The notes below the pieces were generated by a model that saw nothing but the letters and a program-made list of their open reading frames with translations, did no database searches and was not told the DNA's origin. From Macrostomum lignano (taxonomy: Eukaryota): 64,000 nt of DNA. This document shows, one piece after another, positions 1 through 64,000 of this stretch (within the stretch, counting starts at the first letter, position 1; each line of letters starts with the position of its first letter). Location of the stretch: assembly GCA_002269645.1 (NCBI GenBank), contig NIVC01000529.1, positions 1-64,000 on the forward strand, written 5' to 3'. The position numbers and the translations under genes were made by a program.

Positions 1-500
1 AGCTGTCTGTCTGCCTCTCTCTCGCCTTTCTCTCGCCCTACCCTAGGCAGGGCTAGGCTCTCCGGCTCTCTCGGGGTTGTAAAAAGGAATTCCAGGCATG
101 ACAACACAGCGAGCGCGAGAGTCAAGGCGGTCGACAGCAGCCCATCTGGCACAGTTCGATTGTAGACGGGAAAAGTTGAAGTTTTAAGGCCTGGTCAGCA
201 TATGTCGCCAATACTCGGAGAGAGATGGGAGAGGCAACAGAAGTAAAACAGCATCGCACAGTTGTCGGTCTCGCCCAGCGGCAGCTGAAGTGCCCAAAAA
301 GCATTACCGTTTGCTTCCATTAAAAGCCTGCCCCCCCCAGCCTCTTCTTAACAAATTGGTGCGGCTGAAGCCCAGAAAGCTTTTTTTCGCACCCGGGTGC
401 CGCGTCGTAGCATTTCCGAAATTCCCCGAATATTCCGTATCGTTCGGAACCGATTTCTCCACTCGCCGCATTAAAAGCGCCACAATTCTTTGTTTTGCAG

Positions 501-593
501 GTCGAACCAAATCGAAGGACAGGAAGTGCCCGAAAAGGTGCAAATCGAATGACTCAAGCCTCACTCAGGTGGACTATTGTCTGCGACCGTGGG
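501..593 (+). CDS. Penultimate exon of netrin-like protein (start of NTR/C345C domain)
   Basis: ttttgcag|...|gtgagt. Encodes RTKSKDRKCPKRCKSNDSSLTQVDYCLRPW, resembling netrin 'C..YCK......MKKYCKKDY'. Phase 1 matches the next exon. Confidence 0.75.
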
Positions 594-659
594 GTGAGTA
601 TGGGAGAGCTGGCAAATATTGATGGAATCAACTAAAGAGTGGAATATAGATGGGATGAT

Positions 660-1145
660 GGAAACAGAACAGGGACAACAGGAAACAGAACAGGGAAAAC
701 AGGAAACAGAACAGGGACAACAGGAAACAGAACAGGGACAACAGGAAACAGAACAGGGAAAACAGGAAACAGAACAGGGAAAACAGGAAACAGAATAGGG
801 AAAACAGGAAATAGAATAGGGACAACAGGAAACAGAACAGGGAAAACAGGAAAAGAACAGGGAAAACAGGAAACAGAACAGGGAAAACAGGAAACAGAAC
901 AGGGAAAACAGGAAACAGAACAGGGAAAACAGGAAACAGAACAGGGAAACAGGAAACAGAATAGGGAAAACAGGAAATAGAATAGGGACAACAGGAAACA
1001 GAACAGGGAAAACAGGAAATAGAACAGGGAAAACAGGAAACAGAACAGGGAAAACAGGAAACAGAACAGGGAAAACAGAAAATGGAACAGGGAAAACAGG
1101 AAACAGAACAGGGACAACAGGAAACAGAACAGGGACAACAGGAAA
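660..1145 (+). repeat. 21-bp minisatellite GGAAACAGAACAGGGAAAACA
   Basis: Direct reading. Intronic. Confidence 0.95.
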
Positions 1146-1544
1146 CTTAACTTGTTCATCCATCAAATTCAGAGATTTGAGAGCTTAAATACCACAACGC
1201 GGAATTTCTGGGAGAGAAAAATGATTAGGAAAATATTTTTTTTCCAGCCTGGTATGAAGGTTTAGACAGAATCACCAAGGCATCGAACATTCTGGTGCAG
1301 AAATTTAGTTGGATCGATAATTTCTTGCCTTACTCAGCAGCCGTTGTTTCTCGTCACGAGTTTAGCAATTTTGGAATCGAGCGATTGGAGAGAGAGCTTG
1401 GGGGAGAAATGTCCTCGAAAGTGCAGATGAACATGGCTCAGTCCACTGCAATTAGAGGGGAACGCGTCATACTCAATGTTTCTTGGAAATCTTTTGAAGG
1501 CTCATTTTTCCATTTTTTTCGAATCCGTACCAACATTTCTATCG

Positions 1545-1810
1545 CAAATCTGAGACTGTGTGATATGGCGCCAAATCTATGATTGATTGATATGGCGCCA
1601 AATCTGGGACCGTTTGATATGGCACCAAATCTGAGACTGTTTGATATGATGCCAAAACTATGATTGATTGATATGGCGCCAAATCTGGGACTGTTTGATA
1701 TGGCGCCAAATCTGGGACTGTTTGATCTGGCGCCAAATCTGGGACTTTTTGAAATCTGGGACTGTTTGATATGGCGCCAAATCTGGGACTGTTTGATATG
1801 GCACCAAAAC
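1545..1810 (+). repeat. 27-bp minisatellite GATATGGCGCCAAATCTGGGACTGTTT
   Basis: Direct reading. Intronic. Confidence 0.9.
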
Positions 1811-2317
1811 TCTAAGATAGCTCCAAATTAAGACCCAGTTGCGGCATAAAATATGCAGAGGCATTAACGGCAAGCAGGTCCAGAGGTGTTAAACTCGCAC
1901 ACACACGCGCACATATGCACACAATAGCCTACTGATAAATCTAAAAGGCAAATAACAGCAACCGCTTGGAGAGAAGAAGCTGAAAATCGGAGAATTGTCT
2001 GAAGATCACGCGCCTCACCGGGTCGAGTGGCTGTGAAAAATTCAGTGGTTACAGAATTGCGGCTCCGTCAATCATACAGACAGGTTATTAATAGAATACT
2101 CAATTGACTGCTCAAGCAGTCTGGCTGTGTTATCATTTCTTTGGGCTACTCATCCAACCCCCGCAGCCCGGGGTGGTCAAGAATCGGTGTGGTCGTCTTT
2201 TGCTATTGTATAAAAATAAATAACTACGAAATTTAGCGCCAGGTGTGGCCACTGACACGGCACAGTCTTTGCTTAAGCGCACCATTGCTTGTGAGAAGCT
2301 GAGGGAGACAAGACTTC

Positions 2318-2600
2318 AGTGACACTTGTACAAGACTTTAGTTTTGTACAAGATTTCAGTGATGCTGTACAAGATTTCAGTGATGCTGTACAAGACATTA
2401 GTGACACTTTAGGGACACTTGTACAAGACTTTAGGGACACTTGTAAAAGACTTTAGTGACACTTGTACGAGACTTTAGTGATACTTGTACAATACTTTAG
2501 TGACACTTGCACAAGACTTAGGTGACACTTGTAGAAGACCTTAATGATAGGTCATACTTGTACAAGATTTCAGTGATACTGTACAAGACTCTATAGTGAC
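2318..2600 (+). repeat. 22-bp minisatellite TGTACAAGACTTTAGTGACACT
   Basis: Direct reading. Intronic. Confidence 0.9.
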
Positions 2601-2697
2601 GCTAAAACTCGAGAGCAGGAGTATACCAGACCAAAAGTCTAGTACAAGAACTTCACTGACGCCATGACCCCAACTCCCTCCACTGTCACCTTCGCAG

Positions 2698-3311
2698 CCA
2701 TCCGAGCGCAGGTGTTGAGCATCCGTCGCCAGCGCCGCTGGATGCAGGTGTCCGCCAGAATCTTCCCGTACAGATGTCCCACTCGCAGCTGCCCGACCAG
2801 CCCGTCGGCCACCTTCTGGATCAAACGTCGACATTGGCGCTGCCGCTGTCCCAGGCTGCGCCGCGGCGCCACCTACTTGGTGATGACGCGCGACAAGCAC
2901 CACCGGAAGCACCCGGACGACCTCGTGCTGGACAAACGATCCATTGTGCTCCGCTGGCAAGACAGCCAGCTCAACCAGCTCAGACAGTTTGAACGCTTCG
3001 TCGGGTACGACTACACCGCCGATGGCTGCGTCGACTGCGACTGCATCCGTCGGCGGCATCGGCAGCAGCGGCGACGGCGGCACCAGCGCAGGCGGGGCAG
3101 CTCGGGCGGCAGGAAGGCCTCCTCCCGGATGCGGAAGCGGGACTCCAGATCCGCGCCGCTGCCGCCGCCGCCGCCGCTGCCGGAGCCGCCGACGGAGCTG
3201 CCGCTTCTGCCGCTGTTTCGACGGCAAAGCCACCGAGGCAGACCTACCTTTACGGCGGCACAACGGACTGAACACCGAGGTCGGTCTGGTCTGAGAAAAG
3301 TCGAAAACTAG
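2698..3311 (+). CDS. Last exon of netrin-like protein (NTR/C345C domain plus basic/Pro-rich tail)
   Basis: Acceptor ccttcgcag at 2697. [46 protein letters not shown] aligns by eye with netrin LWIRSRDIACKCPKIK..YLLL..IVADKSSLVIQWRD. Upstream exons not identified in the window. Confidence 0.75.
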
Positions 3312-3489
3312 AAAAAGATTGGCTTATATTTTGCGAGACGCGCGAGGCGAACTTACTGGCTGCAGCTTTTGCCTCATTTTTTCAAATTTGTGTTTCCTTT
3401 TTTACGTTTTTTTGTTTTGTCAGTTTTTTCTTCTGCTGTCTTTGTGTTGTCATCGGTAGTTCTGAATCGCTTAGGCTCTATATCTGGCG

Positions 3490-3965
3490 CTTAGTGTCTA
3501 AAAAGTGGCGCTTAGTAGCTCAAAAGTGGCGCTTAGTGGCTCAAAAGTGGCGCTTAGTGGCTCAAAAGTGGCACTTAGTGACTCAAAGGTGGCACTTAGT
3601 GGCTCAAAGGTGGCACTTAGTAGCTCAAAAGTGGCACTTAGTGACTCAAAAGTGGCACTTAGTAGCTCAAAAGTGGCACTTAGTGACTCAAAAGTGGCAC
3701 TTAGTGGCTTAAAAGTGGCGCTTATAGTGGCTCAAAAGTGGCACTTAGTGGCTTAAAAGTGGCGCTTATAGTGGCTCAAAAGTGGCGTTAGTGGCTCAAA
3801 AGTGGCGCTTATAGTGGCTCAAAAGTGGCACTTAGTGGCTTAAAAGTGGCGCTTATAGTGGCTCAAAAGTGGCGTTAGTGGCTCAAAAGTGGCGCTTATA
3901 GTGGCTCAAAAGTGGCACTTAGTGGCTCAAAAGTGGCACTTAGTGGCTCAAAAGTGGCGCTTAGT
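3490..3965 (+). repeat. 21/23-bp minisatellite AAAGTGGCACTTAGTGGCTCA
   Basis: Direct reading. Confidence 0.95.
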
Positions 3966-4809
3966 CAGGTTAAACGAGATCAAAACTGGCATCACGTGAG
4001 TCAAATATGGCAAAGTCAAAAGCCCCCTCCCCTCAGCTTCCTGTCATATTCGTGCGTCTTAACTTGTTTCTGCTTTGAATCCAGTGGACTCATCTTCAAC
4101 TTTAATATTTTCTTGTTTTGCTGTCAGACCAACCGAAGGCGGTTACAACTTACCTCATTGCACTTGCTGTCTGCCTGTTGTTTCTGACTCTGTAATCATT
4201 TGAAATCATTTTTCTATTCAGTGTTATAATGCTGACTGGGTTTTTATTGTTTTTCATTTAATTTTGCGCTTTTTTGTTTAACTGCTCTTTGCAAAAGAAA
4301 TTAGTATTCGAACTAGCTGACCCCATCAGACCCCTGTAAATAGTTTGGTTGCGATGGCAACTGTATTGCAAAAATAATTTAACATTTTAAACCCCAGCTC
4401 TTGTCTATAACAAAATAGTTCACTTTTGTGTTGATATTAATTACTAACTAATGTGTTACAATACTTATATACATACGGTACTAATTTTGGTAGTAACGAA
4501 GCCTACAAAGTCATCAATATAGTATAATTGTAACTTTATTTTAACACGTTCGATCCACTTTAAGCACACTTATTCTACTTACTTAGATGTTGGCGTTTAG
4601 CTACTGTTATTAGTAGTGCATATTGGCTACTTATAAACGAAAACTTATCAAATTAATGGTAATCGAAAATTATTGAATGTGCTGTTCTTGCAAAAATAAA
4701 TTTTGGTTACTTAAATAAACTGCTTCTTAGTAGTCGCGGCCCTCAGTTAACTGGAATTTGGCATTGTGCCAGACTTTACTGATAACATATACCGAAATGC
4801 TGATGCATG

Positions 4810-5480
4810 CCAAAGAGAGATACAGCTGAGAAAGAAAGGAAGAAAGGAGACCGAAGGGAGGGTGAAGTGAGGGCGAAGAGAGAGCATAGAAGTATAGAGA
4901 GGGAGAAAAGAAGGTATAGAGAAGGCGAAGAGAGGGTGTGAAGGGAGGGTGAAGAGAGGGTGTGAAGGGAGGGTGAAGAGAGGGTATAGAGAGGGCGAAG
5001 AGGGGGTGAAGGGATTACGAAGAGAGGGTGAAGGGATTACAAAGAGAGGGTGAAGGGATTACAAAGAGATGGTGAAGGGATTACAAAGAGAGGGGGTGAA
5101 GGGAGGGTGAAGAGAGGGTATAGAGAGGGCGAAGAGGGGGTGAAGGGATTACGAAGAGAGGGTGAAGGGATTACAAAGAGAGGGTGAAGGGATTACAAAG
5201 AGATGGTGAAGGGATTACAAAGAGAGGGTGAAGGGATTACAAAGAGAGGGTGAAGGGATTACAAAGAGAGGGTGAAGGGATTACAAAGAGAGGGTGACGG
5301 GAGTACGAAGAAAGGGGAATGGTGGGCGAAGGGAGGGCGAAGGGAGGGCGAAGAGAGGGCCAAGGGAGGGCCAAGGGAGGGCGAAGGGCGGGCGAAGGGA
5401 GGGCGAAGGGCAGGCGAAGGGAGGGCGAAGGGAGGGCGAAGGGAGGGCGAAGGGAGGGCGAAGGGAGGGCGAAGGGAAAA
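4810..5480 (+). repeat. Purine-rich 22-bp and 11-bp (GAAGGGAGGGC) arrays
   Basis: Direct reading. Confidence 0.9.
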
Positions 5481-6902
5481 GGAGAGGGTTCATAAGCTCC
5501 TCTTAACATCTGAAAGTTTACAAGTGGAGTCTTAGTTAATTCTGCTCCCATCATGAACCTCGCGAAGTGTTCCAGCCAAATGCAGACAGTAACAAGGGCA
5601 GACTGCAAGACTAGAAGAGCAGAATAGCAGAATAAGAAGCTTTCTGATTACTGTTTACCTGCCAGTGTGAGCACGTGACCCTACAGCTCAAGGCTGGCCA
5701 GGTGTGTAGATGCGCCGGAAATTCCATCTCGAACCAGCCGACCTCAAAAGTGCGCACGGCTGCTCAAACACACACGCAAACACACCCCCTGACACACCTC
5801 ACACTCCCATGAACCTCGAGAGGATCGAGATTTACGTCAGGCAAATTAGGAGAGTATAGACATCCGCAGGCTTTTGCAATTTCCTGGAGGCTGCTGCTGC
5901 TTCTGCGGTTCGGGAAAATTCCTTTCATCCGTGTTTCTGCGTTAATCAAAATTCCCAGTTGGAGAAGCCTAAGCCTTAGTTATTTTATGGGAAACACTGC
6001 AGGATCCACTTTGCAAAGTCCTCTAATGGACTTGCTTGTCTTTATAGAGCTGCTTTGGAACTGCAAAAGGAACTCTCGGGTGATTGGCGGCGCTTTCTTG
6101 GCTTCCTGTTTTGTACTTCATCTGCGCAGCGTTGTGGACTGGGAAAAATCTGTTCACAAAGGCTAGAGAGAGAGAGGGGGGCGCATATCTATTTTTTTAC
6201 AATATTTGACACCACAAATAAACTTGACGACTGTGACCTGACCTGAGCCCAAGAGAAGAAACGACGAGAAATTAAATTTAAAATAACGATGTACGTGCAC
6301 ATTCATTAGATGTCAGCGAAGCTGATGGACACCGAAGGTACCATCCATGCATTCGTGTCTTCACGCATGCAAGCCGCCGTAGCATATCAGAACGGCAAAA
6401 CGATGGCTGCACCACCATCTGGGACACTGGCGTCCTCAGGCAGCGGTGTGAGGATTCTGCGACGCTATCAAGTACGAGTAAAATGTACTTGCGACTTCAG
6501 CAAGCCCGATCCCAGTCTGGCACAGGAAGCAGATGCGCACTCTGCATCAAAATCCTCCCTCAGACTTGTGCTGCTCTCCTCAGTCCAGCAGCAACTCTTT
6601 TTGTCGAGGCTCCGCTTCGTGTTTGTAGGTATTCATCGTACATTAGGACCACAAAAGATGTACATCACCTGACTGACTGGCGCCTCGCTTATCCAGCCTC
6701 ATATTTTAGACCCGTAGCCTCGGGAGTCGAGAATATTCTGCACTGCACTCACTTTAGGGGAGGGGCTAAATCATTAAAATACCCTTAAAAATATCCACGC
6801 AATAAATCACCCGAGCTCAAGTTGCATTCAGTTTGTGCCAGACACGTGCATTTAAAATGCGCTCTTGCACCAGGGTCAAGCAGGGGAAATGCGCGCTTGT
6901 CC

Positions 6903-7435
6903 AGAGGGAGAGAGGAGAGAGGGAGAGGGAGGGAGGGAGAGGGAGAGAGAGCGAGAGGGAGAGAGAGGGAGAGAAGGAGAAGGAGAGAGGGAGAGAGGGA
7001 GAGAGGAGAGGGAGAGAGAGGGAGAGAGAGCGAGAGAGGGAGAGAGGGAGAGAGAGAGGAGAGAAGGAAAGAAGGAGAGAGGAGAGAGGAGAGAGAGAGG
7101 GAGAGAGGGAGAGAGGGAGAGAGAGGGGGAGAGAGAGGAAGCGAGGGGAGAGGGAGAGAGGGAGAGAGAGGGGGAGAGAGAGGAGAGAGGGAGAGAGGGA
7201 GAGAGAGGGGAGAGAGAGGAGAGAGGGAGAGAGGAAGAGAGAGGAAGAGAGAGAGGGAGAGAGGGAGAGAGAGGGGAGAGAGAGGAAGCGAGGGAGAGAG
7301 GGAGAGAGGGAGAGAGGAAGAGAGAGGGGGAGAGAGAGGAGAGAGGGAGAGAGAGGGGAGAGAGAGAGCGAGGGAGAGAGGGAGAGGAGAGAGAGGGGAG
7401 GAGAGAGAGGGAGAGAGGGAGAGTGGGAAGGCCTG
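6903..7435 (+). repeat. GA-rich homopurine low-complexity tract
   Basis: Almost entirely A/G. Confidence 0.95.
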
Positions 7436-7699
7436 TGAAATGGGGAGACAGGGCAAAACCGAAAGCAAGAGCCACTGCCACTGCCGTATTTACCGTCAAG
7501 ATGCTTGAGCTCCCCAATTCGCTGAAGAGTTTTGCCGCAGTATATCGCAATCTGCAGCTAAATGATTCAAATTCACAAACAGTTTATACTCGTATTTAAT
7601 GACGGATTTCCACAAGTGTTTACAGGTAGCTACGAGTATATACTCGTGTGTCTCTATTGATCTCAGTAAAATTGACTCTTTCGTTGCCAAGCTGCATGC

Positions 7700-8849
7700 T
7701 CAAACGCTCGAGTCGACGAAGCATTTCAGCGCCTGAGCTTCGTCTGGTGGCATGAGCTGCCCATTTCTTGGAATTTGCTGCTCCTGCTGCTTCTGCTGCG
7801 GCTCCAGAAGCTGCTGCTGCTGCTGTTGGTTCTCAATTCGTCTCATCTGCTGAGCCGAGCTTTCCGCCTCGTTGCCATAGCAACCAGCCAAACAGCTGGG
7901 CAGCATCTGCACCAGACATGTCTTGAACCTGTTGTTACTGGCAACGTAGATGAAGAAGTTGCAGCTTCCGTCCAGTGAGCCAACGGCATTGGAGACCAGC
8001 GTCAGGGCGATGTACACACCTGGGGTCAGGTGGGTCAGGGTGATGTACACACCTGGGGTCAAGTGGGTCAGAGTGATGTACACACCTAGGGTCAGGTTGG
8101 TCAGGGCGATGTACACACCTGGGGTCAGGTTGGTCAGGTTGATGTACACACCTGGGGTCAGGTTAGTCAGGGCTATGTACACACCTGGGGTCAGTTTGGT
8201 CAGGGCCATGTACACACCTGGGGTCAGTTTGGTCAGGGCTATGTACACACCTGGGGTCAGTTTGGTCAGGGCTATGTACACACCTGGGGTCAGTTTGGTC
8301 AGGGCCATGTACACACCTGGGGTCAGTTTGGTCAGGGCTATGTACACACCTGGGGTCAGTTTGGTCAGGGCTATGTACACACCTGGGGTCAAGTGGGTCA
8401 GAGTGATGTACACACCTGGGGTCAGGTTGGTCAGGGCGATGACGCCCCAGGCCAGCTGCGGCAGCTGGCAGGCGATGTACAAGTTGGTGAGCATGAGCAC
8501 AGTTCTGGTAGCCTGTCCGCTTCTCTGCTCGGCGCACCGTCTGGCCCGGTGTCCCTGGCCGTGCTGGCTGCGCAGCTCCCGGCCGGACCGGCGCACCCGC
8601 AGCACCGTCAGCCAGTTGCACACGCAGGCGGCCAGCACGGGGCCGCCGATCTGCAGGCCGAAGTTCACCAAGCCGGTGTACATCCTGGTCAGCTTGGTGG
8701 TGGCGATCTCAGCGTAGTGCAGGCCGTCTGGACAGGCGGCCAGCCGGAGGTTGACCTCCATGAAGCGCGGGGTGCCGAGCGTCAGGGCGAGGATGCAGAG
8801 GCCGATTGTCACGCATTTGAGGTGGCGTCGGAGCGGCAGAGAGCGGCTT
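7700..8849 (-). CDS. GPCR coding exon 2 (TM4-TM7, C-tail); 8020-8415 may be an intron
   Basis: Acceptor ccacag, phase 2. LGTPRFMEV (TM4), QIGGPVLAACVCNWL (TM5), YIACQLPQL (TM6), GSCNFFIY (TM7 NxxxY), Gln-rich tail. Confidence 0.75.
7995..8445 (-). repeat. 33-bp in-frame repeat (TPGVYIALTKL x13) within GPCR
   Basis: 13 units counted in the ORF translation. Confidence 0.95.
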
Positions 8850-9289
8850 CTGTGGTTTGTAGAAGTTTCAGGTGCTTTCTTTAGGGCCGCGCACGAAATC
8901 GAACCATGGGGGTCGTGGCGCTACCCCTAGTAGTAAGAGTGACTCAGGTGGGACTCAGGTGTATCATAGCTGACGCATTAAATGGCACTTTATCTCGAAC
9001 AGCGAGATTGAATTATTCAATGTACCATGCAAGGTGACATTGGATTTTGACATTTCTTTACCGTCTAATCATCTCCTTTCAGGCTAAGTGCTGCAGTGGC
9101 GACAGAGCGCTTTTGCGGGCCTTTCAGCTGATTAAAGAAGCCGGATCCAATTAGCTAAATAACAGCCCACAGCTCTGCTACAAAATGACAGGGCGACACA
9201 GAATCGGTTCTTGGGTTTTTAATCTTCAAATTGCAACCCTGGATCATATTATCTAGCCTTAAATCATGTGTTTGATTTCTGCGAAGCAG

Positions 9290-9645
9290 CTTGCTTGCCG
9301 ATGGGGTGGTGGGTCAGTTATTGCGCACAAGTGGTGAAGCAGCTTGCTTGCCGATTGGGGTGGTGGGTCAGTCAGTGCGCACTACTAACTAACTAAATAA
9401 GTAATACGGCGCCTCAGCCATTGAACAGGCTCTTACGCCACAAGACTGACCCAAACAGGGCTGGTGGTGGGTCAGTCAGTGCGCACAAGTGAAGCGGCTC
9501 GCTTATCAATTGGGGTGTTGGGGTGGTGGGTCAGTCAGTGTGCACAAGTAAAGCGGCTCGCTTATCAATTGGGATGTTGGGGTGGTGGGTCAGTCAGTGC
9601 GCACAAGCGAAGCGGCTCGCTTATCGATTGGGGTGGTGGGTCAGG
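9290..9645 (+). repeat. Degenerate repeat of about 56 bp in GPCR intron
   Basis: ggggtggtgggtcagtcagtgcgcacaag recurs about 6 times. Confidence 0.8.
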
Positions 9646-9740
9646 CCATAATTAAAGTCCAAAATTTAACTGAGTGCGGGCTGGCAGCTATCGCCTATTA
9701 TTTAATGTCATTAATTAATGAATTGAATGAAGGTGCAAAC

Positions 9741-10195
9741 CTTAGGGGAGCGTAGATCTTGATGACTCTGGACAGAGCGATGAGCAGAATCAGCCAGTTG
9801 TGCGCCATCACCAGCGAGACTCTCAGCGCCCAAGCTGGCGGGTGCAGGTAGGCCAATGCCAGGTAGAACTCCCTAGAATGGCCGCCGCTCACCTGGAGCG
9901 TATGGCAGGCATTGTCTAGAAGGTTCAGCAGTACATAGAGCGTGTCCGGCACGGCCAGGTAGCGAAGTAACCTGGCCAGCTCAGACTGAGCTCCCGCTCG
10001 AGTCAGCACCGCATAGGACAGGCTGTTGAGCAGTATTCCAGCGCCTGTGAGCAGCATCTGCGCCAGGTTCAGTAAGACTACCAGAGCCAGTAGTGGCCCG
10101 CTGCTCTGGTACCTGTAGTCCGCCTCGGTGCAGTTGACGATTTCCACGAATCTGTAGTACACGGCCGGGGCCGGAGTCCTGCCTGGGGCGAGCAT
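9741..10195 (-). CDS. Rhodopsin-class (peptide/FMRFamide-receptor-like) GPCR, coding exon 1 (TM1-TM3)
   Basis: GILLNSLSYAVL (TM1 N), LRYLAVPDTLY (TM2 LAxxD), NWLILLIALSRVIKIYAPLR (TM3/ICL2). Phase-2 donor AG|gtttgc. Confidence 0.8.
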
Positions 10196-10499
10196 GTCAG
10201 TCAGTAAAAGAGCCTCTCACACGGGAATCTGCAAGAGAATTCGATTACCTGCTACTCCCCTTCGGCCTGCCCGCTCACCTGGCTTTAGTAGCCATGCTCG
10301 GCTGAGTCAGCAAGCCGGTTCGCTTTGCCGCGATTGGCCCAGCCAATATGGAAATTTTCCAATGTAAAATTCCAATTATGCTAGTTAGCCGGCTGGAGCA
10401 TGTGATGCCAAGACTGACTTGGAATTTTGCTATTGAATTATCGCGTGAGCTTCTGTGCGCAACCCGTAACAATACCTTATAACAGGTAGTTAATACACA

Positions 10500-11510
10500 T
10501 GTCTAGCAGGTGACGCCATCCTGTCTAACAGGTGACGCCATCCTATCTAACAGGTGACACATCTATCTAACAGGTGGCACCATCCTGTCTAACAGGTGAC
10601 GCCATCCTATCTAACAGGTGACACCATCCTGTCTAACAGGTGACGCCATCCTATCTAACAGGTGACACATCTATCTAACAGGTGGCACCATCCTGTCTAA
10701 CAGGTGACGCCATCCTATCTAACAGGTGACACCATCCTATCTAACAGGTGACACATCTATCTAACAGGTGGCACCATGCTGTCTAACAGGTGACACCATC
10801 CTGTCTAACAGGTGACGCCATCCTGTCTAACAGGTGACACCATTTGTCTAACAGGTGACGCCATCCTATCTAACAGGTGACACCATCCCATCTAACAGGT
10901 GACACATCTATCTAACAGGTGGCACCATCCTGTCTAACAGGTGACACCATCCTATCTAATAGGTGACACATCTATCTAACAGGTGGCACCATCCTGTCTA
11001 ACAGGTGACACCATCCTATCTAATAGGTGACACACCTATCTAACAGGTGGCAGCATGCTGTCTAACAGGTGACACCATCCTGTCTAACAGGTGACGCCAT
11101 CCTTTCTAACAGGTGACACCATCCTGTCTAACAGGTGAAACACCTAACAGGTGACACCATCCTTTTCTAACAGGTGACACCATCCCATCTAACAGGTGAC
11201 ACATCTATCTAACAGGTGGCACCATCCTGTCTAACAGGTGACACCATCCTATCTAATAGGTGACACAATCCTGTCTTACAGGTGACACACCTGGCTAAAA
11301 GGTGATACCATCCTTTTCTAACAGGTGACACCATCCTGTCTAGCAGGTGACACCATTCTGTCTAACAGGTGGGCACTATTCGGTCCAACAGGTGTCACCA
11401 TCATGTCTAACAGGTGACACAATCACCAGGTGACACCATCATGTCTAACAGGTGACACAATCACCAGGTGACACCATCCTGTCTAACAGGTGACACTATA
11501 TTGTCTAACA
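10500..11510 (+). repeat. 22-bp minisatellite GTCTAACAGGTGACACCATCCT
   Basis: Direct reading. Confidence 0.95.
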
Positions 11511-12051
11511 CCTATATAATTGGCAACCGGTTACTATATTCACCTACATGCATGCACATTTGGATGCAGCAGATGTATATTCAAGTAGATTTGTATCAAG
11601 TAAATTTCAGGAATGATACGAGCTATTTAAACTCTATCGTAAGCTAATTCACACAAGCTAGAATTGTCACTTGAATTGAGTTGAATTGTCACTCAACAAA
11701 GGCCGTCTTAAACAGGCGATTTGAAATACATAAACCATAATTTCTGGGAGGACTCACAAGAGTGCATGAAAGCGGTCCATAAGATAAAAGCCTATACAAT
11801 ATCAAGCAAAAGATTTTGTTATATCTTTATAATAAGTATCGTTAGTACCAAGCAAAAGATTGCTTTGGTGCTGATGGCTCAATATTGATTAATTATCAAG
11901 ACAGATCATTCCTTTTAGACGATTTTTCGTCCATCGAAACTTTCATGTGCATCGCCTATTACTCGCAATATCACCTTCAAGTAGCATTATTAGAAATTAA
12001 AATTCGGAAATAGTATTAAAAAATAAATGCTCCCTACTACTTTGTAGGGAT

Positions 12052-12360
12052 ATGACCAATTGATGCAGCAATACCCGAATGACCAATTGATGCAGCAATA
12101 CCTGAATGACCAATTGATGCAGCAATACCTGAATGACCTATTGATGCAGCAATACCCGAATGACCAATTGATGCAGCAATACCCGAATGACCAATTGATG
12201 CAGCAATACCTGAATGACCTATTGATGCAGCAATACCTGAATGACCAATTGATGCAGCAATACCGGATGACCATTTGATGCAGAAATACCGGATGACCCA
12301 ATTGATGCAGCAATACCTGGATGACCCAGTTGATGCAGCAATACCTGGATGACCCAATTG
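12052..12360 (+). repeat. 27-bp minisatellite AATTGATGCAGCAATACCTGAATGACC
   Basis: Direct reading. Confidence 0.95.
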
Positions 12361-13347
12361 CTTCAATTTTTGAAAGTTTATTTACTAAAACTTGTGAAAT
12401 GCTTAATCAGGAATATAATTATAAATATAGTTTATATAGCAAAAGCATATATATTTATACATATATTTGTATCATATTTTAATATGAGTATATTAATATA
12501 TAAAAGTCTTGATAAAAAATCGTTCAAACGTTTCGTGGCATACAGCAGTGCATTGTGGCTCTGGGTGCAAAATTTTACATATCAATGTGCTCGAACTTGA
12601 AATTGAAAAAAAAAGAAAATTTAAGCACGACTTCAGGTGAACGAGGAGTCAAGTTAATAATTAATATTCTCGAACTACGGGACACAACAGGCTGGGACCT
12701 CCAACTAGCAACCTTCTGGCTGTTGCGGACTTGAAATTCGATTCATCACCAAAGGTTAAAAAAGTTCAAAGAGGACCGAAAATTCTAAAAAAATTGAAAA
12801 GGTTTTTTCCTAAGTTAATTACCAACAAAAAACTAAACAGAAATTCAATAACTTTGTATACACGAGAAAAACACACGCAATCGAAGACACATCGAATCGA
12901 ATTTTGAGCGAATAAAAACTTCGTGATGCAGCATGAACAGTTAAAAATGAAAAACAATAATTAATAAAGCTGCGCGGAAGCCTTCGTTTCTTAGAAAAAA
13001 TTGGTTGAATAGCACACGGAAATAATCAATCATTATAATACATAATTAACTGCCAAGTACTCAGTTAATTTCTTTTATTACCCAAGCTGAGATTCCACAA
13101 CAGGAGCCGGTGTAACCTGGGTTCGAATCCGCGTACGAGGCCAACATTATTATAACGGTTCTTGATTCTCACTAAAAATAACTTGATCCCGTATTGACCA
13201 AGGTAAAAGGCCGGAGTAAGTATAACTGTAATGCTACAGCCTAATGCCTCGTCAGCTAATCAGTTAGTACATTCGTCAACCTTTCGCGGTGTAAAGCCAG
13301 GTCATAACAAACCATTCAGCTGTATTAAAAAAAAACCGCACGCAGGA

Positions 13348-14193
<846 letters not shown>

Positions 14194-14259
14194 CTAGCAA
14201 ATATAAATATACTACTACTAATACTACTGTTACTGCTTATAGTATAAATACTACTACTA

Positions 14260-16640
<2,381 letters not shown>

Positions 16641-16910
16641 CCTGATTTGTGTTTTTTCTGTTTCTCTGTCTGTGTACGTCTCTCTCTACATGTCGTTGTC
16701 TCTCTTATCCAGCTATTTCTTCTATCAAACCTAGATAAACCTAATAATGTATCTAACAAAAATAGAAGCAGGACGTGAAAGAGAGGCCCGACAGAGACAC
16801 GGCAAGCAGAGAAAACACAAACAAACAAAAGAAGAGCAACTCAGTCAGTTATAAGATAAATAAACACACAATAACACAGGAGTCCGCCAATATTCCCAGT
16901 AAAGTCAGAC

Positions 16911-17440
16911 CTGACGCAATAGTAGACACCGGGACTGCTATTAGCATAGCTGGCGTTGCCGCCGCATTCGTATAAATAATGCTGATGATGCTGATTGTGA
17001 TGCTGGGACTGATGCTGATGGGGCTGAGCAAACTGCTGATGTTGCTGATAGTAAAGCTCATAGGGATCACTTAGCTGCTGATGCGCAGGGATCAATGAAT
17101 CAAAGTCGGCAGCAGCAGCAGCTCCAAGTGGCTCAACAAAAAGCTCATCTTGCTGATATGCGGGCGTCATCAGCGGGTCAGCGTACAGCACCGGGTCTGT
17201 CGACGAAGCGGCACCAGCCGCCGAGCTTGAAGTGGCGATGGACTCGGCATCGTATTTAACAACACCTTCGACAGGATGCTGATGCTGAGGAGGATGCTGA
17301 GGCTGATAATAATCTGACCAGTAGTACTCGGGAGCAGGCTGAGGCGGGTAGCAACCAGCTTGACTGTTGCCAAGCACCAGGTCTAGAGGATCCAGACCCA
17401 GAAGCTGCTGATGCTGCTGATACTGCTGTTCCGGATCCAT
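16911..17440 (-). CDS. RBPJ: Probable alternative first coding exon of Su(H), short isoform (Q/H/Y-rich)
   Basis: ATG at 17440 (MDPEQQYQQ), open frame to AG|gtctga, phase 2 matching the acceptor at 16141. TATA box upstream. Confidence 0.6.
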
Positions 17441-17566
17441 ATTTATATATTTATAATGATGATTTCTACCTCGATGGGAATTCTCAGACGGGATTATCGC
17501 ACAGAATTGCTCCCACACAGAAGCTCCAGCGAAAGACTCACACAGAGACTCGAAGCTTGGAGCAGC

Positions 17567-17580
17567 TTATATTTATATAC
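17567..17580 (-). promoter_or_regulatory. TATA-like box upstream of Su(H) internal first exon
   Basis: TATATAAATATAA on the minus strand about 130 nt upstream of the ATG at 17440. Confidence 0.4.
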
Positions 17581-17834
17581 AGGCATGAGAAAGTGGATTG
17601 GACTCAAAAAAACATTATAATGCGTGCCACGTATAAACTTGAGAAGCTGTTATAAAGCATTTATTTATTATTTTATTGCTCAATTTAGCAGTTACAAAAT
17701 TTGTGTTATTTTCTGTTCTGCCCCATCACACGGCCAGCCGCCCGTGACTCCAGCGAGAGCAGAGGGCGGAGACGAGAGCCATAAAGTTCTGCTGCCGCGC
17801 ATGTGGGGACACGGGGAGAGAAAAGGGGAACTGA

Positions 17835-17896
<62 letters not shown>

Positions 17897-18243
17897 CAAG
17901 AAAGCACGTTGGAAGTCAATTAAAGAAATTAAAAGACAGAGAGGATCTCCTATACACCGAAATTGAGCTCATGCATTCACAGTGCTTACACACGTGCTAT
18001 TTAGGGACTTTGGCCTCAAGCCAAATATGGACAGGGCAAGCACGATAGGTCTGAAACACTGTCATTTATAGTAACTAACCGCTTAATAGGGCTCTTTTTC
18101 CAGCCTCTAGCCATTGTTGTCAGCAATTTGACTGATTTATCTTGGCCCTGACTCTCAACTAACTTCATCCTGACTCGCCAGATCAAGCTCAACTTTGATC
18201 TTATCAAATCTATATCTCACCCTAAATCTCAAACAATCTCACC

Positions 18244-18415
18244 CATACATGCGCAACTTTGGGAATCACCCGGCCGTTTCTATTGGCAACATACACATGT
18301 AAGTCGCTATTGGCTGAGAGCAGTCACGTGACTACTATTCCGTCCAATAGCGACTTACATGTGTGTGTTGCCAATAGAAACGGCCGAGTGAATCCCAAGG
18401 TTGCGCCCAAGCATG
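18244..18415 (+). mobile_element. 172-bp palindromic MITE, hAT-like (copy 1)
   Basis: 8-bp TSD ATCTCACC (18236-18243 and 18416-18423), CAT...ATG ends, about 60-bp internal inverted arms. Confidence 0.85.
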
Positions 18416-18424
18416 ATCTCACCC

Positions 18425-18935
18425 CTGACTCGTACACAATCTCACCCTTGATTCTTAAACAATCTCACCCTGAATTAACAATCGCACCCCGAATCTCAAC
18501 CAATCTCACTCTGACTCTTGAACAATCTCACCCTCGAATCTTAACTAATCTCACCCCAGACTCTCAACCAATCTCATCCCTGACTCTCAACCAATCTCAC
18601 CCTCGAATCTCAACCAATCTCACCCCTGACTCTCAACCAATCTCACCCTCGAATCTCAACCAATCTCACCCCTGACTCTCAACCAATCTCACCCAATCTC
18701 ACCCCTGACTCTCAACCAATCTCACCCCTGACTCTCAACCAATCTCACCCCTGACTCTCAACCAATCTCATCCCTGACTCTCAACCAATCTCACCCCTGA
18801 CTCTCAACCAATCTCATCCCTGACTCTCAACCAATCTCATCCCTGACTCTCAACCAATCTCATCCCTGACTCTCAACCAATCTCACCCCTGACTCTCAAC
18901 CAATCTCATCCCTGACTCTCAACCAATCTCACCCT
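18425..18935 (+). repeat. 23-bp minisatellite AATCTCACCCCTGACTCTCAACC
   Basis: Direct reading. Confidence 0.95.
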
Positions 18936-18984
18936 GACTCAAAACCTAATTTCACCCCTGACAGAACCCAATCAATCAACTCAC

Positions 18985-19141
18985 TTGTTAATAGGCTGTA
19001 GAGTGCCGCCGCCGCTGGAGCAATTAGCGGGTGGCAACTGCGATGGAAGCTGGACAGTCGGTGGCGACGACTCGGTTGCATGTCCACCGGCAGTCCGGCG
19101 AGAGCTGACTCCTTCGTCTGATCTTTCGTCAGTGGCCATCG
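18985..19141 (-). CDS. RBPJ: Su(H) long-isoform exon
   Basis: ctcatctctcccgcctgcag|...AA|gtgagt. Open frame MATDERSDEG..LQPIN, phase 1 to phase 2, joins 16141 in frame. Confidence 0.65.
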
Positions 19142-19349
19142 CTGCAGGCGGGAGAGATGAGGCATCAAATTTCAGTTTGACAGATTATTTGTGAGCTACA
19201 ATGTACGCCAACCAGTACAGCTCGATGGTAAGGATAAATAGGAAAAGATTATGCAATGGGCAGTGAGCAGCTGACATGAAAGTTTGTGTACGATAATTTT
19301 AAATTGCAACTTCTCTGCTTATCTGCTTATAAACCTGCGTGTCTGATTT

Positions 19350-19555
19350 AAATGTCTGCCTGTCTGCCTGCCTTTCCGTCTGTCTGCCCGTCTGTCCGCC
19401 AGTCAGCCTTCCTATCTGTCTGTCTGTCTGCCTGTCTGTCTGTCCTGTTTTAGTGTCTGTCTGCCCATCCATCTGTCTGTCTGTCTGCCTGCCTGTCCGT
19501 CTGTCTGCCTGCCTGTCCGTCTGTCTGCCCGTCTGTCCGCCAGTCAGCCTTCCTA

Positions 19556-19606
<51 letters not shown>

Positions 19607-19930
19607 GCCTGCCTGTCTGTCTGCCTGTCCGTCTGTCTGCCCGCCTGTCCGCCAGTCAGCCTTCCTATCTGTCTGGCTGTCTGCCTGTCTGTCTGTCCTG
19701 TTTTAGTGTCTGTCTGCCCATCCATCCGTCTGTCTGTCTGTCTGTCTGCCTGTCTGTCTGTCTGCCTGCCTGTCCGTCTGTCTGCCCGTCTGTCCGCCAG
19801 TCAGCCTTCCTATCTGTCTGTCTGTCTGTCCTGTTTTAGTGTCTGTCTGCCTGTCTGTCTGTCTTAGTGTCTGTCTGTCTGTCCTTCTGTTTTAGTGTCC
19901 GTCTGTCCGTCTGTCTGTCTGTCTGTCTGC
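19350..19930 (+). repeat. (GTCT)n-derived compound repeat
   Basis: Direct reading. Confidence 0.9.
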
Positions 19931-19952
19931 TAGTCTGCAGACAAACATTTAC

Positions 19953-20170
19953 CTCCTACAAAGGATCCGTCTCTAGCATCAAGACGCTGAAGTGAGTCAG
20001 CAGACGACCTGAATTCTTTCAAAAAGCAGCTGCTGCAGTCCCCGTCAGGAGCTCGATGAGTCGGTGTGGAGTCAATCCGTTCTAACAAGGCACTGTCGGC
20101 TTGATAATGACGCTGCTGCTGATGATGATGCAGCAGAAGAGGCTGGGCTAGTTCGCACTGCATCCCAAAT
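19953..20170 (-). CDS. RBPJ: Su(H) long-isoform exon
   Basis: gactcag|A TTT GGG ATG CAG..GGA G|gtaaat. Open frame, phase 2 to phase 1. Confidence 0.55.
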
Positions 20171-20451
20171 CTGAGTCGAAATGCACTTGTAGAGAAGATT
20201 TCTAGTTTTAGACTCGAGAAACTTATTATGTTCGTATCTTAGTGCTCAATTTATCTCTGAATGCTCAATATTGAGTCATATATATATATATATATGTGAC
20301 TCAGAAAGCGATGGGGTGGGGGAGCAGGGGAACCTGCTCCGCTCTGCAGTCTACTAGCTAAGGGGGGAACTGAGCATGAGCACACCCCACACGTTCAAAG
20401 AGGGATGCTGGAGGACTGGAGGAGGAGAGGAGGTTGGGGACTGGGCTCGAG

Positions 20452-20486
<35 letters not shown>

Positions 20487-21282
20487 CCCTTCCCTTCTCC
20501 CTTCTTATTCTTCGCGTGGGAAAATCGGCCCCTAGAAGAACAGGTGACGCACGAAAAAGCAGGGCGCAGCTTTGAGTTAGACAGAACAGGTAAAGCAGCG
20601 CACGTGGCCACCAACCAACTGCCGTCACCCCAGCCACCACTTGACCAAGGAGATCCTTAGAACTTAGACAACTGGAGTGGAAACTCTTCTTGCCCAAAGC
20701 CTCGGCATTTTAAAGACAGTCGTAGGACAGACCTAAATTCCACATAATATAAATTTCACAAGACCTAAATTCCACAAAAACTTAAAATTCACAAATAATA
20801 ATATTTGCAACCCTTAAATTTTAGGCGATACGAAATTAAAGGTCTTATGAAAGCGCCACAAAAAATTGAGTTTATATTTAATTTGATTTCTAAATTCCTA
20901 AGTCATCGGTTTTCTAAGCCAAATTATTATCGAATATTATTTTGTAATGCCATGGTTTAAAGACGGTTAAGAGATTTTAGCTTCTTTAGAGTAACAAAGT
21001 GATACACAACAGTCGGAAATTGTCGGAAACAACCTTTTTAGAAAGGTTTAGTCAATTGTGTAACTCCAGGTTGTTAGTTGACGATGTCCATGATCAAAAC
21101 CCAACATCCTCTTATCATAGCGTCACATGGTGTGGCTTGGCCCCCTGCGCAGCTGGCAAAGTTCCCATCGATTGAGGCATGACCGAATGCTTCTCAATGC
21201 AATTCTCGCTTTAATATGATGTATGCAATGAACTCGCGCTTTTTTGCCGACTTCAATATCGCTTCTTTCTTTTAAGTTTATA

Positions 21283-21346
<64 letters not shown>

Positions 21347-21613
21347 CCTCCCCTCGCATTATAAACTTTATTCGAACTCTAAAAACCCTAAGTCCTTCCT
21401 CATCCAGTTAACAATAAAAATAATAGAATAATTAATACTAACAATAGTGTAGCCAGCCTCACAACACTCTCTCCATTCCGTGGGAAAATAAGCGTGTGAA
21501 ATTCCCAGTCAGTTATTATGTATGTTATGTTAGTTATAATATAAGCTTGATTAAACTGCGTTGCCACGGCAACGGACCCCGGCTCTACGCAGACTTATGC
21601 AGCGGAGACTCAC

Positions 21614-21623
21614 TGGAGATTGT
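21614..21623 (-). CDS. RBPJ: 10-nt microexon in Su(H) long isoform
   Basis: ctcctttttctctcaag|ACAATCTCCA|gtgagt. Gives exactly the phase 1 to 2 conversion needed between the flanking exons. Confidence 0.55.
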
Positions 21624-21649
21624 CTTGAGAGAAAAAGGAGACCCGCTGG

Positions 21650-22555
21650 AGAATTCCCCAGATGGAAAATAGAAGAATTCCCCAGATGGGAAATGGTAGA
21701 ATTCCCCAGATGGAAAATAGTAGAATTCCCCAGATGGTAAATAGAAGAATCCCCCATAATGCGAAATAGAAGAATTCCCCACCCAGATAGGAAACAAAGG
21801 AATTCCCCATAGATGGAAAATAGAATAACCCCCCACAGATGGGAAATAGAAGAATTCCACCAGATGGGAAATAGAAGAATTCCCCACCAGATGGGAAATA
21901 GAAGAATTCCCCACCAGATGGGAAACAGAAGAATTCCCCAGATGGGAAATAGAAGAATTCCACCAGATAGAAAATAGAAGAATTCCCCAGATGGGAAGCA
22001 GAATAATTACCTAGATGGGAAATAGAAGAATTCCCCAGATAGGAAACAGAAGAATTCCCCAGATGGAAAATAGAAGAATTCCCCACCAGATAGGAAACAG
22101 AAGAATTCCCCAGATGGAAAATAGAAGAATTCCCCACCAGATAGGAAACAGAAGAATTCCCCAGATGGAAAATAGAAGAATTCCCCACCAGATAGGAAAT
22201 AGAAGAATTCCCCAGATGGGAAACAGAAGAATTCCCCAGATGGGAAACAGAAGAATTCCCCAGATGGAAAATAGAAGAATTCCCCACCAGATGGGAAAAA
22301 AAGAATTCCTCCAGATGGGAAACAGAAGAATTCCCCAGATGGAAAATAGAAGAATTCCTCCAAATGGGAAACAGAAGAATTCCCCAGATGGAAAATAGAA
22401 GAATTCCCCACCAGATAGGAAATAGAAGAATTCCCCAGATGGGAAATAGAAGAATTCCCCACCAGATGGGAAATAGAAGAATTCCCCACCAGATGGAAAA
22501 TAGAAGAATTCCCCACCAGATAGGAAACAGAAGAATTCCCCAGATGGGAAACAGA
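21650..22555 (+). repeat. 24/28-bp minisatellite GAATTCCCCAGATGGGAAATAGAA
   Basis: Direct reading. Su(H) intron. Confidence 0.95.
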
Positions 22556-22617
22556 TACCGGCTAAAGAACAACATAGTGGAAGCGGACACCCCCTGAAAG
22601 GCATTCGGGAACCTCAC

Positions 22618-23104
22618 CGTTGTCCCGGCCGAATGCGGTTGACCCGCCAGCTGGCCAAGCAGCCCTGGCCGAGGCTGCGCCGCTAAAATCCACCGGCTCA
22701 ACCTTAGAAGCTCGGGTGGCATGCTGGTGCTGCCTTTTCAACGACTGCTGCTGGTGATAAGCGTGTCTGGCACTACTGCTAGTAGTATTAGTAGGCGAGA
22801 CTGAAGCAGCCGCAGCCGCGGCGGCCGCAGCAGCCGCTGCATAGTTCAACTGATAATAACCGGCTGTCGCTGTTGCGGGCATCTCGCCAGTGCCGGGTGG
22901 ATCTCCAGCTGCTGTAGCCGCAGCCGCAGCCGCCGCGGCGGCGGCCCGGGAAGCGGCTGCAGCGGCGGTAGCGGCCGAGAACATGGCTAGAGGAGACAGC
23001 GGATGCTGACTAAACGGCGGCAGTGGGTACTGCTGCTCACTGCCGCCGCCACCGCTGCTGCCAAGGTGATGACTGTACGAATCTAGGGGCGAATTGGTGC
23101 CGAA
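22618..23104 (-). CDS. RBPJ: Su(H) long-isoform exon (poly-Ala, Gln/His-rich)
   Basis: atttcag|TTC GGC ACC..AAC G|gtgagg. Open frame FGTNSPLDSY..AAAA..GRDN. Confidence 0.65.
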
Positions 23105-23229
23105 CTGAAATCATGCGGGGGGGGGGTCGATAGATTGTGTAACAAGTATTAAATAGTTGAGTAGAAAGTAGGCTTGAACTAAGCAAGGCAGGCAGAATTC
23201 TAGACAAATAGGACTTAGGAGTTTAAATT

Positions 23230-23850
23230 TGTTAGATGGGATTTGCCGGATGGGATTTGGGATTTGCTAGATGAGATTTGGGATTTTTTCGGATGGGATT
23301 TAGGATTTGGGAGTTTAGTTTTGTTTGATGGAATTTGGGATTTGTCTGCTGGGATTTAAGCTTTTTATGTTCAGATTTGCCGAATGGGATTTAAGATTTG
23401 GGAGTTTAGCTTTGCCAGATGGGACTTAAGATTTGGGAGTTTAGCTTTGCCAGATGGGATTTAAGATTTGGGAGTTTAGCTTTGCCAGATGGGATTTAAG
23501 ATTTGGGAGTTTAGTTTTGCCAGATGGGATTTAAGATTTGGGAGTTTAGCTTTGCCAGATGGGACTTAAGATTTGGGAGTTTAGTTTTGGCAGATGGGAT
23601 TTAAGATTTGGGAGTTTAGCTTTGCCAGATGGGATTTAAGATTTGGGAGTTTAGCTTTGCCAGATGGGACTTAAGATTTGGGAGTTAAGCTTTGCCAGGT
23701 GGGACTTAAGATTTGGGAGTTTAGCTTTGCCAGAAGGGATTTAAGATTTTGGAGTTTAGTTTTGCCAGATGGGATTTAAGATTTGGGAGTTTAGTTTTGC
23801 CAGGCGGGACTTAAGATTTGGGAGTTTAGATTTGTTCCATGGATTTAGGA
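23230..23850 (+). repeat. 35-bp minisatellite GATGGGATTTAAGATTTGGGAGTTTAGCTTTGCCA
   Basis: Direct reading. Confidence 0.95.
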
Positions 23851-24058
23851 TTTGGAAGTTGATATTTTAAAGAACGGTTTACGATTAAGATCTACATGGG
23901 TAGCAAAATGTTTTTACTACGTATCTAAAATAAATACCCACACAGTGCACCCAATTTTTAAGTAGTAAAATTCAACGTGGGATATTAAGACTTCAGGCGT
24001 CAGGCAATTACCGATGGGATCAAAAGCTTCATGCAGCCTGAATCCCAAAGCGGCTTAC

Positions 24059-24115
24059 CGGAAACAGAAACGGCAAAGCCAGCGGATGCGCGGTGTTGAG
24101 CAAATTAAATGACAT
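24059..24115 (-). CDS. RBPJ: Candidate first coding exon of Su(H) long isoform (MSFNLLNTAHPLALPFLFP)
   Basis: ATG at 24115 and consensus donor CCG|gtaagc, phase 0 matching the acceptor at 23104. Confidence 0.45.
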
Positions 24116-24797
24116 GACTAACGGAAGAACAAACAGACACAAACAAACAAAATACAGCGCGCCCAACAACGGCAGAGAAATTATGACTGAATTTGGATTC
24201 CGACTTTCAGCTGAAGGAAGCCACCCGCTGGGTTTGATGAAGTATTCGAAAAACAACCCCACTGCACGCGATTAGGGGATGGCACAAGGGAAAAGAATCC
24301 TGGCGAATGGGAAGAAGACAACACCTCGCCGCTCGACGGGATAAAAATCTGGGAGATTTTCAAGTCCTGCGCCGGCACAGGTAATTGCAGGAATAGTGGC
24401 CAGGCTGACAAGCCCAGCGGTGAAAAGTAGTATCTAAGGAAATGGGAGAGGGAAGACTTGACGACAACAAGGCAAAGTAGACCCGCAAAGTAAGAAAAAG
24501 AAGAAGAATGAACACCCAGCGGGAGCCCCAGACAGCGGGCGGTGCAGTGTGACATTTTCACAGACATGCGGCCATGCAGGCCAGAAGGAAATTAAAGAAG
24601 CGAGGGCTTCGGCTCCTTGTTTTCTGCTTGCAGCCTGGTCTTTTTTAGGGCCCCCTTGGCCAAGGAGAACTTGAAACAGAACTTGAAAAGAGCGCCAATT
24701 CTGCCTCTGAAATTTATCTTTCAAACACGATGAGGCACTTAGCTTGCAGGCAGGCTACGGGTCGAGACAGTAGTGCCGCAGCTTACTATGTGGCTTA

Positions 24798-25545
24798 GAG
24801 ATGAGACCAAGCGGGATCTCAAGGTCGTTCAGTAAGCCACAAAGAGTCCATTTCAATTATGAGATGAGACCAAGCGGGATCTCAAGGTCGTTCAGTAAGC
24901 CACAAAGAGTCCATTTCAATTATGAGATGAGACCAAGCGGGATCTCAAGGTCGTTCAGTAAGCCACAAAGAGTCCATTTCAATTATGAGATGAGACCAAG
25001 CGGGATCTCAAGGTCGTTCAGTAAGCCACAAAGAGTCCATTTCAATTATGAGATGAGACCAAGCGGGATCTCAAGGTCGTTCAGTAAGCCACAAAGAGCC
25101 CATTTCAATTATGAGATGAGACCAAGCGGAATCTCACGGTCGTTCAGTAAGCCACAAAGAGTCCATTTGAATTATGAGATGAGACCAAGCGGGATCTCAA
25201 GGTCGTTCAGTAAGCCACAAAGAGTCCATTTCAATTATGAGATGAGACCAAGCGGGATCTCAAGGTCGTTCAGTAAGCCACAAAGAGCCCATTACAATTA
25301 TGAGATGAGACCAAGCGGAATCTCACGGTCGTTCAGTAAGCCACAAAGAGTCCATTTCAATTATGAGATGAGACCAAGCGGAATCTCACGGTCGTTCAGT
25401 AAGCCACAAAGAGTCCATTTCAATTATGAGATGAGACCAAGCGGGATCTCAAGATCGTTCAGTAAGCCACAAAGAGTCCATTTCAATTATGAGATGAGAC
25501 CAAGCGGAATCTCACGGTCGTTCAGTAAGCCACAAAGAGTCCATT
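24798..25545 (+). repeat. 63-bp tandem repeat, about 12 near-identical units
   Basis: Direct reading. No spacers. Confidence 0.97.
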
Positions 25546-26224
25546 CGGCTTTCACGTTTTATAAAAATTTTGTTTGAAAACTCGAAGATTTGTGTGTCAT
25601 TCCAGATTTTATTTTAATAGGTCGGTCTCCTTGAGCAGTCGCTGGTGCGCATAAAAAGTCAAGGGAAGGCTAAGGGCGGATGAGGCCGGCCCCATCAGGC
25701 CCAGAAACAATGAGTAATGACGAAGTTGATAGCCAGTGAAAGCGAGCATTGCGATATATATAGGGCAAATTCCACTCCACCGAAAACAGAGCGAGGGAAA
25801 GGAAAATCTTGCCGCCAAAGAAAGAATCTTGGAAGATTCCCATCAGCCCCGAGGCCAACAGGACCACAGCATCCCCCCCAGCCCCCCTATTAGCAAAGTG
25901 GGCAGCAAGCACGCATGGATGCAAACAGAATAGAGTGGCTTACGGGTGGAACTGGGGTGCAAATTGGGGCCCGTGCTGTGAGGCCGAAATTCTTTAAGAA
26001 AGTAAATTGAAAACCACCGCGCGTGGACCGACCGACCGTGGAGTATTAAAAATATATTATATAGATTGGATTGCAAAAGGCTGAACTGTGGATTGCAGTC
26101 ATTATTATTTACTTACTCATCAAGGCCAAGGGGGCTTGGGTATTGGCCCTAATGGCACAACCCCCCCCCCACCAACCTTGGCCAAATTGCACACGCTTTA
26201 CCATTAAATAATAGTTATAACAAT

Positions 26225-26412
26225 TGATTACACCTGTCCCAATGGCCGGATGTGCAACCGACATCTCAGCCGGCTTTTGCGCGGCGCATCTGAAGGACTG
26301 CGTACGGCTGCTCAGTCCAAGGACTGCAGAGTGCAGAGACTAGAATCGAACCCCTGACCTTGAGTCATAAGTCATAAGTCATAAGTCCGACGCTCTGACC
26401 ACTAGGCTACTA
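26225..26412 (-). mobile_element. tRNA-derived SINE
   Basis: Minus strand reads TAGCCTAGTGG (A box)..GGTTCGATTC (B box) then a non-tRNA body. No acceptor-stem 3' half. 3' end approximate. Confidence 0.6.
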
Positions 26413-27039
26413 ACCCACTAAGCTACGGCCCCTTTCTTTACAATTAAAAAATGAAAGCACCAAATAAATCGAGTTTAGTTTCCCAACTCCAGAGTTTTAG
26501 AATTGGGACTCCGTGTTGATTCTGCAGAGGAAACAGGAGGCGGTCACCGTCGAGGCTGCGCCGAGGGTCTTCTGTCATCGTCGTTAATTTTTTGAAGCAA
26601 GAAACGAAAGCCAGACCTCCGAAGGCTTTACCCTGATAGGGAGATATATGAGGATCCCCCGTCCCAACAACAATTTCCCAAATCCCTAAAAAGGGAGTGT
26701 CGAAATGGCGGGTGAGGTTGTAATCCGGTCGCCACCAGAGTGCCGCCATTGGGTCATTTATCACCGCGGTCGCTGGATAGCCAACCCCATCCGCCTCCAC
26801 CCCTTCCCGAGCTGCCTTATGGACTACTAAAACTAGCTACCTGGAGGCCATTGGAATTTTTGCCTCGGTCGGTGACTTTACAATAAGTCTGAGTGACCTT
26901 TAAACAGAAAAAACGGAATGAAAGCAGAAACTTGAATACCATATTTTTCTTGTCTACTATTTGCAAAGTCATATTTGATTTTTTGTTTTAAAAACAAAAT
27001 TTAATTTGATCTTCATATACCCACGAAACTTCAGTTACT

Positions 27040-29095
27040 TCACAATCCAAAAAAGTCACAATTCCTAAAATTCACAATCTCCAAGTTTAACAACCCCTAA
27101 GCTTCACAATCCCAAAGCTTCACAATCCACAACTTCAAAATCCCCAAAGATTCATAATCCCCAACCGTCACAATCTCCAGCTTTACAATTCCCAGGCTTA
27201 AAATCTCCAAATCTTCACAATCCCCAAGCTTCACAATTCCCAAGCTTAAAATCTCCAAAGCTTCACAATCCCCAAGCTTTAAAGTCCCCAAACTTTACAA
27301 CCTCAAAGCTTCATAATCCCCAACCGTCACAATCCCCAAGCTTCCAAGTCCCTTAAACTTTACAACCTCAAAGCTTCACAATATCCAAGCTTCACAATCC
27401 CCAAACTTCACAATCCCCAAGCTTCAAATTCCCCAAACTTCACAATCCCCAAGCTTCAAATTCCCCAAACTTCACAATCTTCAAAGCTTCACAATCCCCA
27501 AACTTCACACCCCAAGCTTTACAACCTTAAAGCTTCACACTCCCCAAGCTTCACAATCTGCAAACTTTACAACCTCAAAGCTTCATAATCCCCAACCGTC
27601 ACAATCCCCAAGCTTCACAATCCGCAAACTTTACAACCTCAAAGCTTCACAATCTTCAAGCTTCACAGTCCGCAAACTTTACAACCTTAAAGCTTCACAC
27701 GTCGCGTCGTTACTTACACAATGTTGATTTTCGGATTCATTTTCCTTTTACTAGCCAAGCGAGCTACAATACCCGATTTAAAGCTTCACAATCCCCAAGC
27801 TTCACAATCCCCAAGCTTCACAATCCCCAAGCATCTCTATTTGCGTGTCAGTGCGTCGCGAATTTCTCAACTTGCGAAATCGTTCTGCATGCTTTTTTTA
27901 GAACTCTCAGAATTTATGGTGTTCAAATAATTGCCTTTACCCCACATCTCTATCAATCCCTTGATTCTTCCCAAGCCGCTGCTTGCCTTTCAATGTCGCG
28001 CATTGTGCCCCCAGTGTGTTGTCTTGGGTGTTGAGCAAAAAATGGTCAATTGTCTAAGCATGACTGCAGCCACATCCAGAGCTTCTGTCCTCATTTGTCT
28101 TCTATGGACTTGAAGTTTATTTAGGCTGTTCAAAAATTTGATTCTTTCTTCTACTAAGGATTAAATTACTTGCTTATCATAGATCTTATATTCGATGGGG
28201 ATTATTCAAGGTAAGAGAAAGTTCTTAGAAGACAGACACTGCCTGTTTTTAATTAAAACATTTCACAAGCATTGTGGAATTGCATTGCAGCAGTTCCAGT
28301 GTGAACTGTTTTTTGTTTTATACAGTCAGGCTGTTTCCACAGTTTGAAAATTTCACCATGGCATAAATTATCGCTGCTGTGTCATCGCTCTGGTATTTCC
28401 TGTTAGCTTTTGCTATTTCTAATTTTCACCTTTCTATTCAAGATAGAGAGAAGAAGCCGCATGGATTTCGAAGAAGTCCAGTGAGGTAGTAATTCGATTT
28501 GGTCAATAAAATATTTACATGAGAGTTTTTCAACTTGCGGTACTTTTGTAGTTTTTACGGCATTTTAAAGTTTTTGGATTGGGATGTTTAAGGGAGTATA
28601 AAACTTGGGGATTGTGAAGCTTACTGTGAAGCTTGGGGATTGCGAAACTTGGCGATTGTGAAGCTTGGGGATTGTGAAGCTTTGAGGTTTTAAAGTTTGG
28701 GGATTGTGAGCTTTGGGGATTGTGAAGTTTGGGGGTGTAAAGCTTGGGGATTGTGAAGCTTGGGGATTGTGAAGTTTGGGGAATGTGAAGCTTGGAGAAT
28801 GTGAAGCGTGGGGGATTGTGAAGCTTGGGGATTGTGAAGCTTGGAGAATGTGAAGCGTGGGGGATTGTGAAGCTTGGGGATTGTGAAGCTTGGAGAATGT
28901 GAAGCGTGGGGGATTTTGAAGCTTGGGGATTGTGAAGAATGGGGATTGTGAAACTTGGGGATTGTGAAACTTGGGGATTGTGAAGCTTGGGGATTGTGAA
29001 GCTTGGGGATTGTGAAGCTTGGGGATTGTGAAGCTTGGAGAATGTGAAGCGTGGGGGACTGTGAAGCTTGGGATCGTGAAGTTTATGGATCGTGA
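27040..29095. mobile_element. Foldback-like structure: inverted 16-bp minisatellite arms around a unique core
   Basis: (CCCCAAGCTTCACAAT)n at 27040-27835 and its reverse complement at 28604-29095. TSD not found. Confidence 0.45.
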
Positions 29096-29544
29096 AATTT
29101 ATATTCCTTCAAATCCAGGCACCACCGCAAAGGTCCTTGGATTAGCTGGGAAACTAGGGAAGGAAGACAGGTTTATAAGCCTGACCCACTGGGGGAATAG
29201 GCTTAAGGGTAATCTGATCTGCCCTGCCGCTCTCCTCCCCTACGGTGTCTTTGCCGAAACTTGAAAACAGACTGGCGTTACGGTCTTCCTTGCCAGAAGA
29301 AAATGCGCCAATTTCTAACGCTGCGGGAAAATCTTCTTTTGCCTTTTCCTAATAAAGAATGACCGAAGGGTTGGGGCTGCTGGCAGGGGGACAACAGGAG
29401 CGGGGAGGGAGGGGGCCGCGAGTCTGCTAAGGCAATTAACGACGTTATAAGACTGACTAACTGGCTTACTGCCTTACTGCCCGGGCGGTGCTTGTGAATA
29501 GAATAAGTCATCGCCACGGGACTGCCACCGAGGCGGATTAGGGG

Positions 29545-30565
29545 CGGATTTAGTGTCATTAGGGGCGGATCTAGTGTGTCATTAGGGGCGGATCTAGTGT
29601 GTCATTAGGGGCGGATGTACGAAAACGGAATTGGACGGATTTGAAGTGTGGATAAGGCGGATTAGGGGCATATTAGGGGCGGATTGAGAGCGGATTAGGG
29701 GAAGATTAGGGGCGGATTGAGAGCGGATTAGGGGAAGATTAGGGGCGGATTGAGGGCGGATTAGAAGAGATAAGGGGCGGATTAGAGGCAGATAAAGGGT
29801 GGATTGACGGCGGATTGGGGGCAGATTAGGGGCGGATTGAGAGCGGATTGGGGAAGATTAGGGGCGGATTGAGGGCAGATAAAGGGCGGATTGACGGCGG
29901 ATTGGGGGCAGATTAGGGGCGGATTGAGAGCGGATTTGGGGAAGATTAGGGGCGGATTGAGGGCAGATCAGGGGTGGATTAGGGACCGATTGGGGGCAGA
30001 TTAGGGCGGATTAGGGGCAGATTGAGGGCGAATTGGAGGCGGATTAGAGGCAAATTTAGAATGTGGATTAGGGGAGGATCCAGATGGCGGATTAGGGGAG
30101 AATTTACAAAGAGGATTAGGGGAGGATCTACAAAGAGGATTATTGGAGGATCTACAAAGAGGATTATTGGAGGATCTACAAAGAGGATTAGGGGAGGATC
30201 TACAAAGAGGATTATTGGAGGATCTACAAAGAGGATTAGGGGATGATCTACAAAGAGGATTAGGGGAGGATCTACAAAGAGGATTATTGGAGGATCTACA
30301 AAGAGGATTAGGGGAGGATCTACAAAGATGATTAGAGGAGGATCTACAAAGAGGATTATTGGAGGATCTACAAAGAGGATTAGGGGAGGATCTACAAAGA
30401 GGATTAGGGGAGGATCTACAAAGAGGATTAGGGGAAGATCTACAAAGAGGATTAGGGGAAGATCTACAAAGAGGATTAGGGGAGGATCTACAAAGAGGAT
30501 TAGGGGAGGATCTACAAAGAGGATTAGGGGAGGATCTACAAAGAGGATTATTGGAGGATCTACAA
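29545..30565 (+). repeat. G-rich TTAGGGG-containing arrays (degenerate about 11-bp, then 24-bp unit)
   Basis: attaggggcgg... grading into ATTAGGGGAGGATCTACAAAGAGG. Confidence 0.9.
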
Positions 30566-31159
30566 GTGGGCTAAAAAATTGAACTGCAGCAATATTTTAC
30601 ATCCTAAAGGTAAAACTGTTAAAATTGAATAAACAAAGAGCCACATGAAAATCAATATGATAGGCAAAATAAACGGACAAAAATATCTTATCTAATATAT
30701 TTAAATATTAATCCAATATTTAATATTATACAATATTAATCGAACGCATGCAAATAGAAGAGAATAGCCAGGATTAACAGTTGTGCTTAGGAAAAAATTA
30801 ATAGCTAGCAGTTAATAGCTTTTATTATGAGTTAATTTAGCAGGAAAATCGAAGGTCAAATAAGCTAATAATAAAAGTTACAGAAAATACAATTTGCTCT
30901 AGGATATTAATGCAGTTAGCAATGTCAGCAAGATAAATTTATAATAACACATTTATCTATTCTTGTACACAAAATAGGCCTATCTGCAGGTAAAAAAGTC
31001 GGCTTTTTAAAGTTGCTAAGATGAAAACTAAATAGCACAGAAACACGGGGGATATTGCCAAAACAAGGGGTTTTAGAGACACATTTTTCAACTGGTTAAT
31101 TGTGCCTATGGGTGATGCATTGAAACTGAGCCTGCTTTTGCGCCAATTCGCATGCTGCA

Positions 31160-32290
31160 TTCACTCAGTCACTCCATTAGTCACTTAGTCTCCTAATCAC
31201 TCAGTCACTCAGTCACTTAGTCTCCTAATCACTCAGGCACTCAGTCACTTAGTCTCCTAATCACTCAGTCACTCCATTAGTCACTTGTCTCCTAATCACT
31301 CAATCACTCAGTCTCCTAATAAATCAGTCACTTGTCTCCTAACCACTCAGTCACTCAGTCACTTAGTCTCCTAATCACTCAATCACTCAGTCACTTAGTC
31401 TCCTAATCACTCAATCACTCAGTCACTTGTCTCCTAACCACTCAATCACTCAGTCACTTAGTCTCCTAATCACTCAATCACTCAGTCACTTGTCTCCTAA
31501 CCACTCAATCACTCAGTCACTTAGTCTCCTAATCACTCAATCACTCAGTCACTTGTCTCCTAACCACTCAATCACTCAGTCACTCAGTCTCCTAATAAAT
31601 CAGTCACTTGTCTCCTAACCACTCAATCACTCAGTCACTCAGTCTCCAAATAAATCAGTCACTTGTCTCCTAACCACTCAATCACTCAGTCACTCAGTCT
31701 CCAAATAAATCAGTCACTCAGTCTCCTAATAAATCAGTCACTCAGTCTCCTAGTCACTCAGTCACTCAGTCGCTCAAGCCCATCACTATTTAGTTACTCA
31801 GTCGCTCAAGCCCATCACTATTTAGTTACTCAGTCGCTCAAGCCCATCACTATTTAGTTACTCAGTCGCTCAAGTCCATCACTATTTAGTTACTCAGTCG
31901 CTCAAGCCCATCACTATTTAGTTACTCAGTCGCTCAAGCCCATCACTATTTAGTTACTCAGTCGCTCAAGTCCATCACTATTTAGTTACTCAGTCGCTCA
32001 AGTCCATCACTATTTAGTTACTCAGTCGCTCAAGTCCATCACTATTTAGTTACTCAGTCGCTCAAGTCCATCACTATTTAGTTACTCAGTCGCTCAAGCC
32101 CATCACTATTTAGTTACTCAGTCGCTCAAGTCCATCACTATTTAGTTACTCAGTCGCTCAAGTCCATCACTATTTAGTTACTCAGTCGCTCAAGCCCATC
32201 ACTATTTAGTTACTCAGTCGCTCAAGTCCATCACTATTTAGTTACTCAGTCGCTCAAGCCCATCACTATTTAGTTACTCAGTCGCTCACC
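31160..32290 (+). repeat. Adjacent TCACTCAG-rich array and 32-bp minisatellite
   Basis: AGTCGCTCAAGCCCATCACTATTTAGTTACTC from about 31765. Confidence 0.9.
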
Positions 32291-33091
32291 AAGTCCCTCA
32301 TTCAGTCAGTCAATAAGTGGGCTCAGTCAAAGACCCAAATTCGTAACCATTGGGCCTCACACCAAACGCACTGATACTGGCCTACCGGTGCACACTACTA
32401 GTAGTAGTACAATAAAGGTCAAAGACTAGACAAACAAGGCAGTTCAATAAACTGGTAGCGGGCGGGCGCCATCACGACAGCAGCTTTGAAGCAATTGAAT
32501 ATAATAAAACCTACTAATAAAAACAAGCAGAACTATACAAGGCGCCTTTGAACATGAATTGTTTTGTTTTAAATTTATACGCTTCAAACAGAACTATAAT
32601 GATGGTAATAAAAACTAGAAACTGGCAGACCAAAAAATTGATAAATATTTTAATAAATGACTCTGGATAAAAAGTTATACAATGCATGAGAATTGAATTA
32701 TAACAGGACCCAGATAGCAAATGCCAACTTAAAGCTACCAAGAGGGCAGAGTCGAGCGTTTAAACAAATCATACGAGTATAACACAACCCAAACTGAAAT
32801 ACGCGTGTTACACTACTGCTATTGCTTTGTCAGTCAGTAGAGTTGTCTGCGCCGTAAATATTGATTTCTTAATAATGAATAAAGAATAATTACTTACTAG
32901 ACTAATAAAATACTATTATTACGATTTTGCATTACACAGTCGCAGGATTCCCACGCCATCGGCATATCAGCGCACAGTACGGTCGTGTGAGAGACAGAAA
33001 AATAAGTGAGGAAGACTGATGGACGCGTACGGCATATGAAGGGTTGATATGATGTAAGAAAAAAAAGGTTAAACAGCTAGAGTGATATTGG

Positions 33092-33180
33092 AAAGCAGAC
33101 AGACAGGCAGACAGACAGGCAGGCAGGCAGACAGACAGACAGACAGAAAGGCAGACAGACAGACAGACAGACAGGTAGGC

Positions 33181-33253
<73 letters not shown>

Positions 33254-33260
33254 GGTAGGC

Positions 33261-33291
<31 letters not shown>

Positions 33292-33452
33292 TAGGCAGAC
33301 AGACAGACAGACAGGTAGGCAGACAGACAGACAGACAGACAGATAGGCAGACAGACAGACAGACAGGTAGGCAGACAGACAGGCAGACAGACAGACAGAC
33401 AGATAGGCAGACAGACAGACAGACAGGTAGGCAGACAGACAGACAGACAGGT
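33092..33452 (+). repeat. (GACA)n microsatellite
   Basis: Direct reading. Confidence 0.95.
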
Positions 33453-33593
33453 ATTTTTTCCTATCTGGAAGCTGCCGCCTTCCAATCAAAGGAATCTCAG
33501 TCAGGCAATCAGTCATCTCTGCATTGAAAATTCGAAGCAAAATTATTACAGAAATTATCGATCCCCATGGCAACACAATTTTTCATTCTCTGT

Positions 33594-33806
33594 TCAGCAC
33601 CGAGGCACCCGGGGCAGCAGAGCGCAGGCCCTGTCTGCGGCTTCATCTTTGGCTTTGACGTCAACTGACTCGGCGTTGAAAGTGCCGGAGTCGCCGCCGC
33701 CCTGCTCAGCCGCCGCTTCTTCATCGTCGTCTCCGTCGCCGTCGTCCCAGGCGCCAACACAGGCTGGGGAGCCGCAGGCGCAGATTTTCTGCAGCTGTTC
33801 GCGCGA
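33594..33806 (-). CDS. Unidentified gene, exon 2 (CACGSPAC motif, acidic tract)
   Basis: cccccactcacccag|TCG.. encodes SREQLQKICACGSPACVGAWDDGDGDDDEE..RC*, 71 codons, phase 0. Confidence 0.55.
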   Translation of the reverse strand, partial: SREQLQKICACGSPACVGAWDDGDGDDDEEAAAEQGGGDSGTFNAESVDVKAKDEAADRACALLPRVPRC

Positions 33807-33894
33807 CTGGGTGAGTGGGGGAAGAAGAACAAGGGATAATTTTTATAGATTTTTTAGAAGTTCTAAAAACTCGGGTTCTAAAATATATGATGGA

Positions 33895-34790
33895 TATTCT
33901 AAGAAATGAAATTGCGATTCTAAGAAATGAAATTGCGATTTTAAGAAATGAAATTGCGATTTCAAGAAATGAGATTAGGGTTCTTAGAAATGAGATGGCG
34001 ATTATAAGAAATGAAATTGCGATTCTAAGAAATGAAATTGCGATTTTAAGAAATAAAATTGCGATTTCAAGAAATGAGATTAGGGTTCTAAGAAATGAGA
34101 TGGCGATTCTAAGAAATGAAATTGCGATTCTAAGAAATGAAATTGCGATTTCAAGAAATGAGATTAGGGTTCTAAGAAATGAGATGGCGATTCTAAGAAA
34201 TGAAATTGCGATTCTAAGAAATGAAATTGCGATTTCAAGAAATGAGATTAGGGTTCTAAGAAATGAGATGGCGATTCTAAGAAATGAAATTGCGATTCTA
34301 AGAAATGAAATTGCGATTTCAAGAAATGAGATTAGGGTTCTTAGAAATGAGATGGCGATTATAAGAAATGAAATTGCGATTCTAAGAAATGAAATTGCGA
34401 TTTTAAGAAATAAAATTGCGATTTTAAGAAATGAGATTAGGGTTCTAAGAAATGAGATGGCGATTCTAAGAAATGAAATTGCGATTCTAAGAAATAAAAT
34501 TGCGATTCCAAGAAATGAGATTAGGGTTCTAAGAAATGAGATGGCGATTCTAAGAAATGAAATTGCGATTCTAAGAAATGAAATTGCGATTTCAAGAAAT
34601 GAGATTAGGGTTCTAAGAAATGAGATGGCGATTCTAAGAAATGAAATTGCGATTCTAAGAAATGAAATTGCGATTTCAAGAAATGAGATTAGGGTTCTAA
34701 GAAATGAGATGGCGATTCTAAGAAATGAAAATTGCGATTCTAAGAAATGAAATTGCTAGAGAAAATTGAAAATTGCGATTCTAAGAAATA
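33895..34790 (+). repeat. 21-bp minisatellite with higher-order structure
   Basis: AAGAAATGAAATTGCGATTCT, with a marker unit every 84 or 105 bp. Confidence 0.95.
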
Positions 34791-35047
34791 AAAGAAATAA
34801 GAAATAAGAAATAAAATGGAATTGTGAATATAAGAAATAGAAACGCTATTGTAATTAGCTTGATAGAGATTCCAAGGAGATATGAAAGGTATTTTTTTAA
34901 AGAACTAAGATTCGAAACTGAATTCTAAGAAAACCGTTATTAGGATTCTAAAAAGTAAAATAGGTATTTCAAGAAGCAGATTGTACATATTGCACAGATT
35001 GTAGAGTGTAGAGTGTAGAATGGATCAGTCAGCATGCGGGAACTCAC

Positions 35048-35416
35048 CATGGGCACCGTGGCCCTGTGAGTGGCAGGCTGACGATCTCTACGCTGCAGTC
35101 GGGCTTCAACCGGAGATGCGGCATCAGCGCCGGGCTCCGCAGCTTCCGTCTTGTCCGGCTCCGCGGCGTCCGGAGATCCCCACAAACTCAAGCCGATAGG
35201 ATCTGTACACAAGCTTGGAGCGCTCCATCTTGATTGATGATTCTGACCAGGCAACTGCAGAGGATGCCGCTGGTGCTGCTGCTGATACTGATGATGCTCG
35301 GTGGAGGCTGGATGAATTCGAATACGAAGCTGTTCAACCATTGTGGTTGTGACTGCGGCGGCGGCGGCTGCGGCGGCCGCTGCATTGGCCGCCGAGGCTG
35401 CTGGCTGGCCCGTCAT
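35048..35416 (-). CDS. Unidentified gene, exon 1 (poly-Ala, Q/H-rich)
   Basis: ATG at 35416, GC-rich open frame, donor ATG|gtgagt (phase 0). True start could lie further upstream. Confidence 0.55.
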
Positions 35417-36164
35417 CAATCTGCCGCGGGATTCGCTGATGCCGCTGGCTGGCTGCAGGTGACGATGCACTTTTGTTTTTAATTGACTCCGCACTGGCAA
35501 TGGAGCTGCTGAGGTGCAGCAGGGGGGTAGGCCGGTTGTTATAGCATTCGATGCGAAAAGTTTACATAGATGGATTGCTAGTCTAGCCAAACTGATATAT
35601 TTTCAAGATTTGGGATTTGAAAGAGATGAAGGATTATAAGGATTATAATAATGGATTGCTAGTCTAGCCAAACTGATATATTTTTGAGATTTTGAAATTA
35701 AAATATGAAGGATTAAAAAAGTCTCGTGCAGAACTGATGCGATGAAAAATGATGAAATTAATTTTTATTACTTACAATTTTAAAAGAAAGATGAAGAACT
35801 TAAAATCGCAATTGAGTCCTTGATAGCAATAATAATAATAGTATTCATATTATTTACCAGTAATGAATTAAAAGCGCATATGGAACACATTAGACTAAAT
35901 TGCTTTTAACTGTAACAGAAAATAGACAAAATTAAACAAATAGAAAACAGGGGACACTAATTTCTGAGAGAAACTTTAAACTCCAGATACATGATAACTA
36001 TTTATAAATATGAAGCCAAACTTAACAAAGGAGAACTCGAGACGGGCTGGAGATATAAAAAATGCAAACTGACTTTTTTCCCTCTCACTTTAAGTGCAAT
36101 TCAAACAAGAACGCGCGGCAGCAACCTTATGGGTACCGTGGTTACCGCCGTTTCGAAATCACTG

Positions 36165-36860
36165 CTATCTGGAAGGGCGAGTGTGGAAGGGCGATTTTGT
36201 AAGGGTGATTCTAATAGGGCGATTCTAGACGGGCGATTTTGAAGAGCGATTTAAGAAGAGGAATTCTGGAAGGGCGATTCTGGAAAGGCGATTCTAGTAG
36301 GGCGATTCTGGAAGGGCGATTCTGGAAGGGCGATTCTAGAAAGGCGATTCTAGTAGGGCGATTCTGGAAGGGCGATTCTAGAAAGGCGACTCTAGTAGGG
36401 CGATTCTGGAAGGGCGATTCTGGAAGGGCGATTCTCGAAAGGCGATTCTGGAAGGGCGATTCTAGAAAGGCGATTCTAGTAGGGCGATTCTGGAAGGGCG
36501 ATTCTGGAATGGCGATTCTCGAAAGGCGATTCTGGAAGGGCGATTCTAGAATGGCGATTCTAGTAGGGCGATTCTGGAAAGGCGATTCTAGTAGGGCGAT
36601 TCTGGAAGGGCGATTCTGGAAGGGCGATTCTCGAAAGGCGATTCTGGAAGGGCGATTCTAGAAAGGCGATTCTAGTAGGGCGATTCTGGAAGGGCGATTC
36701 TGGAAGGGCGATTCTCGAAAGGCGATTCTGGAAGGGCGATTCTAGAAGGGCGATTCTACTAGGGCGATTCTGGAAAGGCGATTCTAGAAGGGTAATTCTG
36801 GAAGGGCGATTCTAGTAGGGCGATTCTGAAAAGGCGATTCTAAAAGGGCGATTCTATAAA
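36165..36860 (+). repeat. 14-bp minisatellite GGGCGATTCTGGAA
   Basis: Direct reading. Confidence 0.95.
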
Positions 36861-37384
36861 AACTTTTATACCGAGAAAACCAATTGCAAGTGCAATATAA
36901 GTGGCTAGAAGGGCCAAGCAGACAACACGCACGCATCACGAGCTATAAAAAATGCCCACATATATTGAAAAATAGGGACAGGGTTAGATTAAAAAGACAC
37001 AAATTGTTGACACATACTAAAGTGAGGGCGCACGGCCCTTCATAAGGGTAGAAAACGAGAAAAAATGAACCATAAGCAAACGTGGCTTACACACAAAAAT
37101 ACACAATGCAGAGAGTGCAGCCGATCAACGCATTTATAAAAGCTGCCAAATGGACAATTTAAGATGAATTGGAGACACCCTGTTTTTATAACAAAAATAA
37201 TATTATTACAATAGTAAATTGAGAGCATTTGCATATACACACACGGGGCATTGATAAAAATGCTTAGAACAAAAAACTTTATTAATTTTCAAAACTACCG
37301 CAGTTAGCCACAGAGCTGGCATGGTTACTGAGATAAAAATGCCCAACTTTGCTATCGAAAATTATCATAGTAGTTACTACAGCT

Positions 37385-39555
37385 GGATATAAAACTACCG
37401 CAGTTGGATTCAAATCTACCGCAACTGGATTCAAATCTACTGCAATTGGATTCAAAACTACTGCAATTGGATTCAAAACTACTGCAATTGGATTCAAATC
37501 TACTGCAATTGGATTCAAATCTACTGCAATTGGATTCAAATCTACCGCAGTTGGATTCAAATCTACTGCAATTGGATTCAAATCTACTGCAATTGGATTC
37601 AAAACTACCGCAGTTGGATTCAAATCTACCGCAACTGGATTCAAATCTACTGCAATTGGATTCAAAACTACTGCAATTGGATTCAAATCTACTGCAATTG
37701 GATTCAAATCTACTGCAATTGGATTCAAATCTACCGCAGTTGGATTCAAATCTACTGCAATTGGAATCAAATCTACTGCAATTGGATTCAAATCTACTGC
37801 AATTGGATTCAAAACTACTGCAATTGGATTCAAATCTACCGCAGGTGGATTCAAATCTACTGCAATTGGATTCAAAACTACTGCAATTGGATTCAAAACT
37901 ACTGCAATTGGATTCAAATCTACTGCAATTGGATTCAAATCTACTGCAATTGGATTCAAATCTACCGCAGTTGGATTCAAATCTACTGCAATTGGATTCA
38001 AATCTACTGCAATTGGATTCAAAACTACCGCAGTTGGATTCAAATCTACCGCAACTGGATTCAAATCTACTGCAATTGGATTCAAAACTACTGCAATTGG
38101 ATTCAAATCTACTGCAATTGGATTCAAATCTACTGCAATTGGATTCAAATCTACCGCAGTTGGATTCAAATCTACTGCAATTGGAATCAAATCTACTGCA
38201 ATTGGATTCAAATCTACTGCAATTGGATTCAAATCTACCGCAGGTGGATTCAAATCTACTGCAATTGGATTCAAATCTACTGCAATTGGATTCAAATCTA
38301 CCGCAGGTGGATTCAAATCTACTGCAATTGGATTCAAATCTACTGCAATTGGATTCAAATCTACCGCAGTTGGATTCAAATCTACTGCAATTGGATTCAA
38401 ATCTACTGCAATTGGATTCAAAACTACCGCAGTTGGATTCAAATCTACCGCAACTGGATTCAAATCTACTGCAATTGGATTCAAAACTACTGCAATTGGA
38501 TTCAAATCTACTGCAATTGGATTCAAATCTACTGCAATTGGATTCAAATCTACCGCAGTTGGATTCAAATCTACTGCAATTGGAATCAAATCTACTGCAA
38601 TTGGATTCAAATCTACTGCAATTGGATTCAAATCTACCGCAGGTGGATTCAAATCTACTGCAATTGGATTCAAATCTACTGCAATTGGATTCAAATCTAC
38701 CGCAGGTGGATTCAAATCTACTGCAATTGGATTCAAATCTACCGCAGTTGGATTCAAATCTACTGCAATTGGATTCAAATCTACTGCAATTGGATTCAAA
38801 TCTACCGCAGGTGGATTCAAATCTACCGCAGTTGAATTCAAATCTACCGCAGTTGAATTCAAATCTACCGCAGTTGGATTCAAATCTACCGCAGGTGGAT
38901 TCATATCTACCGCAGTTGGATTCAAATCCACCGCATGTGGATTCAAATCTACCGCAGTTGGATTCAAATCCACCGCAGTTGAATTCAAATCTACCGCAGT
39001 TGAATTCAAATCTACCGCAGGTGGATTTAAATCTACCGCAGTTGAATTCAAATCCACCGCAGTTGAATTCAAATCTACCGCAGGTGGATTCAAATCTACT
39101 GCATTGAATTCAAATCTACCGCCAGTTGAATTCAAATCTACCGCAGGTGGATTTAAATCTATCGCAGGTGGATTCAAATCTACCGCAGTTGGATTCAAAT
39201 CTACCGCAGGTGGATTCAAATCTACTGCAATTGGATTTAAATCTACTGCAATTGGATTCAAATCTACTGCAATTGGATTCAAATCTACTGCAATTGGATT
39301 CAAATCTACCGCAATTGGATTCAAGTCTACCGCAACTGGATTCAAATCTTACTGCAACTGGATTCAAGTCTACCGCAACTGGATTCAAGTCTACCGCAAC
39401 TGGAGTCAAATCTACCGCAATTGGATTCAAATCTACTGCAGTTGAATTCAAATCTACCGCAATTGGATTCAAATCTACTGCCAGTTGAATTCAAATCTAC
39501 CGCAGTTGGATTCAAATCTACCGCAGTTGGATTCAAATCTACCGCAGTTATTTTC
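37385..39555 (+). repeat. 21-bp minisatellite GGATTCAAATCTACTGCAATT with about 420-bp higher-order repeat
   Basis: Lines 37561, 37981 and 38401 are identical. Confidence 0.97.
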
Positions 39556-39764
39556 GCCCAGATTTGGCCCTATGCAGATGGATTCAAATCAATCGCGGCT
39601 AATTTCAAAACTACATCAGTTAGACTCAAAACTACCGGAAATAAGTCTAAAACTACCTCGATGGGATTCAAAACTGCCGCAGTTGTCTGCGCCGTGACTT
39701 GGCTACCGGTCAGCTCAGTTACGCCGCGACAAAGCTTCGATTGATCGCGACTTGGCGGCTCGGC

Positions 39765-40445
39765 TCAACCGTCCGCTGCTGACGCCACTGCCGCTGCCGC
39801 TCCCAGGAGTCGGGTTGTCGACAAAGTCGACGGCGAAGCGACGGCAACGGCTAGGCCGCGTCGGCGCTTCTTCGGCGACGGCGACGGAGCCGGCGACGAG
39901 GCCTCCTGAGACGCGGCCGACGATTCGTCGGTTGGCGAAACCATCGCAACTGCGCGACGCTTTCGACTAATTACTGTCGCCTTTGATGTTGCCGCCTTTG
40001 ACGCCGCCGTCTTTGAAGCCGCCGCCTTTGTGTTTGCCGCTTTTGGAGCTACCGCTTTTGAAGCTGCCGCCTTAGAGATTGGTCGACTTTTTGCGCCCCT
40101 GCGTCGACCAACAGGCGACGGCGATGGCGATGGCGAAGGCGAAGGTGTTGGCGATGGCGACGACGACTTTGTAATAGTCTTTGTCGCTGATGGCCTAGTC
40201 TTTGTAGCAGTCTTTGTTGCGGCGGCTTTTTTAATTTTGCCGGCTTGGACGGCGGCCGAGCGGCCATTCTGAGAGGCGGCGGCGCCTCGCTGCTGCGCCT
40301 GCTTTTTCTTTGTAGCAGCAGAAGTAGCAGAAGCAACTGGCGACTCAGTAGAAGTGGTCGCTGACTTCAACGGCGATTTTATTGGCGATTTTGCTGGCGG
40401 ATTTTTGGCCACCGTTGAAGGCTGCTGCTCGTCGCGCTTGCTTTG
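39765..40445 (-). CDS. PDS5: PDS5 exon 10 (K/A/S-rich basic tail, PKKRRR NLS-like)
   Basis: tcatctag|QSKRDEQQ.., open to TGA at 39765. Exact C-terminus uncertain. Confidence 0.7.
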   Translation of the reverse strand, partial: QSKRDEQQPSTVAKNPPAKSPIKSPLKSATTSTESPVASATSAATKKKQAQQRGAAASQNGRSAAVQAGKIKKAAATKTATKTRPSATKTITKSSSPSPTPSPSPSPSPSPVGRRRGAKSRPISKAAASKAVAPKAANTKAAASKTAASKAATSKATVISRKRRAVAMVSPTDESSAASQEASSPAPSPSPKKRRRGLAVAVASPSTLSTTRLLGAAAAVASAADG

Positions 40446-40604
40446 CTAGATGAAAAACAATTAATAGATTGAGAATGTTAAAAATTATTTTAAGCTACTA
40501 ATAGTAGTGCTAGGTCAACAAAGTTTTTTAGTTTGTGTAATTAGCCTTTAGAAAAAAATAAAATGTTAATAAAGCTTTCCAGAATCAAAACCGGGAGAAA
40601 TTAC

Positions 40605-41154
40605 CTGAGAGAGTGGCTTGGTAGAAGTCGACGATGTACTTCTATTAGCCGAAAGGGACACCTGGACGGCCGGTGTACTTTTAGCAGCCGGCGCCGACGG
40701 AGGCGATTTGGCCATAGTTGAAATGTTGCTAAGATTGGCAGAGTTAGTGGTTGCAGCGGCAGCGGCGGCCCTTTTACCAAATCGGACTCGGTCCTTCGGT
40801 ATGAGGCCCTGCTGAATTGCGGCTGGATTCTTGGGTGGGCTGAACTGCACACCGGCTGGCAGGCTGGCGAATTCCGCTGCCACTGTGGCCTCCCGGTTAG
40901 CCGGCAGTAGGAACAGGCGCTTAGGCAGTTGAGGCTCGATAGGATAGTTTGAGATGGAGAAATTTGTACTTTTAGTCACTATGAGGCCGAGCGCCAGGTC
41001 GCAGACTGCGTGCAACTTTTTATTAGCCAATTCGTCGTCTGGGCGTTGGGCGTCGCGAGCGAGTCGCATGGTCTCCAGCATTCGGCGTAGGAAGCCGAAG
41101 TTCTCACCTTTGGCAATCAGCGGCTCCAGGAGGAAGCGGAGGCCGCTCTTTAGT
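40605..41154 (-). CDS. PDS5: PDS5 exon 9
   Basis: cccgcag|..LRFLLEPL..RLARDAQRPDDELANKKLHAVCDLAL..|gtaatt. Confidence 0.9.
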
Positions 41155-41194
41155 CTGCGGGATTGGTGGCAGCAGATTGGGGGCATTAATAAGG

Positions 41195-41730
41195 GCGAGG
41201 TAGGGGTGAGATATATAATAAAACGGTGAGAGAGGGAAGACAGGGGTGAGATATATACGAAAACAATGAGATAGAGGGGAGAAAGGGGTGAGATATATAA
41301 GAAAACGGTGAGATAGAGGGAAGACAGGGGTGAGATAGAGGGGAGACAGGGGTGAGATATATAAGAAAACGGTGAGATAGAGGGGAGACAGGGGTGAGAT
41401 AGAGGGGAGACAGGGGTGAGATAGAGGGAAGACAGGGGTGAGATAGAGGGGAGACAGGGGTGAGATAGAGGGAAGACAGGGGTGAGATAGAGGGGAGACA
41501 GGGGTGAGATAGAGGGGAGACAGGGGTGAGATAGAGAGGAGACAGGGTGAGATAGAGGGGAGACAGGGGTGAGATAGAGGGGAGACAGGGGTGAGATAGA
41601 GGGGAGACAGGGGTGAGATAGAGGGGAGACAGGGGTGAGATAGAGGGGAGACAGGGGTGAGATAGAGGAGAGACAGGGGTGAGATAGAGGGGAGACAGGG
41701 GTAAGATAGAGGGGCGAAAAGGGGTAAGAC
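41195..41730 (+). repeat. 22-bp minisatellite, PDS5 intron 8
   Basis: GGGGTGAGATAGAGGGGAGACA. Confidence 0.95.
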
Positions 41731-41768
41731 AGCATAGAAAAGATGGCTTATAGGTTAGTGAAACTCAC

Positions 41769-42060
41769 CTAGCCAATTGTTTGGCATCCTTTGGCGACTC
41801 GAACTCGGGATCATTGGCCAGCAGGTGCACGGCATAAGGCAGAGTGTAGTCTGGCAGCACGGCAAAGAATGTAACCCGATCGTTGGCAATGACGGACTGC
41901 TTGCTGGCCAGGTACTCCCTGCGGGCGGCCACGCAGCGGCTGTAGTAGGTGCGCGCAGTCTGCAGCAGCTCCTTGTCCTCGGCGGCCTCGGGCACGTAGG
42001 CGAACATCGCCATGAACTGCAGGGGCAGCTTGAACTTCACCAGGCCTCGGTGCAGCTTGC
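41769..42060 (-). CDS. PDS5: PDS5 exon 8
   Basis: ttcccag|(G)KLHRGLVKFKLPLQFMAMF..LPDYTLPYAVHLLANDPEF|gtgagt. Confidence 0.9.
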
Positions 42061-42084
42061 CTGGGAATGAGATGGGATCAGAGT

Positions 42085-42620
42085 CATCCAGCATTGAAGC
42101 AGCTCCCACTATAATAAAAGCAGAAGACTCACCCAGCATTGAAGCCGCAATAAAAGCAGAAGACTCATACAGCATTGAAGCCACAAAAAAGCAGAAGACT
42201 TACCCAGCATTGAAGCCAATTCCTAACCAACAATAAAAGCAGAAGAGTCACCCAGCATTGAAGCCACAAAAAAGCAGAAGACTCACCCAGCATTGAAGCC
42301 ACAAAAAAGCAGAAGACTCACCCAGCATTGAAGCCACAAAAAACCAGAAGACTCATCCAGCATTGAAGCCACAAAAAAGCAGAAGACTCACCCAGCATTG
42401 AAGCCACAATAAAAGCAGAAGACTCACCCAGCATTGAAGCCACAATAAAAGCAGAAGACTCACCCAGAATTGAAGCCACAATAAAAGCAGAAGACTCACC
42501 CAGCATTGAAGCCACAATAAAAGCAGAAGACTCACCCAGCATTTAAGCTACAATAAAAGCAGAAGACTCACCCAGCATTGAAGCTACTCCCCACCCAACA
42601 ACAAAAGCAGAAGACTCACC
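42085..42620 (-). repeat. 36-bp minisatellite containing a 5' splice site, PDS5 intron 7
   Basis: GTGAGTCTTCTGCTTTTATTGTGGCTTCAATGCTGG. Confidence 0.95.
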
Positions 42621-43172
42621 CAGCACAGCATGCCGCACCTCCTTGCACGGGTCGCAGACGGTCAAGGCCAGAGTTTGGAATCGCTCGCAGTCCAAGAGCG
42701 GCACCAAAGCTTGGCGTTTGCAAACGCGCAGCAGCGCTTTGGCCGCGCAGACTCGCATCTGCGCCATCTCGCCAGCTTCCAACTTGGCGCCTTTGCCCGA
42801 AGAAGAAGAAGACGGATTGCCGTCGTACAGAATGATCTGGTGGAACAGGTCCACAATGGATTGGGCCGTATCGGAGGTGCAGTCGGCGGCAGCGGACGAT
42901 GAGGCAGCGGAAGCTGAGGCCAGCCCGATCAGGTAGTGACAGAGGCAGCGTATGCTGGCCAATTTCACCTGGGCAAGATGCGACAAAGACTCAGTAGGGC
43001 TCCAACGGCTCAAGTCTCTGGCTGAACTGGCAGCTGTCGATTTGCTGCGACTACCAGCAGCTGCGGCGCCTCCAGCGGATGATGAAGGAGCTTGCCGGAC
43101 GAATTCGGGCAACCGCTTGGCGACAAGATTGGCTACTTTGGATTGGTACTTGAGGGCGCTCTGTTTCAGAAT
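42620..43172 (-). CDS. PDS5: PDS5 exon 7
   Basis: ccccacag|ILKQ..AQVKLASIRCL..MRVCAAKALLR..CDPCKEVRHAVL G|gtgagt. Confidence 0.85.
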
Positions 43173-43199
43173 CTGTGGGGATTCGTTGTTGAATGAGAG

Positions 43200-43650
43200 G
43201 ACTATGAGACTGGGGTGACAATAGGGGTGAGACTGGATGATGAGATTAGGGTGAGATTGGATGATGAGATTAGGGGTGAGACTGGATGATGAGATTAGGG
43301 GTGAGACTGGATGATGAGACTAGGGGTGAGACTGGGGGCAACATCAGTGAGATTGGATGATGAGACTAGGGGTAAAACTAGGGGTGAGACTGGAGGTTAG
43401 GCTAGGGATGAGACTGGAGATGAGACTGGATGATGAGACTAGAGATGAGACTGGATGATGAGACTAGAGATGAGACTGGATGATGAGACTGGAGATGAGA
43501 CTGGATGATGAGACTAGAGATGAGACTGGATGATGAGACTAGAGGTGAGACTGGATGATGAGACTAGAGGTGAGACTGGATGATGAGACTAGAGCTGAGA
43601 CTGGAGGTGAGACTGGATGATGAGACTAGATATTACGAGACTAGGATAGA
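43200..43650 (+). repeat. GATGAGACT(G/A)GA-based array, PDS5 intron 6
   Basis: Direct reading. Confidence 0.9.
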
Positions 43651-43712
43651 ACTGACCGGTGATACTAGAAGCGCCCTCCCCAGCAGACAATTAAAAAAGG
43701 CCAGAGTCAGAC

Positions 43713-44294
43713 CTGTCCCAGAGCATCCAGCCTGGGCACGCAGAGTTCGCTGCCGGAGCTAATCTTGACGGCATCGGCCACCAGGCTGTCCAGCTCGCCG
43801 GCAATCTGCGGCGCCAGATCCGTTGCCTGCAGCGCTGTCAGACACTTGGCCGCCACTTTGGCAAGCGACGAGCACGACGCCGAAGTTTTGGCGACGTCGC
43901 AGATTCGACGAAGACGCGGCACGACAGCATCGATGGCTTCTTGTCGATCTTCGGTGAACAGCGGTGTCAAATTCAACAGCAGGCGAAGACAGACCTCGGC
44001 GGTGTCCATCTCCATGGACTCGTCGCCCAGGCATTCGACAACGTAGTCGAAGGTGTCGTCTAAATCGACAGTGTGCCTCAGATAGAAGCTGAGCATGTTG
44101 AGCAGCAGCAGGCCCTTGTGCTGGGTGACTTCGCACGCTTCGCCGGGCAAAATGTTGGCCGGGTCTTCGCGGCCGCTGATTAGCAGGTTCACCAGGCTGG
44201 TGACGGATTCGCGGTCGAATAGCACCGGGCCAACTCGTTCTAGCAGAGTCTTCACCGTGATGCGATAGTTGATGGCGTTCTCCGTCTCTTTAGC
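43713..44294 (-). CDS. PDS5: PDS5 exon 6
   Basis: ctcccag|AKETENAINYRITVKTLLERVGPVLFD..LDALGQ|gtctga. 'LLERIAP' motif region. Confidence 0.85.
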
Positions 44295-44344
44295 CTGGGA
44301 GTGGTTTCAGAGCAAATAGAGTGCGTCTTCAATGCTGCACAGCA

Positions 44345-45000
44345 ACGGGGATTCGCCTTGGATACAACCTTGGTGAACGGGGGATTCCCCTTGGATACAA
44401 CCTTGGGAGACGGAGATTCCTCTTGGATAGGACCTTGGAAAACGGGGATTCCCCTTTGATAGGACCTTGAAAGACGGGGATTCCCCTTGGATACAACCTT
44501 GGAAGACCGGATCCATCTTGGATAGGACCTTGAAAGACGGGGATTCCCCTTGGATAGGACCTTGAAAGATGGGGATTCCCCTTGGATACAACCTTGGAAG
44601 ACCGGATCCATCTTGGATAGGACCTTGAAAGACGGGGATTCCCCTTGGATACAACCTTGGAAGACCGGATCCATCTTGGATAGGACCTTGAAAGACGGGG
44701 ATTCCCCTTGGATAGGACCTTGAAAGACGGGGATTCCCCTTGGATACAACCTTGGAAGACGGGATCCCTCTTGGATAGGACCTTGGAAAACGAGGGATCC
44801 TCTTGGATAGGATAGAACCTTGGAAAAAGGATTCCCTTTGAAAACAATCAATAAAAACGGGAATTTTCTTTCGATATACCTTGAAAAACGGGGATTCCCT
44901 TTGGATACTACTTTGGAAGACAGGGATTCCTCTTGGATAAACCGTGGAAAAACGGAGATTCCCCTTGGCTGCGACTTTGGAAAACGGGGTTTCCATTTTG
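44345..45000 (+). repeat. About 26-27-bp array, PDS5 intron 5
   Basis: GGGGATTCCCCTTGGATAGGACCTTGAAAGAC-type units. Confidence 0.9.
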
Positions 45001-45074
45001 ATGCGACCTTCAAAGCTACAGATGAAAACTTGATCATGACGGGAAGTCCCCTTAAATATAAAACCAATGCGCAC

Positions 45075-45401
45075 CTTCTTGCCAATATGAAGAGCCTGAT
45101 CGTGGCTAGCCAGCAGGCTTCGCAGCAGTTCCGCAGCCTTGTCGCACGGACAATCCTTGGACAGAATTTTGGTTAACAGCTGGCGCATCGGCTTCTCGCG
45201 GTGTAGAAAATTGAAGAATTTGCGCAAATACTCGTTGGCCCGTTCGGCGTGTTGGAAATAAATAGACAGAGATCGAAGCTTAGCCATGATGACGGACTCG
45301 GATTCTGGAGACAGTTTATCTGGCTCGGCCGAGATTATCTCTAGGATGGCGCTGGTCAGCTGGGTCACGTGATACTGCGTCTTCAGCATCTCCACTAGTG
45401 C
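45075..45401 (-). CDS. PDS5: PDS5 exon 5
   Basis: gatgcag|ALVEMLKTQ..EYLRKFFNFL..HIGKK|gtgcgc. Confidence 0.85.
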
Positions 45402-45559
45402 CTGCATCGGAAATAATATTGAATATTCGTATTAGAGACAAAAGAATACTTCGCTTTTATTACTCATAGTAGTATCCAGCCAAAGCTTATATTTAGTTTA
45501 TTATTAAGGAGCCTCATAGGGCAATTGAACACATTAAGAAATTAGGCCTGTTAGTTCAA

Positions 45560-45935
45560 TTAGGCATCCAATGGAACCAATTGGGCATTCTATGGACACA
45601 ATTTCGGCACCACATAGACACATTTGGGCATCCTATAGACATTCAAGCGCACCATAGACACATTTGGGCATCCTATAGATATTCAGGCACACCATAGACA
45701 CATTTGGGCACCCTATAGACATACATGTATTTTAAGGCACCCGATAGACATTTTTAGGCACCCTATAGACATATTTTTAGGCACTTTATAGACACATTTG
45801 GGCACTCTATAGACACATTTAGGCACACCAGACACATTTGGACACCTTAGAAACACATTTTTAGGCACACTATAGACAAATTTTTAGGCACCCTATAGAC
45901 ACATTTGGGCACCCTATAGACCCTATAGACACATA
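45560..45935 (+). repeat. Degenerate array of about 21 bp, PDS5 intron 4
   Basis: GGGCACCCTATAGACACATTT-type units. Confidence 0.85.
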
Positions 45936-46058
45936 GTTAAGTCGTGGACCCATTTTAGCCCCATATAAAAGTTACTCCCCCACTACGGACCCCAATAAGA
46001 CCCACCGAAGTGATTATAAATCAAAAGCATAGCAATTTCTAAAACAACTCATCCAGAC

Positions 46059-46190
46059 CTTAGTAGACGGATTGCTAAACGAGCAGAAGCAGCGCAGCAG
46101 GGCTCGCATCCGATCTTTTGAACCCAGACTGTAGGGCACCAATGAGGCCTTGAAGTGCCGTTCCACTGCTATGCGATCCCAGTTGCTCTC
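46059..46190 (-). CDS. PDS5: PDS5 exon 4 (not in ORF track)
   Basis: ttctag|ESNWDRIAVERHFKASLVPYSLGSKDRMRALLRCFCSFSNPSTK|gtctgg, matching PDS5 '[27 protein letters not shown]'. Confidence 0.85.
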
Positions 46191-46599
46191 CTAGAAGGCA
46201 GGCGACATGTTTAAAAACGATAAATTATATTATTTTCGATACATATCGGCGACGTTTTTTATTTACTTATCTTAAAGCCTTTTTCTATTTTACAGTACTC
46301 AAATCTCAACTTTTTAATCTCTATTCACTATAGTCATACACATTTTCTCGTAAATCTATCACAATAAATCCAATTACAAAAATTTCTTTTTTTGATGCTT
46401 TAACTCCATCATAGGGATACAGAACTATTTCACTAATCCCAATAATCCCACTAAGTTCCCCGCCGAAGTCAAATTATCTCACCTCAGAAATCCCACCATC
46501 TCCACGCCCCTTAATCCCATCTCCCTAATTCCCACACCCCTATTTCTATCTTCTTAATCCTATTCCTATCCTCCTAATACCATCTTCTTAATCGAATAT

Positions 46600-47330
46600 A
46601 CCTAATGCCATCTCACGGATCCAATCTCCCTAATTGCATCTTGCAAATCTAATCCCCCTAATCACATCTCGCAAATCCCATCTTCCTAATCACATCTCGC
46701 AAATCCCATCTTCCAAATCACATCTCGCTAATCCATTTCCCTAATCACATCACGCAAATCCAATCTCCCTAATCACATCTCGCAAATCCCATCTTCCAAA
46801 TCACATCTCGCTAATCCATTTCCCTAATCACATCTCGCTAATCCATTTCCCTAATCACATCTCGCAAATCCCATTTCCCTAATCACATCACGCAAATCCA
46901 ATCTCCCTAATCACATCTCACAAATCCCATCTTCCTAATCACATCTCGCAAATCCCATCTTCCTAATCACATCTCGCTATTCCATTTCCCTAATCACATC
47001 TCGCAAATCACATCTCGCAAATCCCATCTCCCTAATCGCATCTCGCTAATCACATCTGGCTAATTCCATCTCCCTAATCACATCTCCTTAATCACATCTC
47101 CTTAATCACATCTCACAAATCCCATCTTCCTAATCACATCTCGCAAATCCCATCTTCCTAATCACATCTCGCTAATCCATTTCCCTAATCACATCTCGCA
47201 AATCCCATCTCCCTAATCGCATCTCGCTAATCACATCTGGCTAATTCCATCTCCCTAATCACATCTCCTTAATCACATCTCCTTAATCACATCTCGAAAA
47301 TCCCATCTCCATAATTCCCAAACCCCTATT
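46600..47330 (+). repeat. CCCTAATCACATCTCGC-based array, PDS5 intron 3
   Basis: Direct reading. Confidence 0.9.
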
Positions 47331-47366
47331 CCTATCTTCCTAATCCAAAGCAATCTAATCTCTTAC

Positions 47367-48080
47367 CTGGAAGTACATGTGCATGATAGCATTAACGCAC
47401 TGGGACAGCCTAGACCACACAGTTTTATTGCCAGACTTAATCAAATCAGCATTCATAATGTAGGTTTTATAGATGCTGGCGAGGCTGGTAAGGGCAGCCC
47501 GGCGCACGCCTTGGTCTTTGTCGCGGGACCGATCAATTAAAATCGATAAATAGTCCTCCGGCAGCGACTCCAGCTCCTGCTTGGCCAGTTCAACTACTTG
47601 GCCAATCACGCAGTCCCTGATGTCCACGTGGGCGTCAATACTTCGACCGCGGAGCAGCGCAACCAGGGTGTCACGCAGGTCGGGATTCGTTCGCAGCAGC
47701 TGAGGGACGGAGGCCACGCAGATTCGCCTGACCTCCAAGCTGACGTCAACAAATCTACCGATGAAAGCTTTCCACAGATCCGGCTGAAGCTGCACCAGAT
47801 TGCCGGTGGTCTCGCTGAATAGCTTCGCCATAAGTCGACAGGCCCGCTTCCGTTCGCGCTCGTGATTTGACAGCAGCTTCAGCTCAAGCATGGGCAGCAC
47901 GGGACTCACGAACACGTGATCAATCTTGTGCAGCTCATAGATTAATGAGAATACTAATTCGTCTCTGATGCCAGACTGTTGAGATTTGAGCTGCGGCTGC
48001 TCATCGGAGTCCTCGGACGAAAGCACCAGCATATCCTGCAGCATCTGGTGAATCATCTGATCCAGGTGCTTCACAGTTTC
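47367..48080 (-). CDS. PDS5: PDS5 exon 3
   Basis: LIYELHKID..VLPMLELKL..LWKAFIGRFVD..DRSRDKDQGVRRAA..YFQ|gtaaga. Confidence 0.9.
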
Positions 48081-48234
48081 CTGCACAATGATAAGTAAGG
48101 CTAGGTAAGTAGTAGATTGTAAAACAAGCTGGTTGGCAACCAACATTTACTTGCCAGGGGCATTAAAACTTGTTGGCAGGGAACCAAAACCGGTTCCTGT
48201 TGCCAGGGAGATTAAAATAGTTGTCAATACCACT

Positions 48235-49635
48235 AAAACCGGTTGCTAATGACACTAGAACCGGTTGCTAATGACACTAGAACCGGTTGCTAATGACACT
48301 AGAACCCGTTGCTAATGACACTAGAACCGGTTGCTAATGACACTAGAACCCGTTGCTAATGACACTAGAACCGGTTGCTAATGACACTAGAGCCGGTTGC
48401 TAATGACACTAGAGCCGGTTGATAATGACACTAGAGCCGGTTGATAATGACACTAAAGCCGGTTGATAATGACACTAGAACCCGTTGCCAATGACACTAG
48501 AGCCGGTTGCTAATGACACTAGAGCCGGTTGCTAATGACACTAGAGCCGGTTGCTAATGACACTAGAGCCGGTCGCTAAAGACACTAGAACAGGTTGCTA
48601 ATGAGACTAGAACAGGTTGCTAATGAGACTAGAACAGGTTGCTAATGAGACTAGAACAGGTTGCTAATGAGACTAGAACAGGTTGCTAATGAGACTAGAA
48701 CAGGTTGCTAATGACACTATAACCGGTTGCTAATGACACTAGAACAGGTTGCTAATGACACTAGAAACGGTTGATAATGACACCAGAACCAGTTGCTAAT
48801 GACACTAGAACCGGTCGCTAATGACACCAGAACAGGTTGCTAATGACACTACAACCGGTCGCTAATGACACTAGAGCCGGTTAATAATGACACTAGAACC
48901 GGTTGCTAATGACAGTAGAGCCGGTTGCTAATGACACTACAACCGGTCGCTAATGACACTAGAACAGGTCGCTAATGACACTAGAGCCGGTTGCTAATGA
49001 CACTAGAGCCGGTTGATAATGACACTAGAGCCGGTTGATAATGACACTAGAGCCGGTTGATAATGACACTAGAACCCGTTGCTAATGACAGTAGAGCCGG
49101 TTGCTAATGACACTACAACCGGTCGCTAATGACACTAGAACAGGTCGCTAATGACACTAGAGCCGGTTGCTAATGACAGTAGAGCCGGTTGCTAATGACA
49201 CTACAACCGGTCGCTAATGACACTAGAACAGGTCGCTAATGACACCAGAACCGGTTGCTAATGACAGTAGAGCCGGTTGCTAATGACACTACAACCGGTC
49301 GCTAATGACACTAGAACAGGTTGCTAATGACACTAGAACCGGTCGCTAATGACACTTGAACCGGTCGCTAATGACACTAGAACAGGTCGCTAATGACACT
49401 AGAACCGGTCGCTAATGACACTAGAACAGGTCGCTAATGACACTAGAACCGGTCGCTAATGACACTAGAACAGGTCGCTAATGACACTAGAACCGGTCGC
49501 TAATGACACTTGAGCCGGTCGCTAATGACACTAGAACCGGTCGCTAATGACACTAGAACCGGTCGCTAATGACACTAGAACAGGTTGCTAATGACACTTG
49601 AACCGGTTGCTAATGACACTAGAGCCGGTTTCCAG
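48235..49635 (+). repeat. 22-bp minisatellite CCGGTTGCTAATGACACTAGAA, PDS5 intron 2
   Basis: Direct reading. Confidence 0.97.
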
Positions 49636-49708
49636 GGACTAGAAAACCTACAGAATTGCTTGCTTAGAACCTCCAAGCTAAATTACCAGTAGAGATTAGA
49701 AATTTTAC

Positions 49709-50053
49709 CCGCAAAAACCGCGAAGCCAGCTGATAGCAGCGGGGCTCCTGCATCTTCTTCGGTTGAATAATGAACTCGAGCACGTATTTGACGGTGTCAG
49801 AGCCTAACAATTCCATCTCCTCGTCAACAACTTTAACAGCGGCATCTAACAGATAGCGAACGCAATCGTCTGGCGTGTCCTCCCAACTCCAGATGTCCAC
49901 AGTGCGCACGATGGTGAACAGGAATCGGAAGAACTCAAAGCAGGCCCGCTTGCCATCCGGATTGGTGTGGCACACGGAGATGAAATCGGTTTGTATCAGG
50001 CTCTGACAGAAGTAGGACAGGTTCTGGTAGGCCACGTCCTCTTTCGATTGGAT
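49709..50053 (-). CDS. PDS5: PDS5 exon 2
   Basis: accgcag|IQSKEDVAYQNLSYFCQSL..LASRFLR|gtaaaa, 345 nt. Confidence 0.85.
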
Positions 50054-50109
50054 CTGCGGTGCGGCGATCAGGAGGAGAGGTGTCAGAAAGAGGATCTAAG
50101 TTTGTCAGA

Positions 50110-52065
50110 TTAGGACAGTAAGACAGTGGGGTGTCAGATAAGACAGTGGGGCGTCAGATAAGACAGTGGGGTGTCAGATAAGACAGTGGGGCGTCAGATA
50201 AGACAGTGGGGCGTCAGATAAGACAGTGAGATGTCAGATAAAACAGTGGGATGTAGGTGAGACAGTGGGGTGTCAGATAAGACAGTGAGGTGTCAGATAA
50301 AACAGTGGGATGTAGGTGAGACAGTGGGGTGTCAGATAAGACAGTGAGGTGTCAGATAAAACAGTGGGATGTAGGTGAGACAGTGGGGTGTCAGATAAGA
50401 CAGTGAGGTGTCAGATAAAACAGTGGGATGTAGGTGAGACAGTGGGGTGTCAGATAAGACAGTGAGATGTCAGATAAAACAGTGGGATGTAGGTGAGACA
50501 GTGGGGTGTCAGATAAGACAGTGAGATGTCAGGAAAGACATTGGGATGTCAGCAAAGACAATGTGGTGTCAGGAAAGACAGTTGGATGTCAAATAAGACA
50601 GTGGGATGTCAGATAAGACAGTGGAATTTCAGGTAAGAAAGTGATATGTCAGGTAAGACAGTGGGATGTCAGGAGAGACAGTGGGATGTCAGATAAGACA
50701 GTGGGATGTCAGGTATGACAGTGCGATGTCAGATAAGACAGTGGGATGTCAGGTATGACAGTGGGATGTCAGGTATGACAGTGCGATGTCAGATAAGACA
50801 GTGGGATGTCAGATAAGACAGTGCGATGTCAGATAAGACAGTGGGATGTCAGGTATGACAGTGCGATGTCAGATAAGACAGTGGGATGTCAGGTATGACA
50901 GTGCGATGTCAGATAAGACAGTGGGATGTCAGATAAGACAGTGGGATGTCAGGTATGACAGTGCGATGTCAGATAAGACAGTGGGATGTCAGATAAGACA
51001 GTGGGATGTCAGGTATGACAGTGCGATGTCAGATAAGACAGTGCGATGTCAGATAAGACAGTGGGATGTCAGGTATGACAGTGCGATGTCAGATAAGACA
51101 GTGGGATGTCAGGTATGACAGTGCGATGTCAGATAAGACAGTGGGATGTCAGGTATGACAGTGCGATGTCAGATAAGACAGTGGGATGTCAGATAAGACA
51201 GTGGGATGTCATGTATGACAGTGCGATGTCAGATAAGACAGTGGGATGTCAGGTATGACAGTGCGATGTCAGATAAGACAGTGGGATGTCAGGTATGACA
51301 GTGCGATGTCAGATAAGACAGTGGGATGTCAGGTATGACAGTGCGATGTCAGATAAGACAGTGGGATGTCAGGTATGACAGTGCGATGTCAGATAAGACA
51401 GTGGGATGTCAGATAAGACAGTGGGATGTCATGTATGACAGTGCGATGTCAGATAAGACAGTGGGATGTCAGGTATGACAGTGCGATGTCAGATAAGACA
51501 GTGGGATGTCAGGTATGACAGTGCGATGTCAGATAAGACAGTGGGATGTCAGGTATGACAGTGCGATGTCAGATAAGACAGTGGGATGTCAGGTATGACA
51601 GTGCGATGTCAGATAAGACAGTGGGATGTCAGGTATGACAGTGCGATGTCAGATAAGACAGTGGGATGTCAGATAAGACAGTGGGATGTCAGGTATGACA
51701 GTGCGATGTCAGATAAGACAGTGGGATGTCAGATAAGACAGTGGGATGTCAGGTATGACAGTGCGATGTCAGATAAGACAGTGGGATGTCAGGTATGACA
51801 GTGCGATGTCAGATAAGACAGTGGGATGTCAGATAAGACAGTGGGATGTCAAGTATGACAGTGCGATGTCAGATAAGACAGTGGGATGTCAAATAAGACA
51901 GTGGGATGTCAGAAAAGATAGTGGGGCATCAGGAAAGACAGTGGGGCGTCAGGAAAGACAGTGGGGCATCAGGAAAGACAGTGGGGCGTCAGGAAAGACA
52001 GTGGGGCATCAGGAAAGACAGTGGGGCGTCAGGAAAGACAGTGGGATGTCGGGAAAGATAGCAGA
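50110..52065 (+). repeat. 20-bp minisatellite CAGTGGGATGTCAGATAAGA with 40/60-bp multimers, PDS5 intron 1
   Basis: Direct reading. Confidence 0.97.
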
Positions 52066-52108
52066 GCGTCAGAGTCTCCCCGTCCCCATCATCAGTGAGT
52101 TGCTTCAC

Positions 52109-52462
52109 CTGCTGCATGCGGCAGGCGGTCTTGAAGAGAAAGACGACCACAGTAACAATGAGTTGGTCCTCGTCGCACAAGCTGACAAACGGGTTGCTGG
52201 GGCAGTAGATTTTGAACAGTTCAATTAAACAGCAGCCAACCAGCAAGCGGATATCTTTATCCGGGTGGTTAAGAAAATGGCTGGCAGCCAGGTGCAAGCT
52301 CAGGCCCTGGAAGTCGTTGTTATTATTGCCTTGTTTGTCTAAACTCACTAGCATAGTGAGGGCGCCCCAAAGCTCTTTGAGACGCTTTTTAAGTTCATCC
52401 GGTTTGAGACTCTCGTGAATCTCTTTGCATCCGGATGGATAGAGAATCGAGCAGCTAGACAT
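52109..52462 (-). CDS. PDS5: PDS5 cohesin-associated HEAT protein, exon 1
   Basis: YPSGCKEI..LKKRLK..LSLHLAASHFLNHPDKDIRLLVGCCL matches PDS5A/B [34 protein letters not shown]. Donor gtgaag. Confidence 0.9.
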
Positions 52463-53475
52463 GGCTGTATTGGATGGGTTGATTAGGACTGCCAGATAGA
52501 TACAGCAGTCTGAAAAATACAATTGTTAAAAAACACATATAGATATCAATATTGCTTTGTACTTTATATTGATTTTTGAATTAATAAAATCTTTAGGAGC
52601 CAAAAATTGCAGTGCCATCTACGAGCTAGATGCAAGTTCATTAGAAAACCATTGAAAATAAAATAAAATATCAAACATCCCATACTTTCATAGCACAGTC
52701 TTTTGACCCTCAGAAGTTGCATAACGGTGGTAAAAGTAGCATTTACCACTATCAAAGGCTAGATTGAAAAAGAAGGCATCTCAAAAACCAACTGATGAGT
52801 AGGTCACCTTTCTCACAGAAGATCTCAATAAGAATTGGAGATTTTATTACTTTAGAGATTAGTTACTTTTACTTAGACAATACAGGAAAATTATTTGAGG
52901 GGATAGAAGGGAGAGATGAGAAAAGGGGAACAAAAGAAAGGGGAAAGAGGAGAAAAGGAGGCAGAGAAAAGAAGAGAGGGGAAGGGGAGAGAAAAGAGAT
53001 AAAAGTCAAAAAAGCCAATCAAGTTGATATATTGAGCACCAAATGCATTCTACAAAATACTACTACATTCCTGAACCTATAGTAGCCAGAAGGTTTCAAT
53101 GCCTGATGCTGATGGCATAATGCAACCATCACAAGAAAGTTATAGGAAATTACAAAAAGTTTGTTTACTAGATTATGGCTATGGATATAGATATAGGGAA
53201 AATTGGTTATGGCAAAACTCTAGCAAATCTTCAATATACAAAAAGTGTATAGCCTATGCCTAAAAATTAGAAAGTCAGGACCACTAAGTCTATTATTACT
53301 CAGTAACATATATTTTGATGTCCTAAATTATGCTTAGCTAGTGTTAATGCCGTGACACTTATAATAGGTTAGCTTCTATGTTGCTGCTAGTCCATAGTGG
53401 AAAGTGGCACAGGTGCACTGGAATTAATTTTAGGGGGGCAATTTGTGCACTTGCCACCTATGTGCCAGCCCCGTT

Positions 53476-53817
53476 GGAAAAGTTATGCACCTGCAGAGGC
53501 ATAAAAGGTGAGCGAGGTGCACAAAAGAGGCACTTTAGTGGCCTATTTTGTGCATGTTTTGGAAATGCACCTAAGTGCACCTTTTATGCCTAAATGTCAC
53601 CAATATTTTTGAAAAAAAGGCATGAAAAGTGAATTTGAGGTGGGTGTTCATGGTTCTAATTAAACTACTTCTTTCAAAAGACAATTAAGTCACGGTGTAA
53701 ATAGGTGCATACATGTACTCATACTTTCCAAAACACACAAAATAGGCCAGTAAATAAAGTGCCTTTTTTGTGCATCTCGCTCACCTTTTATGCCTATGCA
53801 GCTGCATAACTTTTCCT
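53476..53817. mobile_element. Inverted repeat (about 90-bp arms), MITE/foldback remnant
   Basis: ggaaaagttatgca..ggcataaaaggtgagcgag..gcacttt at 53476-53566 is inverted at 53726-53817. Confidence 0.55.
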
Positions 53818-55155
53818 ATGGGAATTAGTAATAAAAATTAACTGAGAGTTACATACTCGTATATTGCAGGCACAGATTGAACATAGAAAAGCTTTATTTA
53901 TACATATACTAATTGCTGCTATCCCCTTCCTGATTCTGGCCAACCACAATAGTAAAAATTCCCTATACTCATAAGTTCCAATGACTTTCAAATACTGAGG
54001 AAAAGTTCCAAAAAAGTGGTGAAACGTTTTGCTTTAGTGAGGAAAAGTAGCAAAAACTTTTGCAAGTTGGAATGCCCCTTTCATTGCTTCTACACCTAAA
54101 GTGCCTACTGTGCACTTTTGTTCACCTTCTGTGCCTCTAATGCACACTATAAATCTTTTCATGCACCTCCACCACGGTGCACTTTTGTTCACCTTTCACT
54201 CCACCAATACCCCTAATTCCTACTTTGTTTACCCTTTGTGCCTCCAATGCACACTCTGCACCTTTAATGCACCTAATTCCCCTATGACACCTGTGCCCCT
54301 ACCGCCTATTTCTTGCCTTAAATTCACCTTTTGAACCTGCAGAGGCACTCAGGTGAACACGGGGTGCACAAGTGGAACAAAATAGGCATAAAAGAGGCGA
54401 AAGTGAGGCTAAAGGTGCAAAACTTCATTTTTTATACTTTAGAAAATCAAAATCCAATGGGAGCTGTACACCACGTGTATAAGTTCTATTTCTTAACCCT
54501 AAATACTAACCTTATACAAAAAGCACCATACTATTAACCCTCAAAGACATTTGTGTAAAAACATAAAAATGATATTCAATTTTGCAGAATACTTTTAAAA
54601 TTGTAAAAAAAACTATTAGTCTTTAAATATACTGGTGTAACAAACTATATCACATGCTATAACCCTAAAGTTTTTTGTATATGCAGTGGATTCAGTTTAA
54701 ATACAGTTTTATAACCAATTTTTAAGCCTTATTTGCACTGCCTTTAAATAAGATCTGGAAAATAAGACTAGAGGATAAGGCAAGACCTTTGATACAAGAA
54801 AATATGTGTAAATATGTCTATATTCCAAGTTTTCTAAATTAAGAGAAATTGCACTTTGAGCCTTAAAATGGCACCTTTACAATTTGTTATTTTGCACCCT
54901 GTCTCTTGTGAAAAAACCTAATATAACCCCATACCTCATAGACTATACCAAACTATGCCAAACTTGAACTTGGTCATTTTTGTAAGCTAACTATGTATGC
55001 TTAAGTTGGATCTAAAAATTAGCATCTAGTAAAAAATGGGGAATTTGCAGTGGAATTTGAATGGAATAATACAAAAAATGTAGGAAAAGTGTAATTTTTT
55101 GAATTAATACTAATATATGTATCAATTCTAAATAACTCATTAGCAAATACATGTA

Positions 55156-55469
55156 GCTATAGCCCTGATTGCAGCGCATGGGCATTTTGGCGGACGGCGT
55201 CCGGCGCGGATCAGCCTGCGCGGCGCAGCATTGGTGGTGGACCAGGGGTAAGTCGCAAAAATGCCACCCCATAAAATACGGGCGTAGTACTAATTAGATG
55301 CCGAGGCATTTAGGCTTGATAATACAGTCATAGTTACTCCTGCAGTTTACCCAAAACTGCGTTAATTTTGCTTTAGGGTTTCTTTCACAGGTAAGTCATT
55401 TCACAGCATGGCACAGGTTGTGTGGGCGTCTGGCGTACTTAAGCCATGCGCTGCAATAGGGGCTATAGC
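55156..55469. mobile_element. Non-autonomous TIR element, about 314 bp
   Basis: gctatagccctgattgcagcgcatgg ... ccatgcgctgcaataggggctatagc, near-perfect 26-bp TIRs. CpG-rich interior. Confidence 0.65.
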
Positions 55470-56861
55470 AATTTAATTACATTAAAAAGATTATAATTTA
55501 TAATATGCATCTATATTGAAGCAAACTGAACTAGAAATAGCAACATCTATTAGTCCTACTTAAAGTAGTAAATATAGGTTCTCTCATGAATAATATGGCT
55601 GATAGGTATTGAAAATATTAATCATAATTTTCTTTCTAGCAGTTTTGACAAGTTTTTGAAACTTTTATTGTTTTAAGATTTTATATATAGTTCATAGTGC
55701 TTTTTCATGGTACTTAAAGTTAGTGGAATCCATAGTTTATTCTACAATTTACCATTCCATTAATTGCAGATTTTGCATTTTACTTTATATTCCATTCCAA
55801 TCATATTGTGGATTCTATATTTTACTAGGTACCTTAAAAATTCTCTGTTAAAAATATATCAAATATATCAATAAGGGGCAAAAATATAATACAAATTTTT
55901 AACATAAAGGCCACCTTCTTGACATGTGCTAATCATTTCAACAACTGGCATTTTGTCAAATGGTTGACAAAGTGACTATTTGGCAAAGGTAGCAATATTT
56001 GATATTGATGAAGTGATCAAGTTTAGAGGTCTTACTGATTGGTCAATTGACAAAATGACTAAGATCAATGGCTCCCCAGGGAGCCCCCTGGTCCATTGAA
56101 ACAAACAAATTTTGAATTACAGTTACTCGATGCCAAATGTATATAGATCATTAGGCATTTGCAATTTGCTCAAAAGTCTTTATTTGTAATTAAAATGTTA
56201 ATTTTTATTAATTAGTTATTTAATTGTTTATCATTATTAATTGTTCTTTTTGTAATAGCCTATTTTGTTATATTTCAATGAGTTTTATATTAACAAAATT
56301 CAGATATATGTATATAAATATATTTAGAAACAGTAGTCAATGCAGTATGATACAAGTTGAAATTAATTAACCTGTTTTACCTACTCAATTTATCTATTCT
56401 ACCTATTCTATTCTATCCAACTCTATTTAGATATAGCCATAAACATATACACAATATTGTTTTGCATAATATATACACAATGCATAGCTCATGAAGTGAC
56501 CATCATTTTATATAAAGAAAAAAACACTAGTTATTAGCAAAAATATTGTGATGCTATTATGCATTTAGCTAGGCCAAAAACTAAATTTTTGGGTAGGCAA
56601 TTGTTATTTTCATGGTACCATATAAATATTGCTAATGTTATTTATATGGTAACTGAAAAAATACCTTATAAAAAATTATCCTACAAGGCAGGGACCCATA
56701 GTTCAGAAGGCAACGTGTATACCTGGATTTCCTGGGATACAACAAAGGTCTTACTATCTTTCAATATATATTAGAGTATATCCTAGCATATATAACATAG
56801 TAGATACATTGTGTCAAATGACAATTTTTTATATTAGTGCATAAACCTAGTATACAGACAA

Positions 56862-57648
56862 GGGCTCATTCCATATAAGATGGACATATTTAGAAAATAG
56901 AAAAAAGTCAATATTTTTGCTTGCCATTGCCTAATTAGCCTATTTTTTACCAAATGTTTATATTGTGCAATATATACAATCTAAGAATAAAGGAATGGTA
57001 AAATGTTGGATTAGTATGTTATCAATTGGCAAAAAGTCATTTTTGTAAAAATTTGGACATTTTTCGAAGCAAAAGACATCATTAAGATTTTGTACCTTTT
57101 AAAAACAAATAGAAAGCTTTTGAAGGTTGAAACAAACTATAGATAAAAGTATAGTACTTGCATCATCAGATAAAAGCATTGGTGACCAAATAATCTATTA
57201 TATTTTTAATGTATTAGTACCTCAAAGTTACTGAATTGACAGAAAAAAATATGTTACGACCATAATGTTACGACCATACGGCTGCCTTTTCTTTTGTATC
57301 TTTGTTGCCTTTTGAGTTTATATATTCTAATAAAAGAGTATGATTTCTAAAGATGTTCTTAGTCAAATTTTAAAAATGTATTGCAAAATATCAAAAATGA
57401 AAAATGTTATAAGACTTTTACCTTTTAGTTTCTATATGTCAAAAATCCTGTCGTTACAACCATAAGTGTCATTTAAGGTTTAATAGCATCTATACTAATG
57501 ATGATATCTATATGAAACTCTATAAATATATTCTAGACAAAATAACCTTTCATTTAAAATATTGGTTTAGTATAATCTATTATTAGATTTCATTTTATAA
57601 GTAAAAATAACCTGTCATGTTACGACCATGCTTATATGGAATGAGCCC
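56862..57648. mobile_element. Non-autonomous TIR element, 787 bp
   Basis: Perfect 18-bp TIRs gggctcattccatataag / cttatatggaatgagccc, internal tgttacgaccat repeats. Superfamily unresolved. Confidence 0.7.
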
Positions 57649-58674
57649 AAGGCATTAAACCTAGTGTATACTAGTACACAATCCAAACTATAGGCAAGGA
57701 CTACTTAATATTTGTCCATATATCTTGTATTTTGAAAATGAGTTTTAATTAAAGTCACTAAATGGAGTTTAGGCATGATTTATATATTTATAACTTAGCA
57801 TGTTTTATTAGCTCATAGTTTTGTACTATTAATAATGCAAAGTACAAAAGGGTGTTTCAAAAGAAAAGAATGATAGGCTTAATAATGCAACTCATTTGCT
57901 TTCAAAAAGATAGATTTGTGGTCAAATATAATTGGACCATAATTATAAATACTACATAGTATATAAAACTAGTTTATATACTAGTCTTTATTTTAGTTAC
58001 TGTATAAATAACAATAGTACTATTTATATATACTATGCAAATAATGAATGCTTTTTATTTAGGCATTATTTCAAAAGTTTTGGCTATATTAGGGCTTTGG
58101 CTACTTATTTTATTAATAGAAAAAAGGATAAAAAGCTAACAAAAACATATTATTATTAATATAAAAAATATTTAATAAAACAAACTCAAGGTCAGGCCTA
58201 TATAAAAATATTTGTGAAGAAACTTAGGCCCTAGTTTATTTTAGCTCAGGTAAATAATCATATGGTGAAATCCAAAAATTGGGGGCAAGTTTTATGAAAA
58301 TTCGTTTTTTGGCAATTTGAAAGCAATAAAGCTATAAAATAAATTTATTCAAGTTTTTAAAAGGTAAAAAAGTCTATTAAAGCACAAATTATTTTCGTAT
58401 AGCTTTATTTTTAATAAAATGATTTGTTAAAACGGTAAGTTTAATTACGACCTAAAATGAGTCTAATGAAAATGATAGAAAAGCTATAATAATGTATTTT
58501 ATTAACTTTAACTATCTGATAATGTTACACTCTATAATTCTATAACATATTTAACATTATTTTCAAGGGTTTATTTGTTTATCACTTTCGTTACTCTTGA
58601 CAACATGTATTTTGTAGAGTTCATTTGCAATAAATTGTATTCAACGTAAGTTTATTATTTAAACATACAAATTT

Positions 58675-59200
58675 CCGTAAGGATTAGAAAATTGCATTTT
58701 ACTCAGCTTCTACTAAAGCGATTTTGAAAATTCTTTTTTTTTCCTGCATACACGCCGCGATGATGCATGTTTTAGTGTAATTTCATTGTTCTTCGTCGCT
58801 TAATGAGCATACAGTAAGCATCTGATTTGGAAGCCGGGTAACACATTGGAATTCCCATAAGGATTGGAAAATTGCATTTTACTCAGCTTCTATTAAAGCT
58901 ATTTTGAAAATTCTTTTTTTCCTACATACACGCCGCGATGATACATGTTTTAGTGTAATTTCATTGTTCTTCATCGCTTAATGAGCATACAGTAAGCATC
59001 TGATTTGGAAGCCAGGTAATATATTGGAATTCCCATAAGGATTGGAAAATTGCATTTTACTCAGCTTCTACTAAAGCGATTTCGAAAATTCTTTTTTTTC
59101 TGCATACACGCCGCGATGATACATGTTTTAGTGTAATTTCATTGTTCTTCGTTGCTTAATGAGCATACAGTAAGCATCTGATTTGGATGCCAGGTTCACA
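58675..59200 (+). repeat. About 179-bp tandem repeat x3
   Basis: Units start near 58678, 58858 and 59036. Confidence 0.95.
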
Positions 59201-59384
59201 TTTTGTGGTACCAATTTGTATCCAAAAATTTTAAGTCTAAATATAGGCATATTACAAATACTAATACTATGCAAGTTGATATTGTCCCAGGGCTCTTATT
59301 TAATCCTTTGTCTAGCCTTACTTGCTGCCACCAAAGTTGTTACAAAGCTATTTCTTCTTAACAATTCTACTGGTTGTTAATTGT

Positions 59385-59520
59385 AATTCTACTGGTAGCG
59401 CATGTACTTCTATTGGTAGCATATGTACTTTTACTGGTAGCGTATGTACTCTTATTGGTAGCGTATATACTTTTACTGGTAGCGTATGTACTCTTATTGG
59501 TAGCGTATATACTTTTACTG
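59385..59520 (+). repeat. About 21/41-bp short array
   Basis: TGGTAGCGTATGTACT-type units. Confidence 0.85.
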
Positions 59521-59559
59521 GCCTGAGCGATCTTTTGGCACTAATCCTCTAACTCTATA

Positions 59560-60060
59560 TATCCCCAATTCACTCCTCTAGGAGGGTTTCTCTCAGTCCG
59601 GGCGTTGCCGGGATCAGAGGGTCACAGCACACTTTGCTGGGTATTCGGCCCTGAGGCGGGTTTCTCAGACTCTAAGCCTGGATTTCTCTACCCTGTGGTA
59701 GGATTTCTGCCTTCTATAGGCGGGTTACTAGACTCCTAAGTCTAGGGTTTCTCAGATCCTAGATCTGGTTATCTTGTCCTCTGAGAACAAATTGTACTCC
59801 CAACCTTGGGGCAATTCCTAGACTAGTATCTACTACTAAAAAATGAGTAATACTGGAACACTCTTAAACTCAGTCTGAATTTGTCTGGTTAAGCTTGTAA
59901 TATTCAAGCGCGAGCTCAAAGCAGAGCAAAGACTTTATTATTCTTAGCCTCTATTGGGCTTCCTTTTATAGCAAAAATTTTAGAATGTTTTAAAACAAAC
60001 TATAATATTCGTAATATGCAAAATATACAATATATAAAAAATATTCAACATATTCGTACA
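59560..60060 (-). mobile_element. Decayed LTR retroelement 5' end (LTR 59844-60060, PBS-like 59829-59838, leader)
   Basis: Minus strand: TGTACG start, TATAAAAGG, AATAAA, ..TACTCA end, T5, then TAGTAGTAGA. No pol ORF or second LTR seen. Confidence 0.45.
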
Positions 60061-61232
60061 GTAAAACAATAGTTATGTTTTCAAAATACAATTTTCCTAG
60101 AAACTAAATAAAATGCGGCCTATTACAATATTTAAATGAAAGAAAACAACTTAAAGATTATTTTGCAACAAGGAATTAGCGATATATTTACTTTTAGAGA
60201 AAGATGTTTGCTGGCAAACTTTGCACTTTATATTAGTATGAATTTTCGCGAGTTTATATGGTTTTAGAAAGAATTTAAAATCCTTAGAAATACTTCATCT
60301 TTTTGAATTGAATAAAAAGTAAAACACAGATTACTTTCTGTTTTGTAAGTAGTAAAAAAATAGCCTTCTCAAAGGCCTACAAGTCTTAAAATTAATTGTT
60401 TAATAATGAAAAAAGTGAAACAAAAAATTGCAAATTGGTCTACTTGGACTTTCAAAATGCTTTTTTGTGGTTTTTTCTTATCTATTCAACAATATAAAAC
60501 ATGAAAACAATAGTTTTTATCCAGAACTATTTTCTAAAGACCTATCTATCTTTCAAAAACCTTTTTTAGATACATTACTTTCCATCAAATGTCCGCAGAT
60601 TTGTTTTACCATTTTATCCTACGTTTTTGGATTTCGCCATATATAGTGCCTAATACAAATAGACAAAATTTATTATAGTAATATTGAAATTTTTAAGATA
60701 GGCCTAGTCTTAACTTTATATTGCTTAACCAATTTTAAAAAATGGGGACAGGGTGTCTTTAGTCTTCTTGCTTAGACAAATAAGATTTACTATATAAAAT
60801 ATAAAAAATAGGTCCTACTAAAAAATAACTTTCAATCTTATAAGTCTTCAACTTTTTTCTTAATTATAAGGCCGGGGCCTAATGACAAATGTTAAAAGTC
60901 GGCATAATGCTAGTTTCTTGTGTTAAATTATTTTGAGGTAAAAATTGACTTAATAAATTAAAACAAGTTAGTCCATAATCCATATGACCATAGCACTCAA
61001 TAGTCTGCTCAGCTCACTAAATTGCATAATAATAAGCAACCTAAAACGAGTTATAAACTAAGAACTTTGCATATGAATGCCATTAAAAGGACTTGGGCGC
61101 ATGTCAAAGCAAAGTTCAAGAACATGTACTAGTGATGACCTATTTGATTCACACCTGAATGAGTACCTTTGACCTTTAGAAACTTCTTGTTCTGGGTTGC
61201 TTATTATTATGCCATTTAGTGAGCTTAGCAGA

Positions 61233-61404
61233 CATGCTTAGGCCCAACCTTGGGATTCACTCGGCCGTTTCTATTGGCAATACACACATGTAAGTCACTA
61301 TTGGATGGAATAGTAGTCACGTGACTGCTCTTAGCCAATAGCGACTAACATGTGTGTGTTGCCAATAGAAATGGCCGGGTGAATCCCAAGGTTGCGCATA
61401 TATG
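61233..61404 (-). mobile_element. 172-bp palindromic MITE, hAT-like (copy 2, inverted)
   Basis: 8-bp TSD TTAGCAGA (61225-61232 and 61405-61412). 12 differences from copy 1 by manual alignment. Confidence 0.85.
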
Positions 61405-63764
61405 TTAGCAGACCATTGACTATTATGGACTAACTTGTTTTAATTTATTGAGTCAATCTACAATTTATAACTCAAAATAATTTAATGCAAGAAACTAGGA
61501 TTATGCCTAAAAGTCATATTTTAATTGCAGTTTTAATTTAAAACAAGCTAGGCCTTAGTCTAAAGTCTTTACATTTTACTATTTAGCTAGTACTCTGCTA
61601 ACTAAAGTTTGCATCCTTATTTTAGACAATTTTAATAGAACAAATAGGTTGTTACCATTTAGGTTTACCTAGTGACTCTAGTCATAGTCCTAGGCCTAGG
61701 CAAAGTGAAATAGGAATAATTTTGTCAAATGGATAGTTTGTCAACAGATTTTTTGAAAGAGTATTTTCAAAACACTAACACTATTTTATTTGCATGACAA
61801 AATGACATAATTCGAAAAATATTTAATAAGTGCCTAGACAACATCAACTTCTCTTCTGTATGCCTAGACATACCCAACAAACATCAATAGCCATTGCCAG
61901 CAAAGGATGCACAATTGAATTTAGCTAAAAATTTAATCTGAAGAAACCAGCCAAAAATCATTATGTAGGCCCTACGCCCTACCAAACCACACGAGCTTGT
62001 GTATATTTCACAATACCCGTAATAGTTAAGTGCATGGTCAAGGATAATATATTTACTCGGGCCTGACTAAAGTAGTAAAGGTTGGGATTCATTACTGAAT
62101 GAATGTATAGTTAGTAGTTAACTTGTGTTGTGTGTAAATAATTAATTTTTTAATTAATCGATTTTTGCATTTTAAAATGTATTTCGAAAAAAATCGTAAT
62201 AAAACACATTTATGTACGGTATCGAGCAGAGAAATTTAATTTCTCTGTGTAGTAACTATGAAAACCATAAAATAGAATTTTTTAATTGTGTTTTTGTTCA
62301 AAAATCAATTGCTGGTGCTTACTATTTTCGGTTAATTATAACTACTGTACATAGTTATGTACATAGTTTGTACAGCAGTACAAGTTCTATTGTTTGCATT
62401 CCTTTTGTTGCGATCGGTTTGTTCGCTCTCCTTGTCCGTAACAGTAACTGCACAGTTGATTACTTTAACAGGATTATTTCAGCTCAAGTTTAATTATTAG
62501 AAATTGCGTATCTTCTAATGAGCCATGAGCGATCGAGTGAGCAATGAATTTATCATAATGCATTAAATATTAAACATCATTCAGGGGCGACGCCATGGAT
62601 TTCTTATGGTGGGAGGGGGAGACATAAGAAAGCATTGGCATGTCCCCCAAAAGCTTTTACTAAGTCCCCCCTGCCCCCCCCCGGTGGTGACGCGCCTGAA
62701 ATCTTTACAATTTGCATACGTGTACATTCGAGATTTAATCAAGAATCGTACGTCGATCTCGCCCCCTTGTTGAAAGTTCTATGAATATGTGCTGATCATA
62801 CATGACCATATGATCATGAATCTGTCATATACATGTACATGTAGGTCATGGCCCTGCAGTCAGTGGATGCCAGCAGCGTTGTCAATGCTGGCTTAATTGC
62901 TGCATGTGGCAGGGTCAGCAGTTCAGCATAGTGCGAGCCTATACTGAAAAATGTCAGAACGCAGTATACATGTAGCATGTAATGAAGAAGAGAAATGTCC
63001 CTAGAGAAATATTATTAAATCTGAACAAAAGAATGCTCAAAACGTCATCATTAGCCGATATTAATTTTTCTCTTTGAACAGAGAGAAGAATGATCAAAAT
63101 GATGCACGGAGGCCGGCCTAAATGAGCGGTGTTATTCGAGTCCACTGGCCGTGTGACCGTGACTGCAGATCAATTAGGGGATGCACACACGCGCATAATC
63201 CCTTTCCATATTGCACTAATTTCATGGCATTCTCTAGCATCTAAAAACAGCCTATATGAACGAATTATTTTTCTTTTCAAGTCCCTCCGGTCTGCCTACA
63301 TGTCTTGCAATTCATTTTGCGTCCGTCCCTAATCAGTTCCTCATCAATTCCCCTTTAATTCCTTCGATCCTTGCGTATTATTTTGCAGGTTCGAGTTTGT
63401 TAGGCATTGAGTTAGAGATGGAGGGGTGAGAGATTTGCATTCTAGTGCTTAAGTGAAAACTTTGTTCAGTATGCTCACCGCTTAATTTGAGTTCACTCAT
63501 GTTAGAATCCAACGTGGTCGTTTGCATTGATTGCGACTGACTGATCGAAAGTTTTGTCCTATTTTGGGGGGAGATTTAATGAGGCGCTGGTGATGCCAAA
63601 GTATCCATTCTATACACTGGGATGAGCAAGAAGCTGTGCGTTAGCTGGCTCCATCAGTTCAATTCTCTGCTCATTGCTTCTGCGCTCAAGCAGAAGAAGC
63701 AAATCGTTTTTTGAGCGTTTTTTTCTAACGATGTGTTTCTTATAAATTCTCAGTAATTGATTCT

Positions 63765-63890
63765 CAATCAGCGATTCTCAATCAGCGATTCTCAATCAGC
63801 GATTCTCAACCAGCGATTCTCAATCAGCGATTCTCAATCAGCGATTCTCAACCAGCGATTCTCAATCAGCGATTCTCAATCAGCGATTCA
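63765..63890 (+). repeat. 14-bp minisatellite TCAATCAGCGATTC
   Basis: Direct reading. Confidence 0.9.
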
Positions 63891-64000
63891 CAAGCTCCGA
63901 CTATGAATCAGTTCGTTGTGGCCTCGCTTCCACGCATTTCATCGGGGCCAGTTTCATCGAAACTTTCATCAACAATATTTCATCGACAGACAGACAGTAA

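Follow-up and report, generated by a model that had tools for sequence, protein, structure and literature searches.

A minisatellite array inside a Macrostomum lignano receptor exon as a probable intron gained by amplification of an AG/GT segment

The birth of spliceosomal introns is a long-standing question for which recent clean examples are very few. The locus described here raises it within a window of 64 kb (the whole stretch of Macrostomum lignano DNA that was analysed), where a 33-bp minisatellite lies in frame inside the coding sequence of a G protein-coupled receptor (GPCR) gene: is the array an intron made out of an exon, or a repeat that is translated? From comparison of the sequences, we consider it probable that the 396-nt array is a genuine intron, which arose when an exon segment containing AG/GT (the slash marks the splice position) was amplified in tandem. 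Being in frame and inside an ancestral exon, the array would strictly be classed as an exitron. The locus is of value because the ancestral exon is kept in paralogues, the duplicate is purely exonic and three diverging copies are found in one genome, and the case would show a segment that was itself too short crossing the intron length threshold through minisatellite growth.

The receptor gene and its in-frame array

The host gene encodes a rhodopsin-class GPCR, as given by the precomputed Pfam domain PF00001 (7tm_1) on the matching public protein P0001. The repeat-free form has seven hydropathy peaks, and the NFFIY sequence of TM7 resembles the NPxxY motif. A sequence search of the PDB for the receptor found no relative, and a search for known structured RNAs found none. 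The exon map is given in Table 1; a start codon at 10195 (MLAPGR) was considered and replaced by exon 0 and intron 0, given P0001. At the 3' end P0001 splices out the 3' intron and closes with a terminal exon at 4750..4727 (LTEGRDY and a stop codon), while P0008 and P0009 read through this intron into a Q-rich tail ending at a stop codon at 7702..7700.

Table 1. Features of the receptor gene and of the candidate intron.
Feature	Position	Strand	Remarks
GPCR exon 0	10279..10295	-	ATG GCT ACT AAA GCC AG, MATKA-R; matches P0001
Intron 0	10179..10278	-	100 nt, GTGAGC...GGCAG; required by P0001
GPCR exon 1	9741..10178	-	TM1-TM3; fits P0001
Intron 1	8850..9740	-	891 nt, GTTTGC...CCACAG; holds 59-bp minisatellite
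GPCR exon 2a	8416..8849	-	TM4-TM6 to Pro codon of unit 1
33-bp minisatellite	8000..8440	-	Tandem Repeats Finder and unit table; 13 full units 8440..8012, partial 14th 8011..8000
First donor (candidate)	8410..8418	-	CAG/GTGTGT, G of GT at 8415; motif recurs in every unit
Candidate intron/exitron	8020..8415	-	396 nt = 12 units; phase 2 inside Pro codon, in frame
Last acceptor region (candidate)	8020..8044	-	ATCACCCTGACCCACCTGACCCCAG/; two CTGAC (YTRAY) branch-like motifs and C-rich tract
GPCR exon 2b	7913..8019	-	rest of ECL3 and TM7 with NFFIY, to ...FKTCL
Alternative 3' intron	4751..7912	-	CTG/GTGCAG ... TTCCAG/; spliced in P0001

Tandem Repeats Finder reported the array at 8001-8441 with a period of 33, 13.4 copies, 92% matches, 0% indels and a score of 693. 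The unit consensus ATCGCCCTGACCAACCTGACCCCAGGTGTGTAC encodes IALTNLTPGVY, and the frame 7700..8920 (-) stays open across the whole array, which bears out the description in the first-pass annotation of a 33-bp unit repeated 13 times in frame between TM6 and TM7. The same annotation had placed CCCCAG/GTGTGT in each unit with one variant reading TAG, and this also holds: 12 of the 13 units carry it, and unit 11 (8110..8078, -) reads CCCTAG/GTGTGT. The variant is not an in-frame stop, since the codon changes from CCA to CTA (Pro to Leu). Each unit is an 89-100% copy of a 33-nt exon segment, and the partial 14th unit consists of the 12 nt ATCGCCCTGACG at 8011..8000 (-). A proposed seed duplication was confirmed as an 11-nt homology, ATCGCCCTGAC, which occurs once where the array starts and again within the partial 14th unit.

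The unique sequences flanking the array are CAGCTGGCCTGGGGCGTC on the 5' side and CTGGTCTCCAATGCC on the 3' side. When read unspliced, the 5' flank runs into unit 2 as ATCACTCTGACCCACTTG; the spliced one-unit reading continues as ATCGCCCTGACGCTGGTCTCC. Removal of 8415..8020, proposed earlier to take out 396 nt or 12 units and to leave ...WGVIALTNLTPGVYIALTLVSNAVGSLDGSCNFFIY..., was reproduced exactly, giving the junction NLTPGVYIALTLV and restoring a normal TM6-ECL3-TM7 region. If the array were retained it would add 132 residues to ECL3 at the start of TM7, with peptides of the type LTKLTPGVYIALTK and a Kyte-Doolittle 19-residue mean of 0.3-1.35, which is below transmembrane level. The N-type units carry NLT glycosylation sequons.

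Tandem arrays are ordinary in this window, with 46 of them covering 38% of its length, and the unusual point is that this one lies within coding sequence. No other minisatellite of the window combines an open frame with homology-supported coding sequence on its two sides. In a neighbouring PDS5-like gene, all six of the mapped introns consist to 55-94% of one private minisatellite, and in the intron at 42619-42061 the donor CTGG/GTGAGT occurs about 13 times, of which the annotation takes the first copy. In a scan limited to the window, AGGT was found in most units in five of 92 array-strand combinations; chance alone would place it in roughly 12% of 33-nt units.

Exonic origin and candidate splice signals

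Across the 764-Mb genome the array was found only at three homologous loci, all of them near-identical copies of this gene, which rejects the insertion of a dispersed satellite or transposon. The copies at C714 (copy B) and C860 also carry 13 units. In the within-genome paralogues compared (six groups), the coding sequence is contiguous at this position, with a gapless codon-for-codon alignment of the unit to TM6-ECL3-TM7, and neither an intron nor a repeat was present at the array position in any group. What the unit copies is the last part of TM6 together with the first part of TM7, and ECL3 is only a few residues long in all paralogues. The closest paralogue, which is 52% identical and lacks the array, reads CCG CAG GTG TAC here, so that the AG/GT is already in place. 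Because the paralogues are uninterrupted and align without gaps to the repeat-free form, the ancestral state was one exonic unit without an intron, and the single unit lacking an intron that the first-pass annotation had proposed to look for in sister species was seen in every more distant within-genome paralogue. A pre-existing intron with amplified boundaries (a 'mirage') is rejected on the same comparison, since the unit is wholly exonic and the paralogues are intronless at this point. The spliced product aligns to the paralogues without gaps, as is expected under the Rogers model, in which an intron is gained when an exon segment with AGGT is duplicated in tandem.

All three copies, between which dS is about 0.023, have the array as a fixed feature, and it is therefore older than the recent genome duplication. 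The earlier proposal of a nascent intron arising from duplication of an AG/GT exon segment is well supported in its exonic origin and in its ancestral state, given the gapless intronless paralogues, and indirectly in its splicing, but 'nascent' has to be qualified for an array shared by all three copies.

The candidate intron has GT-AG ends in a consensus-like context, as does a U2-type intron; its 396 nt (3 x 132) lie inside an ancestral coding exon and their retention keeps the frame, as in an exitron. The first donor is conserved in unit 1 of all three gene copies; the confirmed local donors GTCTGG, GTTTGC and GTGCAG are weaker. The last acceptor has the context, the CTGAC motifs and the C-rich style previously claimed for it, and is comparable to the confirmed local acceptors ...CACCGCAG, ATTCCCAG, TCCCGCAG and AAACCACAG. 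Measured against nine confirmed local introns, CAG/GTGTGT (8418-8410) and CTGACCCCAG/ (8029-8020) fall within or above the range. At the level of motifs, the two CTGAC sequences of each unit place a candidate branch A at 15 and 6 nt upstream of the 3' splice site, or at 48 and 39 nt when counted from the previous unit. All of these putative splice signals are derived from former codons. An exonic CAG/GTGAGC at 9895-9887 is left unspliced in P0001, however, so motif strength alone is insufficient in this gene.

The array may have been started by slippage or unequal exchange at the 11-nt ATCGCCCTGAC homology, the two copies of which are 33 bp apart, and could then have grown to 13 units within the very active minisatellite formation of this genome. 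A single duplication would be insufficient, because a 33-nt 'intron' is too short for splicing. After expansion the first CAG/GTGTGT would serve as the donor, while CTGAC motifs would offer the branch site and the C-rich tract with the CAG of a unit further downstream would form the acceptor. Of the donors, the most upstream should be used most, as happens in human F7 IVS7 and in the PDS5-like intron nearby. As every join of a donor to an acceptor rebuilds CCCCAG/GTGTGT, partly spliced products may be spliced again recursively, so that the mRNA would converge on one unit. Such a one-unit mRNA would encode a receptor of 402 or 378 residues with a normal short ECL3.

Gene models, array turnover and rival explanations

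The public proteins P0001, P0008 and P0009 all show the identical repeat-free junction. P0001 equals copy B with introns 0, 1 and 3 and the 396-nt array removed, without a mismatch in 378 residues; P0008 carries diagnostic substitutions of copy C and P0009 is of the A/B type, and at least two gene copies are covered. No end-to-end match to the spliced junction was found anywhere in this assembly, so for this assembly the models do not stem from an unexpanded allele, a paralogue or a retrocopy. An assignment of P0001 to the 2017 BOX15 annotation was withdrawn, as its UniProt accession belongs to a series (A0A1I8...) other than that of P0002, whose source is BOX15/NCBI; the earlier annotation behind the series is presumably the one described by Wasik in 2015. 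If these models are ab initio they only repeat the sequence signals, and if they are transcript-based they are exposed to k-mer collapse or to template switching by reverse transcriptase. All k-mers of the junction are present in the unspliced gene at k<=32, and absent ones first appear at k=33. Published M. lignano transcriptomes were assembled with Trinity, IDBA-tran and SOAPdenovo-trans at k=23-61, de Bruijn k=23-31 among them. Reverse transcriptase switches template at direct repeats and gives rise to false exitrons (PMC8240250). Either route, assembly collapse at k<=32 or such switching, can yield the repeat-free junction.

The 7TM core differs between copies A and C by five synonymous and two nonsynonymous changes (binomial by hand against 75% nonsynonymous sites, P about 0.013) and is under purifying selection; the overall omega is 0.34, and the gene thus works while it holds the array. 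The variant types of the array, seven synonymous and nine nonsynonymous, are consistent with neutrality (omega about 1) and reject the core's omega of 0.13 (P=0.001); the array variants look neutral. Position by position, A and C diverge by 8.6% within the array, compared with about 2% for unique intron sequence and 1.2% for exons. The K, N and H unit types swap freely, and the peptide sequence of the unit is unconserved. In internal units the 15 nt at the 3' end (ACCCCAG/GTGTGTAC, the PGVY codons) are nearly invariant. All 39 units of the three copies are open and free of indels, and each array has exactly 13 units despite unit turnover; neighbouring non-coding arrays show two- to four-fold size differences between the same three loci. 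A test of frame preservation has no power here, since only two of 99 possible single-base changes create a stop, small indels are absent from about 500 nt of unique intron sequence at this divergence, and 0% indels are also recorded for about half of the local arrays. The C-terminal tail evolves neutrally, with five nonsynonymous and two synonymous changes, which is explained by the annotated 3' intron.

Two of these observations count against the simplest form of the favoured reading. A plain intron predicts no length constraint, yet all three copies keep both their frame and their 13 units, and an intron running from the first donor to the last acceptor has no need of a near-invariant 3' 15 nt in its internal units. 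Both are covered by a dual-use exitron, removed from part of the transcripts but kept and translated in the rest, in which selection on the retained isoform or on an isoform ladder would keep 13 in-frame units. Such an element would account for the repeat-free models together with the conserved frame, the unit count and the PGVY/splice core, and the length in multiples of three, typical of exitrons, and the NLT sequons agree with it. We nevertheless give it little weight, as the unit peptide is unconserved with interchanging K, N and H types at an omega of about 1, a 33-bp unit keeps the frame automatically, and the agreement at 13 is weak when three copies amount to two independent comparisons.

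Unlikely, though it was the alternative named in the first-pass annotation, is an unspliced and translated coding VNTR, which would give a repetitive ECL3 of 143 residues and would make the repeat-free models artefacts of collapse, of template switching or of ab initio GT-AG prediction. The 39 open and indel-free units, their fixed count and the occurrence of AGGT by chance speak for it, as do the neglected exonic consensus donor at 9895-9887 and both artefact routes, the junction k-mers being uninformative at k<=32 and false junctions at direct repeats being documented. It would require, however, that 13 strong donors and 13 acceptors are ignored in a species whose real donors include GTCTGG and GTTTGC, and the junction shared by three separate models, which represent two or more of the paralogous copies, speaks against it. 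The neutrality of the array variants beside a constrained 7TM core also counts against translation, as do the short ECL3 of the paralogues and the duplication of the adjoining ends of TM6 and TM7 in the unit. That the array is neutral junk in a dispensable, decaying receptor paralogue is very improbable: the large lineage-specific GPCR family with its many paralogues and the neutral C-terminal tail would suit this, but the frames are intact in three of three copies, the 7TM core shows constraint against a neutral divergence of about 2% and the tail is accounted for by the 3' intron.

The gained intron remains the preferred reading. A wider proposal, which we regard as doubtful, is that runaway minisatellite formation is a general engine of intron growth and, at exonic AG/GT, of intron birth in M. 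lignano; this locus would then be the first 'self-regenerating', recursively removed intron, with its fixed 13-unit, in-frame array and the invariant core of its units also under selection as a dual-use exitron or through length-dependent splicing. Transgenesis of M. lignano is published (PMC5730564), so donor and acceptor mutants and a series of unit numbers can be tested in vivo. If the intron is confirmed and the pattern recurs in the genome, tandem-repeat instability would be linked to intron gain; if the repeat-free models are artefactual, the locus would serve as a warning on repeat collapse and false exitrons in annotation.

Comparison with known systems

Exon 3 of human DRD4 contains an in-frame 48-bp repeat of polymorphic copy number in the long cytoplasmic loop 3, with no AG/GT pair. 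It shares with the present array an in-frame minisatellite in a class A GPCR loop, there tolerated and translated, whereas the M. lignano array copies the ends of the transmembrane helices that border an extracellular loop of very short length. Human 'introns from tandem arrays', with splice-like units and removal of whole units, were reportedly described by Zhuo and colleagues in PNAS in 2007, and Roy and Irimia are said to have criticised them in 2008 as an RT-PCR artefact. The likeness lies in a splice-site-like sequence in each unit and an apparent removal of whole units, and the dispute means that cDNA evidence alone is insufficient. The M. lignano array differs from many of the human cases in its canonical GT-AG ends with good context, its conserved host protein, the function of which speaks for removal of the array, and the paralogues that fix the ancestral state.

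The intron gain in ATP2A1 reported in 2011 (PMC3265369) likewise drew donor and acceptor from copies of one exonic AG/GT, involved no foreign DNA and restored the original frame and protein at its junction. In that case one duplication of a long enough segment was sufficient, whereas the M. lignano segment is just 33 bp, and it would take twelve extra copies to provide enough length together with branch sites and a pyrimidine tract. ATP2A1 gained its intron about 0.5 Gyr ago (PMC3265369), while the gain proposed here would be recent, given the 52%-identical paralogue without it and the dS of about 0.023 between copies. Recent gains by local duplication were also inferred against relatives in the lineage-specific tandem duplication of potato RdRp (Ma et al., 2016, PMC4974935), which the relatives lack, and in Drosophila novel introns with duplicated proto-splice sites (Lehmann et al., 2010, PMC2891723). 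In potato the duplicated segment crosses an intron-exon boundary that was already there and takes over most of its signals from the parental intron, while all signals in M. lignano would derive from what was once coding sequence; each Drosophila case goes back to one duplication, since diverged, and none is an array.

Exitrons and 'falsitrons' (Schulz et al., 2021, PMC8240250) share the exon-internal position, the length in multiples of three and the direct repeats that may cause reverse transcription artefacts, but typical exitrons consist of unique coding sequence with weak sites, whereas the M. lignano candidate is a 13-fold self-repeat whose product rebuilds the splice site. A functional-looking splice site in each tandem unit, with use of the most upstream donor, is known from the amphioxus 'mirages' (PMC3087553) and from the 37-bp VNTR of human F7 IVS7 (PMC1557585), of which the PDS5-like intron at 42619-42061 is a direct analogue. 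The arrays of the 'mirages' and of F7 IVS7 extend introns at existing boundaries, whereas the 33-mer sits where none existed. The receptor locus is probably a further case of a known but rarely documented kind of intron gain.

Structure and origin of the 33-bp array

The 33-bp array lies between TM6 and TM7 of a rhodopsin-class GPCR (PF00001), which belongs to a large lineage-specific family according to a genome search with the repeat-free exon-2 protein; no sequence-level relative was found in the PDB. On the reverse strand, 13 full units run head to tail from 8440 to 8012, followed by a 12-nt partial copy (8011 to 8000). Tandem Repeats Finder gave a period of 33, 13.4 copies, 92% matches and 0 indels, with the consensus ATCGCCCTGACCAACCTGACCCCAGGTGTGTAC (translated IALTNLTPGVY). 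Together with unit-by-unit reading, this bore out the first-pass annotation of 13 in-frame repeats carrying CCCCAG|GTGTGT, a motif present in 12 of the 13 units. The variant unit noted there as reading TAG is unit 11 (CCCTAG|GTGTGT), in which the TAG reflects replacement of a Pro by a Leu codon, with no stop in frame, and the open frame from 8920 to 7700 is unbroken through the whole array. Recomputing the proposed removal with the first GT (8415) as donor and the last AG (8020) as acceptor again excised 396 nt and gave the product ...QLAWGVIALTNLTPGVYIALTLVSNAVGSLDGSCNFFIY... The seed duplication described earlier was also recovered, as an 11-nt self-similarity (ATCGCCCTGAC) at the borders of the array, from which slippage could plausibly have started.

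Coordinates of the GPCR gene, the 33-bp array at its three loci and other features of the window
Feature	Location	Strand	Remarks
GPCR exon 0	10295-10279	-	MATKA-R
GPCR intron 0	10278-10179	-	GTGAGC..GGCAG
GPCR exon 1	10178-9741	-	TM1-3
GPCR intron 1	9740-8850	-	GTTTGC..CCACAG
GPCR exon 2	start 8849	-	holds array
GPCR alternative 3' intron	4751-7912	-	donor CTG|GTGCAG at 7912; spliced in P0001
GPCR terminal exon	4750-4727	-	LTEGRDY*; used in P0001
GPCR Q-rich tail, read-through alternative	ends 7700	-	P0008, P0009
33-bp array, copy A	8000-8440	-	13 units
33-bp array, copy B	C714:79846-80274		13 units
33-bp array, copy C	C860:352230-352658		13 units
PDS5-like introns, six	41156-52108	-	minisatellite periods 20, 22, 28, 21, 36, 22
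PDS5-like intron with 36-bp unit	42619-42061	-	85% one minisatellite
32-bp array, another PDS5-like intron	44345-44994	-	0.79 AGGT per unit
45-bp repeat, last PDS5-like exon	39978-40073	-	2.1 copies; no AGGT
63-bp array	24798-25545	+	11.9 copies, 97% identical, no indels
CSL/Su(H)-like gene (presumed)	13348-17566	-	
Pure (ACT)107 array	13864-14185		
28-bp array	15072-15692		

The gene has alternative 3' ends, and the public model P0001 joins FKTCL| to the distal exon across 3.16 kb in which AG-rich arrays lie. At its N-terminus, which is partial (LGITCSS...), P0001 starts right after an AG (aagtcag|tcttggc, approximately 10413-10416, reverse strand), 117 nt upstream of the ATG. Many mRNAs of M. 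lignano undergo trans-splicing (PMC5730564), and this AG may thus be where a spliced leader is joined.

The genome search revealed many paralogues, nearly all in triplicate. In the most similar group (52% identity) and in four others the TM6-ECL3-TM7 region was uninterrupted and aligned without gaps to the repeat-free form, for example ALTNLTPGVYIALTLVSN with TLSSLSPQVYITLTLISN and VLLTIPTPVYIVIGLVGN, which indicates that the ancestor had a single unit and lacked an intron here. At the array site the closest paralogue has CCG CAG GTG TAC, so an exonic AG|GT was present before the array. These comparisons support in-situ amplification of pure exon sequence, and the earlier proposal of tandem duplication of an exonic AG|GT segment stands on the paralogue check.

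Protein models and selection at three loci

A search of the genome placed the array at three loci only, copy A in the window (contig C529), copy B on C714 and copy C on C860. Copies A and B are near-identical outside the array, and copy C is 1.2% divergent over the exons and about 2% divergent over the unique part of intron 1 (dS = 0.023). When introns 0, 1 and 3 together with precisely the 396-nt array were taken out of copy B, the result was P0001 (UniRef100_A0A1I8IYS7, 378 aa), with mismatches at 0 of 378 residues; copy A differed from it at two. A short-query search found the same repeat-free junction in P0008 (A0A1I8G6F6), which carries the diagnostic V to A and two Q to H changes of copy C, and in P0009 (A0A1I8FYM6), which is of A/B type. 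No end-to-end match to the spliced junction was found in the genome, which rules out an unexpanded copy or a retrocopy as the source of these models.

In the 7TM core (residues 1-332), copies A and C differ by 5 synonymous and 2 nonsynonymous changes (P about 0.013 in a binomial calculated by hand, with 75% of changes expected to be nonsynonymous), which points to a GPCR that stayed functional while carrying the array. The tail after FKTCL, with 2 synonymous and 5 nonsynonymous differences, looks to evolve neutrally, which is what a mostly intronic sequence would do. The variants in the 39 array units fall into 16 types, of which 7 are synonymous and 9 nonsynonymous (a synonymous share of 44%, in keeping with the 35% expected under neutrality); an omega of 0.13 was rejected (P = 0.001) and an omega of 0.34 was not (P = 0.12). 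By these patterns the array does not appear constrained like the 7TM core.

Local introns and tandem repeats

The assembly comprises 764 Mb in 5,269 contigs, and Mlig_3_7 was described as 764.4 Mb in 5,270 scaffolds, with 15% simple or tandem repeat and substantial redundancy (PMC5730564). In the window 46 separate tandem arrays occupy 38% of bases, so that a tandem array as such is ordinary here. When these were scanned, the 33-bp array was the only minisatellite open in frame with homology-supported coding sequence on both flanks, and its location is the unusual feature. The 63-bp array has one open frame repeating EMRPSGISRSFSKPQRVHFNY and AAG|GTCG in many units; it has no flanking ORF and is assigned to no gene. 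In a gene that is presumably CSL/Su(H)-like, by homology to RBPJ, the (ACT)107 array immediately precedes an exon, shares its open frame and is probably intronic, and the 28-bp array begins a few bases past the donor following ...SRRIKV.

The annotated protein P0002 (BOX15_Mlig024126g1) of the neighbouring PDS5-like gene was spliced-aligned to the window as a local reference, giving six clean introns. Each of the six consists to 55–94% of one private minisatellite, which makes a mostly-minisatellite intron normal in this genome; such introns are the rule, and how long an intron is seems to depend largely on the growth of its minisatellite. The 36-bp unit of one intron repeats the exon end and donor about 13 times (GCTTCAATGCTGG|GTGAGTCTTCTGCTTTT; CTGG|GTGAGT), and P0002 uses the most upstream donor copy, as in the human F7 IVS7 VNTR (PMC1557585) and the amphioxus 'mirages' (PMC3087553), to both of which this intron is a direct analogue. 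In the 32-bp array most units contain CCAAG|GTCC on the sense strand, and the internal AGGT sites are unused in the annotation. The 45-bp coding repeat is kept in P0002 (...KAAASKAVVPKAANTKAAASKTAASKAATSKA...) and is a minor control for a coding repeat without splice sites.

The PDS5-like donors were GTGAAG, GTAAAA, GTAAGA, GTCTGG and GTGAGT (twice), and the acceptors include CACCGCAG, CCTTCTAG and ATTCCCAG; the three introns of the GPCR gene itself have donors GTGAGC, GTTTGC and GTGCAG. Among these nine introns the candidate sites CAG|GTGTGT and CTGACCCCAG| rank as average to strong, in agreement with the earlier view that the last acceptor is of local style. An exonic CAG|GTGAGC in exon 1 (9895-9887, reverse strand, codons Q-V-S), a donor that looks perfect, is unspliced in P0001, so motif strength alone is not sufficient for splicing in this gene. 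If retained, the array would add 132 moderately hydrophobic residues (Kyte-Doolittle 19-residue mean 0.3–1.35) to a loop that is only a few residues long in every paralogue. The three public models, the lack of an unexpanded copy, the selection contrast, the signals, the local norm and the loop length all point to splicing, and we consider the candidate intron probably removed.

Alternative readings and known systems

If the models are transcript-based, two artefacts could give an identical junction. Spliced-junction k-mers up to k=32 all occur in the unspliced gene too, so a de Bruijn assembler can connect the 5' and 3' flanks by way of a single unit without a junction read; the published M. 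lignano transcriptome was built with Trinity, IDBA-tran, SOAPdenovo-trans (k=23-61) and overlap assemblers (PMC5173321), and the 2017 annotation merged StringTie models with BLAT-mapped de novo transcripts (PMC5730564). Reverse-transcriptase template switching at direct repeats produces false exitrons in cDNA that are absent from direct RNA reads (PMC8240250). Because the unit contains AGGT, such a gap comes out of any aligner as a canonical GT-AG intron. Zhuo reportedly claimed 'introns from tandem arrays' in humans in 2007, which Roy and Irimia reportedly criticised in 2008 as reverse-transcriptase artefacts. The main rival class is a non-spliced coding VNTR, as in human DRD4, where a GPCR-loop VNTR is translated; this appears unlikely here, because array variants are neutral-like while the 7TM core is constrained and the added residues would enter a loop that is otherwise short.

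All three arrays hold exactly 13 units and an open frame in spite of clear unit turnover, and their internal order varies: compared with copy A, copy B has one more K-type and one fewer H-type unit, and the K-block is wholly missing from copy C. At the three sites the copy numbers of neighbouring non-coding arrays vary two- to four-fold (8-mer 66.9, 39.9 and 68.9; 22-mer 47.4, 12.5 and 39.5; 59/54-mer 3.0, 3.0 and 5.5). The 15 nt at the 3' end of the unit (ACCCCAG|GTGTGTAC) hold only 5 of 76 variant instances. Neither this near-invariance nor the constant 13 units, for which three copies give only two independent comparisons, would be expected of a plain intron; a retained translated isoform, internal sites kept splice-competent, gene conversion or chance could account for both. 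The array fits the definition of an exitron, and a dual-use exitron with a translated isoform would fit these features and overlaps with removal as an intron, although we judge it slightly less probable even than the coding VNTR.

For removal of the array as an intron, the exon origin, canonical sites, public models and core/array contrast are observed, and the splicing steps are those we infer. U1 would engage the first CAG|GUGUGU and U2 a CUGAC of a downstream unit, with the first usable CAG past the branch point as acceptor. Any donor-acceptor join would re-create CCCCAG|GUGUGU, so partly spliced RNAs would remain substrates until too few units were left for an intron, and the mRNA would converge on one unit. 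Minisatellite growth would be needed for a workable intron, since one duplication of 33 bp would be too short to splice.

Intron gain by duplication of an exon segment with AGGT has been demonstrated experimentally for ATP2A1 (PMC3265369) and inferred for potato RdRp (PMC4974935) and Drosophila (PMC2891723). If its removal is real, the array adds a case to this known but rarely documented kind of intron gain, and differs from those cases in being multi-copy, in having a unit far below the length of a minimal intron and in drawing all of its signals from former codons.
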